Assembly (NCBI GenBank): GCA_973895155.1
Contig: OZ316893.1
Span: 17,614,770 to 17,678,769 of the forward strand
Direction of reading: 5' to 3'
Source of the DNA: Marsupella aquatica
Lineage: Eukaryota; Plantae; Marchantiophyta
DNA length: 64,000 nucleotides
Shown here: piece after piece, positions 1 through 64,000 of the stretch
Layout: every line of letters begins with the position of its first letter
Numbering within the stretch: the first letter of the stretch is position 1
Program-made: the position numbers and the translations under genes
The notes under the pieces: model-generated
What the model was told of the DNA's origin: nothing
The model's input: the letters and a program-made list of their open reading frames with translations, nothing else
Database searches by the model: none

Positions 1-1167
1 AAAGTGCTGCTGCTGTAGGTCTTCAGCGCGAAGTCGGGGACTTCAAGAGTAAACTTTCAAGGCATTGCCTTGTTGAATCTAGCATCTCAGAATTCTACGA
101 CTCAACATTTAACAAAGGGGAGAAGCCTTACTGGTGAATGGTGTAGAGAAATGGGGAAAGGATCTCATGAATTCTGGCTTTGGAGAGAAGGGCATTGTGC
201 GTGGTGGAAAGGAGAGATCGTTTGGAGTCCACGCGGGTTTTATCTACCTTCTGACAGGACTTAAACCATCTCTGCTAGACAGAAAAGTTCCGAAATGGAA
301 TGTCCTTGACCACACTTTGGCCACCTCTTTCTTTCGTGGAATGGATCCATTTTTATCTGATGACGGAATGCTGGCCATTTTACATAACGGGGAGTACAAT
401 CCGATGTCTCAGGTTACATCGGCTTGTCAGGATTCGAAGAAGTTTCATTGCATCTCGTTACACAATGTTGTCATGTCAGTTCCAATGTACGCGCCAAAGA
501 CTGACCGACAGGTAAATTTCTCATCGTGACATCTGGTTTGCGGTTCAAAGAATGTTTATGAATGTGTCCATTGACATACCTTTCTTGGGTTATATTACAG
601 ATCTTCACGCTCAGGCTGGACGTCTTCTGTTGAGTGTCTGAAAAAGGGAAGGTGCCAAAAGACTCGAGGTTTAGACCTCTGTCAGTCACGGAAGATCCCT
701 CCATAACAAATTTAATTGGACTTCCCTCTCTCAAAGTCGATCCAACACCTGAGATGGAATTTTCTGGAAATGCCCGCTTGTCGGTTGGATTCATGCAATC
801 TATGATTGAGCTCATCACTCATCCTAGGGATATTTTCATGGATTGGACAGTGGGGTCGGGTAGCGCTTTTGTAGCTGGAGACTATTCTGGGAGGTTTGTA
901 ATTGGAGTGGAGAATAGGAAAGATTTTGTTGAAACTGATTCCAAGGTGTTCTTAGATCTACTTTCTCCAAAGGAAGTCGAAACTTTGCCACCCCCAATTC
1001 AACCACCCGAAAAGAAAAGGAGAGACAAGCTCCATTCTGTACTTAATTTTGACTCTGACGATGAGTCAAGTGGTGGTACAGCAGACGAAGATGAGGATGG
1101 CACACCTAAGGGGAAGGGTCAGGAACAATCCGCTGGCCAGAGTGACAGCGATGACTCTTCTGAGTAA
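1..1167 (+). pseudogene. 3' part of a spliced gene encoding a beta-class (N4C/N6A) DNA methyltransferase-fold protein (copy 1; 5' end outside window)
   Basis: Translation includes QSMIELITHPRDIFMDWTVGSGSAFVAGDYSGRFVIGVENRKDFVE, resembling MTase motifs X-I-II (LI...T.PGD.VLDPF.GSG...A....GR..IG.E). GT-AG intron 512-600. Collinear homolog at 44816-45063/60704-61692 (-). Premature TGA at 631 and a frame break near 134. Confidence 0.7.
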
Positions 1168-1594
1168 TGTTCTGAAACTCGTAAGCTTCTTTCTCCTTTC
1201 CAGTTCCTTCATGCTTTTGTGCTATCCATTCATACAATTGGTTGACGAACTTCTGTTCTGAGCACCTAGGTCCGAATGGAATACGAGAAGACGCTTCAAA
1301 CTCAGAAGAAAAGTAGCTCGTTTTGAAATTGTCACTCCGGAGAAACCATTTGTTTTTACCCTCTTATGCTAAGAACGCTGCAAGAATGGAAGATAATCAG
1401 AGGACTCTTTGTTAGGACAACAAAGGTCTCCGGCTACGAAGAGGAGTTGATAGAAAATTTGTCTGAAATCCTTATGTGGACAACGTTTGTAGGAGCAAGT
1501 ATGTAGATGACAAGGTGGTCTCGATCGAGAGGTCACAGAGCTCCGAATTGGAATCATTCGATTCTTGAAGCGTTTTTGCAGCTTAGATTTTACC

Positions 1595-3190
1595 AGCGCC
1601 GGGCGCTGTTATCATGATACATGTATTTATTATCCCAGATATGATTTGTTTACATTACATTGATAATAAAATGTATTAAATTCCTCATTTCCCTTACTGG
1701 CGCTCCCCAAACGTCTATTTTTCTAATTGTGAATTTTGAATCCTCCGTCCGTTCCTTGGCCCCGCATATTTTGTTGTTACCGGAAACATTCGTCTCTTTC
1801 TCAACGGTCCTTTTTGCGTTGAACCTTGCTATGATACGTTTTTGCTGATCTCCGAACCTAAACTCTCCATTAGGTCACTCTTGCAAGTTATTTTAGGCAC
1901 ATCCTCTCTCGAAGTCGGGTCATTTCAACAACACCGATCTTGTCATTAGCCTCAATTGCGTTTAACAGTGCCCACTAGATGGAGAAGAAGGAGATCATGT
2001 CTTTGGAGGAGATGCTTGCCTTCTTCGCTCCTTCCAAAGTTTGACCGGATGAGAGTCACTTTAGCTCCTTCGAGTCCATTCATGGTGACACTTCCATCGA
2101 GACCTCGACCTTTCGGAATCGTTTTGCGCTTCCTTATGATGAGGCAATTAGTCCTAGGGAGAGGAACTTACCTTGGACTGACGACCGGGACACTCCGCTC
2201 GCAGTTGCTGATTGGTTTTCGTTTCATTCTGTCATTCCTGCTGATGGTATTCAGCCTATTGAGCGGCAAGTACAAGAGCGATTGGGACGTGTTGACTTCC
2301 TTGATACAAATGTTCCAGACCCCAGGAATCAGAATGCGGAGTTTCGGTGCCCCTCGTCTTCTTATGTGCGGCTCAGGGGTCTAGGTTTCAAGCAAAACCA
2401 CAGACGGGCCAGGGCGGGCATCGACAACAACTGCCAATCGCAGAGCTAAAGTTGTTCACGACGGAGGTGGTTTGAGTGAGACAAGCTTCAGTGGCCATAG
2501 GCTTGCCATTTAAGCTAGCGCCAAGCGCTGCTTTTGTTCGTCTTGGACCGTGGGATTTCTTCTATGGTTGATTCAAAGTTCATGTATTTCCGACTACATC
2601 TTTAGGCCCATTTTGGATGAGCGGGCCTGTTATGTGCGGCTCAGGTCAAGAAAAAGCACCTACGGGCCAGGGCGGGCTTTGACGACTACTGGAAATCGCA
2701 AGGATTATGGTGCTCGGGCCGGGGGTGCTTTCAGTGACAGAAGGTCCAGTTTTAGTGTGTTTGTGACGATTTACATTTAAGAGAGCTAGATTTAAGCTAG
2801 CGCCGAGCGCTACTTATGTTCATGTTATGCGTGGGCTGATTTGAAGATGATCTGTGGATGGTGTAATACCGATTATATGTTTTGACCAATTTTGGAAGTA
2901 AGGAATGCAGTTTTGGATCGGCTCTCTTGTTCTTTCATGGTCATTCATTGATTCCTAGATTTGAGATAGCGCCGAGCGCTGCTTATGTTCATTGTGTTCC
3001 TAGATTTGAGCTAGCATACTAGCGATGGGCGCTGCTAATATTTGCAAATTTTGGCAACGCCTTTTTCTAATGGCCGTTAAGTTTCCTGTTCTCTTCTCGA
3101 TTGAGGTTACGTAGAATCTCCATCTTTTTCATTATTTTAGGAATACCTAAATTTTGGCCCTTCCCTACCGGCATACTAGCATTGGGCGCT
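1595..3190. repeat. Cluster of AGCGC-N3-GCGCT palindromes within degenerate ~270 bp tandem units
   Basis: Exact copies at 1595, 2517, 2799 and 2968; degenerate copies at 3021 and 3178. Direct repeat TATGTGCGGCTCAGG...ACGGGCCAGGGCGGG at ~2363 and ~2631. Confidence 0.8.
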
Positions 3191-3426
3191 GGTAATCTTC
3201 GGTTTTTGGCAACACCTTTGTTCTAATGGCCCCTACTTTCCTTCACAATTGGATGGTGGTATTGAAAATGACTGAAAATGGGTTTATTGATGGTGTTTTT
3301 TTTAACTTCTTGACCAAATAATGGAGCTCAATCACATGTTGTTTTTTCCATTTCTCCTGGTAACAGTAATTGTTTGCTGTTATTGTTTCTTGGTTCCTGT
3401 CGTTTGTAAATACCCCCATCATTTCA

Positions 3427-4620
3427 TGGATCCAGATAATGTTCTCACTGCTGAGGATATTGTTTCAGGGATGGGAAGGGTTAGTTTTTTGTTCTTTGAA
3501 GATTATCAATTTCACCTTTCTACAACCACGCATGTTGTTTATGTCATGTCTCTATCTTTACCGGAAGATGACTTGCGGCAGGAGATCGAGATCGTTCCGG
3601 ACATTGCTTTCCCAGATCCAGTTGACAAGGAAAGGATTAAACGTTGGGTTGCGATCCATCCTGTAGTGAAAGCCTTCAATTTGAATCAGAAAAGGCACGG
3701 ACATCATGGAGGTGGCCCAAATCTCAAGGCAAGCAAAGTTGTACAGGAACCTGGATTGTCGTCAAGTTCAAATTCAGGATCATCAGGTTCACAGGGTACA
3801 TCAGAACCAAGCATTGTTCCCACTGACTCTTTGAGTCCTAAGTTGGTTGGAACAGAGGAGATCTTTGAAGATGAGGATCTCCAAGCCGTGGATGAAGAAC
3901 TTGCAAAGGTGGGAGGTTCAGAGGCTGAAGATGGAAAGGACTCTGAAACTAAGATGGAGGTGCATTCGCACAAGGAAAAGAAAAGAAAGCGAAATGAAGA
4001 AGACGCTCCTCCTTCCCACAAGAAAAGATTGTCTTCAAAGATTGCTCTAAATAAAATTGTGGGTTCTAAGAAGGTTGAGAAAGTGAAAGTCCCTCAGGCA
4101 AAAATCCGCAATAGCTCTATTGAGGTGAAAGGGCCACAGATTGCAAAGTTCAAACAACCACAAAAGAAGATTAAAGCGGCCAAAATGCCAGAATAGAAGA
4201 AGGCTGTCAGGAAGAAGGTTCAAAAGAAGCAGGCAGTTGTCGAAGAGATAGCAAAACCCGTATCAAAGGGTGTCGTGAAGAAGGAATTATCTAGGAAGGC
4301 CTCCATTGCAAAGCCTTCCTCTGTCGTGAAACAGAAGGTGCCCTCAAAATCTGCACCAAATCCAACTTCTCAAAAGGTGAATACTCAAGTGCAAGATGTA
4401 TCCACAGACATTGGGGTTACAAGATCAGAGAAGTCCAAGCGTGGAAGAGATCGCAAAAGAGAGACTGAGGGAAAGGAAGAGGCTTCGGAAACCTGTGTCC
4501 CAATCCCAAAGAAACAACGTAAGAAAGTGGAGATGATTGAGATTGATGTCATGGATGACATGGTTGACATGAATGTTGACTCGAGTTCTAAAGTAATCAC
4601 TGATCGAGCTCGACTGGGGT
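3427..4620 (+). pseudogene. Lys/Glu/Ser-rich low-complexity N-terminal exons, probably of the ParB/MTase-like/Ulp1 gene continuing at 12262
   Basis: ORFs 3321-4196 and 4275-4649 are in the same frame, separated by one TAG. NLS-like KEKKRKR and PKKQRKK. Probable short intron starting at GTTAGT ~3480. Confidence 0.45.
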
Positions 4621-4681
4621 ACACAACATCATCAATTATCAGTGGTTGATAACTGATATTAGTTATCTAAAAAATTTCAGA

Positions 4682-4935
4682 ATCTCAGCTGAGGAGTTGA
4701 GATGGGGCCATTGAACTTCCGCGCATCTCAACTAGGCAGCCGAGGTTGACTCAATCTTGACTAACCTCGCCGAGATGGGCGTACAGACCAGAAAAAGAAA
4801 AAGAAAAATTCCAGAAAAAAAAAATTCGAGAATTTTTTCCCCATCTCGGCTGGCCTCACCGAGATGGGGCGTACAGACCAAATTTTTTGGGAATTTTTTC
4901 CTCATCTCGGCTGGGCTTGCCAAGATAGGTGTCCG
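4682..4935. repeat. Array of ATCTCGG..CCGAGAT hairpin repeats, continuing at 12140-12245 on the far side of the copia insertion
   Basis: CCATCTCGGctggcctcaCCGAGATGG (~4841-4868), CATCTCGGctgggcttgCCAAGATAG (~4903-4928), and repeated GAGATGGG(G)CGTACAGACCA. Confidence 0.65.
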
Positions 4936-5006
4936 TACGGTACAGACACCTCATGGCAAAAATGTTTTCCTTCAAATTTTGAAGAAAAATTCAAGAATTT
5001 TTCTTC

Positions 5007-5202
5007 TGTTATGACATGTAGATTACACTATAAGAGACCAATACATTAGACCCTAATGTAATACCTAGAGATTGAGGTAACTAATGTAATACCTAGAGAT
5101 TGAGGTAGTTACCTATTCTAACCACCTCCCAATGTAACACATAAAGGTATTCATTCACAATAGAAGAGACATTCATGTTGGAGCACCCTTTGAAGTAAAA
5201 CA
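5007..5202 (+). repeat. 5' LTR of copia element (196 bp, with 28-bp internal tandem duplication)
   Basis: TGTTATGACATG...GTAAAACA, near-identical to 11944-12111. CTAATGTAATACCTAGAGATTGAGGTA occurs twice. Confidence 0.93.
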
Positions 5203-5563
5203 CGTTATCAGCACGAGCCGATGAGGACATGAATTTTTTTTAGGAGAAAAGTTTTGAGATTCTATTTTTGACATTGGAAGGATCGAATTCAAGTAGGCTT
5301 GGACGATTATAAGGCTGAATCACATATTTGCAATCGAAAGATTTCTGAGGGATTTCTTCAAAAAGGAACAAGCAGTTACGTGAATCGAAAGGAGTCACAA
5401 TACCAGGGACATCGGTTTTTAATCAGATTCGAGCCTTAAAAAGGAGAGCAGAGAGACAAAGGCAAGAGATTTCGATCATCATTCCAGACACATAAAAGAA
5501 GACAGGTGATCCAAATCAACTATGATACAATAATACTTCAAATTACGCAAACGAGAATCAATA

Positions 5564-8500
5564 ATGAACTCAATGGAGAAATTACACTTCCAGGCACTCT
5601 CAATAGATGGCCTTAATTATCTATCATGGTCATTGGACGTCGAGGCACACCTCGCATCCAAAAATCTACAGGACACAATATTAACTGATGTTGGCTCTAC
5701 TCTCCAACAAAAGGCCCTGGCTCTGATTCTGATACAACATCATTAGCAGAGCCACTTAAAATCCAATACTTGAATCATTATAATCCCCGTATTCTATGGG
5801 AAGAGCTGCAACTCAGATTTGACCATATGCGTACGATCTCACTCCCAACAACCCGCCATGACTGGATAAATCTACGAGTCCAAGATCACACCACAATTTC
5901 AAGTTATAATAGCGAATTGTTTCGAATGACTTCACAATTGGCTATTTGCGACAGCCCGGTAGATGATGCTGAACAAATCAAAAAGATGTTGTCTACTTTT
6001 CATGTTACAAATTTGGTACTTTCATCACAGTACCGCAACATGAACTTTACAAGATATTCACAACTAATTTCCCACATGCTACTTGCAGAAAAGCACCAAA
6101 TTCTATTGATGCAGAATGCAAAGATAAGGCCACCGGGGACCGTGCCCCTACCACCAAAGATAGAGACTCACTTCGCTGAGCCATCAAATAGATATAGGGG
6201 GCGCGGCCGAAAGAGCTTCAGGGGGAGCCGAGGGCGACCATATGGACGGGGTCGCTACCAAGGCCGTGGAGGAGGCCGCACTGGATTGGATGAATCACCC
6301 CAAACCCGTTGGAATAGAAATGGTTTTCGAGGAAGAAGCCCTGGCAGAGGATTCCAGCAACAAGGGAGAGATAAGTTTCCTCCACTATTTTGTTTTTGCT
6401 GTGGTACAAAAGGCCATATTCAAAAAGCATGTAGAGGAGTAGCGCATCTGGTTAAACTCTATAAAGAAACACAAGGGAATTATATGGAAATACCCGAAAG
6501 TATAAATACTTATATAGCAGACACTGAAATGCCTGAAGCTCATACAACTAACTATGCATCTGAGATTTCACAACTCTCAGACCCCTCCAGATGCATTGTC
6601 GATAGTGGAACTTCTCATTTGATCCTACGTACAAGAGAATTTTTTCAGCATATATCCCAGTCCAAAAGAGAGATAACAACTATCACAAGCCAGAACCAGA
6701 TCGAGGAGGGCAATGGCCCTGCAACTGTCCGATTTCCAATGGAGACAATTATACATATACACGTACTCAGCCATTTATGCACCCAAGGCCACACGAAATT
6801 TGATAAGTTTCAATTAATTCGTGGACCCCCATGTTCATCCAAGTAATGTGTGTTTGATGAAGTGAAATCAATTTTCAACAAGACGGTAATCGACGGTTTT
6901 GAGTCTCCCGATGGTCTTGGTGTGTGCTCGTACAAAAGAAAAAGCTCAAAAGATAGAGGAGATTTATCAACGGAAGGTTGAATATGGAGGAATTGAATTT
7001 TTGGACGATTTTTGCTTACACATTGCAAAAATCGTGTTTCTATCATTCATGATTGATTGTTTGTGAGTTACATTAAGCATTACCGCCACAAGATAGACTA
7101 GACGACAACACTTAGCTATTGGCAAAAGAGCTCTTGTCGATTCGGTGGGAAGAACACACAAAACAAACAAGTCATTGCTTCACATGAAGGATTCGTAGTT
7201 TTTTTATTTAAGAAAACTATGGTGTGAGGGGGAGACCAACGATTGTTTATTTGACATAAAAGTTGCATTTGGCATCAACTTGTGTTTAAAGTGAGCTTCA
7301 GTTGAAGACTAGAGGAATGCAAACAATTCAACCCGGGAAGCAAGCATTGTGGACAAGGGATGGCGACGTAATCAAAGAAATTAATTTTTAACGGTTAAGT
7401 TTGTGATGGTGATGAGATTGTGATATTTCTTAATCGAGAAAGGGTTTCCAATGAGCCTCAGATTGACAAATTTTGTCAAGTTCCAAAATTAATGAGTTTT
7501 TGAATTTCTTTGCCTTTCCAATGAGTGTGAATATAAGAAATTTTGATCATGAGTCCATGAATTCTTTTAGCTTTCCAACATTGAGTTTGACATTGACAAA
7601 TTTTACGTCAGATTTTGTCACGATACTAAAAAGATCATGAGGTTTTCAATCTCTCTAGCTTTCTAATGTGTGACATTGAGATTATTCGTCAAGAATTAGA
7701 GAGATCATGAGTATCTGAGTTTCTCTAGCTTTCCAATGAACCTAACATTGATAGATTTTGTCAAGTACTAAGGAGATGATGAGTTTTTAATTTTACTTTA
7801 GTTTTCCAATGAGTGTGACATTGAAAGATTTTATCAAGACAATACTACAAAGGTCACGAGTTTCTAAATCTTGATCTTTATTTTTTAAATGAATCAAACA
7901 TTGACAGATTTTATCAAGTATTAATGAGATTGATTATTTAGTTTTACAATGTGAAACCAAAGGGGTTTTAACTATGTACATTTCTATTGGTTGGTTTTTT
8001 CAAGCTTGCAAACAATTAAAAAATACAAACATTTTGATATAAAACACTGATATATCTTTGACAAACATCAAAATGGTAACTTTATTTTACTAAATGACAT
8101 ATCTCCCTTTGTATTTTGGTTTTTTTTACGTTCAATATTTACGGCATGGCGCCCCCAAAATTACGTTGCTTTTGTCACAAACAAGAATGTACACGTTTGT
8201 TATTGTTAAAAGTAGGATCATTCTTGTTTGTGGCTGGTTGTGATGGTGTGGCACAACCTCGTGGCAGGGAATTTGCAAGAGACCTCTTATGGGGGTCCAT
8301 AAAGATATTCTGGCCAACAACCTACATATACATACGAATAGAACTGAAAAAGGAGATATCCTCCAAATATTAGAGAAAACGAGAATGGGAATGGAAGTCA
8401 GGGAGATCTTACTGATTTCCCCACAAGCTTATACATTACTAAGATCCGAGCCTTCCACACTGAGAAGACAGTACCCACATTAACAGAAATTTGGCACAAT

Positions 8501-11500
8501 AGGCTTGGGCATCCAGGAACAACAATGTATCATCAGATAATCAGAGACAACTGGAATTCCAACAGGAGTCCACCCATCCTCTATGAAACAAACAGGCCTA
8601 GCCTGTGCACAAGGAAAACTCATCATAAGACCTGTAGTATCCAAGACTTCACGGTCAATACCAAGATTCCTCGAGAGAATACACGCTGATGTTTGTGGAC
8701 CAATAGATCCACCGTCTGGCCCCTTTAGATTTTTTCTTGCCATTATTGATGCTTCATCAAAATGGACTCAAGTTTCATTGTTGTCAACTCGGAACTTGGT
8801 CTTTCCACGAATCCTATCCCACATTTTGAAGTTGAAATCGCAGTTTCCAGATCACCCAATTAAAACTTTAAGGGTAGACAATGCCGGGGAGTTCACCTCG
8901 AAGACTTTTGATGATTTCTGTGAGACAGCAGGCATCGATACAGAGTACCCGGTCCCCCATGTTCACTTTCAGAATGGCATAGCCGAGTCATTAATTAAAA
9001 GACTACAGCTGATAGCTAGGCCATTACTGATGCAAACTCAATTACCGATGACCGCCTGGGGACATCCAATACTGCATGCTGCTTCATTGCTCAAACACCG
9101 ACCGTCTGCATTCAATTCACAGACCCCATATCATTTGGCATTTGGACTTCCACCGAACATCTCACACCTACGTACCTTCGGATGTTTAGTCCTTGTACCA
9201 ATAATTGGCCCTAAACGAACAAAAATGGGACCATAGAGGCAAAGAGGGATATACATAGGCTACGACTCACCCTCGATAATACGTTTTCTTGAGCCATCAA
9301 CAACAGACGTGTTTAAGGCCAGATTTATTGACTGCAATTTTTTTGAGGAGTGTTTCCACGAATAACAACTCAAGAAAACTCAGAGACTGCAACAAAGTCA
9401 CATTTACAGTGGCAGCCTCCAAATCCATTTCAAAATGACCCACGGACCAAGCAAGCAGATGAAGAAGTAAGAAGGATAATTCACCTTCACCAGATGCTCG
9501 AAAAGTTACCAGATGCATTTAATGATGTAGTTGCAGTAACCCGTTCGCATATTGAGGCAGGAAATGTACCTGCCAGGATAGCTGCCCAAGATTGCTTAGC
9601 CTCAGAGGCTGCTCCCAGAACTAAGCGAGGTCGACCACCAGGTTCAAAAGACAACCAACCTCGACAAAGGAGAACACAAACAAGTACAAAGAATGCATCA
9701 ATACCTGTGGTACAAACTACCTTATCACCCACAACAACTGTTGAAAATGAGGAAATCACCATTAATTATATGCATACGGGCAGAATTCTAAATAGAACAA
9801 TACAGTAATCGATGATATTTTTGCATACAATTGCACAAGATATTACCAAAGATATGCCTGACCCACTAACAGTCCAAGAAGCACAATCAAGAAGTGATTG
9901 GCCTCAGTGGGAAATAGCAATTAACTCTGAATTAGATTCGCTTATTCAGAGGGAAGTATTCGGGCTGATCATCCCTGCACCACTCCACTCACAACTTACT
10001 GGATATAAGTTTATATTTACCAAGAAAAGAAATGCACAGGGAGAGGTCATCCGATATAAAGTTCGCCTAGTAGCAAAAGGCTACACTCAGATACCGGGGA
10101 GGGATTTCGACCTTACTTATTCCCCGGTGATGGACTCCATCACTTACAAATACATGATCTCATTCGCAAATCAGTTGATGCTTCACATCCTAGATGTGGT
10201 AACAGCCTATCTATATGGCATACTTGACACCACTATTTACATGAAAGCCCCTCTTGAGTTGATCACAAGAATGAACTTTCATGTTCAAGGGGAGAGAAAT
10301 GATATCATAAGAAATGCCCTGAGAAATGAAACCACACGAAACACTCCTACAGAGTATTTTCAAAAGCATGCAAAACCGAATGAACTTTCAGTTCTGAATA
10401 AAGATCAAATACAGAACACATCACAAATAAATCAGAGGCATACACGAACAGAGAAATCACGATCTGCTACACAGATGACGAGAAAAGAATATGCAGTGCA
10501 AGTTTTACGATCAATGTATGGCCTCAAGCAGAGTGGTCATACCTGGTATAAAAAGTTCCGGGCAGAGATGTTAGCACTTGACTTTGTCAATGATGACATT
10601 GCCCCGTGTCTATTTTAAAACAGAGAGGAACTGAATACATAATAGTTGCCATTTACGTAGACGACATTAATATTTTCGGAACTCCCAGCATAGCTAAAGA
10701 AACAATCGAAAACTTGAAGCATACATTTCAGATGAGGGATCTTGGTGCACCCAAATACTGCCTTGGCCTTCAATTTGATTATGTGCAGGGTGGAATACTA
10801 ATTAACCAGGCAACTTACACCAAGAAGATCTTAAAGCAGTTTAATATGGAGAATGCTCATCCAGTGAGCACTCCTATGGAGCTGAGAACACTCGATCCCA
10901 AGAGAGACACCTTCAAGAAAAGAACCGAAGCAGAACCAACACTAGGGAGCGAGAAGCCTTACCTCTCTGCAATTGGAGCGTTGATGTACTTAGCAAATCA
11001 GACGCGCCTTGACATTTTGTTTGCGGTTAACCTGCTTGCACGTCACAGTTCTCAACCAACGCTAAGACACTGGAATGGAATCAAGAGAGTATTTCGATAC
11101 TTACAGGGCATTGCCGATTTGGGATTGTTTTTCCCTTACAATGCGAAACTGGAACTCACAGGCTTTGCTGATGCTGGCTATCTTTCAGACCCCGATGATG
11201 CAAAATCGTAGACTGGATATGTGTTCCTTCAGGGCACCACCGCCATATCTTGGAGGAGCTCGAAACAGACCCTTACGACTACGTCTTCTAACCATGCAGA
11301 GATCATAGCATTATATGAGGCGAGTCACGAGTGCATGTGGCTTAGACAGCTAATCGATCACATAAGCAAACACACTGGCCGTCCACTCCTCAGCTCACCT
11401 ACGACGGTTTACGAAGACAATCGACCTTGTGTCGATCAAATCACTCAGGGCTTCATAAAAGGTGATCGAATTAAGCACATAGCTCCTAAATTTTTCTTCA

Positions 11501-11661
11501 CACACGAGCAGCATGGTGATAAGATTCAAGTTAAATGGATCCCGAGCATAGAGAACTGAGCAGATCTTTTTATGAAACCACTTCCGCCATCTTTACATAA
11601 AGAACATACAGCAGGAACCGGGATGCGTAGACTCTCAGTTTTACTACAAAGCGCAACTTAG
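5564..11661 (+). pseudogene. gag-pol: Copia gag-pol polyprotein with stops and frameshifts, interrupted at 6812-8300
   Basis: Gag zinc knuckle CFCCGTKGHIQKAC, protease CIVDSGTSH, integrase core (LRVDNAGEF...QNGIAES), RT (RLVAKGYTQ, YGLKQSG, YVDD), RNase H (GFADAGY). Confidence 0.92.
6812..8300 (-). mobile_element. Non-autonomous AT-rich insertion with asymmetric terminal inverted repeats (Helentron/Helitron2-like architecture)
   Basis: Removing it restores copia ...ATRNLISF|KDILANN. Inverted repeat TGGACCCCCAT (6822-6832) / ATGGGGGTCCA (8289-8299): one copy terminal, the other ~10 bp inside. Internal degenerate tandem repeats at ~7430-7950. No coding capacity. Confidence 0.7.
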
Positions 11662-11943
11662 TACATTTCAACAGCAAGCTCTAATACGACTACAAACATT
11701 CCGACTACATACGTTACACCTACCACTTCATTACATTTTAGAGTTATCATTTACATAAGACTCTAATTGATAGTATTTACACCATGATTACCCTACAACA
11801 TGTCAGCAGAGGCACTCTTTCCTTTGGAAGAAAGCGGAAAGGTTTTAAGGAGACCTTGCTAAACTCAGGGTTAATCTTACACTTCCATTTAGAATCTACA
11901 TAGATTGGTTATTTTATACTCCAATAAAATACCCAAAGGGGAG

Positions 11944-12111
11944 TGTTATGACATGTAGATTACACTGTAAGAGACCATTACATTAGACCCTAATATAATA
12001 CCTAGAGATTGAGGTAGTTACCTATTCTAACCATCTCCCAATGTAACACATAAAGGTATTCATTCACAATAGAAGAGACATTCATGTTGGAGCACCCTTT
12101 GAAGTAAAACA
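11944..12111 (+). repeat. 3' LTR of copia element (168 bp)
   Basis: Follows the PPT; TG...CA ends; matches the 5' LTR. Confidence 0.93.
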
Positions 12112-12261
12112 TTTTCTTCATTTTGTTCTTTTTTGAATGCAACTTGGCGGCCTCTCTGAGATGAGGTGGCAGCTGATATTAGGTAGACTGATGAAAGTGA
12201 CTAATAACTGATGAGATTACCTATCTCAGCTTGACTTGAGAAGGTAGAAAAGACTTTGTAG

Positions 12262-14372
12262 CAAAACCGATGCTGGTATTCTTTTGGGCTATCAAAATTC
12301 TTCCTCGTTCCTTTGATGGATATCTATCCTCCGCCGGCAAAAATGAATGAGCGGTTACTCAACGAAGATCATGTCAACCATCTTGTTTAGTTGATGATTT
12401 CAAATGCCGGTCAAGAACCTTTGCCTGCAACTCTGGTGCCTTACAAGATGATTAATGGTGTTTACAGTCTTATTGATCTTTCAGTCAGAGATTTTGATTC
12501 AAAACAATTATCCGAGTATCAATATTTTGCAATTAGTGGTCAACACTCGACTATGGCCGCTAGGAAAATCATTTGGAGTTCTCAGATGCAGCCATCTCTG
12601 GTTGAGACTGCCAACCTCCTCAAATTCCATCGTGCAAGAATTCTCAAGGGGTTGACACCTGTTAAGGTGTTGGTTGAGATTTCACATGCAAACAACTTGC
12701 AAGCTGAAGCACATCGTTTCTTGTCACCATTCATTGACCAGGTCAGGCATGCCAGAATGCAATATTCAGAAATGAATCGACCAGTTTGGCTAGTGCCGTC
12801 AGGGCAAAATCCCAGGAATTCCAGGTCCATTCTTGTTGACACCATAATTTCTTTTGTGGTCCACACAAGCCTCGTGTAGAATCCGAGACTTGGCTCTAAG
12901 ATACCTTCTCCAAAGGTTTGGTTTAGTGTGTTGTTCTTACCATTTGTTGTTGGTTTTCAGGATTATGAAGGGTTGGCCAAAGTCACACTGAAAGTGAGTA
13001 ACATCAGCAAATACAATTGGATCCTTTTTGCGTTGGAGAGCCTCTATAAGTTGTGGATGTCTGTTTGCAATAGTTGGTTGTCCGGTAGTTTACCTTACAA
13101 CAATGGAGAGATGACTGGGAAGAAGAGGGAAGCAAAGCAGCTAACGGGGACGACATTCAAGGTATTTGAGGGGGCGCAAGAATCCAACATTACCTCTATC
13201 TTGAATAAAATTCAATCGGGAGTGGTTCTCTTGATGAAGAGAAGACATGCAAGGACACATATACCTTCAATGTCCGATCTTGCAATGAAAGCCAAGTATA
13301 CGGAAAAGCTAAAAGGTGCAATCTTGCGGTACTACCGCGAGACCTATGAAAATGTTTTCAATGTTGGGGCCATTTGGTTGGACGTGGTCCGCGAGTTTAA
13401 TTTCACCAATGAAGAATTGGATCGATTTTGCTCGATGGTGGACAATGCTTATTTCAAGAGTTTAGTCAAAGTCTCTGCAAAATCCGATATGCCAGAACCT
13501 TTGAAGAATAGGTTACAAAATATTTACCAAAAGAAATTATGGGGAACTGTCCGCGAGAGAATGGATCCATATCAAATATTTTACTCTGGGAATCTTCTTG
13601 CTTCCGTGGAGCCTCCTTTTGATTTGACGAGTTGTAGGGAGAGGACTATGGCATCACTTGCTATTGTCAATATGACACACTCAATTCAGAATACTTGGAC
13701 ACAATCGGAGCTGTTGACTTTCCTGAAGACTATCGTGAATATCCCTGCCAACGACTTGGTGACTCATGTTTTTCGTGCACCCAAATCTCTTGTTGGCCAG
13801 AATTATTGAAGCTGTCACTCATCTACCTTCAAGTTATAATGCTCATCTGGAGTATGGAAGCTATTGGAAGAGTGCGAAAGAAGTCCGGTCATCGCATTTC
13901 ATGTCGAGTATTATTGAGTCCATTGTTTTCCTTGGAGTCTCATAGGAACGAGAACCGGACTGGGAAAAACATTTCAGGGGGTTTCAAGGTCATTTCTTGG
14001 CTAAATCCATGGATTAGCTTGAACTTGCAAGACCAGCCAAAGAAGATTATGTTGGCCTTTCCAAGGAAGAGGTTGCAGCAAAGCAAAAATCTGCTCTTGG
14101 AGATCGCCTTTATAAAGTGACTCATTCCTTTTCGGACCCCCGGTGGCAGAACCTTTACATCAAACATTAAGCCCAGCTGAATTATCAAGGCAATCATTCT
14201 TCAATTTTCCGAGAAGGAAGAAATTGTGTTGGACTTCTTTACTGGTGGGCAAGTTTTAAAGAATGCCCTTCTTCTGGAAAGGGAATATTTCTCTTTTTGT
14301 TCGAAAAGGGGGGATGTGATGGACCTCACGACTTATGCGGAGAATCTCAAGTTGTTGGAGGGTGTCGCATGA
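12262..14372 (+). pseudogene. Spliced gene segment: ParB/sulfiredoxin-like domain followed by a degenerate DNA methyltransferase-fold C-terminus
   Basis: NERLLNEDHVNHLV...YFAISGQHSTMAAR (ParB-like [DS]G[QN]H motif, 12523-12564). KPS*IIKAIILQFSEKEEIVLDFFTGG...ALLLEREY (14169-14297) resembles MTase motifs X-I. Probable intron ~12825-12960. Confidence 0.6.
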
Positions 14373-15045
14373 TTTGCAAAATCCTTATGGAAACTTCCAA
14401 GAGGGGAAGGCAGCACAATGCAAAACTCTAATGTAAGTGGCGCAAAGGAAGGGAGGCACTATCATATCACTAGAATAGTCTCCCATCATACTCGTCTACA
14501 AGACAATAACAGATTTTCTGATCCTTGTGTTGGATGATTAATGTTGGGGAACAGATTCACCGTCCTTGGGAATTTGGTGAGGCCCAAAGACCGATCTACC
14601 ACTTAGGGAGTTCCAAAGGACCTCTTGTGGAGGAAGAACACAATCACGGTGGGATAACTCTATCTCTCCCACAATCTCATAGCCCTCTAGGCGAGCCTCG
14701 TGTGGGGTCTTTTGGCAAGGTGGACTCAATTGTAAATGATATTGCTCCGGTCGTGTCTGAGGATCCTTTCGATTACCTTTGGGTTGTAACTGGAGTTCAA
14801 GAAGCCGTTAACATTGTCAATCCACCCCCTCCCCACACTTGGGCAAAAAATCAGGGTCCCTGTGAGGTTGAGCCCATCATCGGACATTTTGGTATTGTTG
14901 TCGTGGAACTTGCAGTGGAGCCTGCGAATGAGGCAGGTGCCAATTCACTCTTTCCCACTTCTCTCAACCTGAACAATGATGTGGCGATAGACTTTTGCCT
15001 CAACCCTGACTTGGATCAGGGTTTTGTTGCATCATAACTCGCCTC

Positions 15046-15634
15046 GAAATGGCATGTCTAGGTCCTAAGCGATGGATAACTTCTGAAATTCTAAATGCTT
15101 ATTTTGGTCTGATTGCTTCAAGAGCTAAATCCGCGGGCAGCGAGCTCCTGCAGGTTCATCTTTTTGATACTTGGTTCTATTCTGAACTAGCTTGCTCGAG
15201 GTGGATATAAGTATGAGGACGTCCAAATGTGGACCTCAAAATTGGAGTACTTTTTAACTGATGTAGAGATGGTCATGGTCCCTATTCATGAGGGACATAA
15301 CCATTGGGCATTGGTCGTCATCGACATGGGTCTTAAGAAACTGGACTATTTGGATTCTTTGCACGGAGATAACCCTGAAGTTCTTGAGAACCTAGCAAGA
15401 TATCTAGATGATGAAGCCATGTTCAGAACTCATAAGGAACTGAATGCTTTGTCATGGCCGAGAAACTTTTGTAAAGACATTCCTCTTCAAACCGATGACC
15501 ACAATTGCGGAGTGTTTGTCATGAAATTTGCCGATTACCAAAGTAGGGAGAAGCCTATTGATTTCAAAGCCAAGGACATGGATGCTGAAAGGAGGAAAAT
15601 TGTTCTAAGCCTTTATCGTCATGATTTGAGTTAG
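15046..15634 (+). pseudogene. Ulp1/SENP family SUMO protease catalytic domain (peptidase C48)
   Basis: LGPKRWITSEILNAYFGLI...HLFDTWFY; VPIHEGHNHWALVVID...YLDSL...PLQTDDHNCGVFV, with the His/Asp/Gln/Cys catalytic residues present. One frameshift near 15200. Confidence 0.9.
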
Positions 15635-15745
15635 ATCTATGCGATTCTCATGTGGAATAGGTTATTGTCAGATTTCCATACGCTACAATGCGTCGTAATT
15701 GATGTTACGCTCTTGCATTGACTTTACGATATTGATGTTCATTTA

Positions 15746-16778
15746 TTGTTTCATCACTCTGCAGATATTGTAACATACGATATGGAAACTATTATACAAA
15801 ACACCATTCCTCGTAAACTGCTCGTACTTGAGATGAATGTCGTCTTACATATTGTGCAAATATTGGGTGTGCGAGCAAAGTCTCTTAGAGATATAAATAC
15901 TAAAAATGGGGAGACATTGTTTCTAAAGAATAGAATCATCTATGTAAGACCGGGAATGCGGCGCTTCATTGAATGGTGTCTTCAGACATTTGATGTGGGG
16001 ATATGGTCCTTTGTTGTATATCATAATAGGCATGAGATTTTGGAGAAAGTGTTTCCCAACGAGAAGCATCAATTGTCTTTGTGAGAACTGAAGCGGAAGC
16101 CTTGTTGACTGGAATATTTTATGGGACTGGAAGAAACAAAGGGAAAAATTGCTTTGTGAAATTACTGAAAAATATTTGGGATGACCTTGTTTAAATGGAG
16201 ATCGGACAAGCGCACTCTATAATGATAGCAACACCATCCTTCTTGATGATTTACCTCATAGAAGTTTCTTTAACCCTGAATACTCGACGCTGTTTTGTGA
16301 TTGCTTCAACAGCAATACTAACATTTGGTTTCCTTGCAGATACGTTTATAAGCAACAAACTTCAACCAGTGTTGCAAGAGTTAGCCTTGGCAAGAGATGT
16401 GCGTGTGTATTTGTGGCGAAACACTCCAAAATGGTCCAGTCTGAATTTGGCTGAAGACCAAAACAGTATCAACAGATATACACTCAACTCTAGGGGTTCG
16501 GGGAATCTAACTTGCTTTTTGCGTCATGGCCAGTGCGCAAATATGATGTTCTCCAACTAACGACTTCAGAACTTACTCCTTGGCACATAGAGATCATATT
16601 GTGGATGTCTCGTAAGGAAGACTTCACTGAGCATGAAACTAATCAATGCGCAAAAGGCCTAGGAGCTGCACATGGGCTATTTGCCACAAATTTTAGGGAG
16701 TTTGTGAAAGTAGTCAACAAAGTTCACAGACAAACGTCAAAATTCTGTAGAATCAACTCAAGAGTAAAGAGTAGGTAG
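15746..16778 (+). pseudogene. FCP1/NIF-like HAD-family phosphatase-like gene, decayed
   Basis: KLLVLEMNVVL, YVRPGMRRFIEWCLQTFDVGIWS, and NTILLDDLPHRS..NP (~16230), typical of NIF/FCP1-homology domains. Frameshifts present; motif I has E in place of the catalytic D. Confidence 0.75.
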
Positions 16779-17519
16779 GACATAGTAGTTCATATTACAG
16801 ATAGAATTTAATGAATATGTTTCATATAGATTAGAATTAGCCCCATTGGGAGGGAGGGGTAAAGGGCAATGCGCAACCCTAGAATCATTCCTTTTGGTTT
16901 GGCCCAGTAGCAAAGGAGAGGAGAAGAGGCGTTGTTTTGGCTTGAAGGCGGACACAATTGGACTATGGCGGAATGCGGAGGGGAGAGGAGAGGCTTTGGC
17001 GGGGGTTTTGGAAGATGGACAAAGTTTAGGAAGGAGGAGAAATGGGTGTTTGTGACGAAGCTATCCTTCATTTGTTAGTTCACAAATATTCTTGATATGA
17101 TTAGTGTAGCTGTCTAGTCAAATATGTGTTGGCCAAGGTTGAGATTCAACTTTGTAGTCACTTTAGCGGAAGACAATGTTGTAGTTAGCAAAAAACCCAA
17201 CAATGAAGTCCCATGAAGGGATATCAAATTATATGTACGGCACCACCGTTAGTGTCCCATTTATTATAAAGATATAATTTCAGTCATTCATTTGAAGGAG
17301 TCCTTTTTTCATTGCCTTTCGTAATTCATCCAATGGACTAGGTTTTGGAAATTTAAAAGTATGCTTTTGGAAACTTCAATTTTGGGTTTTGGAAATTTCA
17401 TATCACCTTTTTGGATTTTTGAAATGAATGTTTTGGAAATTTCATCCTTCAACTTTGGACAAAAGAATCTCCAGAGTTAGTGAAATGTTAGATATGAATG
17501 TTTCTTCTTTCATCTCCAC

Positions 17520-18360
17520 CCAGTTAAGGAGGCTGCTTTGCAGCCAAAGGTTAAGTCAGCTAAGGTTGGGATTCGAGCCAGGCCCGGGCTACTGGTGTTG
17601 GGCGGACAATCCTGCCCCCTTGAAGTGCTTCAAAATTTTGATTGTCGTGCATACCTGCTTCTCAGACCTGTGATTAGTGACGCACCAAGCCTAAATAGGA
17701 TCTGGGGGATGGCAAGGACGGACGAATACAAATTTTCCTGTGGAGAATAATAGCATCGGGACTATTCACAAAAGTGAGAGCAATTAAGATAGGAAAGGGA
17801 AATGGGGAATGCAAACTGTGCGCAGGGGTACAAGAATCCATCCCCCATCTTTTATGGACTGTACACATGCAAGGAAATGTTGGGTTTTAGGTGCACAATG
17901 CTTCGGAGGAAAATTGGTAAGCAACGGAGGGGGACTGATTGAGATGGTTGAGGCTGCTATTGGAAGGAACGCAGGTAAGATTGCAAGGCTGTTTGTGCTC
18001 TATCAAATCCTGTGGACATTGTGGACTGGGCGCAACAAACATATGTTCCAAGTTGGAGGTGTTTGAAAACTGGACATGCATTTTATCTTATCGGAGGTGG
18101 TGGATCATGCGGCTGCAGTGGGGCTCACTTTGCCCACTGGCAATAGGAAAACGAGGCTACTGCGGGCTAGGGGATTCTCAATAGGGTAAGGATTGTGTGG
18201 CTTAACCTTAGAGACATTTGGATTACATTAGGATAGGCTAAGAGAGTAGGATGACTGTGTTGGTGGACTGTGTTGATCTCTTAGGTTCTTTTTGCTTTGG
18301 TTTGGGCTCTGACTGTATTCCCCTTCCACGGGGCTTTGTGGGCAATGATATCAATGTAAG
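17520..18360 (+). mobile_element. 5'-truncated, decayed L1-type LINE 3' remnant
   Basis: zf-RVT-like GECKLC..VQESIPHL..C.HARKCW and ILWTLWTGRNKHMF across frameshifts. Confidence 0.55.
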
Positions 18361-18423
18361 TAGTGGGTAATTCCAAAAGCATGAAGAAACTGATTTTTTT
18401 TTAAAAATTTACGGTGTTTAGAC

Positions 18424-20246
18424 TGCAATTATTGCTAACTGTAACTGAAACAACATTCGAAGTTACTAAGTTCCTCAGTTACGAGTAAACTCAGTTTACT
18501 AGTTTACTAGTTCACTGCTTTATGAGTTTATGAGTTAGGACTTAAGAGTTTACGAGTTACGCCTTAAGAGTTGGCAACCCTGTGATTGTGACATCTTACG
18601 GCTAGTTCAACGGGACTCCACAACGGATGAAGAGCGCACCTTGAAAGGGAAGGAATGCAAGACATAGGCGCTCATTACTGACTTCTCTTCCACTTTACCT
18701 CTCAGACTCTTACAGAATTCAACCGATACTTCAGAGATGTTATTTGGAGACTTTGTCAATTTTATTCGAAGATGATGAGAACTGAGGATTTCATGGCCTA
18801 TTACCCCCAGGTTCATGCTGCTACCTGCAATCACTATGATGTGATTGGAATTTATAGGGAGGCACTCCGAATAGACTCTTGTTATTTGATGAGGAGAATG
18901 CCTGTGATGTATCCAGATAGGCAACTGAGATGTTTGCCCTATTCTTGAGGTTCACCGCGACAGGCCGAGCTCATGGAGGTTGTCCAATCAGGCACTGTTG
19001 CTTTTGTGGAACTTCTCGAAATCAACGACATTCGACACCGAGACTAAGGCAGAAGTCCTAAGTGTTTTTAGTTAGTTTAGAGTAGTGCATCTTGTCCGGT
19101 TTTTAGAAATGTGCTCTAGAGCTTTAAAAGTCAGGAAACCTTTTTAGGATGTAGTCTGTACTTAGGAAAGCCTTCTGGCAAAATTTGAGGCTTTTCTGAG
19201 CTACGAGTAGGAAGTTAAAAATAGTTGAATTTGCCAAGTTTTTACTTCTGTTGCAATTACGAGTTACGACTTAGTTAGACTTTTACGAGTTTAAGAGTTT
19301 ACTAGTTCACAGCTTTTACTAGTTTACGAGTTTACACTTAGCCAGATTTCCGGCTTTTCACTTATTGAATCGTCATTTTAACTTTTTGAGAGTTATGAAG
19401 AGGCATGTCTCTTCGACCCTACGACCTCTCACTCTGTAGATTTTTACTATAAGACCCCTCCACCACTAGTGTAGTTGATGGTAAAGTTATGCATTTTTGC
19501 CTCTTCTTTGTGTTAAACTAGTTGATCATGAATCTATGAGTTCGAGATCAGGTTTAACATTTGGAGAGACTTACCTCCTTCTTGTGTTTTTACCTATGAT
19601 TATAAACACAGGAAGTTAAATTCCTTTTGTGCAAATCTTTTGAGTTGTAATGACAGATTCCTTGTTGGTGACTCATTACAATCTCTTGATTTCTTAAAGT
19701 TAACTCATTGTGTTTAAGCCTTATTGAAATTGATGGATTTTCTTTCATGTTGCTTAGTATCATCTAAATGTTGAAGTAGTCACTCTTTTAGATCTTGTCT
19801 GAGTACCACTTAGAAAGAAAAGATAAAACGTGTTGACGGCACTTTAAAAGAGTACTCTAGTAAGCATTTTAGACCTGAAAAGCAATATGGATTTGAATCC
19901 TTAAGTCTTTTTCATTTTGACTTATGTTTAAGGAGTGACCTTGGTCTATTCCAGACTCCCTTAGCATACTTTAAGATATTTTCCCTTGTGTTTTGTTAAT
20001 CATTCCCTTTTCATTAATTTTTGGTTATACAATGCTGAGTTACCATTAAAAACTACTCACCGTTGTGGAACGATCTTCAAAATACCTTAGTAAAGTAATC
20101 AAACTTGATTACTATGTGTGGAAAACATTTTAAGTCTATTATTGTTGTTTAAATCTATCAAACCAACCCCATCTTGTTCTTTATGGGAACGAATACCGAG
20201 TTTGAAGACCATTAAGTTTGTTTTTGGTTCTTCATAGCAAACTACA
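18424..20246. mobile_element. LTR-like element (TGCAAT...ACTACA), diverged relative of 21830-23604
   Basis: Same terminal hexamers, similar length and shared blocks (TGTTGACGGCA, AGGAGT[G/C]ACCTTGGT, ATGGGAACGAATACCGAGTTT) with 21830-23604. No matching TSD found. Confidence 0.55.
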
Positions 20247-20289
20247 ATCAAAATTAAAAAAACAAAAATGTTTAAAGGAAGGTTGGGCC

Positions 20290-21829
20290 CGACTGCGGAC
20301 AAATTCCTGAAATTTTAGAGGAATTCAATGATGTGCTCTTGCAAAAGCTACCTAAAGGTTTACCCCTACAGAGGGAAGTGGATCACCAAGTTGAGTTGGA
20401 GTCAGGTTCGGCTCCTCAGGCTAAAGCTTCTTATCGTCTAAACCTGAATGAATGAATGATGTTGAAGAACGCCTTGGAAGAGTTAATCAACCAAGGGTTC
20501 ATTCGTCCAAGTAAGAGTCCTTATGGGTCGCCCGCGCTACTTGTGTCCAAAAAGGATGGTACTTTGAGATTGTGCGCAGATTATCGGACCCTCAATAAGC
20601 AAATAGTAAAGAACAAGTACCCGTTACCTCATATGGATGACCTCTTTGATAGGCTTCGGGGCCAAGAAGTTTTCAAATGTGGACTTGCGGTCTAGGTATT
20701 ACCAGATCCGCATGGCTAAGGGAGACGAGTATAAGACCGCGATGCGCACAAGGTTTGGATCCTATGAATTTTTGGTTATGCCATTCGGGTTGTGTAATGC
20801 AACCGCAATGTTCATGAAGATGATGAATACCATCTTTCATGACTTGTTGGACCAAGGAGTGGCCGTCTTTATTGATGACATCCTAATCTACTCAAAAACG
20901 TTGGAGGAACATGAGCTCAGGGAAGTGTTCTCTTGCCTTTGTAAGGCTCGTCTCTTTGCTAAACCTAGCAAGTGCAAGTTTGCAATGAACAAAATTCAGT
21001 TCCTCAGCCATACCTTTACCTCGGAGGGGATTACGCCTAGTCAGTTCAAGCTTAAGGAGATCAAATAATGGGAGCGCCCGTCCAATGTAAGGCAGATAGA
21101 GCCTTCTTAGGATTTACGGGGTTCTATCGGAGATACATGAAAGACTATGCAAGGATTGCGAGGCCCCTAAACGCACTAATAATGAAAAACAAAGTGTTTG
21201 TGTGGACACTGGATTGCGAGTTAGCATTCCTAGAACTTACGAGGCTGGTGATAACGCCGCCAGTTCTAAAGTTACCTGAAATGGGAAAGCCATTTGAGAT
21301 TTGGATAGACGCAAGTGATTACGCCATTGGCGCCTGTCTTCACCAAGATGGGCGTCCTATGGCCTTTGAGTCATGTAAGTTGGAAAGTCATTGGATCACA
21401 CCGGAAAGGGAAATGTATGTAGTGATCTACGCATTGAAGAAGTGGGAGATTTACCTTAAGAACGATCCCAAAGTGGTAATACACACAGATAGCTTGCCGG
21501 TAGGGTACTTTAGTTCTAAGCCAAGGCTGAACCCCAAAGAAATGTGCTAGCAGATGTTCTTGGCGGATTTTGATTTTGAAGCCCGCCACGTTCCTGGGAA
21601 GACAAACATGGCAGCTAATGCATTATTGTGTAGGGACCATCGTCATGTCAATGGGATCATGATGCTCAAATCCGAGTGGCCAAAGGTTCTGGCCGAGGCG
21701 TATGGGGATGATAGGTTAGCCAAGGAATGGCAAAGCAATGGGGGTAGCCAAGGCAAGGTAAGGCACATTTCTTTGGGGTTGGATACCATGCATAATGTCC
21801 AGTTATTGCGATACAAACAGAGGCGTGTG
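20290..21829 (+). pseudogene. pol: Ty3/gypsy chromovirus-type pol (RT and RNase H), decayed
   Basis: [68 protein letters not shown]. Frameshifts and stops present. Confidence 0.9.
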
Positions 21830-23604
21830 TGCAATACAGTACATTAGTTAGAAATGATTAAAAAATTATAAATTTTGAACTTTTTCTAAGTCAAAGGTGC
21901 AATATAGTTACCTTTTGTAGCAATTTAGATCAACTGAACACTTTACCTAATGTCATGCTACACCGGAGACTACTTCCTGTTCTGAATCTTGAACGACAGC
22001 GAAAGCCTTTACCTTTCATCGGCATCACACTCAAGACATGGATGTAATTCGAGAAGCTATGCAAGAGAATACCTACACAAGAGTTCAGCAACCAGATCAG
22101 ACAGCACTACTCCAACAAGATTAGTTCTCCCACGACAATAGTTAAGATCAGTCGATCTCTGCAATTTTAGTTAAATATTTAAAGTAGTCAGAAAAGTCTC
22201 ATACTTTTTCAGGAGATAGCCCTTATGTAGCAGACCCTCCCCTAAAAATATCAGCCAAAACCGACATGTCGTTTAGAAGTTATAGCATTTTTAGTTTTGC
22301 AGTAGCGTGAGTGCGCAAAGGCGCAACGGCGCTAGTGCTCCAAAGCGCAAAGGCGCAACGGCGCTTACGACACTTAGAAAATTTTCCGGAATAGTATATT
22401 TTTTATCCGACAGCACTTTTCACCGATTTTATTAAGGCACTTAGACACCTCAAAAAAGTCTAATTTTTTTCCAATGTAGCATGTATGTAAATCTTCCACC
22501 TAGGAAAGTTTCACCCCATTTTTACTTTTATGTTAGAAATTAAAATTCCGATAAAATCACTATTTATTAGTTTTACCACAAAAGTGCAAAAAACACTTTT
22601 ACTCCAGTTTACACTAGGAATAACTTTTGGTTAGTTTTTCATTCCAACAACATTCTAGTGAACCATGAGTACTCCTGTAGCATATTTTCATACTTTTTAC
22701 TTTAGTTTATGACCCTTGAGATATGAAAGGGCATGTCCTTTCATTACCTCTTTTCCCCTTTAGTTCCTGCCACCCTATATGTAGTAGAGTTTTTGCCACT
22801 TTTTGTGTGAAGAAATTTCATGAGCGCTCAGTTGCAAGATTGCAACTTTGTTACCTCCATTTGTAACAAGCACTCCATTGCATATGAGTACTTAATACAA
22901 AGGAATTCTTCCCCCTTCAAGTCTAAATGAATGAGAAGTTTGGACCCTTGAAGTAAAATGATTGTGATTGTTAAATCTTTTGAGTATGTGGAAATAGATT
23001 CCTTGTTGGTGATGTTTCACATATTCCTTAGTTCTTGATGCATAGTTTTTGACGTGACATTGCTTGTGCACGGGATGCAAAGATTGTTACTTACCAATTA
23101 CTTATGGCTTCAAATTTGATTATGATGGTGTCTCTTATTTGTGACACAAAGTACCAATTGGATACAGAAGTGATTGATTACTAGTCTCCACTCAGTACCT
23201 TGGAAGGAAAAGTTGAGACATGTTGACGGCATTCTAGTAATCATCCTAGTACCGTAATCCTTTCCAGAAATATTCTTGCGAATATACCACTTAAATCATA
23301 TCAAATGAAGTTATGTTGAGGAGTCACCTTGGTTGTTTCCTAACTCCCTCGCCATACCTCAAGGTTTTCATTGTGTTTTATTAATTGTTTCCATTTATTA
23401 ATTTTATTTTTAATGTCAAGCAGACATTTAAAACTATGCCTTGCTGAGCAACCATAGTAAAAGGCTCAACCTTTGTGTTTTTGTTACCTTATTCATTCAT
23501 AAGTGCTAAATCATAGAAAATCATTCCTTACATGTTCTTCCATGGGAACGAATACCGAGTTTTGGATCTTAAATGTTTATTTATGTCCCTAGTGTGATAC
23601 TACA
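21830..23604. mobile_element. Solo LTR (1775 bp) inserted in chromovirus pol
   Basis: TG...CA ends; 5-bp TSD GTGTG (21825-21829 and 23605-23609). Removal restores RYKQRR-VYIPK. Confidence 0.88.
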
Positions 23605-25428
23605 GTGTGTACATCCCAAAGTCTCTAAGATTGGAGGTTATGCAAAAATACCACGACTTGCCTTGGGGAGGGCATGGTGTCACGCGATTGACATGGGTCT
23701 TAACACCAAAAACGTCACTATGGGTGCCAAAACCATCTCCTTGTACCTGAGGATCACGAAGGGATGTTGTGAAGGCCGGGAAACACCAATTTATGCCCTT
23801 AACACCAGACTATCATAGCAAGACTCTATCACACATCACCCAAGCTCAATCCCAAGGAACCAAGGTTGGGGATCAGATCTGCGCTCATGATAGTTCTGGT
23901 GAGAAGGGGTCTTCATATCGGGCCCGTACACACAGGGCCTAGCGCTACGGTGCGCATAGGTCTATATGTATGCTTATTGTCATAGGTATGTTTCTATTCC
24001 GTCGCCGGAATGTACCCATAAACCAGTGACTCCTGACTGATTCCTGGCTTAGGGACTTCTAAGCCATTGCCCCACCACTCTGCCATTCCACTCTCAGCAA
24101 TCAGAGCTGTGACAGCCCTCACCCAACCCGCTTCAATGCACCCTGTACACCTCTCAATGGCGCTGCTAGTCCCATCATACACTCAGATTGCCTCACACAC
24201 ACACACATCCATGAGAGAAATGAGGCCTGAGAGGAAAACTCAATTAGATTCAAAGATGTGCACAATAGTTCACTGAGAACACTTGATCCGAACACTAGGG
24301 CCGAAGGCTGTCTCCTCCAGATTGTGACGTGCTTGCCCCGCAAGCCCCATGCTTGCCATGCAAGCTCAATCCTGAACCTGAGCCCGGCTCACTCCAGATT
24401 GCGACGGCAAATTGGACTCAAACCAATCCCATACTTGCCTTGCAAACTCAATCCTGAACTCAACCTCCTTCACTGCACTTCATTCTTGGGGGCACATACA
24501 GATCTCACACCTCCAATTCAGAACGTCAAGTTACGCATGCACCGTTGACTCGAGTTCAAAGCTGGTACCAGGCCTAACGACGATCTATCCCAAACTGCAA
24601 TGAGGCCCGGCCTCACGCTTGCCCTGCAAGCTCAACTCTGGCCATAGATCCCTTAGTGCTCTCCACCAGACAAAGGCCGGGACTCCCCATGGATCATGTA
24701 GCCTTGCCAGACTGAACTATAAATGCTCCTCCTGCTGCCCCTCAATCAGTGTCTCAGCCTCCCTAATGTGCTCACCACAAATCAAATTAAAATCCTCCCC
24801 ATAGTTTACAATCACCAATACATCACCTATCACCAAGGCTCTGTATCGGGGGAAAAGAACCCAGTTGTGCTACCCACTAGAAAGAGCCACAATCCAGCTC
24901 GCAAACCTAGCAACCCGTTGCTGTGAAGCTTGGCTGATTACTCCCTGAGTAATAGCACAACCAAGCTCTCCCCAACACGCAGCGTCCAAGTCCAGCCTTG
25001 CTTGCACAAAGCTCCTCCCTGTTGCTCAGTCTACGTGAGATCACACAACTGAAGTCCCCCCTGCCTCTACCGGGGGGCTGCTCTATATACTCTCATACTG
25101 AGCCCAAATGGGTGGATACTACGCTGCTGGAGCCCCATCCCAGCCCTAACAGAGCCGCCACTATCTCTAACTACTGAACCCTAACTCGCAACTTTATTTC
25201 TATCTTGAATTGGCTATGTACTTCGGATTTGGCCCTCCTCCATGGTTTTCACGAGCTTGCGCCTCCTCTCCCGATTTCTCTATTCAACCATTTGCTGCGT
25301 GGATAGCAGCGTTGGAAGCGGCTTGAGCTCCTCTTTCCAATGAGGTCAATTATAGCCGATTTGGCCAATACACAGAAAGTTATGCCCCCACAACCAAGAG
25401 GGGGTACTCATTGCTACGCTAACCCGAG

Positions 25429-27766
25429 TGTGACGCCGGTGACATGGTCCTTATTCAATAATACGATGGAATTGGTATGCTGTGCACAGTATGTAACTGT
25501 GAGACTGTAGAAGGATCAGCGAGATGGCAAGAATAAGGGCAATCATATGTCGCGGGTGGTCGGCGACCGTATCTCTTTCAATGTGTCGCCAAATCCGGAT
25601 CTATAAAGAGCATTGGAAAGATCTGGTCAAGGCGAGTAAAATCGATATAAGACACTCGGGAAACGGAGGTGTATTAAGAAAGATACGACCTGGTTAGTGT
25701 ATCGGGTTAACTTGTGGCCGGAATTAGCGGGTTTGGCTTCGGTTTTGGGTTAACCTAAGCTTGGCCACGGCTTAGCTTAGGTCAGCCCGGCTTCAGCTTA
25801 GGCTTAGCCCAAGTTTAGGTTAGCCTGACCTCGGGCCCGGGTTAGGATAGGTCAGCTCGGGTTTGGGCTCGGACTAGCGGCTAGCAGACTAGCAGACTAG
25901 CGATAGCATACTAGCGGGCTAGCAGACTAGCGGGTAGCAGATTAGCCAGAGGCCATGGGTTAGCTCTACTCGGGCTAGATAGGATAGCTTGGTTAGCCAA
26001 ACTCGGGTTAGCTATGTAACTCGGGTTAGCGCAACAGTGCGTACCCCCCTCGGTTGCGGGGGCATAACTTTCTCTGTATTTGCCCAAATTGGCTATAATT
26101 GACCTCGTTGGAAAGAGGAGCTCAAGCCGCTTCCAACTCTGCTACCCACGCAGCAAATGGTTGAATAGAGAAATCGGGAGAGGAGGCGCAAGCTCGCGAA
26201 AACCATGGAGGAGGGCCAAATCCGAAGTACATAGTCAGTTTGAGATAGAAATAAAGTTGCGAGTTAGGGTTTAGTAGTTAGATATAGTGGCGGCTCTGTT
26301 AGGGCTAGGATGGGGTGCCAACAACGTAGCATCCACCCATTTGGGCTTAGTGTGAGAGTATATAGGGCAGCCCCCCGGTAGAGGCAGGGGGGGGACTTCA
26401 GTTGTGTGATCTCACGTAGACTGAGCATCAGGGAGGAGCTCTGTGCAAGCAAGGCTGGACTTGGACGTCGTGTGTTGGGGAGAGCTAGGTTGTGCTATTA
26501 CTCAGGGAGTAATCAGCCAAGCTTCACAGCAACGGTTTGCCAGGTTTGCGAGCTGGATTGTGGCTCTTTCTAGTGGGCAGCACAACTGGGTTCTTTTCCC
26601 CCGATACATAGCCTTGGTGATAGGTGACGTATTGGTGATTGTAAACTGTGGGGAGGATTTTGATTGCATTTACGATGAGCACAGTAGGGAGGCTGAGACA
26701 CTGATCGAGGTGCAGCAGGAGGAGCATTTACAGTTCAGTTTGGCAAGGCTACGTGATCCATGGGGAGTCCCGGCCTTTGTCTGGTAGAGAGCACTAAGGG
26801 ATTTATGGCCAGAGCTGAGCTTGCAAGGCAAGCATGAGGCCGGGCCTCATTGCAGTCTGGGGTAGATCGCCGTTAGGCCTGGTACCAGCTTTGAAGTCGA
26901 GTCAACTATGCATGCGTAACTTGACATTCTGAAATGGAGGTGTGAGATCTATATGTGCCCCCAAGAATGAAGTGCAGTGAAGGAGGTTGAGTTCAGGATT
27001 GAGTTTGCAAGGCAAGTACGGGATTGGTTCGAGTCCAATCTGCCGTCGCAATCTGGAGTGAGCCGGGCTCAGGTTCAGGATTGAGCTTGCATGGCAAGCA
27101 CGGGGCTTGCGGGGCAAGCACGTCGCAATCTGGAGTAGACAGCCTTCGGGACTATTGTTCGAATCAAGTGTTCTCAGTGAACTATTGTGCACATCTTTGA
27201 ATCTAATTGAGTTTTCCTCTCAGGCCTCATTTCTCTCATGGATGTGTGTGTGTGTGAGGCAATCTGAGTGTATGATGGGACTAGCAGCGCCACTAAGAGG
27301 TGTACCGGGTGCATTGAAGTGGGTTGGGTGAGGGTTGTCATAACTCTGATTGCTGGGAGTGGAATGGCAGAGTGGTGGGGCAATGGCTTAGAAGTCCCTA
27401 AGCCGGGAATCAGTTAGAGTCATTGATTTATGGGTACATTCCGGCGGCGGAATAGAAACATACCTATGGCAGTAAGCATACGTATAGACATATAGCGCTA
27501 GGCCCTATGTGTACGGGCCCGACATGAAGACCCCCTTCTCACCAGAACTATCATGAGTGCAAGAGCTGATTCCCAACCTTGGTCCTTTGGGATTGAGCTT
27601 GGGTGATGTGTGACAGAGTCTTGCTATGATAGTCTGGCGTTAAGGGGATAAACCGGCGTATACCAGCCTTCACAACATCCCTCCGTGATCCTCAGGTACA
27701 AGGAGATAGTTTTGGCACCCAATAGTGACAGCTTTGGTGTCAAGACCCAATGTCAACCGCTTGACA
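25429..27766 (+). mobile_element. Single LTR 'B' (2338 bp), same family as A, in opposite orientation
   Basis: TGTGACGCC...TTGACA; reverse-complement homology to 42404-41550 and 25428-23678. Preceded by CCGAG and followed by TTTTTG. Confidence 0.85.
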
Positions 27767-27791
27767 TTTTTGCAAAAAACCGGTCGCCGTA

Positions 27792-30700
27792 TGTCGCACC
27801 CCTACCCTGGGCCTTAAATCCGGGTTAGTGTCGTGGTGCGACCTCGACCACCAGTAGGGGTGAGGGTTCGGGCAAGGAGGTGTGTAGTGACCTTCATTAG
27901 CCCTAAGTCGGGCTAAACCGCTATACTTACTGGTATAACACTCGCATAATTCGTACTTGACATAGGTATATTTATTTTCCACCGCTGGAATTTTCCCTCA
28001 GTTAGTGACGCGGACTAACTCCCGACTTGGGGCTTTTCAAGCCATCGACGTGACAGGAACTTGTGACATGCAATGAGTGGCAATCCCTACCATTAGTCCG
28101 CACCCGGTACGTCCCTTAAAATGGCGCCTTTGCCCGGACAAAGCATACACACAACACCAGTTACTCTCAGAAACATTAGGGGGAAAAGACTACATTTACT
28201 CAGCGAAGCATCAGTTTACATGGTTGACTCGACTTCAAAGGGGGACAGCAGGCCCAACGGCAGTCGATGCCCAGTCTCTACGAGGCCCTGCCTCGCACTT
28301 GCCCAACAAGCTCGACTCTGGCTCTCACTCCTTGGTACGCTCTAACCCTACTCAGGCCGGGACTCCCCGTGCCTCGCCTTTCTTCTACTGAGATAACTAA
28401 GCCTTCTCCCCCTTCCCATCGCGGAAGGGGAAGCCTAAATACTACCATAGCGGAAGAGAACCGGAGGATACTACCTTCCGGGGTACTACCTACTGACTAA
28501 CTAACTCCTGACTACTGGTCGCGCTGCACTGACCGGTTGACCATCGACGACGAGTGTGCCAACCGGAATGGCAGCGGCCAAGCCTACTGACAAACTCTAG
28601 TCCGTTGATGGACTCAATCCTACGTTGGCTGATCCTAACTGACCGGCCCTAATTCTTCCTACTGCCGCTAATCGGCGCCTAATGACAGTCATTCTGTCGT
28701 TACGCCTAACTAAAAGATGCTGCTGACTTAACCGCCTCGCGCGGCGCCTGCTTCTACCCTTCGCTAACTACCCCTTACGTGTGTGCAGTGGTTGGACCAG
28801 GGCTGATCCCCTTGTCGGGGCGAGACCTCGAGCCGCCTTGATCAGAGGTGGGCCCAGGTTTTCCCCGCTGGAGGACGAGCAGGGTGACACGGTCCTGCAA
28901 AGCCTTGTTGTCCCGTAATGCTTCCTCCGCCTCATTTGCAGCTTCATCGGCTTCAGTCTGGAGCCGCGCCACCTCCAAGTTGAGCTGGTCGATGGCGTCG
29001 CAATGGACCTGGTCCTGCGCTAGCAATTTATCTCGTTCGGCGGAGAGACTAGCCACCTGCTGTGCTGCCTGCAGGAATTGTTTGTTGAGGTCGGTCAGGC
29101 TGGTAACCCGAGCCGAAGATTCTGAGCGTAATTGAAGCACGGTGTCGTCCAGCTTCTTGAGTTTGGCCTGTGCTCCGCTTAACTCCTGGGTTAGTCCATC
29201 CCTCTGTTCAACAGTGCGGACTAAATCCTCACGGCGGGTCGTTGCCTCTTCCTCGAGGTGCTCTACCAGCATCTGGAGACGCCCGATCTCATTCCCCTTC
29301 GCCATGAGTTCTTCTTCCAAGCGGCTGACGATCCATGGTTGGTGCTCTAACATGAAGAAGGCTGGCTGAAAGTACGCCGAGACTTGTTGTCCGATGTATG
29401 TCGCCAACTCCCCAGACATAGTCTGGCTAAACTTCTGGACCAGGTCGTAGGCCATGGTCCCCGGGGCTACTTGGTAGTCCTCCATCCTCTCGGGTACCGG
29501 TGGTTCCTTGGCAGGGGCAATGAGCTCCTCCGTAGTCAGCGCTGGGGAGGGGAAGGTTTCTTCAGGTGGTGGAGGGATTGGGGGTGGTTGTACTGCAGGT
29601 AGCGGAGGCTCAACGGAAGGAGGCGGTGGAATTTCCACAGGGGGCGGTCGCGGAGTATTAGTCGGGGCTTCCGGCTCGGGGTTTGTCCGAGGGACAGTAG
29701 TCCGCGTAGTCGGGGTTGCCTCCTCTGGGGCGGGGGTGACATTACCCAGGGCTGAGGTGGCCGTATTCTTTCCTCTGGCCTCCCGCTGTGCCTTGTACCA
29801 GGCGAGGATAATGGCGATATGACTTCCCAAGTAAGTCTTCCCTCCAATAGCCATACCACCCTGAGCCCGCTTCAGCTCCCCCGAGAATCTTCGGTAGAAG
29901 AATTGGGCCCAGTTTCATCGTTTGTACTGTTCCACCTGCACGATCGTGCAGAGGGAAATCTCGGATCGTGGCTCAATCATGTGTAGGGTAGTTTGTATGA
30001 AGTTAAGCCGCTCCATACAGGTTAAGTTGGTGCACGCCCCCTGCTTGTATCCGTTGTCCGTCTTACCCTCGGGTTTGAAGTGCCGCGGCGTATACTCCTT
30101 ATCCCGAATTCGGATTTCCACCGGCACCGGCCCGGTTGGTAGGCCGAAAATTTGCATTAACCGATGCTCCGTGAGTGATAAGGTCTGCCCCGAAACCTTG
30201 GTGGTCGACGCATCAGTGTCAAAATTGGAGATGAACTCACAAATCTCCTTCGGCCCGGCGGCGCAGGGCCTCCATAGTAAGTGGGCGAACCGCTCCAACT
30301 GATGCTCCTTGAGATAGTCCGCATGTTCGAGTTTTTTGATCGCGATCCAGACTACCTCGGGGATGCAGATTACCTGTAATAAGTTGGACTTCGGGTTATC
30401 CGGGGGCCGTCGGGTCTGGTTGGTTGGGGGGTTTGCCGGGGCAGGTGCAGGCGCGGCGTCGGTCCGTGTTGATTCGGGGGCCGTCGTAGTCCTTGACCGC
30501 TTACGAGGACGCTGTTCGAGTTGCGGACTAGCTCGCTCGAAACCCGAAGAACACTCCGCGTTGATTACTGGACGGACTTGGGACTGGTTCGGCGGTACTC
30601 CGATGGTCATCGGTTGAGGCGCTGGGGTAGCCATATCCCAGTTGAAGGCGTTGGAGCTTTCCCCGAGGAATGTGAGATTACGCGCCGCTTCTCGTTGTCT

Positions 30701-31628
30701 GCTGATGTCTTCTTGGCACTTTTCGGCTGCGATCTGCTGGTCTAGGTACCCCGGAATCTTGTCGAACTCCGCTTGAGTAAGCCGCTGGTTGCCCTTCAGC
30801 TTAAAGAACTTAGCTGGAACCTCAAGAATCGCCTCTGCTACCGATCTAAGCCCTTCCTCGCTGAGATATAGTTCGGTGATGTAGTCTCGCAACTCGTTAT
30901 AGCTAGAATCCCTGGTGATGGCTGTCCTTTCGCAATTAACCAGTGCTACCTTGGTTACCAGCTTCGTGTACCTTCGTTCGTAAGCGGCTTTCTCGGGGCA
31001 AGAGTACCAGTAAGTCTCGGAGAACTTAGCACCTACCTCGCCAAACAAGGTCCAAAATCCCAAGGCTGTGAGGGTCATACTAACCTCGTAGTCCGGTTCG
31101 TTGCGTCCACGTTCCCACATGGCTGGTCCTTTTTCGCGGAGGCCTCGCTCGTCCTGACTAAATCTCGCCACATTCCGCTCTTCTCCCTCGATAATTTCCT
31201 CGTAAAGGTCGACTGGATTCAATCAAAAAGGCGAGCGGATGGCAGCGTCCGTGAATTCCAAAAAGGTAACATGATCGAATGGCCCGTAGTGCCATCGGCT
31301 CCTCTCTTATGGGGGTGCCAGGACGAGCCCGAGCGTGAGAAGGTCAGGCCGTTTGGTCATTGATAACGAGCTGAAGTCGGCGTCTCGGTCCAAGCGTGAT
31401 TCTTCTAACTGATTTTTACTCCGCTGCCGCCACCGTACCTTGGTCGTGCGTAATAATCCCTTTCCTGAACTCGTAATTATTTGGTTATCTTAACCTACTC
31501 CTAATCTAATCATAATGGCAACTTGGCGGCTATACGTGCTATTCTACGCTATGGCTACGGTCCTTATGACCGTATAAGTCCTAATCTTCGACCTGGGTTC
31601 GGTCAAGTGACACGTTGCCCGTGTCACA
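27792..31628 (-). repeat. 3' LTR of element C (3837 bp)
   Basis: Near-identical direct repeat of 37707-41544; TGTGAC...GCGACA on the minus strand. Confidence 0.92.
28775..31222 (-). pseudogene. LTR-encoded accessory protein of element C (~815 aa reading frame, one internal TGA): plant-transposon/PMD-like domain plus coiled coil
   Basis: ORFs 29915-31222 and 28775-29854 are in frame and joined by a TGA that is CGA in the 5' LTR copy. Motif ICEFISNFD...TTKVSGQTLSLT...IFGLPTG; C-terminal heptad-rich region. Start codon uncertain. Confidence 0.75.
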
Positions 31629-34600
31629 TAGCTCCCCACTTAAGTGTGAAGCGTCCTCGTGAACATCATTACGCTCGTTGTCCTGGTGAAAGTACCTCTT
31701 CACACGATCGTAACTAACTCGATTGGGAAAGAGGTCGCCGGCGTACGTTGATAGTTGTAGGGATCCGTTCGGGTACATCTGCTGGACAATGAAAGGTCCT
31801 AGCCAGCGTGTGTGTAACTTTCCTGGGAAGTACATGTACCTACTGTCGTACAGAAGGACAAGATCTCCCGCAGTGATGTCCACCTGACGCAGTCCCTTGT
31901 CGTGTTGTTTCTTCGTTGCTTCTTGCTTAGCTGCCACGCGTCGCGATGCCCACAATCTCTGTTCTTCTAGACTGTCGATCTTATATGCTCGATCGGACGA
32001 ACTAGCGGCCTCCAATAGTCTGTGGTGGATGCGCACCCGGGGGGTCTCGACCTCGAACTCGACGGGTACTAGCGCATGTTGTCCGAATACCAAGAAATAC
32101 GGACTATGGTTTGTAGTGGTCTTAAACGCCAAGTTGTACGAATAGACCGCTGCGAAAAGCTTATCGTCCCAGTCTATTTTGTGGGCTGCCACGGTTTTGT
32201 TGAGGATTTTCCCTACAATGCCATTAGCCCGCTCTGCTAGTCCGTTACATTTGGGATGATAAGGAGTAGTCTTCCTGTGCTTGACGAGGTAACGGTCAGT
32301 CAGTTTTTCCACCGTTTCGTTCAAAAAATGAGTCCCGTGGTCGTTGACTAATTCCAAGGGAGGTCCGAAGCGGGTGAAGATCTGTTCGTACAGGAACCTG
32401 GCAGTGGTGGCCGCGTCATCCTTGACCGTTGCCCGGGCCTCGACCCATTTAGTCGAGTAGTCGATAGCCAGAAGGATGTACCGGCAACGCCGACCTCGGG
32501 TTACCGGAGTGAATGGTCCGATATAATCGATGCCCCATTTCTCAAACGGGGCAAGGGGAAAGATTGGAGTAAGAGGATGATTACCCGATCTGCGAGGTTT
32601 GCCTGCGCGCTGACATAAGTCACACCCTCGGATAAAATGGGCTACGTCGTGATGAAGCGTAGGCCACCAATAACCTGCGTCCAAGATTTTGTGAGCCGTG
32701 GTGACCGGGGCGAAGTGTCCTCCTGCCTCTTCCTCGTGCATAGCTCGCATGACAATGATCGTCTCATTATAGTCTAGGCATCTATGGATTTTCCCATCGA
32801 CGACGCCTTCCTTATGCAGATGTCCGCGGATCATCATGTATGGTGCCGCCTTGCGGAGAAAGACCGACGTGGCCTCTTGGTTTATGTTACTTGGAATGCG
32901 GGCTGTTAAGAGGAAGGTGATTAGGTCCCCATACCATGTTGGTTGGTCCGTTTCTACGCGGAATAACTCCTCATCCGGGAATGCATCATCGACAGGTGCA
33001 TCGTCCGACTCCCCTTCGATCCTTGAGAAGAAGTCCGCATTTACGTGAGCTTTCCCTGGTCGCACCCTGACTTCGTAGTTAAATTCTTGGAGCAGCAGGA
33101 CCCAACGGGCTATTCTCCCCGTTAAGTCTGCTTTGTTTACCATGTACTTCAGGCTGTCATGGTCAGTATGGAATACTACCTTATACCCCAATAGATAATG
33201 GCGAAACTTTTTACACGAGTAGATGATTCCCAAGGCCTCCCGATCGGTGGGCGAATAGTTTTTCTCTGCGGCAAATAGTTGTCGACTCGCAAAGTAAATG
33301 GGGTGGTCACATTTTTCGTCGTCCAGTTGGCTTAGGACTGAGCCGATGCAGAACCCAGACACGTCGACATACACATGAAACTCCTTGTTCCAATTGGGGG
33401 TAGTCAGAATTGGAGCCATCATGAGCTGGTTTTTTAGTTCGTCAAAGGCTGATTTTCGACGGGGAGTCATTTCTATGACCGCGCCTTGCTTCATCATTTC
33501 CGTAAGGGGTAGGGCTATCTTAGCAAAATCCTGAATGAATCGTCGGTAGTATCCTACGTAGCCTAAGAAGGATCGCACCGCCTTCTGGTCCGTTGGGTAA
33601 GGGACGTTCATCCATGCGGCCACCTTCTCCTGGTCCACCTCGATCCCCCGTTTGGACACTCGGTGTCCAAGTAGCACTCCTTCCGTTACCCCGAAGAAGC
33701 ATTTGCCCGGGTGTAATTTCAACCCTACTTCCCGGCACCGCTCCAAAGTCCGCCTCAGATGTTCTGGGTGCTGGGCGATTGTTCCGAAGATGGCAAAATC
33801 GTCTATGAACACCTCCAAAAATTCTCGTAAGAAGTCATGAAAAATATTCATAATGATTCGCTGGAACATAGCCGGGGCATTGCATAAGCCAAAGGGCATC
33901 TGCCTGAACGCGTAGGTTCCCCACTCGGTTATGAACGTGGTTTTGAGCTGGTCCGATAGTCTGATCCAAATCTGGTTATAACCCGAATATCCATCTAGGA
34001 ATGTGTACACCTCATTTCGGGCTACCATGTCAAGGACCATATCCGTGTAAGGTAGCGGGTAATGGTCTTTCCGAGTAGCGTCGTTGAGCTTCCGATAGTC
34101 TTGGCATATTCGAATTTTAGGTTTACCATCAGGCCCTACCTTCTTAGGAACCACCACAATGGGGGACACCCATTCGCTAGATAAGACGGGGTAGATGATG
34201 TCCGCCACGATCAGTTGATCCAACTCCTCCTTTACCAAGACGGAATGTCTTGGGTTTAGTCTTCGTTGCCTTTCTCGGACGGCATGAGCACCCAAGTTTA
34301 GATCGATGACGTGTTCGCCATAGGCCGGTGAAATCCCGGTTAAGTCTCGGTGACTCCATGCGAAGACGTCCTCATATTCCGATAGGAGTTCTTGGATGGC
34401 CTTTTCCTCTGGCGCTCGTAGGCCATAACCGACGTTGAATGTTCTCTCCCTCTTGGTGGTGTACCTGCCATAGTATTCCTTGCGGATTACCTCCACATGG
34501 TCTTTGGTGGCCCGGTCAAGGTGAGCTTCCAATTCCTCTAGTTTGGTGCCATCGTAGGCCACAGGTTCCCAGACTGTCGGCTGCTCCTTTGGGAGTTCGT

Positions 34601-37592
34601 TGGGTTCCTTTATCACGGACGGAATCTCGGGGCTCCAGGTAACCTTTTTCTTTGCGGGAGGAGTGATGGTCTGAGTGGCGTTTTCCTTGGGTATACCGGG
34701 TAAGGCCAGCCGGCCAACTACCTTCGTAGGGCTCATCCTGCCGGGGAATGCTCCGCCCGTTGCCGCATCATCTCCTTCTGGTTTCCCGGGTGCTTCGATT
34801 TGGGCCGCTGGTCTGGGCTGGTTCAGAATATGGGCTTCTCGGACGGCATTTACCCCGAAGACTTCCTCTTCATCCAGGCGAGAGATTAACTCCACCATAT
34901 TCACCTCTTCTTCTGAGATGTCCTCCTCCGAGTCATATTCTTCGGGTCCCTGGGGTGTCTCGCCCTGGTAGTCCTCTTCCTTCCAGGACACCGTCGTAGT
35001 CGGGTTACCGAATCGTAATTCCTTCCTTCCCCAGTCGGTAACGACTCGGGCACCGTATAACCAGGGTCTGCCCAGCAGTACTGGATAAGAAGAGGGTCGG
35101 ACGGGTCGCATCACCAGGTAATTTAGAAAGAACTCGAGGCCTCCAATCCACGTGGATATCTTGGTTAACGTCCCCAGTGGCATGATCCTGGCGCCGTTTG
35201 CTAACCGAATGGCGCGCGCCGTGGGTTGATAAGATGTATATCCCAACCTTACGGAAGTGTCCTCTGTCATGATGTTTACACCGGACCCGCCGTCTATCGG
35301 TACAAACCAAACAGTACAGCCCGCTATCTCGATAGAGACTTCCAGCGCTCCTAAGTCCTGGTAAATCATCATACAGTCGGCTAAGGTGCTTACCCGAGGT
35401 AGCCGTCGCCTCCTCTTTCCTATCAGCATCTCTTTGAGTTGTTGCCGATACTTCGGGTTATCCTGCAATAGTTGTCCGACAGTGGCTGTGGCTGCACAGT
35501 TCTGAACATCCTTTTTGATGTCATATTGGTTAGACGGTGGGGTCGCAGATTTTACTGCTTTTGCTCCCTTGACTTCAGTTTGCAAGGCAGTCTCAGCTTC
35601 CTCGGCTTCTTCGGCCGCCTTAGCATCGGCAATATCCTTCTTAATGGCTTTCTCGTGCTCTTGGGCTTCGTAGGCTTCCAATTGCTTTTTGACCAGTTCC
35701 TCTACTCGTGGGTAGAATAACTTCGGGTTATCCCGCTGGTAGTCTTCCAGCTCGTCTGGTTCCATTGGACTATTCTTATCTGCGACCGCCTCTTTCTGCT
35801 GGGCATCCTTCCGATCTTGTTCTTTGTACTTATCCTTCTTGCGGGATGATCGGGTAGAAACGCGATAGCACTCGTCATCCGCGTGCGTTCCCGTTTTCTC
35901 GACTGCCTCTATGAGATCGATCCATTCGGTGGAGTCATCCTGCCATTCCATTGTTACCATTTGTACTACTGCATCCGTAATTGGTGGGGCCGCAGGTTGA
36001 GCAGCTCTGACGGGGCCGGCCTTCGCGGCTAGCACCAAGGGGCAGTTTGACGTGGAATGTGCTTCGGTTTGACAGACCTGGCACAATGGAAGCGCTCTCC
36101 CATCCCCTTGCTTCCTTTGCTCCGTGCACTCTCGGGCAAAGTGACCAGGTTTCTCGCAATTATAGCAAACCGGGGTCCGCCAAACTCCGGGTTTAGGTGG
36201 GATACTTGGATTGTTGACCATCTGGGCGCCACGCCCATTCACCGGATACGGATAAGGGGTATGGAACCCTGGATTGTGGCCGCTTAGGGTGCGAGGTCCC
36301 GTCATACTTATCTGGAACACCGCCTCACTTGGATCCTCGAAGAAGTACTCCATCGTGCATCCCTCTGGCTCGGACTGTCCGGGCTCCAACTCCATCTGGT
36401 GCACGTGAGTGTTCCATCTTGGACATTCTTGCACCACATGTCCTGACTGATAACACTTGGAGCACCAAGCATGCGCTCGGATTTCCGGTGGTTTCTTCTT
36501 GTCCAGAGGTTTTTCCGCCAAGTGCACCGACAGTGCCTTTAGCCGGTCTGTGATTTCGTTCAGCTTTTCTACCTCCGCAGCCTTTGGGTCCGTGGTGACA
36601 ACTTTGGCTCGCGGTTTATGTTTACCCGTATCTGACCGTGATCCCTTCTTTCTTTTGTGGTCTCGAGACTCTGACTCGGTCTCGCTGGAGGATGAGCCAG
36701 TTGACGTCGGGCTACTGGACAGGGAATCACTAGACTCTGAATCAGAGTCTGACGAAGAGCTGGTCCGGCCCTTCTTCTTATGTCATCGTTTCTTCTTCCT
36801 TTTCTTCTCGTCGTACTCAGAGTCGGAGTCGCTGAAGGTATGATACCTCCTGCTCTTCTTATGCTTGGTCCTCCTATTAAGCTGAGAGGCGTAGTGCAAT
36901 TCCCTGAAGGATTCGGCACTATCAATTGCTTGTTGTAGAGTGGTGGTCTTCTTTTCTAGCACCGAGAATGCCATCCTCTGGGGTAGCGCGTTGACGAACC
37001 ATTTCCTCAGCAGAGAGTCATCTGGCTTAGGCCGAATCTTGGCGGCAACCTTCTGGAACCGCTGCAGAAATTTGCGAAGTGAGTCATGCTTACCCATTTG
37101 CATTCGCCCAATTTTTGACAGGGCCCGAGATTCGATCCCGACGGGCCAAAATTCTTGCAAGAACGCCGTTTGGAACTGGCCCCATGTACCACCCGGGGGT
37201 TGTAAGTTATACCACGGGCGCGCTTCTCCTCGTAGTACGCCTGGAAGAATGGTTAGCTTAATGGCTTCCTCACCATTCACCTTGGCCGTGGCCTCGAACT
37301 CAGCTATCCATTCATCAGGGTCGTCTGTGGGTCATCCCTTAAAGGGTCGATAGTGAAACCGGGATCGCTGCGACACGTTCTGAGCCGCAGGGGGCCGCAA
37401 CGCACCTGGTACCTGCGGGGCTGGTGGAACCGGTGGAGTTCCTCCCGCGATCGGTGCTTGGGTACCCATCACAACACGCGATCCTGCTTGGGAAGCCGAG
37501 CTCCCCGCTTCGCCGGTCGCGGTATTCTCTTCCAACCGTGATGCTCCGTCCGGTTGTTGTAAATACGCAGAACGTGACCGGGTAAGGGGCAT
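31581..37592 (-). pseudogene. gag-pol: Single-frame gag-pol of element C (~2003 codons) with two internal TGA stops in gag
   Basis: ORFs 37332-37592, 36783-37280 and 31581-36527 share one frame. CCHC knuckles (CYNCEKPGHFAREC), protease PIDGGSG, RT FIDDF, RNase H VDVSG, integrase HHCC and DDE region, GPF motif. Confidence 0.93.
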
Positions 37593-37706
37593 GCCCCTTC
37601 CTTCACGTCGAGTACAAAATCAAAAGTAACTAGCTCACTACACGGCTCCACTCGTAAGGAAAAATGAGTGCCCCCTCCATCTAGCGCCAAAAAACCGGTC
37701 GCCGTA

Positions 37707-40700
37707 TGTCGCACCCCTACCCTGGGCCTTAAATCCGGGTTAGTGTCGTGATGCGACCTCGACCACCAGTAGGGGTGAGGGTTCGGGCAAGGAGGTGTGC
37801 ACTACCTTCATTAGCCCTAAGTCGGGCTAAACCGCTATACTTACTGGTATAACACTCGCATAATTCGTACTTGACATAGGTATATTTATTTTCCACCGCT
37901 GGAATTTTCCCTCAGTTAGTGACGCGGACTAACTCCCGACTTGGGGCTTTTCAAGCCATCGACGTGACAGGAACTTGTGACATGCAATGAGTGGCAATCC
38001 CTACCATTAGTCCGCACCCGGTACGTCCCTTAAAATGGCGCCTTTGCCCGGACAAAGCATACACACAACACCAGTTACTCTCAGAAACATTAGGGGGAAA
38101 AGACTACATTTACTCAGCGAAGCATCAGTTTACATGGTTGACTCGACTTCAAAGGGGGACAGCAGGCCCAACGGCAGTCGATGCCCAGTCTCTACGAGGC
38201 CCTGCCTCGCACTTGCCCAGCAAGCTCGACTCTGGCTCTCACTCCTTGGTACGCTCTGACCCTACTCAGGCCGGGACTCCCCGTGCCTCGCCTTTCTTCT
38301 GCTGAGATAACTAAGCCTTCTCCCCCTTCCCATCGCGGAAGGGGAAGCCTAAATACTACCATAGCGGAAGAGAACCGGAGGATACTACCTTCCGGGGTAC
38401 TACCTACTGACTAACTAACTGCTGACTACTGGTCGCGCTGCACTAACCGGTTGACCATCGACGACGAGTGTGCCAACCGGAATGGCAGCGGCCAAGCCTA
38501 CTGACAAACTCTAGTCCGTTGATGGACTCAATCCTACGTTGGCTGATCCTAACTGACCGGCCCTAATTCTTCCTACTGCCACTAATCGGCGCCTAATGAC
38601 AATCATTCTGTCGTTACGCCTAACTAAAAGATGCTGCTGACTTAACCGCCTTGCACGGCGCCTGCTTCTACCCTTCGCTAACTACCCCTTACGTGTGTGC
38701 AGTGGTTGGACCAGGGCTGGTCCCCTTGTCGGGGCGAGACCTCGAGCCGCCTTGATCAGAGGTGGGCCCAGGTTTTCCCCGCTAGAGGACGAGCAGGGTG
38801 ACGCAGTCCTGCAAAGCCTTGTTGTCCCGTAATGCTTCCTCCGCCTCATTTGCAGCTTCATCGGCTTCAGTCTGGAGCCGCGCCACCTCCAAGTTGAGCT
38901 GGTCGATGGCATTGCAATGGACCTGGTCCTGCGCTAGCAATTTATCTCGTTTGGCGGAGAGACTAGCCACCTGCTGTGCTGCCTGCAGGAATTGTTTGTT
39001 GAGGTCGGTCAGGCTGGTAACCCGAGCCGAAGATTCTGAGCGTAATTGAAGCACGGTGTCGTCCAGCTTCTTGAGTTGGGCCTGCGCTCCGCTTAACTCC
39101 TGGGTTAGTCCGTCCCTCTGTTCGACAATGCGGACTAAATCCTCACGGCAGGTCGTTGCCTCTTCCTCGAGGTGCTCTACCAGCATCTGGAGACGCCCGA
39201 TCTCATTCCCCTTCGCCATGAGTTCTTCTTCCAAGCGGCTGACGATCCGTGGTTGGTGCTCTAACATGAAGAAGGCTGGCTGAAAGTACGCCGAGACTTG
39301 TTGTCCGATGTATGTCGCCAACTCCCCAGACATAGTCTGGCTAAACTTCTGGACCAGGTCGTAGGCCATGGTCCCCGGGGCTACTTGGTAGTCCTCCATC
39401 CTCTCGGGTACCGGTGGTTCCTTGGCAGGGGCAATGAGCTCCTCCGTAGTCAGCGCTGGGAGGGGAAGGTTTCTTCAGGTGGTGGAGGGATTGGGGGTGG
39501 TTGTACTGCAGGTAGCGGAGGCTCAACGGAAGGAGGCGGTGGAATTTCCACAGGGGGCGGTTGCGGAGTATTAGTCGGGGCTTCCGGCTCGGGGTTTGTC
39601 CGAGGGACAGTAGTCCGCGTAGTCGGGGTTGCCTCCTCTGGGGCGAGGGTGACATTACCCGGGGCTGAGGTGGTCGTATTCTTTCCTCTGGCCTCCCGCC
39701 GTGCCTTGTACCAGGCGAGGATAATGGCGATATGACTTCCCAAGTAAGTCTTCCCTCCAATAGCCATACCACCCTGAGCCCGCTTCAGCTCCCCCGAGAA
39801 TCTTTGGTAGAAGAATTGGGCCCAGTTTCGTCGTTTGTACTGTTCCACCTGCACGATCGTGCAGAGGGAAATCTCAGATCGTGGCTCAATCATGTGTAGG
39901 GTAGTTTGTATGAAGTTAAGCCGCTCCATACAGGTTAAGTTGGTGCACGCCCCCTGCTTGTATCCGTTGTCCGTCTTACCCTCGGGTTTGAAGTGCCGCG
40001 GCGTATACTCCTTATCCTGAATTTGGATTTCCACCGGCACCGGCCCGGTTGGTAGGCCAAAAATTTGCGTTAACCGATGCTCCGTGAGTGATAAGGTCTG
40101 CTCCGAAACCTTGGTGGTCGACGCATCAGTGTCAAAATTGGAGATGAACTCACAAATCCCCTTCGGCCCGGTGGCGCACGGCTTCCATAGTAAGTGGGCG
40201 AACCGCTCCAACTGATGCTCCTTGAGATAGTTTGCATGTTCGAGTTTTTTGATCGCGATCCAGACTACCTCGGGGACGCGGATTACCTGTAATAAGTTGG
40301 ACTTCGGGTTATCCGGGGGCCGTCGGGTCTGGTTGGTCGGGGGGTTTGCCAGGGCAGGTGCAGGCGCGGCGTCGGTCCGTGTTGATTCGGGGGCCATCAT
40401 AGTCCTTGACCGCTTACGAGGACACTGTTCGAGTTGCAGACTAGCTCACTCGGAACCCGAAGAACACTCTGCGTTGATTACTGGACGAACTTGGGACTGG
40501 TTCGGCGGTACTCCGGTGGTCATCGGTTGAGGCGCTGGGGTAGCCATATCCCAGTTGAAGGCGTTGGAGCTTTCCCCGAGGAACGTGAGATTACGCGCCG
40601 CTTCCCGTTGTCTGCTGATGTCTTCTTGGCGCTTTTCGGCTGTGATCTGCTGGTCTAGGTACCCCAGAATCTTGTCGAACTTCGCTTGAGTAAGCCGCTG

Positions 40701-41544
40701 GTTGCCCTTCAGCTTAAAGAACTTAGCTGGAACCTCAAGAATCGCCTCTGCTACCGATCTAAGCCCTTCCTCGCTGAGATATAGTTCGGTGATGTAGTCT
40801 CGCAGCTCGTTATAGCTAGAATCCCTGGTGATGGCTGTCCTTTCGCAATTAACCAGTGCTACCTTGGTTACCAGCTTCGCGTACCTTCGTTCGTAAGCGG
40901 CTTTCTCGGGGCAAGAGTACCAGTAAGTCTCGGAGAACTTAGCACCTACCTCGCCAAACAAGGTCCAAAATCCCAAGGCTGTGAGGGTCATACTAACCTC
41001 GTAGTCCGGTTTTTTTTGCGTCCACGTTCCCACCTGGCTGGTCCTTTTTCGCGGAGGCCTCGCTCGTCCTGACTAAATCTCGCCACATTCCGCTCTTCTC
41101 CCTCGATAATTTCCTCGTAAAGGTCGACTGGATTCAATCAAAAAGGCGAGCGGATGGCAGCGTCCGTGAATTCCAAAAAGGTAAACGTGATCGAATGGCC
41201 CGCAGTGCCATCGGCTCCTCTCTTATGGGGGTGCCAGGACGAGCCCGAGCGTGAGAAGGTCAAGTCGTTTGGTCATTGATAACGAGCTGAAGTCGGCGTC
41301 TCGGTCCAAGCGTGATTCTTCTAACTGATTTTTACTCCGCTGCCGCCACCGTACCTCGGTCGTGCGTAATAATCCCTTTCCTGAACTCGTAATTATTCGG
41401 TTATCTTAACCTACTCCTAATCTAATCATAATGGCAACTTGGCGGCTATACGTGCTATTCTACGCTATGGCTACGGTCCTTATGACCGTATAAGTCCTAA
41501 TCTTTGACCTGGGTTTGGTCAAGTGACACGTTGCCCGTGTCACA
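37707..41544 (-). repeat. 5' LTR of element C (3838 bp) containing a frameshifted copy of the accessory gene
   Basis: Direct repeat of 27792-31628. ORF fragments at 40446-41033, 39450-40400 and 38782-39399. Confidence 0.92.
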
Positions 41545-41629
41545 CCGAGTTACATAGCTAACCCGAGTTCGGCTAGCCTAGCTATCCTATCTAACCTTAG
41601 AAGAGTTAACCCGTGGCTTCGGGCTAAGC

Positions 41630-42085
41630 CGCTATCCGTGTCCGTTGTCCGCTATCCGTGTCCGTTGTCCGTGTCAGTTGTCCGTGTCAGTTGTCCGTGT
41701 CCGTTGTCCGTGTTCGTTGTCCGTGTTCGTTGTCCGTGTTTGTTATCCGTGTCCGCTATTTGTGCCTACTGTCTACTATCCGTGTCCGTTGTCCGTGTCC
41801 GTTGTCCGCTATCCATTGTCCGTGTCCGTTGTCCGCTATCCATTGTCCGTGTCCGTTGTCCCAGGTTTAGTCTAACCCCAATCTAAATCCGCTAGCCACT
41901 AGCCACTATCCGGTATCTGTATCCGCTAACCTCTATTCGCTATCCGCTATCCGTGTCCGCTAACCTCTATCCGTATCCGCTATCCATGTCCGCTAACCTC
42001 TATCCGTATCTGCTATCCGTGTCCGCTAACCTCTATCCGTATCCGCTATCCGTGTCCCCTAACCTCTATCCGTATCCGCTATCCC
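41630..42085. repeat. Short-unit tandem arrays (CCGTGT/CCGTTGT and CCGCTAACCTCTATCCGTAT...) inside LTR A
   Basis: Directly visible periodic 6-7 bp and ~32 bp units. Confidence 0.9.
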
Positions 42086-42409
42086 GGGTTACACACTAAC
42101 CCGTCACACTAATAAGATCATATCTTTCCTAATACACCTCTATTTTGAGAGTGTTTTATATCAATTTTACTCGCCTTGACCAGATCTTTCTAATGCTCTT
42201 TACAAATCTGGATTTGGTGACATATTGAAAGAGATATGGTCGCCGACCACCCGCGACATAACTTTTATTTCCCTACTCTTAACGCCATGATTGCCCTTAT
42301 TCTTGCCATCTTGCTAATTGTTATGCAATATCAATAGCTACTCCTTGCATACAGCAGCCTAGTTAATCAGATTAAAGAATAAGGACCATGTCATCGGTGT
42401 CACACATGG

Positions 42410-43359
42410 TGGATAAGCTGCTACATATCACAGCATGTTGAGAGATGTGTATTGGCCCAACATGAAGCAATCGGTTCTTCGCCACGTGCAAAGTTGTTAC
42501 TCATGCCAAAAGAACCGAACGGTCTATAGGGCAAAAAGAGGACTTCTGCAACCCTTACCGGTAGTCAGGGCTCCATGGGAGTCCATCTCCATGGACTTCA
42601 TTGTGGGGTTACCTGAGTCCCACGGCAGTAACTCCATCTTAACAATTGTGGATCATTTTTCCAAGATGGCGTATTTCTTGCTGACTACAAAAATGGTTTT
42701 GGCCCAAGAGGTTGTCAGTCTAGTTTTTGACAATGTCTTCCAAAAATGGGGATTGCCGTTGCATATCCTATCCGACCGCGATACCAAGTTCACGGGCCAT
42801 TTCTGGAAGGTGTTGTTCCGGCTGGAACAGACCTTACGAGAGGATCAATGTATCATCATGAGACAGATGGCCAAATGGAACAAGTGAATGGTATCGTGGA
42901 AGACTACTTGCGTCACTTTGTCACGGCCAATCAAAGGGATTGGACAAAGCACTTAACAATGGCCGAGTTTAGGTATAACTTGACCAAGCATTCGGCAACA
43001 AGGTTTGCGCCGTTTGTGTTGGCCACAAAAAGAAGACGCCAAGGGCGCCCTCCTGGTTCATAAATCCGGAAGCTTGTCGAACGGAAAGTAAGGTTCCTTC
43101 TGCGGACCATTTTATTTGAGAGCGGCGCCTAGTTGTGGAAGCGGCTACCAAGGGTATGACCCTTGCCCAAAGTTGGTACAAGGAGCAAGGGGATAAACAT
43201 CAACGTCAAGTAAGCTTTGAAATTGGGGAGAGCATCTGGTTGCAGTTGAGGCCTGAGCAATACCACAGGAACATAAGTAGGAAGCTGGCTCCCAGATATG
43301 CAGGGCCCTATTGCATCATACGATGGGCCCACAAGGATAATCCAATTTTGGTGGTGTAG
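42410..43359 (+). pseudogene. pol: Continuation of chromovirus pol: integrase
   Basis: YWPNMKQSV...CYSCQKN, PWESISMDFIVGLP, ILSDRDTKFTGHFW, KLAPRYAGPY. Joins 23610-23677 across the CATGG TSD. Confidence 0.9.
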
Positions 43360-43448
43360 GAGACACCAAAGGAAATGGGCGAGTAGGGGAGGACCCAGCA
43401 AGGGTGCCTCAACTCCATTGAGGCCCGGTAGACCATTTTGAATGTCAT

Positions 43449-44812
43449 TGTAACATGTTAAGTAGTTTTTTTATTGACTTTAAAAGTGGCTTTGTAATAA
43501 GAGTTGGACTAGTATGAAGTCCGACACTTGGTGGATAGAGTTGGGAGATGAGAATTAGTTATAGTACTGCTGGTGAGTTGGGTTACATTCATTAAGTTTA
43601 GTTTACAAGCGGCTATAACCTCAGTTGTATCACCAACGGTCTGCCAGGGTCATTTCTAGCGGAAGTACTCTTTGAGTAAGCCTAGAACTGTGGAAATGGC
43701 AACCTGTACTTCAGTGGTAACCCGAGTTTCAGTGGCCAAACCCGAGACTCAGCGGTAACCCAAAATTCAGCGGCGTACGGACACACAGTTGTAGGCCTTT
43801 TCCGTGAGAAATGTTATTTTATGGAGAGTTGTAACTTGGGTGATTGTAAGGGTTACCAAGGGGCTACCCTGATTACTCATGTCACCTAGAGGTTGCTGCT
43901 GTTCATGTCCTGTGTAAAAACCAGAATACTGGTGGCAGTTGAGTTGACCTGCGGTAAAAGTAGAAACTTAACCCTGGTTAACTTTAGCGGAAAGTAGTTA
44001 TACTTGGGTTAAGGTAACCACTAACCTAAGTTAGCACCCTAGGCGTGGTTTGGTTTGGCTTGGGTTGGTTTGGAGCCCTGGGGTGTTGAATAAAGGGGAG
44101 AAGCAGGGAGCTGCCTCCTCACTTGTTCACTTGCATATTCTCTTGAAGGATGAAGGCTTGGGGGCTGAGATCTCACTTAGAGAGAGTCAGCATTGGCTTG
44201 AGGCACTAGAGAGAGTGGACAGGGGACTAGTCCACTAGGTAGATAGCAAGGAGAGGGTAGGGGGAAGTGTTGTGATCTAATCTTGTACCATTCCTTGTAG
44301 TAAAGGCTCATGCGGAAGCCTCAGTCTTGAAGTGTCTATCCAGTGATTATTTGAATCCAGTGAGTGTGTATGCAAGCTTTGGTGTGACTCAACCCAAGGG
44401 GGGTGAGACTTGAAGCCAGGGAATAACGGAGGAACCAAGCACTTACCTTGTTGAGATAGGATGTGACGGTCCTGAAGTAAGCAGAGGAAACTCTTGCAGT
44501 GGCAGCCACATTGGGAGTTTGTGGGGACATCTTGTGGGTCTGCACTTACCGTGTTGTGATTGGAAGTGGGAGATGTGAGTATTTTCCAGTGGGAAAATAG
44601 TGGAGTGATAGTCACCCCTCAAGGTTATCTTTCCAACGGTGGAAATAAAACTACCTGGTTGGGTGTGTGGGTGAGTAAGAAGTAAATTTGAGAGTAGAAG
44701 ACCTCCTGTCCTGCTATTTGCAGGTCCTAGGAACCCGGACAACGATAAGAAGGGGCATAAGTGGATGAATTAGCTCTAGTGGAGAGTGAAGCCCCATTGT
44801 AAGGTGTTGACA
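43449..44812 (+). mobile_element. Probable LTR (TGTAACA...TGTTGACA), parent element unclear
   Basis: Inverted TG..CA termini, non-coding LTR-like composition; abuts the stop codon of the MTase-like gene. No TSD or PPT identified. Confidence 0.45.
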
Positions 44813-44815
44813 AGG

Positions 44816-45063
44816 CTATTCCTTTTCCTCCTCCGAGTCCCCTGTACCTTGTTCCTCTCCACCTTCACTGGACTCATCATCAGAATCAAAATTGAGAACC
44901 GATTGAAGTTTATCTCGCTTCTCTTTGTCGGTAGCAAGAACAAGTGGAGGTAAAACCGCAATCTCCTTGGGAGACAACAAATCCATGAAAACCTTTGAAG
45001 CAGTTTCAATAAATTCTTTTCTATGTTCTATCCCACGTACAAACCGCCCAGAGAAGTCCCCTG
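44816..45063 (-). pseudogene. C-terminal remnant of ParB/MTase-like gene copy 2, displaced by element D
   Basis: AGDFSGRFVRGIEHRKEFIETASKVFMDLLSPKE...RDKLQSVLNFDSDDESS matches copy 1 at 870-1070. Confidence 0.85.
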
Positions 45064-48000
45064 TGTGATGCCTAGACAGGAATCACTCGGCCGGTTAAGT
45101 GGGTAAAGCAGGAAGGCACCCTAGGAACACCTTAGTATAGTGACAAAACAAGGAAAATATAAACAATTAGGGGCAACCATGGAACCCGGGCAGAGGCCGG
45201 AGGTAAGGCTGAGGGTGAAAACCCGATTAGGGTTAGGGCGCGTTAAGCGTCGGCGGCTAGGAAGGATCAACGGGAAGAAAGACCGGCAGAGGAGAGGGGT
45301 AAGAAGCGCTTGCAGGAGATGGTGGCTCATTTGCGAGCACGAACTAGGCAGACGACTACGGGAGGCCAACTACTGTCAGCTGCTTAGGCAAGCACTCGGG
45401 GAGAGAGTAGATACCGACGATCAACCTAAGGAGGGTATGAGCAACGTCAATCAAGCGGCACATTTCTGGGGATGCCTGTTCGAACGGGCAACTGAGTACA
45501 TCAAGACTTACGAGGACGAGGAGTCAGAAAGGGCAGCTCGAGAACGGCAGGAGCTCGCTCGATTGTGGGAGCTGCAGAAGACGGCTTTCTTAGGAGGCGA
45601 ACTCATCAAGGACGAGTTCCTGTGGACGCCTACTTCCAATCAACTCGACGATCTTCTGTTTTGCAAAGACAGCATCGTCGGCATCCGAGAGGCCATCAAG
45701 AACTGCAACGACATACACTGGGAATTAAAGGGTAGCACGGAAAGGTGGACCCGGGCAACGGTGCTAGGAGAAACCTCCACGGCAGCAGAGATGAAGAGGA
45801 AGGGAGCCGTCAACGATGAAGCCACCCCGGCAAAAAGAACGAGGTCGGCGGCACCAAAGAAGCCAGCCGAGCAGCAGAGCAGGAGGCAGGGAGAAGCCGA
45901 AGAGGAGGAGGTCGATCCCATCAAGGCCATTCCAACCAGGGATGACACCTGGAAAGGCTGGGCGGCAACCCTACCGGTGGAGGTGCAACTACATTTTGCA
46001 CGGGAGGAGGATGCATGCTTTACGGCCATGCAGACCAAGAAGTACCAAGGCTTCATGGCCGGATCCGGCTTGGAGGCCTTTGTAAGATTACCATGGCTGA
46101 AGCCGGAGGTACCGGAGTCAGACCTATTAGAATTCGTGGGGTCATGGGAACCCGAGACCAATTGCACGAGGATATATGGGAAGGATTTCTATCTTACTCC
46201 CAAGGTGATTGCCGAAGTGTTTGGCTTGCCGATGGGCAATAAGACCAAAGTTGATACCAGGAAGACCTTGCCTGACAAGGAGTTCCGGTCGTTCCCCGGG
46301 CCATCAACGAAGAATGGCTTCTTCCGGAACACCTGCACCAACCCGCACATAGGAGAGATGATCGACTTCTTGTGGGTGACCATGCATTGTAACTTGCCGA
46401 GGGCAGAGATCGGCAAGGCACAGGTCTATCTGGCAGAAAGGCCAGACCCAAGCCGGGACTACAACGGGTACCTCCTCAACCAGTTGAAGAAGATCTTAAA
46501 GGAGGAGCAGCAGGTAATCGGCATGGGGAGCGTGTCGCGGCTTGGCTATCACATGCCGCTGTTGTGCCGGTATGCCAGAGGTCAGACTTTTGCCCCGGTA
46601 CTTCCCCTGCAGGTAAGGGCACCCGAGGAAGCTCCAACGCCGAGGCCGTTGGCTGAGAAGCCTCAACCACCTGTTAGTCCTACGATCGAGCAGGTGTTTA
46701 GGCCCAGGAAGGAAGACTTGCCGATGCAGCAACCAGGCATGCAGAGTCTGCTGAAACTACTGGAGAAAGAAAAGAGATCGGCATCGGCAAAAACAACGGC
46801 AACGGCAACAATGCAGGACACTACTACAGAGGTAGGCCTACACCGGCTCACAAGAGAAAACCCCTTTGTTGGAGACAAGGAGAGAATCAGGCCGGAATCC
46901 AAGCCAGGTGTTCGAATGTACGTGGGAACCTCAAGCTCCGAATCTGAGGCAGAATTGCCTGAAGCTCCTACCAACGAAGAGGAGAGGGAGAAGTCGGACG
47001 TCCAAGAGGTAGAGGAGGCAGTGGAGGACTGCAGCCATGATAATTCCGGCTATGGGTCGGACCATCACGTTCCAGGAGTAAGGACCTGTGGCCGATTTGT
47101 CCCCACACTTCCAAGGGTAGTGCGAGGGGACCCCAACCAGCAGAGTAGCCCTGAGTCTCCCCCACCAGATGTTGCTCCCCCGAGCTTCGACGGCATAAAA
47201 CAGACGGTGCAGGAATTTCAGGAGCGAATCAAGCAGGAGGAAGAGGCCGCCCTGGCTAAGGAAAAGGATTTACCAGGAGGAGATTGGCCGGAGGACATCA
47301 GGCGGCTAGCCGAAAAAGGAAGCAAACCTCTAGCCACGATTGAAGAGATCCGCAGGACGGCTTGGGAGCAGAGGCCACGATGGGCGATGCCGATCACTTC
47401 TACTTACTCCACCTACGCTAAGAATAGAGCCATGGAGTATGGTGAGATGTGTGGGGAACTTGCGCTCGGCATCTTTGGAGAGGAGTTGGAGGTAGGACCC
47501 TTTTTCCATAGGGAGCAGTTGGAGAAGCACCAATTAGAAGAAGCGGTGGCTTTAGAGAGAAGCAAGAAGGACGAGGTCATTCGGCGGCTTAGGAGGATGG
47601 AAGCCGAGATTGAAGATCTAAGGGCGGCCAAGAAAGCCCAAGATGAACTGCGGATTAAACGACATGAGCTGAACATCATGCAGGGGCAGTTGGACGCCGC
47701 GCAGGCTGATAATCAGAATATCAAGGATAAACTGACTCAGACGCAGGAAGAGTTGGCCGACACGATCAAAGAAAGGGAAAAGTGGAAGCAAGAGCTGAAG
47801 AATACAGAGGAGGCCCACATAACAGCCAACAGCCGGGCCATGGCAGAGACCCAAAGAAAGGAATGGGCGTTGAAAGGGGAGCTCGAGAAAATCCGCGGAG
47901 CCCTTGAGCAGAAGGAGGTCGAGTTAGGGAAATCCTATCAAGGGATTATGGCGCTGCAGCAGGAGCTTGCGTCCCTGACGGCCAGCTTCAAGGCCGACCT

Positions 48001-49772
48001 AAGGGAGAAGGACGAGATGCTCGAACAGACTTACGCCAAGATGAACCAGATGGAGTCTGTCATCATTGCAGAGCTCGACAAGGAGCTAAGAGCAACCCAG
48101 GAGGAGAAGGCTACCTTGAAGAAGGAATTGGAGGAAGCCCACAGGGAGCAGGAGGAGGCCAAAAACGAGCTGGAGGGGGCACGTAAGGACCTGGATGAAA
48201 CCCAAGAGGAGTTGGAGGAAATCACGAGGAAGATGGAGAACCTACAGCGGCGGGCCGACAACCAAACAGAGCGGCTGAAGAAACAAGCCGCAGTATTTAA
48301 ATGCTTAGCTGCAGCAGGTCCATCTCCTGTTGGGACAAACCAGTTACCAGGGGTGGTAATTGCCGAAGGACAAGCCGCGCCACCTGCACCAGTGCCGGAG
48401 GTAAGTGGGAAGGGGAAGGGACCAGCTGCCGAGCCACCAACGAAGAAGAAGCGGAAACCTTCAGGGTCAAGGAGTAATACGACTTCACAGGCCGTGGTGA
48501 TCAAGGAGGTAGACCCAGCACCGACCCCAGACAGGGTCACGGCTAAGGATCCAACTACCCTAGGGGAAGGGGAAGCCGAAGCCGTGGGAGTGGCTGAAGC
48601 CAAAGCCGTGGGAGTGGCTGAAGCCGAAGCCGTGGGAGTGGCTGAAGCCGAAGCCGTGGGGGTGGCTGAAGCCGAAGCCGTGGGTATTGCCGAGGCCGGT
48701 GTCGAGGCTGAAGCCGAAGGTGGACCCAGTCAGGCCGATGGAGAGTTGACTCGGTCAATGGCAGGTAATCTGTCAGTAGGCGGGCCAACGGCAGTGGCTG
48801 AGGAGGAAGTGTTGGGGGCGTCCATTGAGGATCCACCACCGGTGTCGTGACGGTGCAAGGGCGCCGTTCCTTTTAGGGAGGGCGGACGTGGAGGGAGGAG
48901 GCGTGAGTGGGCAGGGCGGGCACGGATCTCCACGTTTAGGATTAGGATCAGAACCAGGAGCGGCCCTGACACTTAGCTTAGTGGGATTGCGGTCCCACTG
49001 GTAGGAGCAACACTTGTGCTCCTGCCTTGCTGTACATAGGTAGATTCGGGCAAGTAGATTACTGTTAAGTAGATTAGGCTTACGATGCAAAGAATGGCGG
49101 ATCCACTACCAGGATAAGTACCTGGGCAGCGGGGAGCTCAGGGCCTCTTCTTTAGCAAGTTTTTAGTTTGCACCAGCCGGGCTGGGATCAAGTAGTACGA
49201 GAAGCTCTCGGTTAGTCATACAGTGACCCTTGTGTATATTCATGTTTCCTCATGCCTAAGAGCTGAATAGAGTTGGCCTCACGGCTTAGTTCGCAGAACT
49301 TGTGTATGAGATGTACTGTTTGTATGGCAAGTGCATGGTATGACTCAATCAGAATGAGTCATTTTGCTATTTGTGTGTCGCATTAACTTGTGTGAAGAGT
49401 GCCCACATCTACCAGAAGGAAGGAAAGTAAGCAGGGGAGTGAGAGTTGGATGTGTCGAGCTGAGAGAGGTCTTAGCGGCTTAACCAAGCCTATTGGGGAT
49501 CATTCCGGGGGCGGAATCCAAACATACCTAACAAGACGGAGGGGAAGACAGGGGAAGACAGGGGAAGGCCTATATTAGGCCGGCTACGTATCTCATGACC
49601 CGATGAAGGATCTGTCCAGTATATGTGTGTAAAATGTTAATAGTAGTAGTAGAAGGTTAGCAGCGTCCCATGCCGCTAAGCCGCGGAAACGGCCTCGCCA
49701 AGCACGAAACCTGCGGGAATCGGCTTGAGCTGGGGGGTTTCTTGGGTTTAGGGAGCCATGGGACGCACCACA
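45064..49772 (+). repeat. 5' LTR of element D (4709 bp)
   Basis: TGTGATGCC...GCACCACA, followed by TTTT and the PBS. Confidence 0.95.
45140..48850 (+). CDS. Intact 1236-aa LTR-encoded accessory protein: plant-transposon/PMD-like domain, long coiled coil, AEAEAVGV repeats
   Basis: Uninterrupted 3.7 kb ORF wholly inside the LTR. LLEFVGSWEPETNCTRIYGKDFYLTPKVIAEVFGLPMG; ~250-aa heptad region; homologous to the element C LTR ORF. First ATG at 45179. Confidence 0.85.
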   Translation: MTKQGKYKQLGATMEPGQRPEVRLRVKTRLGLGRVKRRRLGRINGKKDRQRRGVRSACRRWWLICEHELGRRLREANYCQLLRQALGERVDTDDQPKEGMSNVNQAAHFWGCLFERATEYIKTYEDEESERAARERQELARLWELQKTAFLGGELIKDEFLWTPTSNQLDDLLFCKDSIVGIREAIKNCNDIHWELKGSTERWTRATVLGETSTAAEMKRKGAVNDEATPAKRTRSAAPKKPAEQQSRRQGEAEEEEVDPIKAIPTRDDTWKGWAATLPVEVQLHFAREEDACFTAMQTKKYQGFMAGSGLEAFVRLPWLKPEVPESDLLEFVGSWEPETNCTRIYGKDFYLTPKVIAEVFGLPMGNKTKVDTRKTLPDKEFRSFPGPSTKNGFFRNTCTNPHIGEMIDFLWVTMHCNLPRAEIGKAQVYLAERPDPSRDYNGYLLNQLKKILKEEQQVIGMGSVSRLGYHMPLLCRYARGQTFAPVLPLQVRAPEEAPTPRPLAEKPQPPVSPTIEQVFRPRKEDLPMQQPGMQSLLKLLEKEKRSASAKTTATATMQDTTTEVGLHRLTRENPFVGDKERIRPESKPGVRMYVGTSSSESEAELPEAPTNEEEREKSDVQEVEEAVEDCSHDNSGYGSDHHVPGVRTCGRFVPTLPRVVRGDPNQQSSPESPPPDVAPPSFDGIKQTVQEFQERIKQEEEAALAKEKDLPGGDWPEDIRRLAEKGSKPLATIEEIRRTAWEQRPRWAMPITSTYSTYAKNRAMEYGEMCGELALGIFGEELEVGPFFHREQLEKHQLEEAVALERSKKDEVIRRLRRMEAEIEDLRAAKKAQDELRIKRHELNIMQGQLDAAQADNQNIKDKLTQTQEELADTIKEREKWKQELKNTEEAHITANSRAMAETQRKEWALKGELEKIRGALEQKEVELGKSYQGIMALQQELASLTASFKADLREKDEMLEQTYAKMNQMESVIIAELDKELRATQEEKATLKKELEEAHREQEEAKNELEGARKDLDETQEELEEITRKMENLQRRADNQTERLKKQAAVFKCLAAAGPSPVGTNQLPGVVIAEGQAAPPAPVPEVSGKGKGPAAEPPTKKKRKPSGSRSNTTSQAVVIKEVDPAPTPDRVTAKDPTTLGEGEAEAVGVAEAKAVGVAEAEAVGVAEAEAVGVAEAEAVGIAEAGVEAEAEGGPSQADGELTRSMAGNLSVGGPTAVAEEEVLGASIEDPPPVS

Positions 49773-49841
49773 TTTTTGGCGCTAGATGGAGGGGGCATTT
49801 CTTAAGCCGTGAGATATGAAGTTAGAACGGAAGCGTAGGTA

Positions 49842-52835
49842 ATGACTGACCTTACGCCGAGGGAAGAAAGAGTGATTCAACGGGAGAGAGCTCGACTGCA
49901 GCAGCTCGCCGGGTGGCATGATACACAGCGACTGAGAGGGGCAGAAAGAGTTGGTAGCTCCGAAACTGGAAGTGGCGTCGAAGAAGACATACCAGAAGAA
50001 GAGTCGGTAAGGAGAAGTGAGTCTCCAACCGACATGGGGGAACCAGAGGCACGGCCAGACGAGAGGCCAGGGACCAGATTGAGCCAGCGGTCGCGCATAC
50101 ATTACAAGGCATTTCATGGGAGAGGAGATGAGGATCCGGACGAATGGTTGGATGATTTTGAGGGAACCGCTGCAGCAAATGGAGAATCGGCCATCAAGAT
50201 GCAGATTCTTCCCGGCCTGTTCAAGGGTGAGGCTAGGCCTTGGTACAGAGCATTAGATGTGGAAGATCAAGCCATCTGGGATATCTTCAAAACACTCTTT
50301 GTTAAGGAGTTTCGACCCATTGGAACTTCAGAACTAGCAGTGCTGAAGTTGGGACAACTTCGGTTCAAGGAGAACAAATCCTTCAGGAAGTTCTTGCAAC
50401 GCTTTCAGAAACTGGTAAGACGTACAAAGACCAATGCATCTGAAGGTATGCAACTTCAATGGTTGGTGAATGCTTTGCCACAGAAGATGAGTTTTGCAAT
50501 TAGGAAGGAGAACCCGGAGACTTTAGCCGAAGCAATTAAGGATATTCAATTATACATTAATGCAGATATCACAAGCCGGAAGAAACAGCTTAAGTCTGAG
50601 AGTTCCTCATCAGAGGAGGGATCACCCCATAAGAAAAAAGATAAGAAGAAGAAACATTCCAAGAAGTCTAGAAGTGATAAGTCAAGCTCGGATAGTGGAA
50701 GTAGCAAGAGTGAGTCATCTTCTAGTTCTGAAGAAGAAAAAACTAGGAAAAGGAAGGGCAGAAGGAGAGGGAAGACGAAAGTCAAGATGGAGGCTAAGCC
50801 ACCAGATAACATCGTAGCCCTTACCGAGCAACTTAAGGCTATCATTGTAGAGGTAAAACCAAAGAAGAAGGTAGTACAGGAGGATAGCTCTGTATGGTGT
50901 GCCTTATGTTATAAAACCGGACACCATAAAGATGCTTGTCCTAAGCTTAATACTAATCATGTTCGGCATGTGGCCGAGATCAGACCATGTCAGGGAGAAG
51001 TAGAGTACTTTTTGGGAGATGCCGCTGATAGTGTTTTCGGCATCAGTGAGACTGGAGCACGAGACCTATCCAACAGACCTGCATCTCTGTGGTCAGGGTT
51101 AAGGAACAATCCAGGAGAGATGTATCCTCGGATTATTCAGAACCCGTCAGTACCTCCTAGGCCGAATGTGCAAAGATTTGCGGCGTGCTATAATTGTGGT
51201 CAACCTGGCCATTTTGCTAGAGAATGCCCGAATGCACGCAAACAGGGTGATGGACAACCAGCTCAGCTATGTATGGGATGCCGACAGGAAGGTCATATGC
51301 TAGGGCAATGTCCTACTTGGTTGGCAGGCCTAGCCGCAAATCATAAGCTTTTGCCGATCAAGATCTTACCGCCAGGTACTACCCCCGGAGGAGTTCAAAT
51401 CAACCACATCGAACTAGGATGGCAAGAGGATGCCGAGGCAGAGTTCGTACCATCTGATGATGAGGCCGAAGCCCTATCAACCTTCTCAGAGGAGGATTTA
51501 GATCATGATTGCTACCGGGTCTCTACTCGATCTACCAGAAGGAAGGAAAGGTGGGATGGGCTAGCCAAAAATAAAGGGAAGGTTACGGAGGAAAGGATCG
51601 ACTCTTCGTCAACATCAACAGAAGGAGAAGGGAGGGCTCCGGCAATACAGGTAAGCCATGAGCCCACCAGTGAAACCAATCCTTCACAAGATAGCGACTT
51701 CAATCGAGATCATCCTAAGTTGTTCTACCCCTCTGTTACGGCTAGTGTTAAGGAACAACTAAGAGAATTAGAAACCCTGGAGAATACCGAAGCCATTGCC
51801 AAGGATGTAAAACGAGCAAAAGCATTGTTTGCTTCGGAAGACCCAACAGCTGTGGAGACTAGCGTGGCAAAACTGGCCGAATCCAAGACGGAAACACCAC
51901 CAGAAGAGAAGCCGATTGTTCCCTATGACCTGGCTAAAGATGTACTAGAATCTAGAGTCTCGGCAACAGTAGGTCAACTATTGAAAAATAGCCCGTACTT
52001 CCGGAAGCAATTAAGGAAGGCTATTCTCGGCAAGCCGAGATTACCCAAGGTAGCAACCAGAGCCGACGTACTAATGATAGAAGAAGATCAAGGAGCCCCA
52101 GCATTACCATTAATGATTCAAGGAGAATTATTACTCCGGGTACCCATCGATGGAGGATCAGGGGTATGTATTATGATTGATTCAACAGCAAAAGGGTGGG
52201 GTCTAACACCGGAGATGACTGGAAGAGTGTTGAACATGGCCAATGGATATCAGGTCATTCCGACGGGAGTGTTAACCGGCATCAAGATAGAGATAGGAGG
52301 TATCTTCTTTAGCATTAACTATGTAGTAATGAAGCCGGTAAATCCTACGTCATTCCGGCTATTGATTGGTAGGCCATGGCTGTACCTAGCCGAGGTAATA
52401 GAAGATTGGGGTAAAAAGCAGTTCACTTTCGGGACCCCCTCTATCACGGTATCCTGGGACACTAAGGATGACCGTAGGAAAAGCATAAGGGAAGTAGATG
52501 GGTACGATAGTGGACTGGAGTCAGCCGATGAAGTACGTTGGTTAGAATGCTTCACTAACCTAACCGAAGAAGGTGTCTTTGGACCAGAGGTACCCCCCAG
52601 CGGATTATGGCAAGAACCAATGGAAGGTGACTTGGAAGAAGAAGACGAAGAGGTCGAGGACTGCTTTACAATAGAATCCACCTTTTTAGCTGCAATTCCG
52701 GAGGAAGTTAAGGATGTAGACCAATTGGATGAAACGGCTAAGTGGGGAGCAGTAGCAGGGACAGTGGATTTTCTGCAGGCGTTGTGGCAGAGCCGACGGG
52801 GTCCACAACGCCATCGATCATCGGCAAGGAATTAA
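49842..52835 (+). CDS. gag: Gag and aspartic protease of element D
   Basis: DEDPDEWLDDFE capsid-like start, CCHC knuckles (CYNCGQPGHFAREC), VPIDGGSG protease motif, LIGRPWL. Confidence 0.92.
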   Translation: MTDLTPREERVIQRERARLQQLAGWHDTQRLRGAERVGSSETGSGVEEDIPEEESVRRSESPTDMGEPEARPDERPGTRLSQRSRIHYKAFHGRGDEDPDEWLDDFEGTAAANGESAIKMQILPGLFKGEARPWYRALDVEDQAIWDIFKTLFVKEFRPIGTSELAVLKLGQLRFKENKSFRKFLQRFQKLVRRTKTNASEGMQLQWLVNALPQKMSFAIRKENPETLAEAIKDIQLYINADITSRKKQLKSESSSSEEGSPHKKKDKKKKHSKKSRSDKSSSDSGSSKSESSSSSEEEKTRKRKGRRRGKTKVKMEAKPPDNIVALTEQLKAIIVEVKPKKKVVQEDSSVWCALCYKTGHHKDACPKLNTNHVRHVAEIRPCQGEVEYFLGDAADSVFGISETGARDLSNRPASLWSGLRNNPGEMYPRIIQNPSVPPRPNVQRFAACYNCGQPGHFARECPNARKQGDGQPAQLCMGCRQEGHMLGQCPTWLAGLAANHKLLPIKILPPGTTPGGVQINHIELGWQEDAEAEFVPSDDEAEALSTFSEEDLDHDCYRVSTRSTRRKERWDGLAKNKGKVTEERIDSSSTSTEGEGRAPAIQVSHEPTSETNPSQDSDFNRDHPKLFYPSVTASVKEQLRELETLENTEAIAKDVKRAKALFASEDPTAVETSVAKLAESKTETPPEEKPIVPYDLAKDVLESRVSATVGQLLKNSPYFRKQLRKAILGKPRLPKVATRADVLMIEEDQGAPALPLMIQGELLLRVPIDGGSGVCIMIDSTAKGWGLTPEMTGRVLNMANGYQVIPTGVLTGIKIEIGGIFFSINYVVMKPVNPTSFRLLIGRPWLYLAEVIEDWGKKQFTFGTPSITVSWDTKDDRRKSIREVDGYDSGLESADEVRWLECFTNLTEEGVFGPEVPPSGLWQEPMEGDLEEEDEEVEDCFTIESTFLAAIPEEVKDVDQLDETAKWGAVAGTVDFLQALWQSRRGPQRHRSSARN

Positions 52836-55800
52836 AAACCAAGGGATCGGCATACAAGCCGATTACGAGGGCAGAACAAATTGAGGCCCTATTAGAAGCC
52901 GAGAGAGCACAGCGGCCTAACTCTCAGGAGCAAGAGGTGGATGAGATGGACAGACACGATCCAGAGCCAAGGCAGGAAGGGGAGCCGGCCACTAATTCAA
53001 AACTGAATAGACCGGTAAGGGGACAATCTATGGACACCAAGGAAGGGACCGACTCGGCTAGTCCAGCCGAGATCCCAGTTTATGGAGGTATGAGATTAGA
53101 GAGACTGGAAGCCGAACTGGACCCGAATTTGAAGAAGCAGATTAATATGATCCAAGCACGGCAATATCGGAAGCTCGACTTAGGAGAGGGAAGAGAACTG
53201 AACTTAGGGAGAAACCTAGCACCTGAGCTCGAGAAAGAGATCAGTGACTTATTGATTGAATTTCAGGATGTGTTTGCATGGAGTCACCAAGATCTAAAGG
53301 GAGTAGATCCAACACTAGGGGAACATCGAATTGATCTCATGTTAGGAGCCAAATCATTTCGACAACCAATTCGAAGGATGAACCCGAAGTATTCCCTGCT
53401 GGTCAAAACAGAAATCGACAAACTAGTGGAAGCTGGATTCATCACTCCAGTCCTGCATTCAGACTGGGTGTCTCCAATTGTGATAGTTCCCAAGAAAGCT
53501 GGACCCGATGGTAAACCCAAGATCCGGGTTTGTCAGGATTACAGGAAGCTGAATGAAGCAACATTAAAAGACCATTTTCCTTTACCGTTTACTGATATGG
53601 TACTAGACATGGTAGCCAGTCATGAACTATATTCATTCATGGATGGATACTCTGGTTATAACCAAATCAGGATTCGGCAGGAAGACCAAATCAAGACGGC
53701 CTTCATCACGGAATGGGGGATCTATGTCTTCAATCGTATGCCGTTTGGACTCTGCAATGCACCAGCTATGTTCCAACGATTAATGGTGAACATTTTTCAT
53801 GATTACTTGAGAAAGTTCATGGAAATCTTCATTGATGACTTTGCAGTATTCGGGAAGGCATCAAAACATGCTAAATACCTCAGGAAAACCTTCATGAGAT
53901 GTAGGGAGGTGGGTCTCAAGTTACACCTAGATAAATGTTTTTTTGCAGTAACCGAGGGGGTGCTACTAGGTCACAAGGTATCAAGGAAGGGCATTGAGAT
54001 TGACAAAGGTAAGCTAGCAGTATGGCTAGATATCATGCAACCTAAGAACATAAAGGATGTAAGATCCTTCTTGGGATGCATTGGTTACTATCGCCGGTTC
54101 ATCAAGGATTTTGCCAAGCTAGCTTTACCATTAACCAATATGCTCAAGGCAGGAGCAGACTTCGAACCCACACCCGAACGAGTCACAGCGGTAGTAGAAT
54201 TGAAGCAGATGTTAGTAGAGGCCCCAGTCATGATAGCACCGGACTGGAACAAAGATTTTCATGTTTTTGTAGATGTCTCGGGCTTCTGTATTGGCTCAGT
54301 ACTAAGTCAGTTGGATGAGAAAGGAAGGGACCATCCCATATACTTCGCAAGCCGTCAGCTTGCCGATGCCGAACGGAACTACTCTACCACGGAAAGAGAA
54401 GCATTAGGAGTCATTTATTCTTGTAAAAAGTTTAGGCATTATTTACTAGGGTACAAGGTAATCTTTCATACGGATCATGAAAGTTTGAAGTACCTAGTCA
54501 ATAAGCCGGACCTTACAGGCAGAGTAGCACGATGGATTTTGCTATTACAGGAGTTTGACTATGAGCTGAGGATCAAGCCGGGAAAGTTACATGCCAATGC
54601 CGACTTCTTTTCAAGGATCACAGGTAAACCTGCCACGGATTGCATCGATGATCAATTCCCCGACGAGGAGCTATTCGTTGTGGAAATAGCTGGTACATGG
54701 TACCCTGAGATTTTACAATTTCTCAGCACTTCCAGATTACAGCCAGGATTAAGCCGAGAGCAAGCCGCAGTCTTTGTGCGGAAGGTCAGACAATATCAGT
54801 GCATTAAAGGCATACTGCACAAGCATGGAATCAACGGCACGATTCAAAGGTGTTTGGAGAAGAGAGAGGTAAAACGAGTCCTACGGGCCATGCATGGAGA
54901 GGAGGCCGGAGGACATTTTGCCCCAGTAACCACGTCTAAGAAGATATTAAATGCCGGTTACTGGTGGCCCACCTTGCACAAGGATGTCTATCAGTTTATC
55001 AAACAATGCGATCCTTGTCAACGAGCGGGAGGACCAAGGGCGTCCACCAGGCATCCACTGCACCCTATTCTACCTCTGGCACCATTCGAGAAGTGGGGTA
55101 TTGATTACATTGGACCTCTGAAACCACTGACCCACCCTCGACGGAACAAGTACATAATCCTGGCTACGGATTATGCAACTAAATGGGTAGAGGCCAGACC
55201 AACAACGAAGGATGATGCAATTACTACGGCTAGATTCATGTATGAGCAGATCTTCACCAGGTATGGAGCACCCCTAGAATTAGTTAGTGATAGAGGAACC
55301 CATTTTTTGAATGATATAATTAGTCGTTTAAATGAGCAGTATTTAGTTAAACATAGGCCTACTACTCCCTACCATCCAAAGGCAAACGGGTTGACAGAAC
55401 GAGCAAACGGAATCATAGGAAAGATATTGAACAAAACAGTAGCTCAGAACAAACTCGATTGGGATGATAAATTGTTTGCTGCTGTTTTTGCTTACAATCT
55501 TGCCTATAAATCCACTACTGGTCATACACCCTTCTTCTTAACCTTTGGACAAGAAGCCCTGGTACCCATGCAACTTGAGATACCGACATTTCAAGTTACA
55601 ATTGAGGAAAGAGCCTCAGCGGAGGAGAGCCTAAAGGAGCGAGAATATAGGTTAGAAGCTTTAGAGGAAGCGAGAATGATTTCAGCCGAGAGAGTAGAAT
55701 ATAGACAGAATATCATGAAGCAGCAGTATGATAAAAGGTTAAAAGTAGTTAGTATTCATACCGGTGATCTTGTGTTACTTTATGACAGTAGGTATAGTAG

Positions 55801-56008
55801 GTTTCCAGGGAAGCTTTACACTCGCTGGTTAGGACCCTTTAGAGTAACCATGATGTTCCCCAATGGCTCCGTACAATTGGCCAACATTACGGGAGAGGTA
55901 TATCCAGTTCGCATCCATTATGACCGCCTCAAGAAATACTATATGGACGAAGATGAAGTTGTTCGCGAGGACGCTTCACAATTAAGTGGGGAGCTATGTG
56001 ATGCCTAG
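52742..56008 (+). CDS. pol: Pol (RT-RNase H-integrase) of element D, in the -1 frame relative to gag-PR; stop codon lies inside the 3' LTR
   Basis: KIRVCQDYRKLN, MPFGLCNAP, FIDDF, VDVSG, GGHFAP..CDPCQR, WGIDYIGP, SDRGTHF, WLGPF. Confidence 0.94.
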   Translation: MGSSSRDSGFSAGVVAEPTGSTTPSIIGKELKTKGSAYKPITRAEQIEALLEAERAQRPNSQEQEVDEMDRHDPEPRQEGEPATNSKLNRPVRGQSMDTKEGTDSASPAEIPVYGGMRLERLEAELDPNLKKQINMIQARQYRKLDLGEGRELNLGRNLAPELEKEISDLLIEFQDVFAWSHQDLKGVDPTLGEHRIDLMLGAKSFRQPIRRMNPKYSLLVKTEIDKLVEAGFITPVLHSDWVSPIVIVPKKAGPDGKPKIRVCQDYRKLNEATLKDHFPLPFTDMVLDMVASHELYSFMDGYSGYNQIRIRQEDQIKTAFITEWGIYVFNRMPFGLCNAPAMFQRLMVNIFHDYLRKFMEIFIDDFAVFGKASKHAKYLRKTFMRCREVGLKLHLDKCFFAVTEGVLLGHKVSRKGIEIDKGKLAVWLDIMQPKNIKDVRSFLGCIGYYRRFIKDFAKLALPLTNMLKAGADFEPTPERVTAVVELKQMLVEAPVMIAPDWNKDFHVFVDVSGFCIGSVLSQLDEKGRDHPIYFASRQLADAERNYSTTEREALGVIYSCKKFRHYLLGYKVIFHTDHESLKYLVNKPDLTGRVARWILLLQEFDYELRIKPGKLHANADFFSRITGKPATDCIDDQFPDEELFVVEIAGTWYPEILQFLSTSRLQPGLSREQAAVFVRKVRQYQCIKGILHKHGINGTIQRCLEKREVKRVLRAMHGEEAGGHFAPVTTSKKILNAGYWWPTLHKDVYQFIKQCDPCQRAGGPRASTRHPLHPILPLAPFEKWGIDYIGPLKPLTHPRRNKYIILATDYATKWVEARPTTKDDAITTARFMYEQIFTRYGAPLELVSDRGTHFLNDIISRLNEQYLVKHRPTTPYHPKANGLTERANGIIGKILNKTVAQNKLDWDDKLFAAVFAYNLAYKSTTGHTPFFLTFGQEALVPMQLEIPTFQVTIEERASAEESLKEREYRLEALEEARMISAERVEYRQNIMKQQYDKRLKVVSIHTGDLVLLYDSRYSRFPGKLYTRWLGPFRVTMMFPNGSVQLANITGEVYPVRIHYDRLKKYYMDEDEVVREDASQLSGELCDA

Positions 56009-59000
56009 ACAGGAATCACTCGGCCGGTTAAGTGGGTAAAGCAGGAAGGCACCCTAGGAACACCTTAGTATAGTGACAAAACAAGGAAAATATAAACAAT
56101 TAGGGGCAACCATGGAACCCGGGCAGAGGCCGGAGGTAAGGCTGAGGGTGAAAACCCGATTAGGGTTAGGGCGCGTTAAGCGTCGGCGGCTAGGAAGGAT
56201 CAACGGGAAGAAAGACCGGCAGAGGAGAGGGGTAAGAAGCGCTTGCAGGAGATGGTGGCTCATTTGCGAGCACGAACTAGGCAGACGACTACGGGAGGCC
56301 AACTACTGTCAGCTGCTTAGGCAAGCACTCGGGGAGAGAGTAGATACCGACGATCAACCTAAGGAGGGTATGAGCAACGTCAATCAAGCGGCACATTTCT
56401 GGGGATGCCTGTTCGAACGGGCAACTGAGTACATCAAGACTTACGAGGACGAGGAGTCAGAAAGGGCAGCTCGAGAACGGCAGGAGCTCGCTCGATTGTG
56501 GGAGCTGCAGAAGACGGCTTTCTTAGGAGGCGAACTCATCAAGGACGAGTTCCTGTGATGCCTACTTCCAATCAACTCGACGATCTTCTGTTTTGCAAAG
56601 ACAGCGTCGTCGGCATCCGAGAGGCCATCAAGAACTGCAACGACATACACTGGGAATTAAAGGGTAGCACGGAAAGGTGGACCCGGGCAACGGTGCTAGG
56701 AGAAACCTCCACGGCAGCAGAGATGAAGAGGAAGGGAGCCGTCAACGATGAAGCCACCCCGGCAAAAAGAACGAGGTCGGCGGCACCAAAGAAGCCAGCC
56801 GAGCAGCAGAGCAGGAGGCAGGGAGAAGCCGAAGAGGAGGAGGTCGATCCCATCAAGGCCATTCCAACCAGGGATGACACCTGGAAAGGCTGGGCGGCAA
56901 CCCTACCGGTGGAGGTGCAACTACATTTTGCACGGGAGGAGGATGCATGCTTTACGGCCATGCAGACCAAGAAGTACCAAGGCTTCATGGCCGGATCCGG
57001 CTTGGAGGCCTTTGTAAGATTACCATGGCTGAAGCCGGAGGTACCGGAGTCAGACCTATTAGAATTCGTGGGGTCATGGGAACCCGAGACCAATTGCACG
57101 AGGATATATGGGAAGGATTTCTATCTTACTCCCAAGGTGATTGCCGAAGTGTTTGGCTTGCCGATGGGCAATAAGACCAAAGTTGATACCAGGAAGACCT
57201 TGCCTGACAAGGAGTTCCGGTCGTTCCCCGGGCCATCAACGAAGAATGGCTTCTTCCGGAACACCTGCACCAACCCGCACATAGGAGAGATGATCGACTT
57301 CTTGCGGGTGACCATGCATTGTAACTTGCCGAGGGCAGAGATCGGCAAGGCACAGGTCTATCTGGCAGAAAGGCCAGACCCAAGCCGGGACTACAACGGG
57401 TACCTCCTCAACCAGTTGAAGAAGATCTTAAAGGAGGAGCAGCAGGTAATCGGCATGGGGAGCGTGTCGCAGCTTGGCTATCACATGCCGCTGTTGTGCC
57501 GGTATGCCAGAGGTCAGACTTTTGCCCCGGTACTTCCCCTGCAGGTAAGGGCACCCGAGGAAGCTCCAACGCCGAGGCCGTTGGCTGAGAAGCCTCAACC
57601 ACCTGTTAGTCCTACGATCGAGCAGGTGTTTAGGCCCAGGAAGGAAGACTTGCCGATGCAGCAACCAGGCATGCAGAGTCTGCTGAAACTACTGGAGAAA
57701 GAAAAGAGATCGGCATCGGCAAAAACAACGGCAACGGCAACAATGCAGGACACTACTACAGAGGTAGGCCTACACCGGCTCACAAGAGAAAACCCCTTTG
57801 CTGGAGACAAGGAGAGAATCAGGCCGGAATCCAAGCCAGGTGTTCGAATGTACGTGGGAACCTCAAGCTCCGAATCTGAGGCAGAATTGCCTGAAGCTCC
57901 TACCAACGAAGAGGAGAGGGAGAAGCCGGACGTCCAAGAGGTAGAGGAGGCAGTGGAGGACTGCAGCCATGATAATTCCGGCTATGGGTCGGACCATCAC
58001 GTTCCAGGAGTAAGGACCTGTGGCCGGTTTGTCCCCACACTTCCAAGGGTAGTGCGAGGGGACCCCAACCAGCAGAGTAGCCCTGAGTCTCCCCCACCAG
58101 ATGTTGCTCCCCCGAGCTTCGACGGCATAAAACAGACGGTGCAGGAATTTCAGGAGCGAATCAAGCAGGAGGAAGAGGCCGCCCTGGCTAAGGAAAAGGA
58201 TTTACCAGGAGGAGATTGGCCGGAGGACATCAGGCGGCTAGCCGAAAAAGGAAGCAAACCTCTAGCCACGATTGAAGAGATCCGCAGGACGGCTTGGGAG
58301 CAGAGGCCACGATGGGCGATGCCGATCACTTCTACTTACTCCACCTACGCTAAGAATAGAGCCATGGAGTATGGTGAGATGTGTGGGGAACTTGCGCTCG
58401 GCATCTTTGGAGAGGAGTTGGAGGTAGGACCCTTTTTCCATAGGGAGCAGTTGGAGAAGCACCAATTAGAAGAAGCGGTGGCTTTAGAGAGAAGCAAGAA
58501 GGACGAGGTCATTCGGCGGCTTAGGAGGATGGAAGCCGAGATTGAAGATCTAAGGGCGGCCAAGAAAGCCCAAGATGAACTGCGGATTAAACAACATGAG
58601 CTGAACATCATGCAGGGGCAGTTGGACGCCGCGCAGGCTGATAATCAGAATATCAAGGATAAACTGACTCAGACGCAGGAAGAGTTGGCCGACACGATCA
58701 AAGAAAGGGAAAAGTGGAAGCAAGAGCTGAAGAATATAGAGGAGGCCCACATAACAGCCAACAGCCGGGCCATGGCAGAGACCCAAAGAAAGGAATGGGC
58801 GTTGAAAGGGGAGCTCGAGAAAATCCGCGGAGCCCTTGAGCAGAAGGAGGTCGAGTTAGGGAAATCCTATCAAGGGATTATGGCGCTGCAGCAGGAGCTT
58901 GCGTCCCTGACGGCCAGCTTCAAGGCCGACCTAAGGGAGAAGGACGAGATGCTCGAACAGACTTACGCCAAGATGAACCAGATGGAGTCTGTCATCATTG

Positions 59001-60703
59001 CAGAGCTCGACAAGGAGCTAAGAGCAACCCAGGAGGAGAAGGCTACCTTGAAGAAGGAATTGGAGGAAGCCCACAGGGAGCAGGAGGAGGCCAAAACGAG
59101 CTGGAGGGGGCACGTAAGGACCTGGATGAAACCCAAGAGGAGTTGGAGGAAATCACGAGGAAGATGGAGAACCTACAGCGGCGGGCCGACAACCAAACAG
59201 AGCGGCTGAAGAAACAAGCCGCAGTATTTAAATGCTTAGCTGCAGCAGGTCCATCTCCTGTTGGGACAAACCAGTTACCAGGGGTGGTAATTGCCGAAGG
59301 ACAAGCCGCGCCACCTGCACCAGTGCCGGAGGTAAGTGGGAAGGGGAAGGGACCAGCTGCCGAGCCACCAACGAAGAAGAAGCGGAAACCTTCAGGGTCA
59401 AGGAGTAATACGACTTCACAGGCCGTGGTGATCAAGGAGGTAGACCCAGCACCGACCCCAGACAGGGTCACGGCTAAGGATCCAACTACCCTAGGGGAAG
59501 GGGAAGCCGAAGCCGTGGGAGTGGCTGAAGCCGAAGCCGTGGGAGTGGCTGAAGCCGAAGCCGTGGGAGTGGCTGAAGCCGAAGCCGTGGGGGTGGCTGA
59601 AGCCGAAGCCGTGGGTATTGCTGAGGCCGGTGTCGAGGCTGAAGCCGAAGGTGGACCCAGTCAGGCCGATGGAGAGTTGACTCGGTCAATGGCAGGTAAT
59701 CTGTCAGTAGGCGGGCCAACGGCAGTGGCTGAGGAGGAAGTGTTGGGGGCGTCCATTGAGGATCCACCACCGGTGTCGTGACGGTGCAAGGGCGCCGTTC
59801 CTTTTAGGGAGGGCGGACGTGGAGGGAGGAGGCGTGAGTGGGCAGGGCGGGCACGGATCTCCACGTTTAGGATTAGGATCAGAACCAGGAGCGGCCCTGA
59901 CACTTAGCTTAGTGGGATTGCGGTCCCACTGGTAGGAGCAACACTTGTGCTCCTGCCTTGCTGTACATAGGTAGATTCGGGCAAGTAGATTACTGTTAAG
60001 TAGATTAGGCTTACGATGCAAAGAATGGCGGATCCACTACCAGGATAAGTACCTGGGCAGCGGGGAGCTCAGGGCCTCTTCTTTAGCAAGTTTTTAGTTT
60101 GCACCAGCCGGGCTGGGATCAAGTAGTACGAGAAGCTCTCGGTTAGTCATACAGTGACCCTTGTGTATATTCATGTTTCCTCATGCCTAAGAGCTGAATA
60201 GAGTTGGCCTCACGGCTTAGTTCGCAGAACTTGTGTATGAGATGTACTGTTTGTATGGCAAGTGCATGGTATGACTCAGTCAGAATGAGTCATTTTGCTA
60301 TTTGTGTGTCGCATTAACTTGTGTGAAGAGTGCCCACATCTACCAGAAGGAAGGAAAGTAAGCAGGGGAGTGAGAGTTGGATGTGTCGAGCTGAGAGAGG
60401 TCTTAGCGGCTTAACCAAGCCTATTGGGGATCATTCCGGCGGCGGAATCCAAACATACCTAACAAGACGGAGGGGAAGACAGGGGAAGACAGGGGAAGGC
60501 CTATATTAGGCCGGCTACGTATCTCATGACCCGATGAAGGATCTGTCCAGTATATGTGTGTAAAATGTTAATAGTAGTAGTAGAAGGTTAGCAGCGTCCC
60601 ATGCCGCTAAGCCGCGGAAACGGCCTCGCCAAGCACGAAACCTGCGGGAATCGGCTTGAGCTGGGGGGTTTCTTGGGTTTAGGGAGCCATGGGACGCACC
60701 ACA
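55997..60703 (+). repeat. 3' LTR of element D (4707 bp); accessory ORF broken by two 1-bp deletions
   Basis: Direct repeat of the 5' LTR. Frameshifts near 56556 and 59095. Confidence 0.95.
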
Positions 60704-63700
60704 CCCTGCAATGAAGGAGCTTCCAGCCCTAGCGGTCCAATCCATAAAAATATCACGAGGTTGGGTGACAAGCTCGATGACAGATTGCATAAACCCGACA
60801 GACACACGAGCATTTCCAAAAAACTCCATTTGTGGGAATGGATCGGATTTGAGAGAAGGAAGTTCGATCAAATTGGTGACCGAGGGGTCTTCACTAATGG
60901 AGAGTGGACAGAATTTAGGGTCTTTGGGAATTTTACATTCTCCCATTAATTTCACCAAATATGTCCAGCCTGAGGGTAAACATCTGCGGAAAGTAATCCA
61001 AAGTGTCAGTTGGCAACTCCACGTTACACGATAGATAACTCAAAATGGGAAATATAAAGAGTAGATAATTACCTGATGGTCTGTCTTTGCCGCGTACATC
61101 GGGACAGATATTACAACATTATGCGTGCATATACATTGAAATTTTCTCAACTCCTGACAGGCAGCAATGACTTGAGACATGGGATCGTACTCCCCATTGT
61201 GTAGAATTGCAAGGAACCCATCATCTGATAAAAATGGATCCATGGATTTGAAAAAAGATCTAGCCATGGAGTGATATGGAATGTTCCATTTAGGAACCTT
61301 CTTATCTATGATTGTTGGTTTGAACCCAGTCGGTAGGTAAATGAAGCCCGCATCCACTCCAAATGATCTTTCTTTTCCGCCCCGCACAACACCCTTCTCT
61401 TTATATCCTGACTTGACAAGATCCTTCCCCCACTTCTCCACATTACTAACCATTCAGGTTTTTCCTCCTTGTTGAAAGTCAAGTCAAAGAATTCAAATAG
61501 GCTTGACTCAACCATACAATGACGAGACATTGTACTCTTGAAGTTTCCAACTTCACGTTGGAGACCAGTTGCTGCAACACTCTCCCTTGAAGAAGGTCCA
61601 CCTTTGATAACTCTCTTTCGTTTCTTCCTGGTACTTGTGGCGTCGACTGGAACTATTACCTTCCCTTTGTCAACAAGAGTAATGGGGTCCAATCAAGCTC
61701 CCGTGTTTGCTTTAGAAACTTCAGGTGTAGCATCCACTTTAGTATCTCGTGTTCCCACAGTATTAGACTTCCTCCCTCCTAAATCAACAGTAGGTCATAG
61801 TTAGAAGATGTAATTCCTGAGTATTCAAACAAAGTAGCGCCAAGCACTAACCAGATGAAAATCACTTAGTGCACTAGAACCGTATATGAATCAAGAAAGA
61901 AATCTTAATTTGCAAGATAATTTTAGCCAGCGCCAGGCGCTGGCCAAATTATGCAAACAAATACTCACTTTTCCTCCCAGATTTAGTTAACTCACTTGGT
62001 GCTACTAACTTCGCTTTTGCTTTTGCTCAAGGTTTGCGACTGCGGTCTACATGGACAATTGTTGTTTCACAGATACTTTGCAAGTCTGTGGCAGACTTGT
62101 CCACATTGTCTAGCAGTGCCTGCTTCATGTCGGACACAATTTTTGCTGGAATGTGGGACTTTGAAAGCTTATGGATGCATCCTTCTCCCTTTGATCAAAA
62201 GGCAAATCCCGTCTATCTGTATCTAGATACCATGGGTAGTGAGTTCTCTCCCATTCTGTCATAGGTCTCGGAGGAAATATGCCCTCAGATGGGTACATGG
62301 AATACAAATCAGCTATGGCATCATCCTCACTTATTGTAATCCACTTCATGAAAGCTACAGGATATGCCCAGAAGTAATCAGGTTTGGTTACCTCCATGTG
62401 CATGTAGAACCTATACAGATACCTTTTAGCCCGCTTCTGGTTTTTCTGGGTAGTCTTCTTTGTCTGGATACTTTGAAGGCCACATAGTGTGAAAGAACTT
62501 ACTCTTCACAAAATCACCATATCTCTTGAACTCATTTGTAACAAACTGAACGAGATCATTAAACGAACCACAATTCCACTCTTCCAATCGAGTCGCGGGC
62601 ATGGTTTGCTCTACTTCACGCAGACACGAATGTAACATGCCGACAGCAATTCCCTCCACACTATTCCAAGTGATCCAAGTTTGACACCATTGTTTCACTG
62701 GGTCATCGTTAACACTTGTTGGGTGGAAAAATTGCCTCCGCAGCTTAGGATTGCAATGTGCCACAAGTAGGGTGCTATGTAACTTTGGGTCTAGTGCAGA
62801 AACCGTGGTGAACAATCGGGCGCGGTCCATTGTACACAATGGTGTCAGACTTCTTCTCTCTCTTGTTTCTCTCTGTGACAGCATACATTTATGCACATGT
62901 ACTGAGGAAATCTTCAAATTCATGACTTAACACTTAGGGCGTAATTTTTGAAGACTTCACTGCCCAGTCTTTGGTTGCGTCCTTCATCATTGCCGCATCT
63001 CGTTTGGAAATCTTGTCCACCGACCAGGGACTCCCTTGAGCCTCGGCTGCATCCATGTCAAGCTTGAATTGGTGCGAATAGGACTTTATCTTATTCTCAC
63101 ATAGAATGTAAACAAGAGCTTCCTGTGGCATCTTCTTTGTATACCATGACCCCTTCCGAGTCTTCAGCCGAATGCTCTCAAACTTCTTGAAATTAGTCGG
63201 GTCAATCAGTTTACTGTAATACTCAAGGTCATGCGCCATAATTCTTTTGATTCTATCTGCATCTAGGATCTAGGATTGCTCAACAATGGCTTGGCCAAGC
63301 CTACAGGAAGAAATGCAGCTAGTTAGAGTCAAAGTACAATTGATCTATAACCAGCGCCGAGCGCTCTTAAATCAAACACTCCCAAGATTCAAGGAAGGAA
63401 CCGGAAAAGTACAAGAACTTACTGATTCACGGTGTGCATAGCTGCCTCAATTTCAATAAGACATCCCTTGTCTCCCTTAAAAATTGTGTAGAGCACACGA
63501 GGATGGTATTTCAGATTGTCGGGGTTCTCCTCGGTAAGAAGCGTCCATGAGTACAGCCTGTGATTTCCATCGAAGACAGAGAACATCTTATCCTTCAACA
63601 CAAGAAAATCTGGGTCAGCCTTGCATTCAGCCTCAAACTTCTCGTTCTCCAATTGCTAGATTGGATCCCATGAATCACGAATCTCCTGGGTACAGGTCAG

Positions 63701-64000
63701 AAGAATTCTGTTCTCATCCGTTTGCTGCACATAGAAACGCATTCCTATGGATGAATTGTAACCCATACTACAAAACGAGTCTTTGAGCTTCTTGATGGAA
63801 GAGCTGTCTTTCTGCAAAGTACAAACCACCTCCATGTGAACCAATCGACAAAGAGGGATTCGAGGCGGCTCCTTGTCAAATCCACGAGAATCCTTCCCAA
63901 AACACATGACATGCTTTGAGATGAGATCAGTCTCCACGAGCGCGCAATCTGCAACATCCTGGATTGCAATTGTGTCAAGGTTCTCCATCTTTCTATGCAA
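60704..64000 (-). pseudogene. ParB-like plus DNA methyltransferase-fold spliced gene, copy 2 (continues at 45063-44816)
   Basis: RIPLCRLVHMEVV..L....IKKLKDSF..MGY ... MFSVFDGNHRLYSW (ParB/Srx DGNHR motif, ~63545-63583). GT-AG introns at 63301-63422 and 60984-61072; the latter has the same position and 89-bp length as in copy 1. IELVTQPRDIFMDWTARAGSSFIAG. Confidence 0.75.

What the first reader, a model, noticed from the sequence alone, without database searches (positions are those of the whole stretch)
1..1167. Intron-containing ParB-like plus prokaryote-type beta-class DNA methyltransferase-fold gene, in two inverted diverged copies
Seen: 1-1167 (+) and 64000-60704/45063-44816 (-) are homologous. 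They show many synonymous third-position differences and share an 89-bp GT-AG intron. The right copy has an N-terminal DGNHR ParB/Srx-like motif; both have a C-terminal IELxTxPRDIFMDWxxGSGS..AG..SGR..IG.E block. Established: ParB-MTase fusions with this motif order are typical of phages and prokaryotic mobile elements, while eukaryotic beta-class N4C MTases are rare (bdelloid N4CMT, Marchantia DN4MT1). Inference: a horizontally derived, spliced ParB-MTase family carried by a plant mobile element. The expected DPPY/SPPY position reads FIYLPTG/FIYLLTG, so it may be a catalytically altered DNA reader or clamp rather than an active methylase.
Basis: partly seen in the sequence, partly recalled or inferred. 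Interest (0 to 1): 0.82.

Follow-up and report, generated by a model that had tools for sequence, protein, structure and literature searches.

The report
Transposon-borne ParB pseudo-methylase with palindromes
These are two broken copies of a spliced gene from a many-copy plant repeat, likely a liverwort DNA transposon; its product is predicted to join a bacterial ParB-type fold to a DNA-methylase fold that lacks the catalytic motif, and it likely docks on a short palindrome found in the non-coding DNA of both copies, a land-plant variant of cargo genes already reported on algal transposons.

Summary
1-1167 (+) and 64000-60704 plus 45058-44816 (-) are two decayed copies of one spliced gene; a Gypsy insertion splits the second. 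They share 71% of residues with near-saturated silent sites (pN/pS 0.20) and an 89-nt intron. Homologue models give a beta-class amino-methyltransferase fold (CcrM, Z 18.4) and, weakly, a ParB/Srx fold (best Z 5.5; 11 of 11 rows). The catalytic motif is rebuilt family-wide (xLP[TN]G; 0 of 73 homologues have [DNSH]PP[YFW]) while SAM-motif residues are kept. Nothing points to 4mC. Copy A lies in a high-copy repeat that ends at 3416. New here: a palindrome, AGCGCYNRGCGCT, occurs exactly 6 times in the window, 4 in A's non-coding tail and 2 in B's introns, where other non-coding DNA does not align. Best reading: a transposon accessory protein that likely binds its own element's palindromes as a non-catalytic module, VANC-like. 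No transposase lies in the window; binding, function and expression are untested. ParB-methylase cargo genes are published for algal transposons, and this scan has noted the system often in this genome. New variant of a known kind; interest 0.42.

The parts
1..511 (+). Copy A, exon with the linker and first half of the methyltransferase-like domain (motif-IV position FIYLLTG); cut by the window start; frame change near 132
   Evidence: homologue P0001 runs through the break; other copies have one more base there in all 4 runs
512..600 (+). Copy A, 89-nt GT-AG intron, phase 0
   Evidence: same site spliced in the named liverwort models P0002/P0003
601..1167 (+). Copy A, last exon: second half of methyltransferase-like domain (motif I DWTVGSG), acidic tail, stop; premature stop at 631-633
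   Evidence: Pfam N6_N4_Mtase E 5.6e-5, below the curated cut-off
1595..1607 (.). Palindrome AGCGCYNRGCGCT, exact, isolated site 3' of gene A
2362..3231 (.). Degenerate direct-repeat array (150-280 nt spacing) holding exact palindromes at 2517, 2799, 2968 and near matches at 3021, 3178
3397..3416 (-). Right end of copy A's element (reads GGGGTATTTAC... inward)
   Evidence: contigs leave the window behind 3416 into unlike flanks: 9 in X1 (agreement 0.41), 12 in X2 (0.43); the 20-mer is unique in the window
63423..64000 (-). Copy B, ParB/Srx-like exon (FDGNHRL), cut by the window end, one stop at 63658
   Evidence: 9 homologues E 2.7e-25 to 2.6e-86; homologue fold
63301..63422 (-). Copy B intron 1 (122 nt) with an exact palindrome at 63353
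   Evidence: a GTAAG donor at or within 3 nt of this site in 4 of 4 metagenome loci
61969..63300 (-). Copy B middle exon, no Pfam family, several stops and frame changes
61779..61968 (-). Copy B intron 2 (190 nt) with an exact palindrome at 61929 and a near match at 61836
61073..61778 (-). Copy B exon with linker and motif-IV position FIYLPTG; frame change near 61450
60984..61072 (-). Copy B intron 3 (89 nt), same site as A's
60704..60983 (-). Copy B last exon, first part (motif I DWTARAG)
45064..60703 (-). Gypsy LTR retrotransposon inserted in B's last exon; LTRs 99.7% alike, TSD CCCTG
44816..45058 (-). Copy B last exon, tail and stop

Best explanation
The window holds two dead copies of a spliced gene from a many-copy repeat, likely a DNA transposon of a liverwort, whose intact product would be a roughly 1,100-residue protein with a predicted ParB/Srx-type fold at the front and a predicted beta-class DNA-methyltransferase fold without the catalytic motif at the back, and which likely binds the palindrome AGCGCYNRGCGCT in its own element's introns and repeat array to shield or license that element. 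Shown: two copies, purifying selection before death, shared introns, many diverged copies, one element end, family-wide loss of [DNSH]PP[YFW] with motif I kept, and the palindrome confined to non-coding DNA of both copies. Predicted: both folds (from homologue models). Inferred: that the repeat is a cut-and-paste transposon, that this protein is what reads the palindrome, that it works as a dimer on the two-fold site (as ParB and beta-class enzymes do), that the methylase fold acts as a SAM-binding DNA-holding module rather than a writer, and that the outcome is anti-silencing in trans, as for VANC.
For: pN/pS 0.20 over 320 codons. 1,035, 1,959, 1,581 and 1,012 contigs laid on 1-5000 in 4 of 4 runs, mostly under 99% alike, all 30 bins covered; loose ends into unlike flanks behind 3416. 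83 proteins at E<=0.001; 6 of the 10 looked up carry names, all liverwort (4 Calypogeia fissa, 2 Riccia sorocarpa). Homologue P0003 model pLDDT 83: CcrM E 9.5e-12, Z 18.4, rmsd 3.6, 214 aligned. Motif-IV columns: L 32 of 36, P 34 of 36, G 25 of 36, D only 3 of 36; motif I D 43, W 36, G 35, G 39 of 46; motif II E 38 of 50; canonical motif in 0 of 73 homologue rows. ParB-like homologue P0088 model pLDDT 78.6: all 11 chains at Z>=2 among 48,161 are ParB/Srx-fold proteins (family assignment recalled); FDGNHR in 10 of 10 rows. Palindrome: 6 exact sites, 4 in A's non-coding tail, 2 in B's introns; 0 of 2,000 shuffles of B's two intron regions give 2 copies of either arm seen in A, 6 give 1; none in the neighbouring, different ParB-methylase repeat. 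Precedent: PMC12477816 and 10.1101/2025.02.11.637652 (passages).
Against: No transposase in the window: 0 of 104 ORFs scanned match a DNA-transposase family; only one element end is seen, so TIR and TSD are untested. The ParB fold match is weak (Foldseek best E 0.04, Z 5.5, below the tool's trust level; no Pfam ParB hit in 9 of 9 homologues; no PDB sequence hit). Both folds come from homologues, not from the window's broken genes. The palindrome pattern was chosen after seeing it, and another 5-3-5 arm (CTTGC) has 7 copies, all in duplicated LTR-type repeats. The palindrome could be read by the transposase or a host factor. No expression data. CpG observed/expected is 0.85 in A's spacer against 0.48-0.62 in the genes, but the Gypsy at 27773-41544 has 0.92, so this shows no protection.
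Confidence: 0.5

Rival explanations
1. The protein is an active DNA amino-methyltransferase with a rebuilt active site that marks its own element (6mA or 4mC) near the palindromes.
For: Whole beta-class fold kept; SAM-motif residues conserved; the replaced motif is itself conserved (LP[TN]G), so the pocket is under selection; Riccia homologues keep an aspartate (DPPT, DLPS).
Against: The polar first residue and aromatic last residue that hold the target base (PMC4738411; PMC10406627) are missing in 33 of 36 and nearly all rows; 0 of 73 canonical.
Confidence: 0.2
2. The protein is a structural aid to transposition: it loads at the palindromes as a nucleotide-gated clamp and brings the ends of a long element together, with no effect on chromatin marks.
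For: ParB-type fold with GNHR and the terminal Asn conserved; the array lies 185-1,050 nt from the element end at 3416.
Against: Sites also lie deep inside, in introns of the gene itself; CTP binding is untested; does not explain the methylase fold.
Confidence: 0.15
3. The gene is passive cargo, and the palindrome is a site for the transposase or a host factor.
For: No direct link between protein and site was shown; terminal and subterminal repeats are commonly transposase sites (recalled).
Against: Long purifying selection on the gene; the sites sit in the gene's own introns in B.
Confidence: 0.1
4. It is a host gene family, not carried by a mobile element.
For: No transposase in the window; introns conserved across distant homologues.
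Against: Over 1,000 diverged contigs per run and a sharp end with varied flanks at 3416; both copies dead and set among nested repeats.
Confidence: 0.05

Closest known systems
Accessory gene of Sola1-1_Ec32, Ectocarpus (PMC12477816; passages and supplement rows seen)
   Same: About 1,100-aa protein with a ParB-like domain and an N4C/N6A methyltransferase domain on a DNA transposon; proposed to bind and modify its own element.
   Different: Here a land-plant (liverwort-like) family; catalytic motif replaced family-wide; a candidate site is named. Transposase and superfamily not seen here; the one end (GGGGTATTT..) differs from AACCG-CGGTT. Sequence kinship to the Ectocarpus protein was not tested.
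Plavaka accessory genes PAG2/PAG3, Bostrychia (10.1101/2025.02.11.637652; passages seen; supplements not seen)
   Same: Transposon cargo with ParB-like and PF01555 domains; tandem arrays of inverted repeats next to the ParB gene, proposed as its sites.
   Different: There ParB is fused to a 2OG oxygenase and the methylase to SET, in separate genes; here they are one gene and the methylase motif is rebuilt.
VANC anti-silencing proteins of Arabidopsis VANDAL elements (PMC5735166; abstract seen)
   Same: Transposon-encoded second gene whose targets lie in the element's repeats; the functional model for the best explanation.
   Different: VANC has shown binding and hypomethylation and its targets change fast; here nothing is shown, the domains are bacterial-type, and the site is unchanged between copies with near-saturated silent sites. 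No homology claimed.
Beta-class amino-methyltransferases: CcrM, M.BceJIV, M1.HpyAVI, M.PvuII, bdelloid N4CMT, Marchantia DN4MT1
   Same: Predicted fold and motif order; motif I region.
   Different: No DPPY/SPPY; ParB-like fusion; repeat-borne and many-copy rather than a host gene. DN4MT1 has TSPPY and no extra domains.

Membership tests
Beta-class DNA amino-methyltransferases (PF01555) | Permuted Rossmann fold | tested here: met
   Homologue P0003 model: CcrM Z 18.4, rmsd 3.6, 214 aligned; E 9.5e-12
Beta-class DNA amino-methyltransferases (PF01555) | Motif IV before motif I | tested here: met
   Riccia P0051 74-279 matches PF01555 2-212; its DPPT shares the column with YLPT/YLLT
Beta-class DNA amino-methyltransferases (PF01555) | Catalytic motif [DNSH]PP[YFW] | tested here: not met
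   0 of 73 homologue rows and neither window copy
Beta-class DNA amino-methyltransferases (PF01555) | SAM-binding motif I (D-F-x-G-x-G) and acidic motif II | tested here: met
   As D-W-x-x-G-x-G: D 43, W 36, G 35, G 39 of 46; E 38 of 50. Copy B has lost the first G
Beta-class DNA amino-methyltransferases (PF01555) | Pfam gathering score 26.7 | tested here: not met
   23.6 bits for copy A's exon; best homologue 25.6
Beta-class DNA amino-methyltransferases (PF01555) | Methyl transfer to DNA | not testable with these tools
   needs an assay
N4-cytosine writers (N4CMT, DN4MT1, M.PvuII) | SPPY motif | tested here: not met
ParB/Srx superfamily | ParB/Srx fold | tested here: inconclusive
   Best Z 5.5 (rmsd 3.9, 88 aligned, sulfiredoxin; KorB tied); 11 of 11 rows are of this fold by recalled assignment; Foldseek best E 0.04
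ParB/Srx superfamily | G-x-(H/R)-R nucleotide-binding motif | tested here: met
   FDGNHR in 10 of 10 rows; motif definition recalled
ParB/Srx superfamily | CTP binding, helix-turn-helix reading of a parS-like site | not testable with these tools
ParB-methylase accessory genes of DNA transposons (Sola1-1_Ec32 type) | ParB-like and methylase-like domains in one gene | tested here: met
   copy B model, four exons on one strand
ParB-methylase accessory genes of DNA transposons (Sola1-1_Ec32 type) | Lies in a dispersed repeat with a defined end | tested here: met
   copy A only
ParB-methylase accessory genes of DNA transposons (Sola1-1_Ec32 type) | Transposase, TIRs and TSD in the same element | tested here: inconclusive
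   no transposase in 104 ORFs, but both elements run off the window and no genome is held
ParB-methylase accessory genes of DNA transposons (Sola1-1_Ec32 type) | Sequence kinship to the algal proteins | not tested
   the algal sequences were not fetched

The most novel reading that the evidence does not exclude
Land-plant DNA transposons carry a ParB/parS-like self-addressing system: a nucleotide-gated clamp that loads on the element's own palindrome and carries a rebuilt methylase pocket with a new job, reading or blocking host 5mC or writing a mark by non-canonical chemistry, so that the family escapes silencing.
Probability: 0.2. Interest if true: 0.8.

Novelty: new variant of a known kind. 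Interest (0 to 1): 0.42.

Why it matters
VANC is cited as the only transposon protein known to bind and modify its own element. A second, bacterial-type solution in land plants, with a named 13-bp candidate site, would make the published self-modification guess for algal ParB-methylase cargo directly testable, and could give a sequence-addressed chromatin tool. The two copies here are dead, the domain pairing is in print for algae, and function is unshown, which caps the score.

Tried and rejected
Conserved programmed frameshift: both copies change frame at the same place (132; 61450), but all 4 runs hold copies with one more base there and homologue P0001 reads through, so it is decay or sequencing error in a G run. 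One large cassette of gene A, a second ParB-methylase gene, Ulp1 and NIF: my first reading; dropped because contigs leave at 3416 and the palindrome stops there. No RNA holder was listed for 1-4900: no evidence either way on expression. Searches for longer fused homologues found none (weak, crowded searches). Profile comparisons of the second gene with the A/B family were not significant. A scan of viral contigs for an 18-nt palindrome pattern gave 3 scattered hits, taken as chance and not followed. The metagenome scan gave 4 loci of 1.2-1.8 kb, too short for context, none with the palindrome at up to 2 mismatches. The protein atlas gave no result. No dimer prediction was obtained, so the dimer step has no test here. 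My first codon comparison had three segments out of frame and was redone. Pfam Anthrax_toxA rows at E about 0.09 are chance. Nine paper searches found no paper describing this family in land plants; subscription journals, Repbase, Iyer 2011 (cited as ref 50 in PMC12477816) and PMC3918813 (not held) were not seen, nor bioRxiv supplements, which may bear on the novelty claim.

Full report
Observation. The two regions are homologous: 18-848 matches 61566-60735 at 69.5% and 877-1072 matches 45061-44866 at 71.6%. Over 320 codon pairs the differences fall 61/39/180 by codon position, pN 0.155, pS 0.777, pN/pS 0.20 (0.16-0.24), 71% residue identity. Both carry an 89-nt GT-AG intron at the same phase-0 site. 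The right copy (B) is one gene split by a Gypsy element at 45064-60703 with LTRs 99.7% alike and TSD CCCTG. B has four exons and three introns in the window; from those lengths and homologue P0087 I estimate about 1,100 residues for an intact product. Both copies are broken: A by a frame change near 132 and a stop at 631-633, B by six in-frame stops, about five apparent frame changes and the insertion. The shared-looking frame change is not programmed: other copies have one more base there in all four runs, and P0001 reads through.

The C-terminal domain. Pfam gives N6_N4_Mtase at E 5.6e-5, under the curated cut-off; a profile of the window pieces finds M1.HpyAVI in the PDB at E 6e-4 and 83 proteins at E<=0.001 among 1.84 billion, one to three of which (P0070, P0081, P0083) look like bacterial or chance matches and were left out, with seven more short rows, of the 73-homologue alignment A3. 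Of ten looked up, six carry names, all liverwort. The model of Calypogeia homologue P0003 (pLDDT 83) matches beta-class enzymes over the whole domain: CcrM E 9.5e-12, Z 18.4. The replacement is family-wide and conserved (L 32, P 34, G 25, D 3 of 36 rows), and 0 of 73 homologues have [DNSH]PP[YFW], the motif that holds the target base (PMC4738411 passages; PMC10406627 passages). Motif I and II residues are kept. So the domain looks like a SAM-binding methylase fold with a rebuilt base pocket. Nothing points to 4mC; DN4MT1 has TSPPY (10.1101/2021.02.12.428880 passages) and no extra domains (PMC8885841 passage).

The N-terminal domain. Nine homologues of B's first exon were found, none named beyond 'hypothetical', all with FDGNHR, and four metagenome loci keep the intron behind it. 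Pfam and PDB sequence searches give no ParB match; PHROGs gives one at E 0.054. The model of P0088 (pLDDT 78.6) gives sulfiredoxin and ParB as top Foldseek rows at E 0.04-0.3, and all 11 chains at Z>=2 among 48,161 are ParB/Srx-fold proteins by my recalled assignment, best Z 5.5. This is consistent but weak.

The carrier. No genome is held, so public runs were used. On 1-5000, 1,035, 1,959, 1,581 and 1,012 contigs were laid in four runs of two studies, mostly under 99% alike, covering all 30 bins; these runs may include the window's source and depth is no copy number. Behind 3416, 9 contigs in X1 and 12 in X2 run on into unlike sequence (agreement 0.41, 0.43), the sign of an element end. The end reads GGGGTATTTAC inward and is unique in the window; a G-rich end recalls Mutator-like elements (recalled, untested). 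No DNA transposase was found in 104 ORFs, but both elements run off the window on the 5' side of the gene, where the Ectocarpus element has its transposase on the other strand (strand stated; side inferred).

The palindrome. Prompted by the Bostrychia passage and a scan note, I looked for inverted repeats. AGCGCYNRGCGCT occurs exactly six times: 1595, 2517, 2799, 2968 in A's non-coding tail and 61929, 63353 in B's introns, with near matches at 3021, 3178 and 61836. At one mismatch there are 10 sites against 0.30 expected, two of them in an unrelated repeat; the pattern was picked after seeing it. A fairer test: in 2,000 shuffles of B's two intron regions, 6 gave one copy and none gave two copies of either arm present in A's tail. 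The sites share A/T-rich flanks. Silent sites between A and B are near saturation and their non-coding DNA does not otherwise align, so the site is likely under selection. It is absent from the adjacent repeat that carries a different ParB-methylase-like gene.

Mechanism. Most likely (0.5) the intact protein binds these sites, as a dimer on a two-fold site by analogy with ParB and beta-class enzymes (PMC10406627), the methylase fold acting as a non-catalytic module, and keeps its family active, like VANC (PMC5735166 abstract). Every step after the anatomy is inferred. Rivals: a non-canonical active methylase (0.2), a clamp aiding transposition (0.15), passive cargo (0.1), host gene family (0.05).

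What is known. A 1104-aa ParB-like plus N4C/N6A methyltransferase gene on Ectocarpus Sola1-1_Ec32 is published, with similar proteins cited for green and red algae and self-modification proposed (PMC12477816, passages and supplement rows). Bostrychia Plavaka elements have inverted-repeat arrays beside a ParB gene. Nine searches found no paper on a land-plant family, within the library's limits. Unreviewed notes of this scan describe like elements elsewhere in this genome (26 of 43 notes fit 'ParB transposon', 8 shown); they are leads, not support.

Verdict. Real, well conserved before death, dead here. A new variant of a known kind: land-plant, catalytically rebuilt, with a named candidate site. 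Interest 0.42; the boldest reading (a ParB/parS-like self-addressing, anti-silencing system) has probability 0.2 and would merit 0.8.

Noticed in passing
window 3417-4606 and 12228-14372 (+): A second, unrelated-looking broken gene with an ISGQH motif (ParB-like by recall) and a C-terminal N6_N4_Mtase match (14181-14369, E 7.6e-4) with an eroded motif I (LDFFTGG). Contigs join 4606 to 12228 in 3 of 4 runs. No significant profile match to the A/B family.
   Followed up: partly
window 15010-15634 and 15722-16560 (+): Ulp1 protease (Pfam E 1.9e-27) and NIF phosphatase (E 7.8e-5) genes follow the second gene at like contig depth, which falls at 17650 into a LINE relic: a separate multi-gene repeat ending near 17,570, into or beside which A's element is inserted.
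   Followed up: partly
window 4607-12227: Non-coding insertion flanked by AGCT, holding a Copia element (5008-12111) that in turn holds a very high-depth repeat at about 6811-8301.
   Followed up: no
window 17530-17564: Short hairpin GGCTGC-TTT-GCAGCC followed 14 nt later by CTAA near the end of the second repeat; Helitron-like by recall, but the next base is not T and the LINE relic may extend over it.
   Followed up: no
window 1950-2449 (+): Open frames of 134-144 codons between gene A and the array, no Pfam match; high contig cover.
   Followed up: no
window 23678-27766: Large inverted pair, 26019-27766 vs 25429-23678, 92% alike, with several CTTGC-N3-GCAAG palindromes.
   Followed up: no
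window 27773-41544 and 45064-60703: Two Gypsy elements with very long LTRs (3.9 and 4.7 kb) that contain long coiled-coil ORFs without a clear Pfam family.
   Followed up: no

Follow-up and report, generated by a model that had tools for sequence, protein, structure and literature searches.

Can the long terminal repeat (LTR) of a plant retrotransposon itself be a protein gene? Plant LTRs are assumed to be non-coding and extra open reading frames (ORFs) to be internal, but in the 64,000 nucleotides of Marsupella aquatica analysed here (the window) two families have LTRs that consist mostly of one gene, more than 1100 codons long. In the literature on plants we found no earlier report of a protein gene filling an LTR.

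The first element, E1, measures 15.6 kb on the forward strand. Its LTRs (5' LTR 45064–49772, 4709 bp, TG..CA; 3' LTR 55997–60703, 4707 bp) are direct repeats that differ by 13 substitutions and two one-base deletions, and repeat comparison reveals a 5-bp target-site duplication (TSD), CCCTG, on either side (45059–45063 and 60704–60708). The primer binding site (PBS)-like sequence TGGCGCTAGATGGAGGGG (49777–49794), which we take to be of the tRNA-Asn type, follows the 5' LTR after a gap of 4 nt. The internal region (6224 bp) contains only gag and pol: a gag-protease ORF of 997 aa (49842–52835) and a pol ORF for RT, RNase H and integrase (52946–56008) whose stop lies inside the 3' LTR. The polypurine tract (PPT) region (55953–55996) falls within the last pol codons and abuts the 3' LTR; its motif matches the PPTs of relatives (nhmmer E 3e-7; neither E1 nor E2 contributed to the profile). 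The initial annotation, which read the 4.7-kb repeats as gypsy LTRs with a PPT at the end of pol, upstream of the LTR gene, was right on both counts. Segmental duplication as the source of these repeats is ruled out by the TSD, PBS, PPT and TG..CA ends.

E1 is a young, high-copy Ty3/gypsy element. Contig depth shows its family to be very abundant, its gene order gag-PR-RT-RH-INT is that of Ty3/gypsy, and its best solved relative is Ty3 Gag-Pol (E 2e-92). A Pfam scan detected neither a chromodomain nor a second RNase H in pol. E1 thus resembles Athila (OTA non-chromovirus) in having no chromodomain, no additional RNase H and a 5-bp TSD, and differs from Tat (Ogre, Retand, TatI-III), as its single RNase H stretch is not accompanied in that scan by the additional RNase H (aRH). 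The PBS criterion for Athila is tRNA-Asp (72%) or tRNA-Asn (12%); the metagenomic relatives L001 and L005 carry the Asp type, as does FIDEL/Athila, and E1 presumably the Asn type. Phygy and Selgy are short, with a 4-bp TSD, a tRNA-Trp or -Ala PBS and no extra ORF, in contrast to the 5-bp TSD, the 15.6 kb and the extra ORF of E1.

Within the 5' LTR an intact ORF of 1223 aa, counted from the first ATG (45179–48850), begins at LTR position 116 and stops 922 bp short of the CA. It occupies 78% of the LTR, in agreement with the edges first proposed (about 120 bp, about 920 bp and about 80%). None of 1000 Markov simulations exceeded 357 codons without a stop, so that the 1241 codons of its stop-free run are far from what chance would give. 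The 1236 aa originally announced do not stand: this length would require a GTG at 45140, and position 45141 is G in most of the family read depth (4/4 runs). The conserved start is probably Met87 (45437), giving 1137 aa. From this likely start runs an N-terminal domain with an FW motif (45437–45780), common to E2 and some Calypogeia proteins; this homology is only moderate, because a profile of the N-termini of E2, P0028 and P0024 did not recover E1 and the comparison of E1 with P0028 was not significant. In the 3' LTR, one-base deletions at 56556 and 59092 split the ORF into three pieces. The ORF is therefore duplicated, as had been noticed, but only its 5' copy is intact, and the suggested two gene doses per element fail for this copy.

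An ORF with broken copies might be a passenger lacking current function, open as the copy is young and purine-rich. The breaks in the E1 3' copy and in both E2 copies fit this explanation, which is nonetheless barely credible. Among 39 family variants in the E1 ORF (drawn from the best-supported 40 of 152), 21 are synonymous where 11.7 would be expected (P about 0.0015; with trinucleotide matching, 12.8 expected and P 0.003), and the remaining two sense frames present no such excess. Across the ORF the family variants include no stop, and no indel reaches a 30% share. The E1 ORF family is under purifying selection, the passenger explanation being largely refuted by the synonymous excess and the lack of a common indel.

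The sister element E2 (27773–41544, reverse strand; 3.86-kb LTRs at 27773–31628 and 37688–41544) repeats the E1 layout, with the gene inside the LTR. Its pol is 63% identical to that of E1. Each LTR holds a damaged homologous ORF (about 767 codons, counted from the conserved Met), which retains 26% protein similarity to the E1 ORF (E 2e-16) and no DNA similarity. Past this Met the two LTRs carry different breaks, so the damage post-dates insertion, again contrary to what a passenger would predict.

Conservation of the domain extends across lineages, a further argument against a passenger. It is common to 17 of the 18 phmmer matches; the seven named relatives are Calypogeia fissa proteins. A full-length word search gave no match; profile A1 (from an alignment omitting P0015) recovered two proteins and the “longer” profile A2 (omitting P0002, P0007, P0015, P0020 and P0024-P0027) recovered six. 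P0005, a repeat protein, was discarded as a spurious homologue. The accessory protein is conserved lineage-wide, which supports the lineage with such a protein that the initial annotation had proposed.

To which part of the LTR does the gene belong? The TATAAA at 45158–45163 (LTR position 95), a candidate promoter for the gene in the LTR, is the best TATA match of the LTR, with only weaker TATA-like words past the ORF. Were it the sole promoter, a giant R of about 4.3 kb would contain the ORF; the protein would come from transcripts that stop within the 5' LTR, and Gag-Pol from read-through or spliced ones. This arrangement is improbable: on established knowledge, 4.6 kb of R plus U5 would entail an extreme minus-strand strong-stop DNA; E2 has just a weak TATA-like word at this position; and in relatives the entire LTR, 991 bp in L005, lies downstream of the homologous ORF and is the size of the non-coding tail of E1 (48851–49772, 922 bp). 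This tail may thus correspond to an LTR of ancestral size, with promoter, R and U5. A location of the ORF in U3 is favoured by the relatives, which have a true PPT and an LTR just after the homologous ORF. The tail also contains a hairpin followed by an A-rich motif (49503–49528), found in the 3' parts of the LTRs of three window families (6 matches versus 0 in 100 shuffles) and a candidate R/U5 landmark.

The domain was found after pol in 8 of 80 integrase relatives. In L005, L006, L007 and L050 the homologous ORF is internal, between pol and the PPT/LTR start, and the LTRs are short where measured. In L001 and L004 the domain follows a canonical PPT and TG adjoining pol; their ORF seems to be inside the LTR, judging from the PPT and a terminal repeat and not from two full LTRs. 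L005-L007 also retain a PPT-like motif directly behind pol, and L002 and L007 have such a motif plus TG there. The LTR gene of E1 is likely the internal 3' extra ORF of its lineage, a source that had been overlooked. The relatives suggest a simple route to an in-LTR gene, namely a change of PPT: plus-strand priming would have moved to the pol-adjacent PPT and drawn an Athila-type 3' extra ORF into U3. A second PPT is known in Athila. Athila-type elements carry the extra ORF internally after pol, as do L005, L006, L007 and L050 and not E1; it would have the same strand and the same order in the genomic RNA as the E1 ORF, if the latter is in U3, but the E1 ORF is downstream of the PPT, in the LTR, and encodes no transmembrane segment. 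From its position it follows that each element holds the ORF twice and that solo LTRs would retain it.

The direction of this change, from internal to in-LTR, is the one we infer. The converse, an in-LTR state that is ancestral or flips, with the internal-ORF relatives having gained a second PPT behind the ORF, would account for the PPT-like motif and TG retained behind pol in L002 and L007 and gains from a tree that does not resolve how E1/E2, L001/L004 and L005/L002 branch; we hold it to be highly improbable. In the integrase and RT-RH-INT trees, internal-ORF elements sit both inside and outside the clade of E1/E2, and support for the in-LTR state having arisen only once is weak (91/92 for integrase, 76 for RT-RH-INT).

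Other searches were unproductive. A candidate PPT remnant behind the ORF stop was rejected (in E1 it ranks second in the LTR and has no nhmmer match; in E2 it is absent), the metagenome search with P0024 as query returned no locus, and the viral contig search with an integrase query no match.

The core domain of the encoded protein (aa 270-469; 45986–46585) is predicted to adopt a VANC21-like (PMD/Transposase_32-like) fold; Pfam gave no match to this domain. In its model (pLDDT 85.7), the Foldseek top match is the VANC21-DNA structure 9lnj (TM 0.56, runner-up 0.15), with an E of only 0.39; Foldseek matched nothing to an earlier, poorer model (pLDDT 63) built on an untrimmed alignment. VIA-align superposes it on residues 298-529 of VANC21 of VANDAL21 (PDB 9LNJ/9LNK; PMC5735166) with a Z of 8.2 (next 2.0), an rmsd of 3.9 over 194 of 200 residues and 8-9% identity; only 2 of 48,161 chains reach Z ≥ 2, and best Z values of 7-8 are common with this method even where there is no true relative. 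PDB sequence searches gave nothing meaningful, and a BFVD structure search a single weak match (A0A890CAY5, E 0.023).

The initial annotation had a plant-transposon/PMD-like domain, and this stands in part: the predicted fold matches VANC21 and the L007 homologue comes near PF20167, Transposase_32 (162 of 177 positions, E 3e-5, 24 bits, below the cut-off of 45), but the ORF and the scanned homologues have no Pfam match to PMD (PF10536), DUF1985 or DUF287, and no PMD structure was among the matches listed in the PDB structure searches. The link to the PMD of MAIN/MAIL1 and of gypsy PMD-A, the latter described from angiosperm gypsy elements (PMC5418596), thus passes by fold through VANC21, the VANC fold being reported to resemble MAIN/MAIL1 (PMC13547354). 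The finding bears on whether PMD originated in a gypsy element or in a host gene, left undecided in PMC5418596.

Beyond the core, a charged helical stretch without proline, recognized by composition (aa about 775-1045; 47500–48315), is likely a coiled coil; it has a sub-threshold ATG16 match in the Pfam scan, and the heptad test flags only residues 965-1044. An NLS-like KKKRK is present at aa 1090-1094 (48446–48460), and an in-frame 24-bp tandem repeat at 48572–48684 (4.7 copies; 5.3 in the 3' LTR). The E1 ORF has no transmembrane segment (maximum KD19 1.11; 1.0-1.3 in five related ORFs). Both the KKKRK and the non-env-like character had been correctly pointed out. VANC21 is likewise an accessory protein of a transposable element; it has variable repeat-containing regions and a coiled coil through which it is predicted to self-associate (PMC13547354). 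It is encoded by a MuDR element, in contrast to the retrotransposon E1, and E1 lacks DUF1985/DUF287 and target-motif arrays; VANC is described as dicot-specific.

We put at about one in two the probability that E1 carries a conserved in-LTR gene, derived from an internal 3' extra ORF by a PPT shift, whose VANC21/PMD-like nuclear DNA-binding product likely counters the silencing of its own family. The coiled coil would allow oligomerisation and the KKKRK nuclear import. The anti-silencing role is likely in view of the VANC21-like fold predicted for the core domain; since MAIN/MAIL1 use the same fold for host silencing (PMC5418596), the effect of the E1 protein could have either sign.

With the same anatomy and fold, the protein could instead serve replication or integration (RNA export, scaffold of the particle or pre-integration complex, chromatin tether) and leave silencing unchanged. 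Retroelement accessory proteins with such roles have been discussed (PMC7264820), a common fold is no proof of function, and the relatives likewise have a long coiled coil with low-complexity linkers. In E1 and E2 alike, the non-coding DNA also showed no VANC-type arrays of short motifs; 6-9-mer counts there are at the Markov null or within one count of it and the only repeat is 10 bp x 2.8. We regard this alternative as possible, if on the unlikely side, given that the core domain has one structural neighbour only, an anti-silencing factor that binds DNA sequence-specifically, and that the host relatives of the fold are chromatin regulators (PMC5418596, PMC13547354).

An anti-silencing gene in the LTR would go further if it had its own promoter close to the LTR 5' end, as may be the case: each LTR or solo LTR would then be a complete promoter-ORF-terminator unit. 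That such a bryophyte gypsy LTR is a self-contained anti-silencing gene, each LTR or solo LTR encoding a VANC-like factor that binds DNA sequence-specifically and removes methylation from its own family in trans, is a tentative and rather doubtful proposal. If true, no VANC-type system would have been known from a retrotransposon before, and the VANC/PMD fold would reach back as far as non-seed plants and into retroelements; LTR-LTR recombination, the main deletion route of the host, would spare the counter-defence gene. Since the 3' LTR supplies the U3 of each daughter LTR, the frameshifted gene would pass to the daughters of this copy, and these would depend on protein supplied in trans.

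A protein gene mostly within U3 is found in MMTV, whose sag, about a quarter of the size of the E1 ORF, likewise lies inside the LTR. It differs in being a membrane superantigen of an animal betaretrovirus, unrelated to the E1 protein. MMTV sag has several promoters including one in U3, is kept in solo LTRs, and its LTR is alignable in deep time (PMC4667437). Athila-like elements have 3' extra ORFs that have long gone unexplained, and the predicted VANC/PMD fold offers a testable function for them. LTR-finding tools with size limits would overlook E1-like elements, and annotation would take solo LTRs of this lineage for host genes; several “unnamed proteins” of Calypogeia are homologues of the E1 protein.

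E1, a Ty3/gypsy element of 15,640 bp, is complete, and region 45064-49772 is its 5' LTR. This repeat and the 3' LTR (55997-60703) are direct, begin with TG and end with CA; between the two there are 13 substitutions and two one-base deletions, and CCCTG flanks them on either side. The PBS sits four T downstream of the 5' LTR, and the PPT falls within the final pol codons, the pol stop lying 12 bases into the 3' LTR. Thus the repeats are real LTRs with a PPT at the end of pol, as the initial annotation had it. The 6224-bp interior is filled by gag-protease and RT-RNase H-integrase. At 52700-52946 gag-PR and pol use different, overlapping frames, while the sister element E2 has a single frame; this reflects either a programmed frameshift or a private indel.

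The gene inside the LTR is real. Its ORF (45179-48850, 1223 aa) covers 78% of the LTR, close to the 80% first estimated; its stop-free run is 1241 codons, against a maximum of 357 in 1000 Markov simulations. Two other initial statements had to be corrected: a length of 1236 aa would require a GTG start missing from most family copies, and the ORF is not intact in both LTRs, two deletions splitting the 3' copy into three pieces. The first frameshift of that copy (deletion plus substitution, 56551-56562) makes this site identical over 11 nt to the beginning of the LTR itself, by chance or by template switch. The actual protein is likely 1137 aa, starting at Met87, because Met87 aligns with the Met at position 551 of the E2 LTR and Calypogeia and metagenomic homologues start 5-10 residues ahead of the same FW motif. 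In N-terminal shuffle tests the counts were 0 of 500 shuffles for E1-E2 and 1 of 500 for E1 and the homologous protein P0014, and not significant for P0028, another homologue. TATAAA lies 280 bases 5' of the Met87 start.

The LTR is present in six contig sets from four studies, all without an RNA label in their records; four of the sets were compared over 45064-48560. Of the best 40 of 152 common family differences, 39 lie within the ORF (21 synonymous, 18 non-synonymous); none of these 39 is a stop, and no indel reaches a 30% share in the four sets. With base matching, 11.7 synonymous differences are expected (P about 0.0015), and with trinucleotide matching 12.8 (P 0.003). In the two remaining sense frames the synonymous count is 8 and 7; it reaches 22 in the antisense frame sharing the wobble position, yet every antisense frame is full of stops. 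The controls, both small, gave 7/9 synonymous for pol (3.0 expected) and 3/7 for gag (2.1 expected). With this excess and the homologous ORF in the E2 LTRs, the reading of the ORF as a conserved gene is supported, and that it is a mere passenger is scarcely credible.

E2 (27773-41544, minus strand) represents a second family, its pol being 63% identical to that of E1. Each of its 3.86-kb LTRs holds a homologous ORF, 26% identical to that of E1 across the core domain (E 2e-16), with DNA similarity absent. From the Met at position 551 the 3' copy stays open for 387 codons and, past a single stop, for another 379; the 5' copy is disrupted at other sites, and in-frame stops 5' of this Met are common to both.

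Metagenome contigs searched with the integrase gave at least 589 matching stretches, 141 of them confirmed; among the matches listed, 80 loci were considered and 8 carry the domain downstream of pol, with a profile that itself contained six of these eight. Independently, a profile of ORF homologues (A2) found loci L002, L005 and L007 (E 2.5e-6 to 2e-5), and a profile of six metagenomic domains found E1 (E 8e-8). L005, a complete circular contig, has in order pol, a PPT-like motif, a 745-codon ORF, a PPT, a 991-bp LTR, an Asp-type PBS and gag. In L006 and L007 a PPT and TG follow at 38 and 66 bases past the ORF stop, and in L050, where parts of both LTRs are present, the domain precedes the PPT. 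L005, L006, L007 and L002 retain a second PPT-like motif just past the pol stop, besides the PPT before the LTR. In L001 and L004 the ORF probably sits inside the LTR, since a canonical PPT and TGTGGGA directly follow pol, the L001 5' LTR terminates in the complementary CTCCCACA, and L004 has no PPT within 215 bases past the ORF. L002 and L074 make up the remainder of the eight loci. A profile of nine such PPT sites detects the PPTs of E1 (E 3e-7) and E2 (2e-6), and no significant remnant downstream of either ORF.

Two trees were built from selected rows, 23 in one and 17 in the other; L050 and other loci whose matches were short or broken were omitted. In both, E1+E2, L001+L004 and L005+L002 form one clade (98/99; 99), with L006/L007 outside, and support for the in-LTR state having arisen once is 91/92 and 76. 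In the simplest history, an internal 3' sense ORF between two PPT-like motifs became U3 once the pol-adjacent PPT took over; the 922-bp non-coding tail of E1 would then be the old LTR. The reverse history of the in-LTR state is very improbable.

The protein comprises an N-terminal domain, a linker, the core (aa 270-469), a long low-complexity linker and a charged, proline-free helix (aa about 775-1045), after which come KKKRK and, last, an acidic repeat tail. The KKKRK motif and the lack of a transmembrane segment had both been noted initially; indeed no hydrophobic segment occurs in the protein. With aa 222-480, phmmer gave 18 matches, 17 carrying the same domain; the seven named relatives are all Calypogeia fissa proteins, which points to a liverwort or similar plant as the probable host. 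Calypogeia fissa proteins annotated as "unnamed", P0032 among them, are retrotransposon products; P0032 fuses a pol to the C-terminal part of the extra-ORF protein. A core model from the trimmed 18-row alignment reached pLDDT 85.7 and pTM 0.83. Its best PDB match by Foldseek is DNA-bound VANC21, the anti-silencing protein of VANDAL21 (E 0.39, probability 0.72, TM 0.56; next TM 0.15). VIA-align superposes 194/200 residues on VANC21 298-529 (Z 8.2, rmsd 3.9; next Z 2.0 among 48,161 chains), with a warning that best Z values of 7-8 are common. Sequence identity is 8-9%, but we retain the match because it is unique, spans the whole domain and involves another plant transposon accessory protein. 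We thus assign the core a predicted VANC21-like fold with moderate confidence. The VANC21 fold reportedly matches the plant mobile domain (PMD) of MAIN/MAIL1, and its self-association via a coiled coil is predicted (available parts of PMC13547354 and bioRxiv 2024.04.02.587720). The PMD-like domain initially proposed stands at most as an indirect resemblance of predicted fold, through VANC21, and not as a family assignment: no Pfam family passes for the LTR ORF or the homologues scanned, the L007 homologue matching PF20167 over 162/177 positions, below the cut-off. Angiosperm PMD-A is encoded by gypsy elements, its ancestry being left open by the authors (PMC5418596, available part).

The structure of the LTR gene, selection on it and its spread in the lineage are observed; its expression and function are proposed as follows. 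Gag-pol RNA would start in the non-coding tail; that the ORF instead lies in a giant R is quite unlikely. Transcription of the ORF may begin at a promoter within the LTR's first 370 bases, in which case each LTR would be a complete gene, or the ORF may be read from RNA spliced into the 3' LTR; we consider both since both exist for MMTV sag (PMC4667437, available part). The protein would be imported into the nucleus, form oligomers, bind element DNA through its predicted VANC/PMD-like domain and, most likely, counter silencing in trans. We give this whole chain a probability of roughly 0.5. VANC21 binds short motifs and causes DNA of its own family to lose methylation (PMC5735166; PMC10398659, available part). 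Unlike VANC systems, the non-coding DNA of E1 and E2 shows no short-motif enrichment or arrays, which counts against a VANC mechanism; a role of the protein in replication or integration is somewhat unlikely.

Extra ORFs are placed in the internal region by PMC7264820 and the available part of PMC6317226, and the available parts of PMC11963269, PMC12885004, PMC12786077 and PMC2844528 describe no LTR-encoded ORF. Neither a plant LTR-encoded gene nor a VANC-fold protein in an LTR was found in the literature searched, which comprised papers available without subscription. The gene is notable for its size, predicted fold and traceable origin.

Several neighbouring features were observed. E2 was inserted as part of a composite (23678-42404): a 5-bp duplication, CTCGG, encloses it together with a complete LTR of 2.3 kb in inverted orientation (25429-27766), which belongs to a different, ORF-less family. 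At their junction, TTTTTG|CAAAAA (27767-27778), two LTR 3' ends seem to be joined tail to tail, each carrying the start of the PBS spacer. Beside the PBS, E2's own LTR has no CA, and it may therefore be the TG end of the foreign LTR that integrase acted on. The ORF-less family carries short tandem-unit arrays in its 5' part (41629-42084, 25768-26030), wholly different between its two copies, a pattern matching that described for VANC target regions, and its 3' part has two segments in common with the E2 LTR. This makes it a possible partner or target family. A hairpin and A-rich motif, a candidate host-type polyadenylation signal, recurs in three families (49503-49528, 27965-27990, 27439-27464), roughly 190-330 nt upstream of the LTR 3' end; by eye, a similar word lies near 44630-44655 in an unrelated LTR-like stretch. 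A decayed copia-like element (5007-12111; short repeats 5007-5202 and 11944-12111) is adjoined by two ORFs (12394-13809), neither with a Pfam match.
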